A program made the translations under genes and the position numbers. 35,340 nt of DNA from Myxococcota bacterium. GTDB taxonomy: Bacteria > Myxococcota_A > Polyangia > Polyangiales > Sandaracinaceae. Within the stretch, counting starts at the first letter, position 1, and each line of letters starts with the position of its first letter. The notes below the pieces were generated by a model. It saw nothing but the letters and a program-made list of their open reading frames with translations. It was not told the origin of the DNA and searched no databases. Positions 1 to 35,340 of this stretch are shown here, in pieces. The DNA is taken from contig JAYZQJ010000252.1 in the NCBI GenBank assembly GCA_036149055.1, positions 1 to 35,340 of the forward strand. The letters are read 5' to 3'.

Positions 1-35
1 TCCCCGCTGCCGCTCCCCGCCCCCGCAGCCGCCCC

Positions 36-1295
36 CTACTCGAGCACGATCCCCCGACTCACAGCCCCATAGTGCCCCCGGCTCGCCCGAAGCATCGCCG
101 AGTACACCCCCACCTCCCCCTCCACGCGAACCGCCCAGTCAATCTCCTGCCCCGGCTCGAGCCCACGCTCCAAAACCACCACCTCCTCGATCCCCGGCGC
201 CTCCCGATCCACCCCCCGCGTGTCCCCACACGCCACCGCCCGCGTCAACACCACGCTCGGGCGCCCCGCCGCCGGATCGACGCGCCCACGGAGCCGAAGC
301 CACCGCGTCTCCCGCGACGCCTCCAGCTCGCCCCCCTCCGCGTACGCGTCGAGGAACAGCACCGACTCCCCGTCCCCGAGCGCCACCCGCCCTGCGCGAA
401 GGCCGGCCACGATCGCGGGCCAGGTCCGCGCCTCGGCGAACACGTGGGTGCGCGGGAAGCCGAGCGCGGGGTGCAGCGTCTCCCCCGGCGGCTCCGTGTG
501 CACGCGGTGGCAGTCGCTCGCCGCGATCGGCGTCACGGCGCGCCCCTGGAGGAGATCGCAGCGCCAGGCGTCGTGGCCGCGGAGATCGAGGGCGTCGAGG
601 CCCGCCGTCCCGTTCCAGACCTCCACCGCGTCGTAGTCGAAGCTCGTCCAGTCGAAGCTCGTCCAGGGCGTGCCCCAGGGATGGTTCAGCACGACGAAGC
701 AGCCACGCTCCCGCGCCTGAGCCAGCGTCTCCGCCCCCGTCACCGCGCCCCGCGGGCGGTCGACGATGGCGCCGGAGCGATCGAACGCCTCGAGGTCCGC
801 GGGCACGCAGCCGACGTGGCCGGTGGGCTCGGTCGGCGGGTCGCCGTCCGCGACCGGGCTGAGCTCGTTGCCGTCGACCATCAGGAAGGCGCCCGGCTCG
901 CTCAGTCGGTTCGCCTCGTCCCAGTAGGGGAACTCCGGGCCCATGTTGAAGAGCGCCGGATCCTCCTCGGTGGTGCTCACGTCGCTCCCGGTGCTGTTGC
1001 TGTGGTCGGTCAGCACCACGAAGAACAGCCCTCGCTCGCGCGCGATCCGCGCGATGTCCTCGGGGAACGAGTCGCCGCCGGTGTCGTTGCTCGCGCCGGT
1101 CGCGTGCACGTGCAGATCCCCCGCGAGCCACTCGCCGGGCGGGTCGGCGGCGAGGTCGAGGGTGGAAGGATCGATCGCCTCGCCGATCCCTCCGGCGTCC
1201 GGAGGGCCGGAGTCCGGCGGGCCCGCGTCGGGGGGCGACGGATCGCCCTGACAGGCCGCGAGGAGCAGGGCGAGGGACAGCGTTCGCGCGTGCAT
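36..1295 (-). CDS. PHP-domain (CehA/McbA-like) metallohydrolase lipoprotein
   Basis: ATG at 1295, lipobox LLLAAC. PHP motifs GDLHVH, LTDH, GNEL, GHVG, NHP, VEVWNG, ASDCH. The upstream part of the 1302-aa ORF is antisense shadow of the Clp gene. Confidence 0.8.
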   Translation of the reverse strand: MHARTLSLALLLAACQGDPSPPDAGPPDSGPPDAGGIGEAIDPSTLDLAADPPGEWLAGDLHVHATGASNDTGGDSFPEDIARIARERGLFFVVLTDHSNSTGSDVSTTEEDPALFNMGPEFPYWDEANRLSEPGAFLMVDGNELSPVADGDPPTEPTGHVGCVPADLEAFDRSGAIVDRPRGAVTGAETLAQARERGCFVVLNHPWGTPWTSFDWTSFDYDAVEVWNGTAGLDALDLRGHDAWRCDLLQGRAVTPIAASDCHRVHTEPPGETLHPALGFPRTHVFAEARTWPAIVAGLRAGRVALGDGESVLFLDAYAEGGELEASRETRWLRLRGRVDPAAGRPSVVLTRAVACGDTRGVDREAPGIEEVVVLERGLEPGQEIDWAVRVEGEVGVYSAMLRASRGHYGAVSRGIVLE

Positions 1296-1388
1296 CGGGA
1301 TCGAGGATGACGCATCCGCCCCGGCGCGCGTGTCGAAAACTTGGCCTCCCGGATCCTCCCCGGTATCGCGGGGGGAGGCGGAGGAAGC

Positions 1389-3893
<2,505 letters not shown>

Positions 3894-3956
3894 GCGACGC
3901 ACTCCAGAGTAGGTCCGACGCTTACACCGCGGGTGCGATTTCACCCTAGGTGTTCG

Positions 3957-3985
3957 TTGACAGGTTCAGGAACGCCGACGACAAT
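3957..3985 (+). promoter_or_regulatory. Putative sigma70-type promoter for the kinase cluster
   Basis: TTGACA (3957-3962), 17 nt spacer, GACAAT (3980-3985), in an AT-richer patch. Confidence 0.55.
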
Positions 3986-3991
3986 CCGTTG

Positions 3992-5710
3992 GTGGGTCCC
4001 GAGTTGGACGAGTCGGACGAAGTCCTCGGGACGGTGAGAGCGATCGAGGCGACCCGGTTCGGGGGCTACACGCTCGTCGCCAAGCTGGGACAGGGCGCCA
4101 TGGCCGAGGTCATGCTGGCGCTCCGGACCGGCCAGGGTGGCTTCCAGAAGCTGGTGGTCATCAAGCGCATGCACGCGCACCTCCTGCAGGAGCCGGGCGT
4201 GCGCGAGATGTTCATGGACGAGGCCCGGCTCGCGGCGCTGCTCGCCCACCCCAACGTCGTCCAGACCAACGAGGTCGGCGAGGTCCAGGGGCTCCCGTTC
4301 ATGGCGATGGAGTACCTGGACGGTCAGCCGCTCTCGCACGTGCTCGCCCGGTGCAAGGAGCTCGGTGAGCCGCTGCCGCCGCCGGTGCTCGCCCGGTTGA
4401 TCACCGACGCGCTCGACGGCCTTCAGCACGCTCACGAGCTGCGCGATCTCGAAGGCAACCCGCTCGGCGTGGTCCATCGGGACGTGTCCCCGCACAACCT
4501 CTTCGTCGGCTACAACGGCGTCACGAAGGTCCTCGACTTCGGCGTCGCCAAGGCCGCGATGCAGGTGGCGCGGACCGAGCACGGCGCGATCAAGGGCAAG
4601 TACGCTTACCTCTCGCCCGAGCAGGCCGAGCAGCGCGAGGTGGACGCGCGCTCCGACGTGTGGGGCATGGGCGTCGTGCTCTGGGAGTGCCTGACCGGCC
4701 GCCGGCTCTTCAAGCGGGACACCGAGGTGGCGACCATTCGCGCGGTGACCGAGGACGAGATCCCGCCGACGCGCTCGGTGGCGATCGACGCGCCCGAGAC
4801 GCTCGCGCGGATCGCGGACCGCGCGCTGAGCCGCGACCTGTCCGAGCGCTACGCCTCGGCGGCGGAGATGCGCGACGAGCTCGAGGCGTATCTGCGAGGG
4901 CTGCCCGAGCCGACCCGGCACCGCGACGTGGGCCGACAGCTCCGGGAGATGTTCGAGGAGGCGATCGCGCTCCGGCGGGACGCCATCGCCGCGTGCGTGA
5001 AGGGCGAGATGGGCGACGTCTCGCAGGCCTTCGTGCTCGGGGGCGACGGCTCCTACTCCTACTCCGCCACCGGCACCGAGGCGGTCCGGTCCCGCACCAA
5101 CCGCTGGCTGGTGGCCCTGGTCGTGCTGCTCGCCGCCGGGCTGACCGGGGCGATGGGCTGGATCGCCACCCGCGCGCCGGACGCGCCCGCGCTCGCCGCC
5201 GACGAGCAGCCCGCGATCGCGACCGCCGCCGCGCCCGTCGAGGCGCCCGCCGAGGTCGCCGCCGCGCCCGCCGAGGTCGCCGACGACGTCGAGCCCTCGG
5301 CGGCGGATCAGGCCGCGCCGACCGAGGACTCGGCCGAGGCCGCGCCGGAGGACGGGGCGGAGGCCGCGCCGGAGGACGCGCCGGCGGACCGGGCGGCGGT
5401 GGAGACCGCGCGGGCCGAGTCCCCGCGCCGATCGCGCCGTCGGCGACCGCGCCGCGCGCCCCGCCCCTCGGCAGACGAGGCCGCGCCCGCGCCCCGCGCC
5501 GCGCCGGGCTTCCTGTTCCTCGACACCACGCCCTGGACCGAGGTCAGCCTGGGCGGCCGCCGGCTCGGCAACACGCCGCTGATGCGCGTGGAGCTCCCGC
5601 CCGGTCAGCACACGCTGCTGCTCCGCAACCCGGAGCAGGGCATCGAGCAGCGGTACATGGTGGAGATCGCGTCCGGCGAGACCACGCGTCGGCGGGTGGG
5701 GTTGCGTTGA
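3992..5710 (+). CDS. Membrane Ser/Thr protein kinase with C-terminal PEGA-like domain
   Basis: LGQGAMAEV, VIK, HRDVSPHN, DFG, YLSPE; TM helix WLVALVVLLAAGL; Ala/Pro linker; C-terminal PWTEV..GNTP..LPPGQH. Start uncertain (3950, 3992, 4004 or 4034). Confidence 0.88.
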   Translation: MGPELDESDEVLGTVRAIEATRFGGYTLVAKLGQGAMAEVMLALRTGQGGFQKLVVIKRMHAHLLQEPGVREMFMDEARLAALLAHPNVVQTNEVGEVQGLPFMAMEYLDGQPLSHVLARCKELGEPLPPPVLARLITDALDGLQHAHELRDLEGNPLGVVHRDVSPHNLFVGYNGVTKVLDFGVAKAAMQVARTEHGAIKGKYAYLSPEQAEQREVDARSDVWGMGVVLWECLTGRRLFKRDTEVATIRAVTEDEIPPTRSVAIDAPETLARIADRALSRDLSERYASAAEMRDELEAYLRGLPEPTRHRDVGRQLREMFEEAIALRRDAIAACVKGEMGDVSQAFVLGGDGSYSYSATGTEAVRSRTNRWLVALVVLLAAGLTGAMGWIATRAPDAPALAADEQPAIATAAAPVEAPAEVAAAPAEVADDVEPSAADQAAPTEDSAEAAPEDGAEAAPEDAPADRAAVETARAESPRRSRRRRPRRAPRPSADEAAPAPRAAPGFLFLDTTPWTEVSLGGRRLGNTPLMRVELPPGQHTLLLRNPEQGIEQRYMVEIASGETTRRRVGLR

Positions 5711-6714
5711 TCCGGATCTCGCTCTGTCTCGCGCTCCTCTGGGTCTCTGCCTCGGCGCCTGCGGCGGCGCAGGATCGCCTCGCCGAGGCGGAGGAGGCCT
5801 ACCTCGAGGTGGACTTCCCTCGCGCGCGGGCGCTGGCCCGAGAGGCGCTCGAGGAGGGCGGCCACTCGCCCGGCGACGTGGCCCGCATCTATCGCCTGAT
5901 CGCCATCGCGGCGGCGGCCGACGGAGACGACCCGGTGGCCCGCGACGCCTTCGCCCGGATGATCGCGCTGGGCGCGGACGAGGACGGGGCCGACCTGTCG
6001 CCGCGCCTTCGCCAGCCGCTGCTGGAGGCGCAGGGCGCGTGGGCGGCGCGCGACGGCGACTTCCGCGTCGAGGCGCGTCGGCTCCGCGGCGATCGAGGGC
6101 TCGCGCTGCGCCTCGAAGATCCGCTGAACATGGCCGCGCGGGTGGTCGCGGTGGCTCGCCTCGAGGGCGCGGCGGAGCCCGCCCGGCTCGAGCTCGACGC
6201 GGCGGAGGAGCTGCACGTTCCGGTCGAGGGGCTCACCGCCGAGGCGTCGGTCGAGCTCCACGCCTGGGTCCTCGACGCCCACGGCAACCGCCTGCTGGAG
6301 CTGGGGAGCGCGATCGAGCCGCAGATGTTCGAGGGCGCGGCCGCGGTCTCCGAGCCGACCCCCGAGGCCCCGGCCCCGTCGGACGAGTGGCGGCTCTCGC
6401 CGTGGCTCCTCACCGTGCCCGTGGGGCTCACCGCCGTGTCCGCGGCGCTGCTGACGTGGTCGACGGTCGACGTGCTGCAGTCCCACGACGCCTACCTCGC
6501 CGACCCCACGCTCGACGGCTACTACGCCGGCCTCGACCTGCAGACCCGCACCAACGTCCTGATCGGGGTCACCGCGGGGCTCGCCGCGGTCAGCGTGGCC
6601 TGGGCGATCTTCCTCACCGACTGGGCCGACGAGGAGGAGCCCGCGCGCGCCGTGATCGCGCCGAGCGTCCTCCCTGCCGGCGTCGGCCTCACGATGCTGG
6701 GACGGTTCCGATGA
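5707..6714 (+). CDS. Exported TPR-like protein with C-terminal hydrophobic segments
   Basis: TTG start overlapping the kinase stop (TTGA); signal peptide ending AAA-Q; TPR-like helices; C-terminal hydrophobic helices and terminal beta-strand (GVGLTMLGRFR). Confidence 0.7.
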   Translation: MIRISLCLALLWVSASAPAAAQDRLAEAEEAYLEVDFPRARALAREALEEGGHSPGDVARIYRLIAIAAAADGDDPVARDAFARMIALGADEDGADLSPRLRQPLLEAQGAWAARDGDFRVEARRLRGDRGLALRLEDPLNMAARVVAVARLEGAAEPARLELDAAEELHVPVEGLTAEASVELHAWVLDAHGNRLLELGSAIEPQMFEGAAAVSEPTPEAPAPSDEWRLSPWLLTVPVGLTAVSAALLTWSTVDVLQSHDAYLADPTLDGYYAGLDLQTRTNVLIGVTAGLAAVSVAWAIFLTDWADEEEPARAVIAPSVLPAGVGLTMLGRFR

Positions 6715-7724
6715 TCCGGTGGTGCGCGATCGCGCTGCTCCTGGTGGGCTGCGACATCTACGACATCGGGCCGGCCCTCGCGGCGCTCGACGCGGGCGGC
6801 GGAGAGCCTTCGCTCGCGGTCTACGATCGCTGCGGGCCCGATCCGCTCGAGGCGCTCACCGGCGGCGGCGGCACCGTGCGACTGAACCTGGCGGAGCTCG
6901 AGGACGACGAGCGCTCGCTGACGGGCTGCGACGGCCGCGGGCTCTCGGGGGCCGACGCCTTCGTCGCGATCGACGCGGAGCCCGGCGACCGCTGGACGGT
7001 GGTGGCCGAGCCGCTCGACACCCAGACCGACGTCGTCGTCTACACGATGCCGCTCTGCGACCCCGGCGCGTGCACCACGCTCGTCGATCGCTGCGGGCCC
7101 GGCATCCTCGAGACCTTCGTCTTCGAGCCGGAGGAGGCGGGCCAGCACGTGCTCGGCTTCGACAGCTATCGCGGCGGCGGCGAGCTGGACCTGACCGTCG
7201 TCCAGACGACGTGCGGCGACCGACGCCGCGAGCCCGGCGAGGGCTGCGACGACGGCAACGAGATCGACGGCGACGGCTGCGACTCCTCCTGCCGCCTCGA
7301 GATCTCGCTCGACCGCCTCCGGGAGATCGAGCCCAACAACGAGACCTCCGAGGCCAACGTCGCCCCGACGGAGATGGGCGAGGCGCGCTCGATGGTGGGG
7401 CGGCTCGGCGGGGCCTGCGACGTCGACGTCTTCGCCGTCCGCGTCACCGAGCGGGCCAGCCTCTCGGTCATCATGCTCGACGGCGCCGAGCTCCCCTGTG
7501 AGGAGGGGACGCCGGAGGTGACCATGACGCTGCTCGGCGAGCGCGGGCTCGTGCGTCGCGGGGCCGGCACGCTCGGGCGCGCGGGAGGCGCCTGCCCGAG
7601 CATCGAGCCCGGCGACGCGTTCGCCGAGGGCCTCGATCCCGGCGTCTACTTCGTCGCGCTCTCCGCCGCCCGCGGGGTGCCGACGCTGGACTACCACCTC
7701 GCGCTGGAGCTGACGGCCGAGTGA
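6711..7724 (+). CDS. Cys-rich lipoprotein with Myxococcus cysteine-rich repeat (DUF4215-like) and PPC-like domains
   Basis: ATGA overlap; lipobox LLVGC; CGD..EGCDDGNEIDGDGCDSSC repeat; EIEPNN start of a beta-sandwich domain. Confidence 0.75.
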   Translation: MIRWCAIALLLVGCDIYDIGPALAALDAGGGEPSLAVYDRCGPDPLEALTGGGGTVRLNLAELEDDERSLTGCDGRGLSGADAFVAIDAEPGDRWTVVAEPLDTQTDVVVYTMPLCDPGACTTLVDRCGPGILETFVFEPEEAGQHVLGFDSYRGGGELDLTVVQTTCGDRRREPGEGCDDGNEIDGDGCDSSCRLEISLDRLREIEPNNETSEANVAPTEMGEARSMVGRLGGACDVDVFAVRVTERASLSVIMLDGAELPCEEGTPEVTMTLLGERGLVRRGAGTLGRAGGACPSIEPGDAFAEGLDPGVYFVALSAARGVPTLDYHLALELTAE

Positions 7725-7745
7725 TCGATCCCAGGGGGAAGAGCC

Positions 7746-8900
7746 ATGTCGAGAAGTTTTGTCACTCTGATCCTCTTCGCGGCGCTGACCGCGTGTGACG
7801 GCGGCGCCGCCCCGGCCGGGACGCCCGACGACCCGGTGCGGGTGGTGTTCCAGTCCAAGTGGTTCCCGCAGGCGCAGTTCGCCGGCTACTACGCGGCCGG
7901 CGGTCACCCCGAGGGCGAGGCCGCGGGGGCCATGGTCCCGCGCGAGGGCGGCTACACGTTCTACGAGCAAGAGGGCCTCGACGTCGTCGTGCTCGACGGC
8001 GGAGGCGTGAACCCCTCGGGCGCGGTCGCGAGCGGGGAGGCGCAGTTCGGCACCGACTGGATCGCGAACATGGTCCGCGAGGTCGAGGAGAACGACCACG
8101 AGCTCCGCCACGTCGCGCAGATCTTCCAGCGCCCCGGCTTCGAGATGGTCGGGCTGGCCGACAGCGGGGTCACGGGCTTCGACGACCTCCGGGGCAGCAC
8201 GATCGGCGTGTGGGACTTCGGCAACGAGTACCCGGTGCAGGTCTGCTTGCGAAGCCACGGCATCACGAGCGACCTCGACGACGACCTGCCGCCGGGCCAG
8301 GAGCCCGACGTGACGACCCTCTCGTACGCCTTCGATCCCGGGCTGGTCTTCCCGGACGACGTCGCGATGGCCAGCGCCATGGTCTACAACGAGCTCGACC
8401 AGATCGTCGGCCTCGGCCACCCCCTCGACGCGCTGGTGCGCCTGCCGACGGCCGAGCACGGCTGCGGGCTGCTCGAGGACTTCATCTTCACGACCCAGGC
8501 GCTCCTGGACGACCCGGACTTCGAGGGGACCGGCATCTCGGGGCGCGAGATCGCCGAGCGCTTCATCCGCGCCACGCTGCGCGGCTGGGCCTGGGTCATC
8601 GAGGAGGGGAACCGGGAGCAGGCGACCGAGCTCGTGCTCGCGCTCTGCGGCGACACCTGCGACGGGTCCGGCTCGAGGCAGGACCCGCGGGTCCACCAGA
8701 GCTGGCAGCTCGAGCGCGTGTCCGAGCTGGTGCAGCCGGGCCTGCTCGGCGAGCCGGAGGTGACGCCGGGCTGCCTGGACCGGGCGGACTACGACGAGAC
8801 CCTGCGGCTGCTCCGCGACGTGGGCTTCGTGCGGGAAGGTTCCGGGGACGACCTGCTGCGTCCCGACGTGCTCGATGGTGCGGGCGTGAGCTGTCCATGA
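7746..8900 (+). CDS. NMT1/THI5 (SsuA-like) solute-binding lipoprotein
   Basis: Lipobox LTAC; KWFPQAQFAGYYAA, FYEQEGLDV, VASGEAQFG, FIRATLRGW. Confidence 0.8.
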   Translation: MSRSFVTLILFAALTACDGGAAPAGTPDDPVRVVFQSKWFPQAQFAGYYAAGGHPEGEAAGAMVPREGGYTFYEQEGLDVVVLDGGGVNPSGAVASGEAQFGTDWIANMVREVEENDHELRHVAQIFQRPGFEMVGLADSGVTGFDDLRGSTIGVWDFGNEYPVQVCLRSHGITSDLDDDLPPGQEPDVTTLSYAFDPGLVFPDDVAMASAMVYNELDQIVGLGHPLDALVRLPTAEHGCGLLEDFIFTTQALLDDPDFEGTGISGREIAERFIRATLRGWAWVIEEGNREQATELVLALCGDTCDGSGSRQDPRVHQSWQLERVSELVQPGLLGEPEVTPGCLDRADYDETLRLLRDVGFVREGSGDDLLRPDVLDGAGVSCP

Positions 8901-8910
8901 GAGGTGTGAA

Positions 8911-9282
8911 GTGAGCAAGGACGCCCTTTTCGAACGCGTCGTCGAGCTCTGCGGGTTCTCCGCCTACGTCGGTCCGGGCGCGGTGCGTCGCGCCCTGGCG
9001 GAGGCGGGCCAGGAGCCAGCCGGCGGCGTCGACGCGTACCGCGCTGCGCTCCCCGCGCTGAAGCGGAGACTCGAGGTGTACGTCTCGGAGGAGGACGCGG
9101 CGGCGCGCGTCGCGAAGATCGAGGCGTTCCTGGCGGGCGTGGAGGCGCGCGGAGGGCGGGTCGCCGTGGCCGCCGCCGAGGCGGCGCAGACGGACGAGGA
9201 GACCCAGTGGGGCAAACGCCGCTTCGGGCGCACCGTCCAGATCCTCAAGTCGGCGCGAGGCGAGCTCGATCCCGAAGGGTGA
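8911..9282 (+). CDS. Small hypothetical protein
   Basis: GAGG RBS then GTG; genome-like codon usage; helical 123 aa. Confidence 0.65.
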   Translation: MSKDALFERVVELCGFSAYVGPGAVRRALAEAGQEPAGGVDAYRAALPALKRRLEVYVSEEDAAARVAKIEAFLAGVEARGGRVAVAAAEAAQTDEETQWGKRRFGRTVQILKSARGELDPEG

Positions 9283-9303
9283 CCTTGCGTTTCGGGGCCT
9301 TCC

Positions 9304-9319
9304 CTGGCACAAGCGCGGC
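9304..9319 (+). promoter_or_regulatory. Possible sigma54 promoter for the second kinase
   Basis: CTGGCAC with GG-N10-GC spacing; the -12 box is poor (CGGC instead of TTGC). Confidence 0.3.
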
Positions 9320-9342
9320 GGGAACCTGAGCTCTTGGGGAAC

Positions 9343-10608
9343 GTGGCCGCCAGCGCGGCCCGGGCGCAGGGGGAGGGCGCGGCCAACGCGGAGCACCTCC
9401 CGCGGCGCTTCGGGCGGTATCACCTCTTCGACCGCATCGGTCGCGGGGGCATGGCCGACATCTACCTCGCGCGCGTGCAGACCGAGCTCGGCGGCGCCCG
9501 CCGCGCGGTGGTGAAGCAGATCCTCCCCGCCCTGTCCGGCGACCCTCAGTTCGCGAAGATGCTGATCGACGAGGCCAAGCTCGTCGCCGGCCTCCGGCAC
9601 GCGAACGTCGTCCAGGTGCTCGACCTCGGGCGCGAGGGCGACCGGCTCTACATCGCGATGGAGTACGTCGAGGGCTACGACCTCAACCAGCTCCTCCGCC
9701 GGCTGAGCAAGCGGCGCATCCCGCTCCCGGCCGAGTTCGCCCTCTTCGTCGTGCGCGAGGCCCTCGCCGCGCTCGACTTCGCGCACCGCAAGCGCGACGA
9801 CGCCGGGGAGCCGCTCGGCATCGTGCACCGCGACGTCTCTCCCTCCAACGTGCTCATCAGCTTCGAGGGCGAGGTGAAGCTCTGCGACTTCGGCATCGCC
9901 AAGGCGCTCGGCACGACGGTGCGCGCCCCGGAGGCGCAGGAGGACGGCGAGTCCACCGGCGAGCGCTCCCGGGTGGCCGGCAAGGCGGCCTACATGTCGC
10001 CCGAGCACGCGCGCGGCGAGGAGCTCGACGGCCGGGCCGACGTCTTCGCGGCGGGCATCGTGCTCTGGGAGCTCTGCGCGGGGCGGCGCCTCTACAAGGG
10101 CACCGAGAGCGAGATGCTCGAGATGGCGAAGCGGGGCGAGGTCCCTCCGCTGCCGGACCGCGGTCTGCCCGAGCAAGCCGAGCTGCAGGCGATCCTCGAC
10201 CGCGCCCTCGCGCCTCGCCCGGAGGATCGCTTCGAGACCGCGAGCCAGTTCCTGCGCGCCCTCGACGACTACGCGATGACGGCCAAGCTCTTCGTCTCGC
10301 AGATCCGCTTCGGCAGCTTCCTCAGCGATCACTTCGAGGCCGACGTGGTGCTCCTTCGCCGTCAGCGGGAGCGCGCGGCCGAGGCGCTCGAGGCGGGGCC
10401 GCCCGTCGAGATCGAAGCCCTCGAGCGCCCCGCGCCCGCGGAGGACACCCGGGAGACGCCGTCCGCGCGTCCGCTCGCGGAGGAGACGACCAAGCGCCTC
10501 ACCGCGTCGGAGGCGGAGGGGCGCCGATCACCGATGCCGCTCGTCCTCGGCGTCGTGCTCTTCGCCCTCGCGCTCGCCGCCGCCCTGGTCTGGGCCGCGC
10601 TCCAGTAG
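9343..10608 (+). CDS. Ser/Thr protein kinase with C-terminal membrane anchor
   Basis: IGRGGMADI, VVK, HRDVSPSN, DFG, YMSPE; ends in a TM helix with no outer domain. Start 9334 or 9343. Confidence 0.9.
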   Translation: MAASAARAQGEGAANAEHLPRRFGRYHLFDRIGRGGMADIYLARVQTELGGARRAVVKQILPALSGDPQFAKMLIDEAKLVAGLRHANVVQVLDLGREGDRLYIAMEYVEGYDLNQLLRRLSKRRIPLPAEFALFVVREALAALDFAHRKRDDAGEPLGIVHRDVSPSNVLISFEGEVKLCDFGIAKALGTTVRAPEAQEDGESTGERSRVAGKAAYMSPEHARGEELDGRADVFAAGIVLWELCAGRRLYKGTESEMLEMAKRGEVPPLPDRGLPEQAELQAILDRALAPRPEDRFETASQFLRALDDYAMTAKLFVSQIRFGSFLSDHFEADVVLLRRQRERAAEALEAGPPVEIEALERPAPAEDTRETPSARPLAEETTKRLTASEAEGRRSPMPLVLGVVLFALALAAALVWAALQ

Positions 10609-11364
10609 CGCGCGCTCGACCTCGGCCGCCCGCTCCGGCGTCAGCCCCGCGTCGCGCGCGCACTCCAGGATGGCCGGCCCCACCGCGTCGTACGCGCGCC
10701 GCACACCCGGGTCGAGGGCCTCGAGCGCGTCGCGGTGTCGCCGCACCGTGGCCGCGTCACCGCGGATCACCGGCCCGCTCAGCGCGTTCGGCACGCCGAC
10801 GGTCTCCACGTTCTCGCCGACGGTCCGCAGCAGCGCGCCCATCGCCCGCTCCGCCTCGCGCCGGCCCATCCCGCGCGCCTCGAGCACCCGCACCGCGAGG
10901 GCCGCGAGCGCCGCGGCGCCGTTCGCTCCGAGGGCGGCCGCCGCGTGATACGCCGCGCCGTGGATCGACGCCTCGACCGGTCGCGCCCCGAGCGCGCGGG
11001 CCAGCCGGCGAGCCCGCTTCACCGCCTTCGGGTCCCCGTCGATGACGAAGGCCGCCCCCTTCAGGTGCGGCGGGCGCGCGGGATCCGCGAACGAGACGAG
11101 CGGGTGCATCACCCCGACCGAGGGCGCGCGCCCCTCGAGCGCCTCCGGGCCGAGGCTGCCCGAGCAGTGCACGAGCGCGCCCTTCACCCGGAGCCGCCCC
11201 GCCACCTCGCGCACCACCGGGTCCGGCACCGCGAGGACCACCAGGTCGCCCTTCGCCTTGCCCTCGGTCCGCCCGTCCACGAGCGTCACGTCGAGCGCCG
11301 CGATCCGCGCCCGCTTCGCGAGCCCGCGGCCCACCCGGCCTCGCCCGACGATCGTCACCTTCAT
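10528..11364 (-). CDS. Rossmann-like + DUF2520 protein (PanG-like oxidoreductase)
   Basis: MKVTIVGRGRVG, VLAVPD, VHCSGS, MHPLVSF, YHAAA, LSGPVIRGD; ATGA overlap with nadD. Confidence 0.85.
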   Translation of the reverse strand: MKVTIVGRGRVGRGLAKRARIAALDVTLVDGRTEGKAKGDLVVLAVPDPVVREVAGRLRVKGALVHCSGSLGPEALEGRAPSVGVMHPLVSFADPARPPHLKGAAFVIDGDPKAVKRARRLARALGARPVEASIHGAAYHAAAALGANGAAALAALAVRVLEARGMGRREAERAMGALLRTVGENVETVGVPNALSGPVIRGDAATVRRHRDALEALDPGVRRAYDAVGPAILECARDAGLTPERAAEVERALLERGPDQGGGEREGEEHDAEDERHR

Positions 11365-11906
11365 TCTTCGCCTCGATAGAGTTGATGGCGCGCCACGTAG
11401 CGCCGGACGGCCCGAGGGACGAGCGCGTCGACCTCCTCGCCCGCGCGCAGCCGTCGGCGGACCTCGGTGCTGCTGACGTCGGGCATGACGATGTCTTCGT
11501 GTCCCTCCGCGTGCCCTCCGCGGCCGACGACGAGCAGGGGCGCGAGCGCCGGGATGCGGTGGCCCTGGTGCCACCGCGGGATCTGCTCGACCAGGTCGGT
11601 GCCGACGACGAGCCGGAGCGACGCCCCGGTCGCGGCGAGCGCCTCGAGCGTGTCGATCATGTAGCTGGGGCCGGCGCGCTGGGCCTCGATCCGACTGATC
11701 CGAGCGCCGCGCACCGGCGCGAACGCGAGCTCGCTCATGCGCAGCCGGTGGGGGAAGGGAGTGAGGGCCTTGCCGAAGGCGTGGCTGCCGGTCGGGACCA
11801 CCACCACCTCGTCGACGTCAGTCGCGCTGAGCACCCAGGTCGCCGCGAGCACGTGGCCGACGTGCGGCGGGTCGAAGCTCCCCCCGAAGACCGCGAGCGT
11901 GGTCAT
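11361..11906 (-). CDS. nadD: Nicotinate-nucleotide adenylyltransferase
   Basis: FGGSFDPPHVGH (HxGH), SYMIDTL, VGTD..W, VSSTEVR. Confidence 0.9.
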   Translation of the reverse strand: MTTLAVFGGSFDPPHVGHVLAATWVLSATDVDEVVVVPTGSHAFGKALTPFPHRLRMSELAFAPVRGARISRIEAQRAGPSYMIDTLEALAATGASLRLVVGTDLVEQIPRWHQGHRIPALAPLLVVGRGGHAEGHEDIVMPDVSSTEVRRRLRAGEEVDALVPRAVRRYVARHQLYRGEE

Positions 11907-12499
11907 CGCGCGAGCTTCACCTTGCTCGTGCGGCGGGCCATCGTCTCGCGCCAGACCGGGACGCCGCTGATCTCGAAGAGAGCCAGCGACACCTGACCGT
12001 CGGCCTCGAGCTCCACCACCGCGACCTGCTCCTTCGACAGCGGCCCCGGCGTGAGGAAGTAGCGCGGGCCGAAGCGGCGCAGCTCGGACGCGGCGCTCTT
12101 GCCGTAGGCGATGAGGTTCGCGTTGGCGATGTCCTCCTCGTCGAGCACGGACTTGTCGTTGACGAAGAGGAGGATCCGATCGGCGAGCATCTCGACCGCG
12201 CGGGTGGGCGGGGTCGGCAGCTTGCGCACCTTGGCCAGCTGCTCGACCAGCTCCCGCCGCTCCAGCAGCGCCTCGATCGTGTCGGGCGTGCCCGAGCGCG
12301 CCTGCTCGAGGGCGTCGGCGAGGAACGCCTCGTCCGAGGGATCGGCGCCGACCCAGTCCCGGACGACCGCGTCCACCGTGTCCTCGTCGAGCCCGAGGTA
12401 GACGGCCTGGTCGACCTCCATGTCGTCGAGCAGGAACTCGATCGCCTCGCGCAGCGTCGCGGCGTCGCCGTCCGACGGCCCGAGGAGACCGATGCGCAT
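11903..12499 (-). CDS. Degenerate YfcE-like metallophosphoesterase-fold protein
   Basis: ATG 12499 (TGATG overlap). Block order MRIGLLG / VYLG / LLFVND / IAYGKS / FLTPG mirrors the calcineurin-like fold, but the metal ligands are missing. Confidence 0.6.
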   Translation of the reverse strand: MRIGLLGPSDGDAATLREAIEFLLDDMEVDQAVYLGLDEDTVDAVVRDWVGADPSDEAFLADALEQARSGTPDTIEALLERRELVEQLAKVRKLPTPPTRAVEMLADRILLFVNDKSVLDEEDIANANLIAYGKSAASELRRFGPRYFLTPGPLSKEQVAVVELEADGQVSLALFEISGVPVWRETMARRTSKVKLAR

Positions 12500-15400
12500 C
12501 AGCCGATCCCGGAGCGGCGGCGCGCCTCGAAGTGCGCGTCGCTGATCGCGAACTCGAGCAGCGCGGAGGCCTCGGGGAAGCGGGTCACCAGCGCGAGCCG
12601 CGCCGGGGTGTCGGCCGGGAGCTCGCGCTCCCCGCTGAGCTTCGCGAGGGCGCTGATGCCCGCCGGGGCCGAGCCGCTCGCGAGCAGGCCCACGCGGTTG
12701 CCCCACTCGGACGCCGCCATCGCGAGCCCCGCCGGATCGTAGCCCGGCCGCCCGGCCATCTCGTAGACGAGCGGGCCCAGCTCGTCGCGGACCTTGCGGT
12801 TGACGTGCTTGCTCACCCGGCGAGCCGCCTCCGCGAGGTGCGAGGGATCCACCCCGGCCGGCGCGTGGTGCGGGTCGTAGCTCTGCACGAGGCCGCCGAG
12901 GAGCGCGTTCACCTCGTGGGGCTGGGCCCGCACGACCACCGAGAGCTGCGCCTTGGCGATGCGGAAGGCGCGCGCCAGCACGAAGAGCTTCTCGCGGTCG
13001 TCGGTGATGCCGATCAGCTCGCTCCCGATGAGGAGCGTGCACGGGTTGCTGTGCACCGGGACGCAGACCCGGGGGGCCGCGCTGGTGACGTACAGCTCGT
13101 AGGCGCCGAAGCCGAACCAGCGGCTGACCTCGTTGGCGAGCGGCCGGATGCTGGTGTCGCGCCCGTCCACCTTCTGCGCGCGGTAGGCGGCGACGTCGAA
13201 GGGAAGAGCCTTCTCGAGCGCGTCGCCGGCGAGCTTGAAGACCGCGCGGGTCGGGGCGTTGAGCGCGGGAGGCGCGAGCAGCTCGTCGAGGTCGGACTTC
13301 GCCGCCGCCTGACCGACGCCCTGCGCCGCGCCCCGGGCGTCGACGAGCTTGGACATCTCGACGTCCATCACGCCGACCGCCTGGGCCGCCGAGGCCGCAC
13401 ACGCGGCGGCGTCGGTCTGACCGCGCCACTGCAGGATCTCCACGAGCCCGGGCCACGCGGCCGCGTCGCCCAGGTCGGCCTCGAGCGCGTGTCGGAAGTC
13501 GTTGACCGCGCGCCCGAGGTGCATGGCCAGGGCGTTCGAGGCGCCCTGACGATCGTAGAAGTCGGCGAGCCCCTTGAGCACGCCGAGATCGGTCGGCGCG
13601 TTCTTGCGGGCCTCGTCCAGCACCTGCTCCGCCTTCCGGGCGTCGCCGAGGCGCTCGTGCACCGCCGCGAGCTGCAGGCGGTGGCCGCGGTTGCTGTCCG
13701 GGTCGACGTCGAGCTGCGCGAGCTGCGCGAGCATCTGCGCCGCGTTCTCCAGCTGGCCCTCGCGCTCGTAGAGCTTGGCGAGCCGCTCCATCGCCGGCAC
13801 GTCGCGGGGCAGGAGCTTGAGCACCCGGCGGAACGCGGCCTCGGCGCGCCGCGGATCGGGCATGTGCTGATCGTAGATGTCGCCGAGGGTGAAGAAGACC
13901 CAGCGCAGCTCCTCGCGCTCTTTGCGGATGCGCGCGATGCGGATGAGCACCTCGGCCGCGCCGCGCCAGTCCTCGTCCTCGAGGCAGAGCTCAGCCAGAT
14001 CGCGCAGGGCCTCGATGCGCTCGGGCTCGAGGCCCAGCGCCGAGCGGAGCGACGCCTTGGCGCCGGTCACGTCGGAGATGGACTTGCGCAGCTCGGCTTG
14101 CTCCAGGTAGAGCGCCACCAGCTCCGCGGGCTCGCCGCCGGCCGAGATCCGCGCGCCCAGCAGCTGGGCGAGGCGCTCCCGGTCCCCGGCCGTCTCCAGG
14201 ATGCCCTGGAGGCGGGTGAAGACGTCGCCGTGGGTGACGTCCCGCTCGCTCGCGAGCTCGAGGGCCGCGCGGGCTCGCGCCGCGTCCCCGACCTTCTCGT
14301 CCCAGAGCTTCGCCGCCTCGTCGAGCAGCGCCGCCGCGCGCCCGCGCACCTCGGTGGCCTTGGCCGCCGCCTCGAGGGCCTCCGCCGCCGCCGCGTCGTC
14401 ACCTCGCGCCACGCACGCGCGGGCCAGCGCCTCGGCGGCCGTCGGGTGCTGGGGAGACGACTGCACGGCCTCGCGCAGGATGGACTCCTTGGTCTCCGCG
14501 TCCGAGGTGAGCTCGGCCGCCCGGACCCGCGCCGAGGCGCGCTCGTCGGGGGAGGAGAGGGCGCTGGCGAGGGCCGCCGCCGCCTTCCGCGCCAGCCCCG
14601 CCTCGCCGCGCTCCCGGGCCGCCGCGAGGACCCGCGGGGCCAGCCACAGATCGAGCTCGGCGCGCTTGCCGGCCTCGATCAGCACGTCGTCCGCCGACTC
14701 GCCGGGGGCCTCGGCGTCCGCGTAGGCGAGCCGCCGCGCGAGGCGGAGGTGGGCGGTGACGTCGGCGCCGCCCTGCACGTGAAGCGCGAGCGCCTCGGTG
14801 ACCCGGCCGAGATCCTCGAGCCGGCCGTGCTCGGCGAAGTAGCGGAAGAGCGCGCGCAGGCTGGGCAGGTGCCCCGGCGCGGTCTCCAGGATCGACTGCA
14901 GCGACAGCACGGCGCTCGCCGGGTCGTTCCGCTCGAGCCGATCGAGCTCGGCGAGGCGCTCCAGCGCGAACACCCGCGCCTCGTCGTCCGCCGCCTCCTT
15001 CACCGCGGCGAAGCGGCGCTCGGCGACCCGGGCCACCGCGCCGGCCGCGATCTCCACTCGGTCGAGCGCGACGCGCACGATGGGATCGTCGGCGTGCTCG
15101 GTCGCGACCGCCTTCAGCTGCTCGGCCGCGGCGGCGGGATCGCCGGCGTCCTCGTAGGCGGCCGCCGCCTGGAGGCGGTAGACGCGGGCCAGCTCGGCGG
15201 GCGCGGACGCCGCCGACTCGGTCAGCATCGCCGCGCGCTCGGCCGGGGAGGTCGAGCCGGCGAGCCGCATGAGCAGGCTCTGGAGCACGCCGTCGCCCGG
15301 CGCGAGCTGACGGGCGCGATCGAGCAGCGCGCCGGCCCCCGAGGGATCGGCGTCCGCCCGGAGCAGCGCGCCCCGCACGAGGTGGCTGGCCGCGTCGGTG

Positions 15401-18400
15401 GGATCGACGGCCGCCTCCGCGAGCTGCTCGTGCGCCTCGCCGAGGGTCAGCGGGTCTCCGAGCTCGACCGCGAGCGGCTTGAGCGCCCAGGCGGCCGGGC
15501 CGTAGCCCGAGACCGCGTCGAGCGCGCGCCGGAAGGCGCCGAGGGCGTCGCCGCCCGCCGTGGTGAGGATCCGGCCGGCCTGGGTGGCGCAGAACGCGGA
15601 GCGCGCGCCGTCCGACACCGAGGCCTCCTCCATCCAGAGGGCCGCCGCCGCGGTCGCGTCGCGCTGCAGGGCGAGCCGCCCGAGCGGGCGGAGCGCCAGC
15701 GGATCCCCGGACGCGACCTGTCGCGCCTCCTCGAGCAGGGCGTAGGCCGCCTCGAGATCCTCCCGGCCCACCGCGCGCTCGGTCAGCGCGAGGAGGGACC
15801 CGGCGCGCTGCTCCGGCGGGACCCGATCGGCCTGTCGGCGCAGGCCGAGGTCGATCGCCGCGTCGTCGCCGTCGTTGGCGGCCGCGTCGAGGGTGAGCAC
15901 GTCGACGCTCACCAGCGCGACGCCGTCCTGGCTCGCCTGGGCGAGCAGCTCTCGCTCCCGCGCCACCGCGCCGCGATCGCGCGCGACGCGGGCGGCGGAG
16001 GCGAGCGCGCCGCCGGACTGGGTGGCGTCCACGAGCCGCGAGACGTCGCCGCTGCGCCGCGCGATCACCTCGCGCACCACGCGGATGGTGCCGAGGCTGC
16101 CGTCGGCCAGCGCGGCGTCCCGGAGGGCGGCGTCGGCGCCGTCGAGGTCGCCGGCGGCCGCCTTCACCTCGGCCATGCGCACGAGCGCGAGCGCGCGGTC
16201 GGTGCCGCCGGCCGCCCCCGACCACGCCTCGAGGGCCTCGCGCTCGAGCTCGCGATCTCCCGTCGCCGCGGCCGCGTCGGCGCGCGCCTGGAGCGGGACC
16301 ACGCCGGTGGCCTGCCCGAGCAATCGCACGCCGAGCTGCGGGTCGTTCGCGAGCCGCGTCGCGACCCGGCTCGCGCGGGTGAGCACGGCCTCACCGAGGG
16401 ATCCGCCGCAGTAGGCCGCGAGGGTGGCGAGCGCCTCGACCGTGCCCCGCGGGTCCGAGTCGGCGCGGCTCCCGGCGCGCGCCCGGCCGAACCAGGCGTC
16501 GAGCGCCTCGGGATCGACCTCGTTCGCCCACGCGAAGATCTCGCGCGCGCCGGCCTCGTCGCCGGCCCGCTCGAGGGCCCGCGCCTCTTCGACCGCGAGC
16601 GCCGCGCGCCCGTCGGGATCGTCCCAGACGTCGCGCGCGGCGGCGAAGGGCTGGACCGCCTCGCGGGTCTTGCCCTGTCGCCAGCGCGCCTCGGCCAGCA
16701 GGATCGTCGCCGTCACCGAGAGCGGCTGCGCCTCCAGCGCCTTCGAGGCCGCGGCCTCCGCTCCCTCCGGGTCCTCGAGCCGGCCGAGCTTCAGCTCGGC
16801 GAGCCCCGTCCACGCGAGCGCGCGCTCCCAGGCGGACAGCGGCAGCGCCGCCTCCTTCTCGAACGACGCGGCGACCTCGTCCCAGGCCTCGCGCAGGACG
16901 GCGTCGCGCCGGAGCGCCCGCAGGGCGACCACGTCGCTGGGATCGGCCTCGAGCGCCGCGCGGTAGCCGTCGCGGGCGTCCTCTCCTTCGCCGAGCTGCT
17001 CGGCGAGCTCGGCCGCGCCGACGAGGAGGCGCGCCCGCACCGGGCCCTCCTTGCTCTCCGCCAGATCGCGCAGGAGCCGCATGCGGAGGCGCATCGCCTC
17101 TGGGCCGTCCCCGACCATCGGGAAGCTCTCCTGACGGGGCTTGCGGGAGCGCACCGAGCGTCGGGCGGCCAGCGCCCCGCGGTCCGGCGCGGCGGCTGCG
17201 GCCTCCTGCTCGGCCGCCTCGGCGGCTTCGATCTCCGCCCACTCCTCGTCGTCGAGCTCTCCGGCCTCGGCGAGCTCGGCCCACTCCTCGTCGTCGACCT
17301 CGCCGGACTCGACCACGAGCTCGTCCTCGTCGTCGTCCGCTTCGGCGACGGCGATGGCGGGCTCGTCGTCCTCTTCCTCTTCGGTCTCGGCGACGGCGAT
17401 GGCGGGCTCGTCGTCCTCCGGCTCGTCCTGCGGGGGCTCCCCGAGCTCGAGCTCGGGCGCCTCGACCGCGGGGGCCTCGACCGCGTCGTCGCTCGGGAGC
17501 GGCGGGGGCGGGATCTCCGACTCGATGAGCGCGTCGAGCTCGGCCAGGCCCATGTCGAGCTCGGCCGACTCGAAGGCCGGCTTGCGCGGCCCGGTCGGGG
17601 TGGGCGGCGTCTGCGCCGCCGCGATCTCCTCTTCCTCCGCGTCATCCTTCGCCGCGTCGTCCTTCGCGGCCGGCGTCGGCTCGGCCTCGGGCACCGGGGT
17701 GGGGCGCTCCGCGGTCGGCGCCTCCGCCGTCGGCAGGGGCGGGGGCACGGGCTCGGCGGCGGGGAGCCCGGCCGCGGGGAGTCCGGCCGCGGGGAGTCCG
17801 GCCGCGGGGAGTGGAGTGACGCGCTCGGGCGTCGCCGGCTCGGTCTCCTCTGCCGTGAGCTCGGAGGGCAGATCGCCGGGCGGTGTGGGGGGCGGCGCGG
17901 GGGGCGCGATCGCCGGCTTCTTCGGCTGTCCGGGGCGCGGCAGGCCGAGCTTGCCCGGCGTCGGCAGCTTGGGCGGGAGGCCGGGCTTCGGGAAGCCCCC
18001 CGGTCGCGGGATGCCCTTCGGCTTCGGGATGCCGCCCGGTCGCGGGATGCCGGGCTTCGGGATCGTCGGCTTCGCGCCCGGCTTGGTGAGGCCCGGCTTC
18101 GGGATGCGGGGCTTCAGGAGCGACGGCTTCGGGATCGAGGGCGCGCGGAACGCGGGCTTGGCCGCGCCTGCCGCGCCGGCCTCCGGCGGTCGGGTGGGCC
18201 GGGTGCCCGCCTCGTCCGCGCCGGCCGCCGGCGGCTTCGTGGGGCGCTCCCCCGCGTCGGCCTCCGCCTCCTCCGCGATGGCGGACAGGTCGGCCATGCG
18301 GGTGCGCGGCTCCGGCTCTTCCTCCGCCTCCTCGTTCGCCTCCTGGGGCTCCTCGGGGGGCGCGCTCTGCCGCGCGACCTCCGAGAGGTCGGCCATGCGC

Positions 18401-19155
18401 GTGCGGGCCGCGCCCTCGTCGAAGTCCTGGCCGTCGCCCGGCGCGCCGAAGGGGTCGAAGCCCTCCTCGGCGTCCTTCTCGAGCGCGGGCTCGCCGAAGA
18501 AGGCCTCCTCGGGCGTGGCCGGAGGCGGCGGGGCGCTGCCGAAGAACTCCGCCTCGGCGTCGGTGCCGGCCAGGGGGCGCTCGGGCGCGGGGGTGGACGG
18601 TCGGCGCGGGGTCGGCGCGCGCACGTCGGACGGGTAGGCGCGCGTCTCCTCGTCGAGGCCGTCGAGGAGCCCGTCGAGGTCGAGGTCGACCGGGGGCGGC
18701 GCGGCGCGGGCGGGGGCGGGCTCGCGCTCCGGCGCCCGTCCGGCGGGCTTGCGACCCGAGATGGGCAGGGGCGGCGGCGGCTTGGTGGGCTGCGCGCCAC
18801 GCTCCTCGTCGGCCGCGTCCTTCCCCACCAGCGAGTTGATCAGCTCCTGCGGGATCGACGCGATGCGCGTCGACTCCATCTCCTCGTCGTCCTCTTCGTC
18901 GAGGCCGGGGAAGTCGTCGAGGTTCACCGGCTTCGGCGGGGGCGGCGCGGGGGCTCGCGGCGACCGCTTCGCGAAGGTGTCGTCGGGCGACGGCGGGCGG
19001 TAGAGGGCGCGCGAGGGCTCGCTCGTCTGCGGCAGCGGCGGCGCCTTCGCCTCGGCGCTGTCGTCGAGCTCCGTCTCCCAGTCCGCGAGCGCGTCGTCCC
19101 ACTCGAGCTCGTCGAGCTCGATCTCGCCAGGCGACTTGTCGTCGTTCTCGCTCAT
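12499..19155 (-). CDS. Giant (2218 aa) TPR protein with long disordered N-terminus and C-terminal M48-like domain
   Basis: ATG 19155 (ATGA overlap); about 660 aa acidic/Pro-rich region, then TPR helices (e.g. YRAALEADPSD, FRRVLKLLPRD), ending WGNRVGLLASG..LLEFAIS. Confidence 0.85.
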   Translation of the reverse strand: MSENDDKSPGEIELDELEWDDALADWETELDDSAEAKAPPLPQTSEPSRALYRPPSPDDTFAKRSPRAPAPPPPKPVNLDDFPGLDEEDDEEMESTRIASIPQELINSLVGKDAADEERGAQPTKPPPPLPISGRKPAGRAPEREPAPARAAPPPVDLDLDGLLDGLDEETRAYPSDVRAPTPRRPSTPAPERPLAGTDAEAEFFGSAPPPPATPEEAFFGEPALEKDAEEGFDPFGAPGDGQDFDEGAARTRMADLSEVARQSAPPEEPQEANEEAEEEPEPRTRMADLSAIAEEAEADAGERPTKPPAAGADEAGTRPTRPPEAGAAGAAKPAFRAPSIPKPSLLKPRIPKPGLTKPGAKPTIPKPGIPRPGGIPKPKGIPRPGGFPKPGLPPKLPTPGKLGLPRPGQPKKPAIAPPAPPPTPPGDLPSELTAEETEPATPERVTPLPAAGLPAAGLPAAGLPAAEPVPPPLPTAEAPTAERPTPVPEAEPTPAAKDDAAKDDAEEEEIAAAQTPPTPTGPRKPAFESAELDMGLAELDALIESEIPPPPLPSDDAVEAPAVEAPELELGEPPQDEPEDDEPAIAVAETEEEEDDEPAIAVAEADDDEDELVVESGEVDDEEWAELAEAGELDDEEWAEIEAAEAAEQEAAAAAPDRGALAARRSVRSRKPRQESFPMVGDGPEAMRLRMRLLRDLAESKEGPVRARLLVGAAELAEQLGEGEDARDGYRAALEADPSDVVALRALRRDAVLREAWDEVAASFEKEAALPLSAWERALAWTGLAELKLGRLEDPEGAEAAASKALEAQPLSVTATILLAEARWRQGKTREAVQPFAAARDVWDDPDGRAALAVEEARALERAGDEAGAREIFAWANEVDPEALDAWFGRARAGSRADSDPRGTVEALATLAAYCGGSLGEAVLTRASRVATRLANDPQLGVRLLGQATGVVPLQARADAAAATGDRELEREALEAWSGAAGGTDRALALVRMAEVKAAAGDLDGADAALRDAALADGSLGTIRVVREVIARRSGDVSRLVDATQSGGALASAARVARDRGAVARERELLAQASQDGVALVSVDVLTLDAAANDGDDAAIDLGLRRQADRVPPEQRAGSLLALTERAVGREDLEAAYALLEEARQVASGDPLALRPLGRLALQRDATAAAALWMEEASVSDGARSAFCATQAGRILTTAGGDALGAFRRALDAVSGYGPAAWALKPLAVELGDPLTLGEAHEQLAEAAVDPTDAASHLVRGALLRADADPSGAGALLDRARQLAPGDGVLQSLLMRLAGSTSPAERAAMLTESAASAPAELARVYRLQAAAAYEDAGDPAAAAEQLKAVATEHADDPIVRVALDRVEIAAGAVARVAERRFAAVKEAADDEARVFALERLAELDRLERNDPASAVLSLQSILETAPGHLPSLRALFRYFAEHGRLEDLGRVTEALALHVQGGADVTAHLRLARRLAYADAEAPGESADDVLIEAGKRAELDLWLAPRVLAAARERGEAGLARKAAAALASALSSPDERASARVRAAELTSDAETKESILREAVQSSPQHPTAAEALARACVARGDDAAAAEALEAAAKATEVRGRAAALLDEAAKLWDEKVGDAARARAALELASERDVTHGDVFTRLQGILETAGDRERLAQLLGARISAGGEPAELVALYLEQAELRKSISDVTGAKASLRSALGLEPERIEALRDLAELCLEDEDWRGAAEVLIRIARIRKEREELRWVFFTLGDIYDQHMPDPRRAEAAFRRVLKLLPRDVPAMERLAKLYEREGQLENAAQMLAQLAQLDVDPDSNRGHRLQLAAVHERLGDARKAEQVLDEARKNAPTDLGVLKGLADFYDRQGASNALAMHLGRAVNDFRHALEADLGDAAAWPGLVEILQWRGQTDAAACAASAAQAVGVMDVEMSKLVDARGAAQGVGQAAAKSDLDELLAPPALNAPTRAVFKLAGDALEKALPFDVAAYRAQKVDGRDTSIRPLANEVSRWFGFGAYELYVTSAAPRVCVPVHSNPCTLLIGSELIGITDDREKLFVLARAFRIAKAQLSVVVRAQPHEVNALLGGLVQSYDPHHAPAGVDPSHLAEAARRVSKHVNRKVRDELGPLVYEMAGRPGYDPAGLAMAASEWGNRVGLLASGSAPAGISALAKLSGERELPADTPARLALVTRFPEASALLEFAISDAHFEARRRSGIG
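17768..17812. repeat. In-frame 15-bp tandem repeat x3 (LPAAG)
   Basis: CCGGCCGCGGGGAGT in three perfect copies, plus an adjacent partial copy. Confidence 0.85.
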
Positions 19156-22100
19156 TCGGCCAGACCCAGCTTCTTTCGGAGACCCAGCGTCACGGGCGAC
19201 AGCCAGAAGAGGAGGAGCTCGCGCGCGTCGATCGACGACGTGACGCCCTCCCGCGTCGGCGGTCGGCCGAGCACGCGTGTCAGTGCGGTGTGCAGATCGT
19301 TGGAGGCGAGCAGGCCGGCGCGCTGCGCGGTCCGGGTGAGCCGCCGGGCCCACTCGTCGACCCGCTGGCCTCCCTCGAGCGAGGCCAGCTTCTCGGGCAG
19401 CGACTTGCGCACCCGGCGCGGCATGGCCTTGTAGATGCGGCGCGTCGTCTCCTCGAGATCGCGCCCGGCTCCGGCCTGGAGCGGCGCCTCGGCGGCCGCC
19501 GCCGCCGCGAAGATCGCGAGCGCCGCGCCCTCGGCGCCGCGCCGGACGAAGGGGGCCACGCCCATGCGCACGCCCGCGGCGAGGTAGCCGAAGGTGTAGC
19601 GTCGATCCGGCGTCAGCGGAGGGGCGACCTGGCCACCCGCGGTCCAGCTGAGGTGGCCCTTGTAGTGCGGCATCACGTCGAGGCGCGCCGGGTCGTCGCC
19701 GCCGCGGTAGAGCTCGGCGGCCGGCAGCCCGAACACCGCGCCGAGCGAGCCGAGCTCGGTCTTGAGCGGGTCGTCGCCCTTCACGAGGTCGCCGCGCCCG
19801 AGGCCGAAGCCCGAGGGCTCGAGCCCGTCCATCTCGGCGGCGCTCTCCGAGAGCAGCCGGGCGAGCTGGAGCACGTCGCCGCCGTCGCCGCGCACCCGGA
19901 TCGCGTCCAGCTCCTCGGCGCTGAGCGTGCCTCGGGCGGCCCGCGCGAAGTGCTGCGTGTGCTCGGCGTACGCCTCGCGCTCCGCCTCGTCCGCCTCGCC
20001 GAGCACGACGAGCGCCGCGAGCAGCGTCGCGTCGAACCCGCGGTCGTCTCGCCACGCGGCCGCGCGTCGCAGCTTGCGGAGGATCTGCGGTTCCGTCGGG
20101 TCGTCGTCGAGCAGCACCCGGAGCGCCTGCTCGAAGCGCTGGCTCGCCTCCACCCGCTCGGGGCCGTCGAGCAGCATCGCGAGCGCCTCGCCCGCCTCGA
20201 GGTCGGTCGGCGACGCCGCGAGGGCGCGCTCGTAGGCCTGCACCGCCGCGTCCCGATCGAGCCGCTCCTCCGCGTGGATGGCGCCCGCGCGCCGCTCCAG
20301 GCGGGCCACCGCCTTGGCGGAGCTGGCGTGCTCGACCGCGTGGGCCAGCGCCGTCACCGCGTCGTCGTGGCGGTCGATCTTCACCGCGACGTCGGCCATG
20401 CGCTCGTAGATCTCCCGGTCCGCCAGGCCGATCTCGTGCAGCGCGTTCAGCTCGTCGAGCGCGCCCGCGGCGTCGTCGAGCTTCTTCTCGAGGAAGTCCG
20501 CCGCCCCGAGCCGCGCGATGCGGCGCTGGCTGTCGGGCACGTCCGGCGCGGCCGCGAGGCTCTGGAGCGCGTGCACCGCGCCGCCGAAGTTCTCCTGCTG
20601 CACCTGCAGCTCCACCAGCAGCGCGAGGCCGCCGACGTGGTCGCCGTCGAGCATCAGGAGGTTGTCGAGCGCGGAGAGCGCCTCCTCGCGCAGCCCCACC
20701 GAGCGCAGCAGCCGCGCCTGCTCGTAGAAGAGCTTCACGAGCTCGGACGGGTCGTCGACCAGCTCGATCCGGTTGCTCACCAGCTCGAGCAGGCCCGCGT
20801 CGTCGTCCCGCTCGGCGAGCAGATCGTGCAGCCGCCCGTAGGCGATGGGCCGCCGCGCGTCGATCGCGAGGATGCGGCGGAGCCGGCGCTCGGCGCGCGC
20901 GTCCTGCCCGAGCTCGTCCATGAGGGTCGCGGCCGACTCCTCGAGGAGCAGCATCCGCAGCTCGTCGTCGGTGACGATGTGCGCCAGCCGATCGCACGCC
21001 TCGACCAGGGGCTCCCAGGCCTCGCACTCCCGGGCCGCGACCCGGATGGCCTCCCAGCTCGCGAGGTCCTCCGGCTCGCTCACCGCGACCTTGAGGAGGA
21101 CCCCGAGGGCCTCGCGCGGCTGCCCGGCGGCGGCGAGCGCGCGCCCGTGCGCCGAGGACAGGGTGGGCCCGGCGGCGGCGTGCGTGGTCCAGGTGCCGAG
21201 CGCGGTCGCGCGGCCCTCCGGGTCGTCTCCGGCGCCGAGGGCCTCGTCCATCGCCACCGCGGCGGCGAGGGACTCGGGGGCCTCGCCGAGCACCTCGTGC
21301 GCGAGGATCACCGCGTCGTCGAGGGCGTCCTCGCCCGCGTTGAAGACCTGCCCTCGCAGGGCGTGCAGCAGCAGCTCCGCGGCCACCTCGGGATCGTCGG
21401 TGGCGCGCCCGAGGGCGAGCCAGGCGTCGGCCCGCTCCGCGGCGCGCTTCGGGTCGGTCGCGAGCAGCTGGAGGCGCCCGAGGGGGCTCCAGCGGTCGGA
21501 GGGCGCCCGCTCGGCGAGCTCGTCGAGCAGCTCCTCGGCCCGCGCGAGATCGAGGTGGCCGTCGAGGGCGACGCCGGCCGCCTCCCGCAGGATGCCGCGG
21601 CGGGCCTCGTCGCTGGCGTGCGCGAGCATGCGGGAGAGGCCCATCAAGCGCGCCTCGCGGTCGCCTTCCGTCGCCGGGAGGAGCGCGAGATCGACCGCGG
21701 CGTGCAGCCCGACGGTCTCGCTCTCGAGCGCGGTCCGGAGCGGCGCCTCGGCCCGCTCCGGCTGGCCGCCGAAGAGGTCGTAGTGCTCGCCGAGCGCGAG
21801 GGTGTGTCGCCCCGGCTCGCCGGCCGCGATCTCGCGCTCGCTCAGCGCCTCGAGCGCCGCGAGCAGCATCGCCTGGTCGCCCCGCCCCTCGGCGAGGCGC
21901 CGCTTGGCGAGCACGGGCGCGAGGGAGGTCGGGTCGCGCTGCGCGGCCTCGTCGTAGGCCTGCGCCGCGTCCTCGAAGCGGTCGGCGGCCTCGGCGGCCG
22001 CGCCCGCGAGCAGGAGCCGGGTCTCGGCCGCCCGCGGCGCGTCGGCCTTCTCGGCCGCCTCGCGGAGCAGGCGGACCAGCTCGTCGGCGTCGCCACGTGC

Positions 22101-23954
22101 CCGCAAGACCTCTTCCAGGAGCGCGGCGGCGTAGGGGTGGGTGGGTGAGCGCTCGAGGGCCGCCCGCAGCGTCTCCACCGCCTCGTCCTGGCGGTCGGCG
22201 CGGGCCTCGGCCCGGGCGGCCGCGCAGAGATGAGCGGCGGCCGTCTCGGCGTCGGCGGCGCGCTCGGCGAGCGCGTGATGGGCCTTCGAGAGGAGCGCGT
22301 CGTCCCCCCGCGTCGCCGCGATCAGGCGCGCCAGATCGGGCGCCCAGCGGGCCGCGGCCGGGGTCTCGAGCGCCTGCTGCAGCACCGCGTCGGCCGCGTC
22401 CGCGTCGTCCAGGACGACCCGGGTCAGCTCGTGCAGATCGCGGAGCATCGCGCTCCGCTCCTCGTCGTCGAGCTCGGTCGCGAGCAGCGCGCGGACCCGG
22501 CGGACGGCGCCCTCGGCGTCGCCCAGGGTCATCGCCGCGGCCAGGCCCTCCCTCAGGATGGCGTCGACCGCGACGCGCTCGTCCTCTCCCGCGCGGGCCG
22601 CCTCGGCGGCGCCGGCGTAGAGCGCGCGCGCCTTGTCGGCGTCCTTCAGCGCGTAGGCCGCGAGGTGCGCGGCCTCCCAGAGGCGCTGCGCCCGGGCCGC
22701 GCCGGCCACCTCGGCGGCGCGCGCCTCGAGCTGCTCGACCACGCTCGCGTGATCGCCGCCCGCGCGGAGGAGGTCGTCCACCATCGCGGCGGCGACGGCC
22801 GAGCTCGGATCCGCCTCGAGCGCCCCGCGCATCTCGACCAGCGCGCGCTCGGCGTCCCCGCCGGCCTGGGCGCGCTCGGCGAGCCGGAACCGCAGCGCGG
22901 CCGCCGGCGGGCCCTCCACGCCGGCCTCGAGGAGACGCTCGGCCTCCCGGGCGGCGCCCTCGACGTCTCCGGCCAGCTCCTGCGCGAGCATGCGCTCGCA
23001 GCCGAGGAGCGGGTCGGCCTCGCGGAGCTGCGTGGCCTCGTCGTAGTCGTGCACGGCGCCGGGGGCGTCGTTGAGCTTCTGGAGGCGGAGACGCCCGGCC
23101 TCTCGATAGAGGGCGGCGGCGGTCGCGGCGGCGCGCGACTGGTCGGCGAACCGCTGCACGCTGTACGCGCCGGACGCCTGGCCGGCGTTCTCGCCGCGGG
23201 CCTCGGCCATCGCGAGCTTGGCGCGCCCCTCGAGCGCGACGATGAGCTCGGGGTAGCGCTCGGCCTTGCGCGCCACGCGCTCCAGCTGGGTCAGCACCCG
23301 CCAGCGGGCGGCCGGCGTGGTCACCGCGCCGCGCAGGGTCGAGAGCGCGCCCTCGAGGTCCCCGGCCTCCTCCTTCGCCCACGCCACCTCGAGGCGGAGC
23401 AGGGTGGCGAGGACCGGGTCCTGCACCAGGTCGGCGCGGGCCTCGATGATCTCGAGCGCGCCCTCGACGTCGCCGTCGACCAGGCGCTGCTGCTCGAGGA
23501 GGAGCGCGAGGTCTCCCGCCTCGCCCGCCTGCTCGAACGCGGCCTCGAAGAGCTGGCGCGCCTCGTCGAGCTCGCCGAGCTGATCGGCCATCAGGACCGC
23601 CCGATCGGCGAGCGCCGAGGCGGCCTCCCGAGGCGAGGTCGCGCTGCGGGCCTCGGCGTCGTAGAGGCGCAGCAGGTTCTTGCTGGAGCGCCGACGCTCG
23701 AAGATCGAGACCAGCGCGATCAGCGGCGGCCGGAACTGGGGATCGAGGTTGTAGGCGCCGAGGTACTCGCGGACCGCCTGCGCCTCGTTCGCGAGGGCGT
23801 GCTGCGTCAGGTGGCCGATCTCGTACTGGATGACGGCCTGACGGCTGCGATCGGGCGTCGCCTCGAGCTCCTGACGCAGCGCTTCGATCTGGGCTTCCGC
23901 GGCGCCGGCGTCGGCCTCGAGGCGCTCGTTCGTGCGGGGCGAAGGAGTGGTCAT
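19152..23954 (-). CDS. Giant (1600 aa) TPR protein with C-terminal M48-like domain
   Basis: ATG 23954; TPR helices throughout (YLGAYNLDPQF, YERALAASPTD); ends TAQRAGLLASND..ELLLFWLS..LRKKLG. Confidence 0.85.
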   Translation of the reverse strand: MTTPSPRTNERLEADAGAAEAQIEALRQELEATPDRSRQAVIQYEIGHLTQHALANEAQAVREYLGAYNLDPQFRPPLIALVSIFERRRSSKNLLRLYDAEARSATSPREAASALADRAVLMADQLGELDEARQLFEAAFEQAGEAGDLALLLEQQRLVDGDVEGALEIIEARADLVQDPVLATLLRLEVAWAKEEAGDLEGALSTLRGAVTTPAARWRVLTQLERVARKAERYPELIVALEGRAKLAMAEARGENAGQASGAYSVQRFADQSRAAATAAALYREAGRLRLQKLNDAPGAVHDYDEATQLREADPLLGCERMLAQELAGDVEGAAREAERLLEAGVEGPPAAALRFRLAERAQAGGDAERALVEMRGALEADPSSAVAAAMVDDLLRAGGDHASVVEQLEARAAEVAGAARAQRLWEAAHLAAYALKDADKARALYAGAAEAARAGEDERVAVDAILREGLAAAMTLGDAEGAVRRVRALLATELDDEERSAMLRDLHELTRVVLDDADAADAVLQQALETPAAARWAPDLARLIAATRGDDALLSKAHHALAERAADAETAAAHLCAAARAEARADRQDEAVETLRAALERSPTHPYAAALLEEVLRARGDADELVRLLREAAEKADAPRAAETRLLLAGAAAEAADRFEDAAQAYDEAAQRDPTSLAPVLAKRRLAEGRGDQAMLLAALEALSEREIAAGEPGRHTLALGEHYDLFGGQPERAEAPLRTALESETVGLHAAVDLALLPATEGDREARLMGLSRMLAHASDEARRGILREAAGVALDGHLDLARAEELLDELAERAPSDRWSPLGRLQLLATDPKRAAERADAWLALGRATDDPEVAAELLLHALRGQVFNAGEDALDDAVILAHEVLGEAPESLAAAVAMDEALGAGDDPEGRATALGTWTTHAAAGPTLSSAHGRALAAAGQPREALGVLLKVAVSEPEDLASWEAIRVAARECEAWEPLVEACDRLAHIVTDDELRMLLLEESAATLMDELGQDARAERRLRRILAIDARRPIAYGRLHDLLAERDDDAGLLELVSNRIELVDDPSELVKLFYEQARLLRSVGLREEALSALDNLLMLDGDHVGGLALLVELQVQQENFGGAVHALQSLAAAPDVPDSQRRIARLGAADFLEKKLDDAAGALDELNALHEIGLADREIYERMADVAVKIDRHDDAVTALAHAVEHASSAKAVARLERRAGAIHAEERLDRDAAVQAYERALAASPTDLEAGEALAMLLDGPERVEASQRFEQALRVLLDDDPTEPQILRKLRRAAAWRDDRGFDATLLAALVVLGEADEAEREAYAEHTQHFARAARGTLSAEELDAIRVRGDGGDVLQLARLLSESAAEMDGLEPSGFGLGRGDLVKGDDPLKTELGSLGAVFGLPAAELYRGGDDPARLDVMPHYKGHLSWTAGGQVAPPLTPDRRYTFGYLAAGVRMGVAPFVRRGAEGAALAIFAAAAAAEAPLQAGAGRDLEETTRRIYKAMPRRVRKSLPEKLASLEGGQRVDEWARRLTRTAQRAGLLASNDLHTALTRVLGRPPTREGVTSSIDARELLLFWLSPVTLGLRKKLGLAE

Positions 23955-24022
23955 GAAGCGGTGGAACCGTGCGGGACGAGCCCGCCCCGGGGGTGACCCG
24001 CCGGCTCTCGGACGGGGGCCGC

Positions 24023-24057
24023 ACCATACCGCGGACATTCGGGTTTTTGAACCCGAA
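24023..24057 (-). promoter_or_regulatory. Putative sigma70 promoter with overlapping inverted repeat, upstream of the TPR operon
   Basis: Minus strand TTCAAA-N17-TATGGT; palindrome TTCGGGTT-N4-AACCCGAA at 24038-24057. Confidence 0.4.
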
Positions 24058-24070
24058 GAAGCCGCCGCCG

Positions 24071-24880
24071 TCACTCTTCTCGGGCGACCTCGCCGTTCAT
24101 CCACCGGACCGCGAAGGCCACCCCCTCGGCCAGCTCGAAGAGGGTGGCCCGCGCCCGGCCGACCTCCCCCCGTCGGCAGGTCCGCTCCCGCTGGAACGCC
24201 CGCCCGATGTCGGGGAAACGTCGGCTGTCGTAGTCGGGCTCGGTCCACCGCACCCAGGCACGCGCTCCGTCCCGCTCCAGGGGGGCGCGGCGCTCGATCC
24301 GCCGGGGAGGGCGGGCCGACTCGTGCTCGGCGAGGTGGAAGGCGGTGCACGACGAGAAGCCGCAGCCGAGCAGCAGCACCCTGGCCCCGAGGCGGCGGAG
24401 GTGCCCCAGCGGGCCCGTCGGCCCGAGCGAGTCGGTCAGCGGGTGGTCGGCCACGATCGCGTCGGCCTCGGGCCCGAGGGCCACGAACGAGGTCTGCGGG
24501 TGGAGGCTCCGCCGCGCGCCGTCCAGCGTCCGGAGCAGCTCCGGGACCACGCCGACCCGGAAGCTGGGCCACGCGTCGGGGCGCCAGCCGGGCATCTCGT
24601 CCCGGAGCGCCGGCCACCAGGCCTCGGGGACCGGCGGGTTGGTCCACTCGACCGGGTCCGAGCAGTCGGCGCTGAAGGTGGGCGCCACCAGGGTCCCGCG
24701 GGGCCCCACCGCGCGGCGGAGCGCGGTGACCACCCCGGTCGCCCCGCCCACGACCATGGAGCCGGGGCCGCTGAGCGCCGACAGCGAGGTGTGGACGAGC
24801 AGGACGTCGCCCTCGGTCACCCCCAGCGCCGCGAGATCTCGCGTGATCGCGCTCGGGGTGATGGGCGGCGGCCGCCTCAC
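24071..24880 (-). CDS. AAC(3)/YokD-family (Antibiotic_NAT) N-acetyltransferase
   Basis: GTGA overlap with hut[42 protein letters not shown]...CTAFHLAE. Confidence 0.88.
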
Positions 24881-26427
24881 GCCAGCCGTCCGGTCGCCTT
24901 CTCCGCGGCGCGGACCAGCGCGCCCTCGCGCAGCATCGCGGTGGTGGCGTCGATGTCGACGTGGAGCGGCCGGTCGCGCTCGAGCGTCGGCACCCGCTCG
25001 CGCAGCGCGAGGTGCGCCTCGCGGACGCCGGCTCCGGGCTTCAACGGCGCGCGCAGATCGAGCCCCTGCGCGGCGACCATGCCCTCGATCGCGAGCACCT
25101 GGCGCACGTGATCGGCGACGGTGCGGGCCTTGCGCGCCGAGATGCTCCCCATCGAGACGTGGTCCTCCTTGCCCGCCGACGACGGGATGGAGTCGACGCT
25201 CGACGGGTGACAGAGCACCTTGTTTTCGCTCACCAGCGCGGCGGCGGTGACCTGGGCCATCATGAAGCCCGAGTCGAGCCCGGTGTGCGGCGCCAGGAAC
25301 GGGGGCAGGCCGCTGCTCATCGCCGGGTTCACCAGCTGCTCGATGCGCCGCTCGGACGCGTTGGCCAGCTCGGCGATCGCGATGGCCGCGGTGTCGAGCG
25401 CGATCGCGAGCGGCTGGCCGTGGAAGTTGCCGCCGCTGATCACCTCGCCGGTCTCGCTGAACACGAGGGGGTTGTCGGTGGCGGCGACGATCTCCCGCTC
25501 GAGCACCTGCCGGGCCCAGCCGAGCGCGTCGCGGGAGGCGCCGTGGATCTGCGGCATGCAGCGCAGCGAGTAGGGGTCCTGCACCTTCTTGCAGTCCCGG
25601 TGGCTCTCCATGATCTCGCTGTCGGCGAGCAGGCCGCGCAGGTTCTCGGCCGTCAGCGCCTGACCGGGGTGCGGTCGCACCGCCTGGATCCGAGCGTCGA
25701 AGGGCCGGACGCTCCCCTGGAGCGCCTCGAGGCTCATCGCGCCGACCACGTCGGCCTGGGTGCACAGCTGCTCGCCCTCGACCACCGCGAGCGCGCCGAC
25801 CGCGAGGATCAGCTGGGTGCCGTTGATCAGCGCCAGCCCCTCCTTCGCCTGGAGCACCAGCGGCTCGAGCCCCACCGCCGCCAGCGCCTCGCCCCCCGGG
25901 AGCGCCCGACCCTCGAGATCGGCGCTGCCCTCACCGATCAGCACGAGCGCGAGGTGCGCGAGCGGCGCGAGGTCTCCCGAGGCGCCCACCGAGCCCTGCG
26001 ACGGCACGTGCGGGATCACGCCGCGGTCGAGCATCGCCACCAGCAGGTCGATGATCTCGGGGCGGGCGCCCGAGCAGCCCATCGCGATGGTCTGGGCCCG
26101 CAGCGCCATCATGCCGCGCACCGCGTCGTGGGGGAGCCGCGCCCCGACCCCGCACGCGTGGCTCCGCACGAGGTTGTGCTGCAGCGTCCGGATCTGGTCG
26201 GCCCGGATGCGGGTCTCGGCGAGCGCGCCGAAGCCGGTGTTCACGCCGTAGACGTTCGGGGCCTCGTCGCCCGCGTCCGCGAGCCGATCGATCACCGCGC
26301 GCGCCTTCGCGACCCGCTCGCGCGCGGCCTCGGGGAAGACGAGCTTCGCCGTCCCGCGCGAGATCGCGACCAGCTCGTCGAGGGTCCACGCCTCCCCGAG
26401 GGGCACTTCGGAGCGTCCGGAATTCAT
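24877..26427 (-). CDS. hutH: Histidine ammonia-lyase
   Basis: [14 protein letters not shown] (His-specific SH), MIO-forming [41 protein letters not shown]. Start 26427 or 26439. Confidence 0.93.
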
Positions 26428-26505
26428 GCCCGCGACCATGCATCGGGCCGCGAGCCGATGCCACCGCGCCTGGCGAGGCCGGGCGCGATCGGCTAGCGCG
26501 GAGAC

Positions 26506-26826
26506 ATGCACGTCGAAGCCGGCGAGGTCGCGCGCCTCGGGAACCTCCTCCTGGTGAAGCTCTGGCGCGGTGAGGCCAGCCTCCTGACGATCAGCCCGGG
26601 CGGTGAGGTGGCGCTGGGCTCGGACGCCGAGGTGGTGGCGGCCGCCGAGGTGCCCCCCGGGACCGGGCGCATGCTCGGGGCGCGGTACCTGGAGATGGCC
26701 GGCCTCGAGGGCGCCGGTGAAGGGCGCATCGAGCTGCTCTTCGGCGAACGCGGCGGCGCCTCCTACGCGGTGGAGCGCACCGCCGAGGGGCAGCTCCGGG
26801 TCCGACTCGTGGATCGGTCCGCGTGA
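26506..26826 (+). CDS. Hypothetical protein
   Basis: GGAG RBS, ATG, genome-like codon usage. Confidence 0.55.
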
Positions 26827-27173
26827 TGTCGGACCCGACCCCCTGGGGCATGTTCGCCGCCGTCGGCGGGATCTTCGTGCTGACCTTCGTCTGGCTCGTC
26901 TGTCAGGTCGGCCTCGCCGTGCGGGCGAGCCGGCGCGAGGGGGCGCTGTCCCGCCCGGCGCTCGTCCTGTGGATCGTCGCCGTCGCCGGTATGTTCACCG
27001 GCCCCTGCGTCGGCCTCTTCGGGCCCGCCACCGCCCTCGTGGCCGCGATCCGGCTCGGCGGGGCCGAGGGCAAGGACCGCGACGCCTACCTCGCCGTCCT
27101 CCTCTCGGGCGGCCTGGCGACCCTCATGGTCCTGGTCGCCGTCGTCGGCGCGCTCCTCAGCGGCGCAGCGTGA
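26826..27173 (+). CDS. Small integral membrane protein
   Basis: Start overlaps the previous stop; 3-4 hydrophobic helices. Confidence 0.65.
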
Positions 27174-27311
27174 ATTTTGCGCCAGCGTCGCCGCCGCGCG
27201 CTGAGCTCCGTTGAGGGAAGCGCCGCGTCGCGACTAGCCGACAAGCCGGGGCCCCCGGAGGGGAGGGCGGCCAGCTCGCGCAAAGCGCGAGCGCGAGCCG
27301 CACGGAGTGGG

Positions 27312-27349
27312 TTGGGGGGTCGGACCCGATCGGACCCGACCCCGCCCAA
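27312..27349. terminator. GC-rich hairpin between convergent genes, just after the sodB stop
   Basis: TTGGGGGGTCGG pairs with CCGACCCCGCCCAA (one small bulge); no clear U-tract. Confidence 0.4.
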
Positions 27350-27352
27350 GAA

Positions 27353-27928
27353 TCACAGCTGCTTGTTGGCGTGGTCCCAGTTGACCAGGTTCCACCACGC
27401 CTCGATGTACTTGGGGCGCGCGTTCCGGTAGTCGATGTAGTAGGCGTGCTCCCAGACGTCGCAGGTGAGCACGGGCTTCTTGTCCATCGTGAGCGGGTTG
27501 CCCGCGTCGTGGGTGTCGACGATCTCGAGCTTGTCACCGCTCTTGACCACCCAGGCCCAGCCGCTGGCGAAGTGGCCGCCCGCGACGTTCGAGAACTTCT
27601 CCTTGAACGCGGAGAAGCTGCCGAAGCTCGCGTTGATCGCGTCGGCGATCTTGCCGGTGGGCTCGCCGCCGCCGTTGGGGCTCAGGCTGTTCCAGTAGAA
27701 GGTGTGGTTCCACACCTGGGCCGCGTTGTTGAACACGCCGCCGGACTGGCTCTTGATGAGCTCCTCGAGGCTCTTGCCCTGGAGCGAGGCGTCGTCCTCG
27801 ACCGCCTTGTTGAGCTTGTTGACGTAGCCCTGATGATGCTTGCCGTAGTGGAACTCCAGGGTCTCCTGGGAGATGTGCGGCGCCAGGGCGTCCTTGGCGT
27901 AGGGCAACTCGGGTAGCGTGAATGCCAT
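27353..27928 (-). CDS. sodB: Fe superoxide dismutase
   Basis: AAGGAG RBS; LPELPY, HYGKHH, FNNAAQVWNH (Fe-type AAQ), DVWEHAYY. Confidence 0.95.
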   Translation of the reverse strand: MAFTLPELPYAKDALAPHISQETLEFHYGKHHQGYVNKLNKAVEDDASLQGKSLEELIKSQSGGVFNNAAQVWNHTFYWNSLSPNGGGEPTGKIADAINASFGSFSAFKEKFSNVAGGHFASGWAWVVKSGDKLEIVDTHDAGNPLTMDKKPVLTCDVWEHAYYIDYRNARPKYIEAWWNLVNWDHANKQL

Positions 27929-28040
27929 CGTTCTCTCCTTCTCCGCTGCGCTCTCATCCGCGGCGGCGGCTCGTCGTGAGCTCGGTGGATAGACGCGGAC
28001 GGCGGTTCCCAAAGAGGGCCCGCTCCCCGCGCGGGCCGCC

Positions 28041-28069
28041 ACTCTAGGGCGGCTCCGCGCTGCCGTAAA
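28041..28069 (-). promoter_or_regulatory. Putative sigma70 promoter of sodB
   Basis: Minus strand TTTACG-N17-TAGAGT. Confidence 0.5.
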
Positions 28070-28086
28070 GGGCCGTCTCGGGCCGG

Positions 28087-28185
28087 GATTGACAGATTAA
28101 CAGAACCGGCGCGGTTTCGTTTGCAGGTCCCATCATTCGGCGCGAGGATCCGGCCGTATCACGGGCCTGGGAGCCGATTGACAGA
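28087..28185. promoter_or_regulatory. Repeated TT(G/A)ACAGA boxes, candidate operator
   Basis: TTGACAGA-TTAACAGA tandem at 28089-28104; GATTGACAGA occurs at both 28087-28096 and 28176-28185. Confidence 0.45.
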
Positions 28186-28186
28186 C

Positions 28187-29678
28187 ATGAAAGAAAGTCA
28201 CGAGCAGATGGGCCGCAGGCTCCGCGAGCTCCGCCTCGAGCGGGGGCTCCAGCAGGGCGAGGTCGCGCGCCGGCTGGGGGTCTCGGCCGCGTACATGAGC
28301 CTCATCGAGAAGGGGAAGCGATCGGTGCAGCTGCCGCTCCTCTTCAAGGCGCTCGAGATCTACGGCGTCGGCATGGAGGACTTCATGTCGAGCCTCGGTG
28401 AGGCGAGGGTCGACGACGGGCTCGCGCGCCTCCTCGACGAGCCGCTCCTCAAGACGCTCAACCTCAGCCGCGAGGACCTCGCCAGCCTCGGCGCGGAGCC
28501 CAAGGTGGCCACCACCATCACCGCGCTCTTCAACCTCTACAAGAACACCCGCGGTCAGCTCGACCACCTGCTCGCGGATCTGGCGCGGCGCGAGCGGGAC
28601 GACGCGCGGGAGGGCGGAGAGCTCGCCTTCGACTACTCGCCCTTCGACGAGGTCACCGACTTCCTCGAGCGCCACGGCAACTACTTCCCGTCGATCGAGG
28701 AGCGCGCCGACGCCCTCCGCCGCGACGCCGGGATCGGAGATCAGGTCACCAGCGGCGAGCTCGTCCGGGCCCTCGAGGCCAAGGGCGTCTCGGTGGAGCT
28801 CGTCGGGTCCGACGGCGACAGCAGCGTCATCCGCCGCTTCGATCCGGACGGCGGCAGCCTGCGGCTCTCGGTCGACGTGCCCGAGCACCGCCGCAAGTTC
28901 CAGCTCGCGGTCGCGATCGGGCTGCGGCTGCTCGACGAGGAGGCGCTGCACCGCCCGATCGTCGCCGACCACGTCGCCCAGCACGGGGAGACCGACCGGC
29001 TGCTGAAGATCCACCTCGCGAACTACTTCGCGGGGGCGCTGCTGCTCCCCTACGGGCCGTTCTTCGAGCACGTGACCCGCACCCGCTACGACGTGGATCG
29101 GCTCGGCTCGATCTTCGCCGCCAGCTACGAGACGGTCGCGCACCGCATCTGCAACCTCGGCGATCCGGAGCGCCGCGGGGTGCCGTTCCACTTCCTGCGG
29201 GTCGACGTCGCCGGCAACATCTCCAAGCGCTACTCGTCGACCGGCCTCAAGTTCCCGCACGGGACCGGCAGCTGCCCGAAATGGGTCGTGCACACCGCCT
29301 TCCTCGCGCCGCACGAGATCCATCGGCAGTATTCGGAGTTCCCCGACGGCTCACGCTACTTCTGCTTCGCGCGGGTGCAGGCCGAGCCGCACCGCGGATC
29401 GCTGACCCGCGGCACCGTCTACAGCATCGGGCTCGGCACCCACGCCGAGCACGCCAAGCACCTGGCGTACGCCGACGAGATCCCCTTCGTCGACCCGCAG
29501 AAGATGGCGATGCCGGTGGGCACGACCTGCCGCTTCTGCGAGCGGACCGACTGCAACCAGCGCGCGGCGCCGAGCTACAAGTTCGCCTTCCGCGTCGACG
29601 AGTACATCAAGAAGGACAACTTCTTTTCGCCGCTGGTCAGCGACGATCAGGAGCAGCCCGACGTGGACGCCGAGCGCC

Positions 29679-29692
<14 letters not shown>
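28187..29692 (+). CDS. XRE-family short-chain fatty acyl-CoA regulator (ScfR/RamB/PrpR-like)
   Basis: N-terminal XRE HTH; LANYFAGALLLPY, SYETVAHR, VPFHFLRVDVAGNISKR, C-terminal CRFCERTDCNQRA. Confidence 0.9.
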
Positions 29693-31094
<1,402 letters not shown>

Positions 31095-31159
31095 GCTTCA
31101 GGTGGGTCATACGGCGCATGGGGCCTCCGGGTTGAGGGGGAACCTGATACACCGCCCCC

Positions 31160-31723
31160 GTGACGCGCTTCTCGAACCTCTGCGGCGTGGACGACGCCCC
31201 GTTCGCGCGCAGCCACCGCGGCGACGTGGCGATCGTCGGCGCGATCACCACCCGCCGGCGCCTGGACGGCGTGATCACCGGCAAGGTGAGGCGGGACGGG
31301 GCCAACGCGACCGCCCAGGTGGCGGCGATGATCGGGGGCTCGCCCTTCCGGGAGCACGTTCAGGCGCTGGTGCTGAACGGGATCGCGCTCGCCGGCTTCA
31401 ACGTGGTGGACCTGGCCGCGCTCCACGCCGAGACCGGCCTCCCGGTGCTCGTCGTCGCGCGCAAGGCCCCCGACATGGCCGCGATCCGGCGCGCCCTGAT
31501 GCGCCGGGTCCCCGGAGGCGCGAGGAAGTGGCGCCTGATCGAGGCGGCCGGCCCCATGGAGCGGTGCGAGGGGGTGTACGTGCAGCGGGCGGGGATCTCG
31601 GAGGCGGGCGCCGCGCAGCTCGTCCGGGACGCGCGCGTCCAGGGGGCGATCCCGGAGCCGATCCGGCTGGCTCACCTCATCGCCGGCGCGCTCGGCCGGG
31701 GCACCAGCAAGGGCGGCGCGTGA
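31160..31723 (+). CDS. DUF99 family protein (endonuclease V-like fold)
   Basis: GVDDAPF, LDGV...DG.NAT, GIALAGFNVVDL, IPEPIRLAHLIA. Confidence 0.85.
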   Translation: MTRFSNLCGVDDAPFARSHRGDVAIVGAITTRRRLDGVITGKVRRDGANATAQVAAMIGGSPFREHVQALVLNGIALAGFNVVDLAALHAETGLPVLVVARKAPDMAAIRRALMRRVPGGARKWRLIEAAGPMERCEGVYVQRAGISEAGAAQLVRDARVQGAIPEPIRLAHLIAGALGRGTSKGGA

Positions 31724-32475
31724 CCCACCCTCGCGACTGCGACCGCGCTCGACTCCCGGCCGCGCTGGCCGACCTCTTCGAGCCGCTGCCGGCCGATCCG
31801 TGGATCGACGCCTTCGTCGCCGCCGCCCGGCCGCACGGCGGGCTGAAGGCGGCCGCGCACGCCGGACTCCGACGCTTCGTCAGCGACTTCGACGCGGACG
31901 GGCTGCTCGGCACCCACCCGATGGCCCTGCTCGGCGAGGCCTCCTGGGAGGCGCTGGTCGGTCGCGGCGCTCGCCTGCTCGACGTGGGCGCGGGCAGCGG
32001 CGACGTCACCGCCCAGGCCCGGGCGCTCTTCGACGAGATCGTGACCACCGAGACCTCGGGGCCGATGGCGAGGCGCCTCCGGGGTCGCGGCTTCGAGTGC
32101 CACCGCGTCGATCTCGCCCGCGTGCGCCTCGACGAGAGGCCCTTCGACGTCGTCTCGCTGCTCAACGTGCTCGACCGCACCGACCGGCCCCGGACGCTCC
32201 TCCGCGCGGCGGTCTCGCAGCTCGCCCCGGGCGGCCGCCTGCTGCTGAGCGTGCCGCTCCCGGCCGCCCCGCACGTCGATCGCGGCGCGCTCACCGTGGA
32301 TCCGGACGAGCCGATGGCCGGCTACGGGGAGACCTGGGAGGCGGCGCTGGCCGATCTCTGCGCCGATCTGCTCGGCGAGCTCACGCTCGAGCGGCTCGCC
32401 CGCGCCCCGTACCTCACGGTCGGCAAGGAGGGCCTCCGCGCCCTCGACGCCGCGCTGGTCGTCGCCGCGCCTTGA
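31720..32475 (+). CDS. METTL9/DREV-family class I SAM methyltransferase
   Basis: GTGA overlap; GLLG..PM, RLLDVGAGSGDVT, FDEIVTTETS..M, FDVVSLLNVLDR.D.P.TLL, PYL..G, LDAALVV, colinear with METTL9. Confidence 0.8.
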   Translation: MTHPRDCDRARLPAALADLFEPLPADPWIDAFVAAARPHGGLKAAAHAGLRRFVSDFDADGLLGTHPMALLGEASWEALVGRGARLLDVGAGSGDVTAQARALFDEIVTTETSGPMARRLRGRGFECHRVDLARVRLDERPFDVVSLLNVLDRTDRPRTLLRAAVSQLAPGGRLLLSVPLPAAPHVDRGALTVDPDEPMAGYGETWEAALADLCADLLGELTLERLARAPYLTVGKEGLRALDAALVVAAP

Positions 32476-32478
32476 GGC

Positions 32479-32970
32479 CTACGGGCAGAAGACGTCGCAG
32501 ACGGCCGGATCCGCGCAGCTCGGCACGAAGCCCAGGCTCGCGTCGGCGCGGCGGCCCTCGCCGTCCTCGACCGAGACCACGAAGCGGTGCGGGCGGTCGA
32601 CCACCTCCCGGCCGTCGAGCCCGGGGCAGAGCACCATCGCGCGGGGCGCGTCGAGCTCGAAGCCGTCCTCGGTGTCCACCCACGCGATCGGCCCGCGACC
32701 GAGCTGCACGAGCTCGCCGGCCTCGTCGGTGACCCGCCGGTCGAGGGTGGCGGTGTCCGGACAGATGCCGCGGATGCGGGCGTGCAGCCAGACGTGCATG
32801 CCCCCCTGCGTGCCGGGCACGAGGGCCCGGGCGGCGCCGTCGGCGAACGCCTCGAAGCGGTCGCCCGCCTCGGGGGCGCCGCCGATCTCGAGCGACGGCT
32901 CGCCCTCGAGGTCGGCGCAGCGATCCGCGCAGCCGACGAGGAGGGCCGAGAGCAGCAGGAGGGCGCGCAT
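32479..32970 (-). CDS. Hypothetical lipoprotein
   Basis: Lipobox LLVGC; GTQGGMHVW motif; several Cys. Confidence 0.7.
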   Translation of the reverse strand: MRALLLLSALLVGCADRCADLEGEPSLEIGGAPEAGDRFEAFADGAARALVPGTQGGMHVWLHARIRGICPDTATLDRRVTDEAGELVQLGRGPIAWVDTEDGFELDAPRAMVLCPGLDGREVVDRPHRFVVSVEDGEGRRADASLGFVPSCADPAVCDVFCP

Positions 32971-32991
32971 GCCCCGGTGGTACTCCGAACC

Positions 32992-34368
32992 CTACTCGGC
33001 GTCGACCGGGCCGAAGCTCGTGAGGTGGACCTCGCCGGAGTCGTTCTTGCGCCAGCTCTTGCGGGCGAGGAGCTCGCGGAGCGGCGCCTCCCAGAAGAAC
33101 TCGCTCTGACCGAAGGCGGGCTTGAGGTCGCCCATCCAGGTGGCGTTCGGATCGAAGCGCGCGAAGAACGGGCGGTTCACCCAGCTCGGGTCGCGCGCCT
33201 GGATCATCTTCAGCACGAAGACCTTCTCGCCCGCCACCTCGGCGACGCCGTCCACCAGGACCTTGCCCGGCGTGCAGCTCATGCTGGGCCCGCGCACCGT
33301 GCGGCCGAGCCCGGAGATGTGGCGGTAGGCGCCCTCGTAGATCTCCAGCGCGCGCGCGAGCGGCACCTCGAAGTACTGCTTCGGGCCGGTGTCGCGCTCG
33401 ACGAAGAAGTAGTACGGGATCGCGCCGAGTCGCAGCTGCATCCGCCACATGCGGTTCCAGACCTGCGGGTCGTCGTTGACGTGGCGGATCAGGGGAGCCT
33501 GCGTGCGCACCACCGCGCCCGCGCTCCGGCAGCGGCGCACCGCCTCCTCGGCGATCGGCGTCGAGAGCTCCTTCCAGTGGCTGTAGTGGCCCATGACCGC
33601 CACGCTCTTGCCCCGCTCCGCCACCTCCTCGAAGAGGCGCATCAGGTCGTCCGCGTCCTCGCCCTCGACGAAGCGGTGAGGCCAGTACGCGAGCGCCTTC
33701 GTGCCGATGCGCACGCTCTGCACGTGCTCGATGTCGAGCAGCGGCTCGACGTAGCGGCGGAAGACCTTGGTGCGCATCACCATCGGGTCGCCGCCGGTGA
33801 AGAGCACGCTGGTGACCTCGGGGTGCGCCCGCACGTACTCGGCGAGGCGCTCGGGCTCCTTGCTCGCGAACTTCAGGTCCTCGAGCCCGACGAACTGCGC
33901 CCAGCGGAAGCAGTAGGTGCAATACGTGTGGCAGGTCTGGCCCTGCGTCGGGAAGAAGAGCACCGTCTCGCGGTACTTGTGCTGCATCCCGGGGACCGGC
34001 TCGCCGCCGTCGTCGGGGACGTTGTGCGCGAGCTGCCCGGCCGGGTGCGGGTTCAGCCGCATCTGGATCGGGCGCGCGGCCTCGGCCAGCTCCTTCTTGG
34101 AGGCGCCGGCGCGCACCCGCTTCAGCATCGCGGCGAAGTCGTCCTCCGCGAGCATCCCGCGCTGCGGGAAGGTCAACCGGAACATCGGATCCTCGGGGAC
34201 CCGATCCCAGTCGATCAGCTCGTCGATCACGTACCGATTCACGCGGAAGGGGAGCACCGCCGCGACCGCTCGCATGGCGTCGCGTTCGATCTCGGACAGC
34301 CTGGCGAGCTGCGGGATCGCGTCCATGCGGTTGAAGTTGTAGATCTCGAGCTTCCGAGCGGCGTTCAT
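32992..34368 (-). CDS. KamA-family radical SAM aminomutase (lysine 2,3-aminomutase-like)
   Basis: GGAG RBS; HKYRETVL, CHTYCTYCFR (CxxxCxxC), FTGGDP, RIGTK, IPYY, PGK. Confidence 0.88.
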   Translation of the reverse strand: MNAARKLEIYNFNRMDAIPQLARLSEIERDAMRAVAAVLPFRVNRYVIDELIDWDRVPEDPMFRLTFPQRGMLAEDDFAAMLKRVRAGASKKELAEAARPIQMRLNPHPAGQLAHNVPDDGGEPVPGMQHKYRETVLFFPTQGQTCHTYCTYCFRWAQFVGLEDLKFASKEPERLAEYVRAHPEVTSVLFTGGDPMVMRTKVFRRYVEPLLDIEHVQSVRIGTKALAYWPHRFVEGEDADDLMRLFEEVAERGKSVAVMGHYSHWKELSTPIAEEAVRRCRSAGAVVRTQAPLIRHVNDDPQVWNRMWRMQLRLGAIPYYFFVERDTGPKQYFEVPLARALEIYEGAYRHISGLGRTVRGPSMSCTPGKVLVDGVAEVAGEKVFVLKMIQARDPSWVNRPFFARFDPNATWMGDLKPAFGQSEFFWEAPLRELLARKSWRKNDSGEVHLTSFGPVDAE

Positions 34369-34531
34369 CGACTCTCCGGTGAGGGGTTACACGTGCGCCT
34401 GCGGGCACGCGCGGAGGCGTCCCGAGGGGAGATGGGGGCGGGCCCGGTCGAGCGCCGAGGATGCCGAGATGGATGGCGATCACTGCGGGCCCGGGTGGGC
34501 GGACGACGGCGAGGCGCCGACGCGGTCCGTA

Positions 34532-34560
34532 ACCATAAATGGAGGGGCGGTGTGGATCAA
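34532..34560 (-). promoter_or_regulatory. Putative sigma70 promoter of the KamA-family gene
   Basis: Minus strand TTGATC-N17-TATGGT. Confidence 0.5.
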
Positions 34561-34623
34561 GCGCCGTACCAACCCGACGCAGTGCGCTCGAGCCGCTCGA
34601 AATCGTTGCGTTTCCGGCGGGGG

Positions 34624-35340
34624 CTACGGACGGAGGCGCTCGAGCTCGGCGGCCTCGTCGGCCCGGCCGAGGGCGCGATAGCAGGCGGCCAGCGTGTGGA
34701 GCGCGGCGCTCTGCCCGCGCGGATCGGCCTGGCCTCGCGACACGGCCAGCGCCGCCAGGCCGCCGCGGACGCCCCGCAGCGGCTCTCCGGCCCGGAGATC
34801 GAGCAGCGCCTCGGCGAGGAGAGAGCGCGCGCGGGCGGCGGGGTCGTCGCGCCCTCGCTCGCGCGCCTCGCGCAGGCTCGCTCGCGCCGCCTCGAGGTCG
34901 CCGCGGGCCAGCTCGGCGACCGCCCGGACGCGGCCCACCGCGCCGAGATCGCCGCCCTCGGCGATCGCGCGCCCGATCGCGCCCTCCAGGGACTCGAAGT
35001 CCCGCGCCCGGAGCGCCGAGACCGCCTCCTCGACGAAGGATCGGATCGGCGCGGGGGTCACGCTCGTGCGCTCCTCGACCAGCGGCTCGGCGGTCAGGGA
35101 GGCGTGCAGCAATCCAGGGGTCGTCCCCGTGCGGTCGTCGAACGCCTCGCCCCCTTCGTCCGGCACGAGCAGCGCGTCGAGGTCGTCGCCCTGGAGCAGC
35201 GCGTCGACCGCGTCGTCGAGCGCGGGGGCCTCGAGGCCGTCCAGCGCCAGCGCGTCCGGCGGGCTCGGCGAGGCCGCCTCGGGAGGCGGCGGCGGAGGCG
35301 GCGCCGCGCGGGTCGCGGGCGGGGGAGGGGGCGGAGGCGG
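34624..35340 (-). CDS. Hypothetical protein, 5'-truncated: Pro-rich linker then TPR-like C-terminus
   Basis: The frame stays open from 35166 to the window end (poly-Pro); C-terminal helices ALHTLAACYRALGRADEA. Confidence 0.65.
   Translation of the reverse strand, partial: PPPPPPPPATRAAPPPPPPPEAASPSPPDALALDGLEAPALDDAVDALLQGDDLDALLVPDEGGEAFDDRTGTTPGLLHASLTAEPLVEERTSVTPAPIRSFVEEAVSALRARDFESLEGAIGRAIAEGGDLGAVGRVRAVAELARGDLEAARASLREARERGRDDPAARARSLLAEALLDLRAGEPLRGVRGGLAALAVSRGQADPRGQSAALHTLAACYRALGRADEAAELERLRP

Follow-up and report, generated by a model that had tools for sequence, protein, structure and literature searches.

A myxobacterial member of the DREV/METTL9 family with a conserved catalytic centre and an altered substrate groove: a candidate bacterial protein-histidine methyltransferase

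To our knowledge, the enzymes to which protein histidine methylation has been attributed are all eukaryotic, and in the literature searched neither the papers on METTL9 nor a 2026 review mentions bacterial or other prokaryotic METTL9 homologues. Human METTL9, a protein-L-histidine N-pros-methyltransferase, has been solved repeatedly (PDB 7Y9C, 7YF2-4, 8GZE/F and 9VPQ). Its fold consists of a seven-β-strand core with four N-terminal helices around it and long β6 and β7 strands (PMC10308197; PMC12269839); the residue roles used below are those given in these two papers. D213 forms a hydrogen bond with N3 of the target imidazole, which leaves N1 to attack SAM (PMC10308197; PMC12269839), and mutation of D151, G153, E174, N210, R214 or Y295 leads to loss of SAH binding or activity (PMC10308197). 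A small x-pocket formed by R114, N118 and R123 limits x of the HxH motif to small residues, and replacement of R123, D300 or N118 with Ala abolishes peptide binding (PMC10308197). R123 and D300 act as backbone clamps, and Y306 touches the residue before the motif (PMC10308197; PMC12269839). The eukaryotic orthologues tested represent all five supergroups; they differ in specificity but all depend on an HxH site, and the Ostreococcus tauri enzyme (OtMETTL9) makes 1-methylhistidine at HxH (PMC12269839). OvoM and OvsM, the 5-thio- and 5-selenohistidine N-π-methyltransferases (PDB 9BXH-9BXN), have a class I methyltransferase core and also methylate an imidazole nitrogen, but their substrates are small molecules.

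The gene described here comes from an uncultured marine myxobacterium and lies at 31720..32475 on the forward strand of the window, the whole stretch of 35,340 nucleotides that was analysed. It encodes 251 amino acids from a GTG start to a TGA stop. The surrounding frame, 30901-32475 (+), comprises 524 open codons, with a coding signal only from the GTG at 31720, and a GC3-based gene caller chose 31720-32475 (GC3 = 0.94). Because relatives of 251 to 253 amino acids matched over 99 to 100% of the protein (P0002 with 98% identity, P0003 with 78%), the GTG at 31720 was taken as the true start. The first-pass annotation had placed a 251-residue gene at the end of a longer shadow ORF, and the coding signal, the GC3 and the same-length relatives bear this out; this is a real gene. 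The dN/dS ratio was 0.25 against the same-genus ortholog and 0.25 to 0.46 across five orthologs.

The product is a genuine member of the DREV/METTL9 family. The Pfam DREV profile (PF05219) matched it with about 80 to 81 bits against a cut-off of 26 (E = 9.9e-23, profile positions 52 to 247 of 265), whereas generic methyltransferase models reached at most 50.6 bits (Methyltransf_23 being the best; E = 2.4e-13 or worse). In a phmmer search of the PDB, the top four distinct sequences were all METTL9, from O. tauri and human or other mammals (8bvi, 8gze, 7y9c and 9vpq; E = 3.8e-17 to 9.7e-17), and the fifth had an E value of only 4.4e-4. The best solved relative was OtMETTL9 (8bvi, E = 3.8e-17, query residues 13 to 239), and human METTL9 entries followed at 6.4e-17 to 9.7e-17. 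Atlas neighbours were DREV clusters from Myxococcota, Chlorophyta and Chordata, and automatic public annotation names some myxobacterial proteins "DREV methyltransferase." Searches with NCBIfam returned far-sub-threshold generic matches only (best, 25.8 bits against a cut-off of 175), and PADLOC gave only a weak generic match to mad2 (30.9 bits, core region 80 to 182).

The homology had originally been proposed from a run of ordered sequence blocks. All of those attributed to the window protein are present in its translation: CDRARL..LADLF, DGLLG..PM, RLLDVGAGSGDVT, FDEIVTTETS..M, FDVVSLLNVLDRTDRP.TLL, LP..PHVD, TWE, RAPYL..G and LDAALVV. The human counterparts given with them could be recovered for the most part: NGLLGRGSM, RLLDLGAGDGEVT, FEEIYATELS..M, YDVISCLNLLDRCDQP.TLL, LPFHPYVE, NWE and RLPYLCEG appeared in the HMMER alignment to 8gze_A, with CNREKL and LDDAVFV falling outside it. 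The same proposal had held that the similarity extends beyond the generic SAM core, which agrees with the span aligned to OtMETTL9 and with the structural comparison below. The homology is thus supported by the tree and the predicted fold as well as by the profile and reciprocal searches.

An AlphaFold2 model of the protein had a pLDDT of 96.4 and a pTM of 0.93. With this model, Foldseek ranks 1 to 10 were all METTL9 (TM 0.86 to 0.89, E = 4.5e-23 to 9.6e-20), and the first match outside METTL9 had a TM of 0.56 and an E value of 1.2e-9. VIA-align superposed the model on human METTL9 with Z scores of 31.2 to 32.3 and an rmsd of 1.7 to 1.8 Å, aligning 243 to 247 of the 251 residues; the next fold scored 16.5 and was restricted to residues 55 to 251. 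The DREV domain fold is thus equal over its full length, with model residues 1 to 251 placed against human residues 53 to 317 at 27 to 30% identity, and the superposition on METTL9 that the first-pass annotation had proposed as a check gives a Z score of about 32. Helices were modelled at residues 14-19, 27-35, 41-50 and 56-63, and long terminal strands at 222-235 and 238-250, reproducing the core, the four-helix wrap and the long β6-β7 strands of METTL9. Unrelated methyltransferases aligned with the model only from residue 52 to 59 on. In the model, therefore, the protein has the METTL9 fold, including the N-terminal helical wrap that is absent from generic methyltransferases. OtMETTL9 (8BVI), a short single-domain microbial form, is likewise close (Z 28.2, 249 residues aligned). 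In OvoM and OvsM, by contrast, the core alone aligned (residues 53 to 251, Z 15.2 to 16.4, 13 to 16% identity), and the METTL9-type N-terminal wrap is lacking. Human METTL9 also has an N-terminal signal-peptide region, whereas the bacterial protein is the DREV domain alone, because of which the enzyme would be cytoplasmic.

The SAM site and the catalytic centre were conserved. Residues D88, G90, E111, N149, R153 and Y231 correspond to human D151, G153, E174, N210, R214 and Y295, and D152 corresponds to the catalytic D213; the equivalents of T173, M126 and L308 are also identical to the human residues. Among 229 bacterial homologs, the equivalents of D151, G153, D213 and R214 were present in all, those of Y295 and E174 in 228, that of L308 in 227, that of N210 in 211 and that of M126 in 188. 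The catalytic Asp was found in 28/28 eukaryote-type and 44/44 bacterial rows of the alignment. In the pocket for the first His of HxH (human Y295, M126, C297 and L308), Y231, M68 and L242 are identical and C297 is replaced by T233; OtMETTL9 has Ser at this position (PMC12269839). Two water-mediated SAM contacts were altered, human D156 to S93 and N118 to D60.

The substrate groove was changed to a much greater extent. The small x-pocket of human METTL9 is not found, R114, N118 and R123 being replaced by D56, D60 and T65. Neither backbone clamp is retained, since R123 is T65 and the D300 column is a gap, and Y306 is replaced by R240. The β-hairpin that bears D300 is shorter by two residues, and 41/229 homologs share the deletion of the D300 position. 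Further differences from the human enzyme are G124 to H66, V241 to P179, H245 to A183, Y247 to H185, E249 to D187 and W255 to T192. OtMETTL9 keeps N118, R123, G124, M126, R214, D300 and Y306 (PMC12269839), and the bacterial protein has only M126 and R214 of these. Part of this pattern is general among the bacterial homologs: the R114 position is Asp in 179/229, and the R123 position is Thr in 124, Ala in 40, Met in 22, Ser in 14, Ile in 13 and Val in 10, with Arg outside these six most frequent residues. In the tree, the three most frequent residues at the latter position on the bacterial side were Met (18), Thr (13) and Ala (6 of 44), whereas Arg was present in 17/28 sequences on the eukaryote-type side. 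Because R114, N118 and R123 are D, D and T and D300 is deleted, the target motif of the bacterial enzyme need not be HxH. With an acidic x-pocket (D56, D60, T65) and the shortened hairpin, its preference would be expected to depart from HxH with a small x.

In the tree, bacterial and eukaryote-type sequences were cleanly split with support of 100/98, and the window protein fell on the bacterial side of 52 rows; as the tree is unrooted, it does not decide between a eukaryotic and a bacterial origin, that is, the direction of transfer. Within the phylum, the DREV gene was found in the order of the window bacterium only, and the bacterial branch of the family is mainly Polyangiales. A locus search with a single peptide pattern, for which the family range may be wider, gave 47 loci, all from Polyangia, Myxococcales or "delta/proteobacterium" MAGs. 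Members of the bacterial branch, including the window protein, have the motifs SD[FY]D..G...[TMA][HY].M and PLP..P in common. The window protein differs from most of them in lacking both the D300 and Y306 equivalents, which are Asp in 36/44 and Tyr in 30/44 representatives, respectively, and in scoring about 80 bits on the DREV profile, where most members score 110 to 158; its score was the lowest among 19 phylum-level matches. It belongs to a five-member Sandaracinaceae clade (100/99) in which the Asp at the D300 position has been lost, being either deleted or replaced by Ser. Judged by these features, the window copy is a derived Sandaracinaceae form.

Directly upstream on the same strand lies a gene for endonuclease dU (formerly DUF99; 31160..31723, 187 amino acids), for which the PF01949 score was 188.8 bits against a cut-off of 32.7. 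Its D11, D12 and H172 were invariant in 14 orthologs. D10 and the C-terminal H166 are essential in the Archaeoglobus fulgidus endonuclease (PMC11585767), and D11/D12 and H172 are probably, by position, the counterparts of the archaeal acidic pair and of H166. The methyltransferase start and the endonuclease TGA stop overlap in GTGA (31720..31723, +), an arrangement typical of translational coupling; in loci L012, L013 and L015 the junction measured -14, -14 and +20 bases. Metatranscriptome contigs covered 31214-31482, 31550-31791 and 31999-32228, the second of them bridging the junction, at a low depth (2.8 to 5) that could reflect carried-over DNA, and give a weak hint of transcription of the endonuclease-methyltransferase region. 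The endonuclease gene preceded the DREV gene on the same strand in 7/41 related genomes with four genus codes; the pairing was absent in 19/26 genomes with a strong DREV match, and in 7 of the 14 endonuclease-bearing genomes the endonuclease was elsewhere or no DREV gene was present. In the Sandaracinaceae lineage, the methyltransferase would be made from one operon with the endonuclease. A gap of 65 bases (31095..31159), presumably the promoter region, separates the endonuclease gene from a divergent sigma-54-type response-regulator gene (29679-31094, -). A scan of 30900-32700 returned neither a sigma-70-like promoter nor an intrinsic terminator, and inspection of the 65-base gap by eye showed no sigma-54 -24/-12 motif. 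Farther upstream, and also divergent, is an Fe/Mn superoxide dismutase (SOD) gene (27353..27907, -; Sod_Fe_C, 138.4 bits; Sod_Fe_N, 98.5 bits). Of the 50 loci with a DREV ORF called (8 of 58 loci gave no such call), 27 had the SOD ortholog cluster upstream in the opposite orientation, with gaps of 97 bases to 4.8 kb; the SOD gene is a syntenic neighbour of the DREV gene.

The reading we put forward, at about even chances, is that 31720-32475 (+) encodes a SAM-dependent methyltransferase of the DREV/METTL9 family that methylates N-π (N1) of histidine in a protein or peptide. The enzyme would bind the imidazole as METTL9 does and yield 1-methylhistidine, and as far as the residues go protein-histidine methylation in the window bacterium is plausible. 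Action on a small molecule or on a short non-ribosomal or ribosomal peptide, such as an imidazole-bearing histidine derivative, is unlikely. OvoM and OvsM are among the next structural neighbours after METTL9 (Foldseek E about 1e-9; Z 15.2 to 16.4), the NCBIfam matches included a daptide RiPP methyltransferase (25.8 bits) and the OvoA C-terminal domain (22.2 bits), and the acidic x-pocket could fit a non-peptide substrate. However, the OvoM and OvsM matches are to the generic core only (TM 0.53 to 0.56), the NCBIfam scores are far under the cut-offs of 170 to 175, no biosynthetic genes recurred near the DREV gene in the 50 loci, and the pocket for His(i-2), meaningful only for a two-histidine peptide, is kept. 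Slightly more doubtful is a protein methyltransferase with another target, be it Lys, Arg, an N-terminus or one His without the HxH context. In its favour, the positions with which eukaryotic METTL9 recognizes x and the flanks carry other residues here, and the bacterial branch is set apart by a fully supported split. Against it, the imidazole-orienting Asp and the Tyr that recognizes the first His are fully or almost fully conserved among the 229 homologs, which would not be readily expected of an enzyme acting on Lys or Arg.

It was also considered that the methyltransferase works with the endonuclease in the handling of DNA damage, by modifying the nuclease or by methylating nucleic acid. 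The 4-base overlap, the recurrence of the gene pair (also at L012, L013 and L015) and the RNA-library contig across the junction would fit such a partnership, but the many unpaired genomes and the absence of an H-x-H motif from the nuclease do not, and we regard it as improbable. DNA amino-methyltransferases carry (D/N/S)PP(Y/F/W) at motif IV, unlike the NVLDR found at this position. The invariance of nuclease H172, given that the C-terminal His is essential in the archaeal enzyme (PMC11585767), also counts in favour of this reading; Caenorhabditis elegans METTL9 was earlier proposed to be a DNA methyltransferase, but it has protein methylation activity (PMC12269839). The least likely reading, and a highly improbable one, is that of a catalytically dead protein with a binding or regulatory role. 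Among the phylum-level matches the window copy has diverged furthest, its D300 hairpin residue is missing, Ser and Asp replace D156 and N118, and vertebrate METTL9 is reported to have mainly non-catalytic roles (preprint 10.1101/2025.05.05.652220). Against this, motif I, E111, N149, D152, R153 and Y231 are intact, and the dN/dS ratio stands at 0.25.

Protein-histidine N-π methylation can be extended to a broader scenario, which taken as a whole is rather unlikely to hold. One myxobacterial order would carry out this methylation through its own METTL9 branch, sister to all eukaryote-type METTL9s after a single ancient transfer in either direction, and would recognize a different motif through the acidic x-pocket. 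The gene would sit in a damage-response neighbourhood, coupled in translation to a uracil-DNA endonuclease gene in Sandaracinaceae and paired with a divergent SOD gene across Polyangiales, and histidine methylation would then protect or tune bacterial metal-binding or redox-exposed proteins. Whether myxobacteria and early eukaryotes exchanged genes is debated, and, given a rooted tree, the bacterial/eukaryotic split and the limitation to one order are relevant to that debate. A bacterial branch with an intact catalytic centre offers a cheap and direct route to whether bacteria make protein 1-methylhistidine, and at which motif, and a 251-residue protein without a signal peptide is a compact scaffold for how the x-pocket sets specificity. 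As the window copy is a derived member of the family, the gain from it alone would be modest.

Possible substrates were sought among HxH-bearing proteins. The H[ANGSTC]H motif was absent from the recurrent neighbour clusters (SOD, 27; Endo_dU, 4; peroxiredoxin-like, 8; GMC-type oxidoreductase, 12; the small partner of this oxidoreductase, 11; and an unassigned cluster, 10). Genome-wide, 614 such motifs were counted in 7,983 called ORFs, against 482 to 513 in five shuffles; this mild excess was accounted for by a few His-rich tails and was not taken as evidence. The HxH-richest protein of the genome was a CDF transporter (C70:33114-34064), whose N-terminal tail contains nine of these motifs. 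Its best matches from relatives (30 loci from 29 genomes) did not support it as a substrate by phyletic pattern: genomes lacking a strong DREV match had tails equally rich in HxH (6 motifs in G018, 6 in G002 and 5 in G024), and, conversely, the tails of two DREV-carrying genomes, G014 and G004, had none. Because the HxH tails and the DREV gene were not correlated, the transporter stays a candidate only, and the His-rich tails of metal transporters of the same genome are likewise candidate substrates.

The reading frame ending at position 32475 was open for 524 codons, from 30901, a shadow of the kind expected at 74 to 76% G+C. Its coding part began at a GTG at 31720, sharing the string GTGA with the TGA that ends the upstream ORF (31160-31723), and a caller using third-position G+C selected exactly 31720-32475 on the forward strand (GC3, 0.94). 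Two homologous proteins from other assemblies covered the 251-aa product end to end, P0002 (251 aa) with 98% identity and P0003 (252 aa) with 78%. Nei-Gojobori dN/dS against five orthologs was 0.25 to 0.46, with 0.25 obtained for the same-genus genome G001. The start codon, GC3, and same-length homologs thus upheld the first-pass annotation in placing a 251-aa gene at the end of a shadow ORF, and all nine sequence blocks that it had quoted were found in the translation of 31720-32475.

The window protein scored 81 bits (E 9.9e-23) against the Pfam DREV model (PF05219; cut-off, 26), compared with 50.6 bits for the top generic methyltransferase model in Pfam, and matched no specific NCBIfam model (top match, 25.8 bits versus a cut-off of 175). 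In a sequence search of the PDB, the four highest matches were all METTL9, the eukaryotic protein-histidine N-pi methyltransferase of HxH motifs with small x; the fifth reached only E 4.4e-4. The top match was 8bvi (E 3.8e-17, query residues 13-239), described as the METTL9 enzyme of Ostreococcus tauri (PMC12269839), and human and other mammalian METTL9 entries gave E 6.4e-17 to 9.7e-17. An AlphaFold2 model built with 50 homologs as input had a mean pLDDT of 96.4 and a pTM of 0.93. METTL9 chains filled Foldseek ranks 1 to 10 with this model (E 4.5e-23 to 9.6e-20, TM 0.86 to 0.89), followed by E 1.2e-9 and TM 0.56 at rank 11. VIA-align superposed 243 to 247 of 251 residues on residues 53/55-317 of human METTL9 (Z 31.2 to 32.3, rmsd 1.7 to 1.8 A) and gave Z 28.2 for the Ostreococcus enzyme, whereas the next fold after METTL9 (Z 16.5) was aligned only from residue 55 onward. 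As the model aligned with METTL9 over its full length and with the next fold only from residue 55, the predicted structure includes the METTL9-specific N-terminal helical wrap besides the common SAM core. Hence, profile, reciprocal, and structural comparisons placed homology to the DREV/METTL9 family beyond reasonable doubt, and the proposed similarity outside the generic SAM core was borne out in the predicted fold.

Residues were mapped from a HMMER alignment to 8gze_A (chain index + 52 = human numbering, verified on D151, N118, R123, and Y295), with roles taken from PMC10308197 and PMC12269839 (section 9). Identical in the two proteins were human D151 (D88 in the window protein), G153 (G90), T173 (T110), E174 (E111), N210 (N149), the catalytic D213 (D152), R214 (R153), Y295 (Y231), M126 (M68), and L308 (L242). 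By this alignment, the SAM site, the imidazole-orienting Asp, and three of the four residues in the pocket that receives the first HxH histidine are kept; the fourth, human C297, is T233, and the Ostreococcus enzyme has Ser there (PMC12269839). Among 229 bacterial homologs, the equivalents of D151, G153, D213, and R214 were invariant, those of Y295 and E174 were found in 228, and that of L308 was found in 227. In contrast, the METTL9 x-pocket residues R114, N118, and R123 were replaced by D56, D60, and T65, G124 by H66, D156 by S93, and Y306 by R240, and V241, H245, Y247, E249, and W255 became P179, A183, H185, D187, and T192. Compared with human METTL9, the hairpin following PYL was two residues shorter, leaving a gap at D300, a column that was gapped in 41/229 bacterial homologs and held D in 104/229. 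Human METTL9 lost peptide binding upon R123A, D300A, or N118A mutation (PMC10308197).

Since the x-pocket, D300, and Y306 are replaced or missing, the protein is classed within the DREV family but outside the functional class of HxH-specific METTL9 orthologues. It probably works like METTL9 at the catalytic step, and its sequence preference likely differs from that of the HxH-specific enzyme. It is predicted to use SAM to methylate histidine at N-pi in proteins or peptides, preferring a motif other than the eukaryotic HxH with small x, a prediction that we give about an even chance of being right. Davydova et al., Supplementary Fig. 1 aside, use neither "prokaryot" nor "bacteria" with an evolutionary meaning, and nor do the 2025 METTL9 orthologue paper and the 2026 review. 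A literature search for METTL9 alongside a "myxo" word returned unrelated medical papers only.

Within a sample of 41 genomes (the window's own and 40 relatives), the DREV profile was matched above cut-off in 28 and at E 5.3e-22 or better in 26; in G002 and G034, the match was confined to the generic core. These tallies include G023, which is marked unpublished and without which they become 27/40 and 25/40. In a phylum sample of 401 genomes, 19 had a match at E 1e-10 or better, every one labelled as from the same order or closer, and none of 14 control genomes had a DREV match. The window protein scored lowest of the 19 (80 bits, versus 105 to 158 for all but G001). Homologs were source-named as MAGs of Sandaracinaceae, Polyangiaceae, Polyangiales, Myxococcales, or Myxococcota, with two more labelled Nevskiaceae and Panacagrimonas, and myxobacterial clusters already carry automatic names such as "DREV methyltransferase." An exhaustive search queried with P0076, a more typical homolog, compared 1.84 billion representatives by HMMER and found 1757 proteins with E values of 1e-3 or lower, 165 of them 1e-30 or lower. 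The best 150 of the 1757 fell into two sequence types, one with the motifs S.T..NG..GRG.M and VLPF.PFVE, which includes cricket and Symbiodinium METTL9, and one with SD[FY]D..G..G[TMA][YH].M and PLP..P.

A tree was computed from 80 of 158 rows (fragments and rows of >420 aa were dropped, every second remaining row kept, and eight named bacterial rows added); organism names were available for three clusters only, and the other labels were motif-based. The careful IQ-TREE run gave one 28 versus 52 split (ultrafast bootstrap 100, SH-aLRT 98), with 17/17 GRG-motif rows on one side and the window protein on the other; the tree, being unrooted, gives no direction of transfer between the two sides. 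The window protein's five-row clade (100/99) also included P0003, P0024, and P0033, source-named as Sandaracinaceae MAG proteins, and P0013, named only "SAM-dependent methyltransferase" by JGI. The Panacagrimonas sp. and Nevskiaceae (Gammaproteobacteria) rows, P0151 and P0155, lay within the myxobacterial branch, grouped (100/92) with P0076, whose genome is of the window's order; this could reflect lateral transfer or mis-binned contigs. The bacterial side also has the cluster of P0236, a protein sharing 50% identity with the myxobacterial P0076; among the cluster's members is a Euglena mutabilis transcriptome protein, which could be a transcriptome contaminant or come from a eukaryote carrying the bacterial type.

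Mammalian METTL9 substrates include CDF (SLC30A) and ZIP transporters (PMC12269839). The most HxH-rich proteins of the window's genome (G000) were a CDF (Cation_efflux) transporter (C70:33114-34064, minus strand), whose N-terminal tail, MGHAHAHGHAHGHSHDHAHSHGGHAHDHG, has nine H[ANGSTC]H motifs; an ArsP_1-type permease (C38:26650-28452, plus strand) with His-rich internal and C-terminal runs; and a periplasmic ZnuA. The CDF and ArsP_1-type transporters are analogues of the mammalian substrates, and the analogy is attractive. However, orthologous CDF tails were equally HxH-rich in genomes without the DREV gene (CDF count, 28/40 without G023, one more with it), and the CDF transporter is a candidate substrate only. 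No link between HxH-rich transporter tails and DREV gene presence was found across the relatives, and nothing in the substrate analyses connected a particular substrate to the window protein.

The gene immediately upstream (31160-31723, plus strand) encodes Endonuclease dU (Endo_dU, former DUF99; Pfam, 188.8 bits), a family that cleaves DNA 3' of deoxyuridine (PMC11585767); D11, D12, and H172 were invariant in 14 orthologs. Endo_dU was present in 14/41 genomes (14/40 without G023, which has no Endo_dU match) and lay directly upstream of the DREV gene on the same strand in seven (G000, G001, G004, G008, G010, G014, and G017), the junction being -4 bases in the window, -14 in each of the related loci L012 and L013, and +20 in L015. 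With 7/41 genomes sharing the pair, it is a lineage-specific operon rather than a universal partnership. The neighbourhood set comprised the window and 57 other loci; flanks were limited to 1.5 kb in ten, and the DREV ORF was called in 50 of the 58. A Fe/Mn superoxide dismutase gene (Pfam; 27353-27907, minus strand, in the window) lay upstream on the opposite strand in 27/50 and was the immediate divergent neighbour in 14 (gaps, 97 to 863 bases); a peroxiredoxin-like gene, identified by reading its sequence, was nearby in eight. These neighbours may mark an antioxidant neighbourhood or inherited synteny, which may account for the dismutase pattern given that every locus is from a single order. 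The loci compared showed neither a defence-system nor a biosynthetic context.

At least 50% of the words sampled from 31100-32500 were present in each of 19 DNA runs. These runs, from 11 studies, are seawater, marine, or invertebrate-gut metagenomes, and three of them may be the source sample. One metatranscriptome run contained 43% of the words, and its contigs covered 31214-31482, 31550-31791 (over the gene junction), and 31999-32228 at a depth of 2.8 to 5; such RNA-library contigs are no proof of transcription. Another, of depth 22, covered 32566-34500, with most of a 163-aa lipoprotein-like ORF of no family (32479-32970, minus strand) and all of the preceding KamA-family radical SAM (aminomutase-like) gene (32992-34368, minus strand), which scored 138.8 bits versus 199 for TIGR00238 and fell under every equivalog cut-off. 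These two genes and the DREV gene are convergent, with a 3-base gap between the pair and the latter.

Between the superoxide dismutase and sigma-54 response-regulator genes lies a regulator with HTH, Peptidase_M78 (IrrE-like), and ScfRs domains (28208-29692, plus strand), syntenic in L012 and L015. A gene of the aminoglycoside 3-N-acetyltransferase family (24071-24880, minus strand; PF02522, 253 bits) shares 4 bases with an aromatic amino acid (histidine/phenylalanine) ammonia-lyase gene (24877-26406, minus strand; PF00221, 658 bits), and the lyase gene was syntenic with the dismutase and DREV genes in the same two loci. Two very large minus-strand genes abut, one of 2218 aa (12499-19155) with TPR/ARM-type matches only and one of 1600 aa (19152-23954) with no Pfam match; AT skew at 17 to 19 kb was strongly negative (-0.34).
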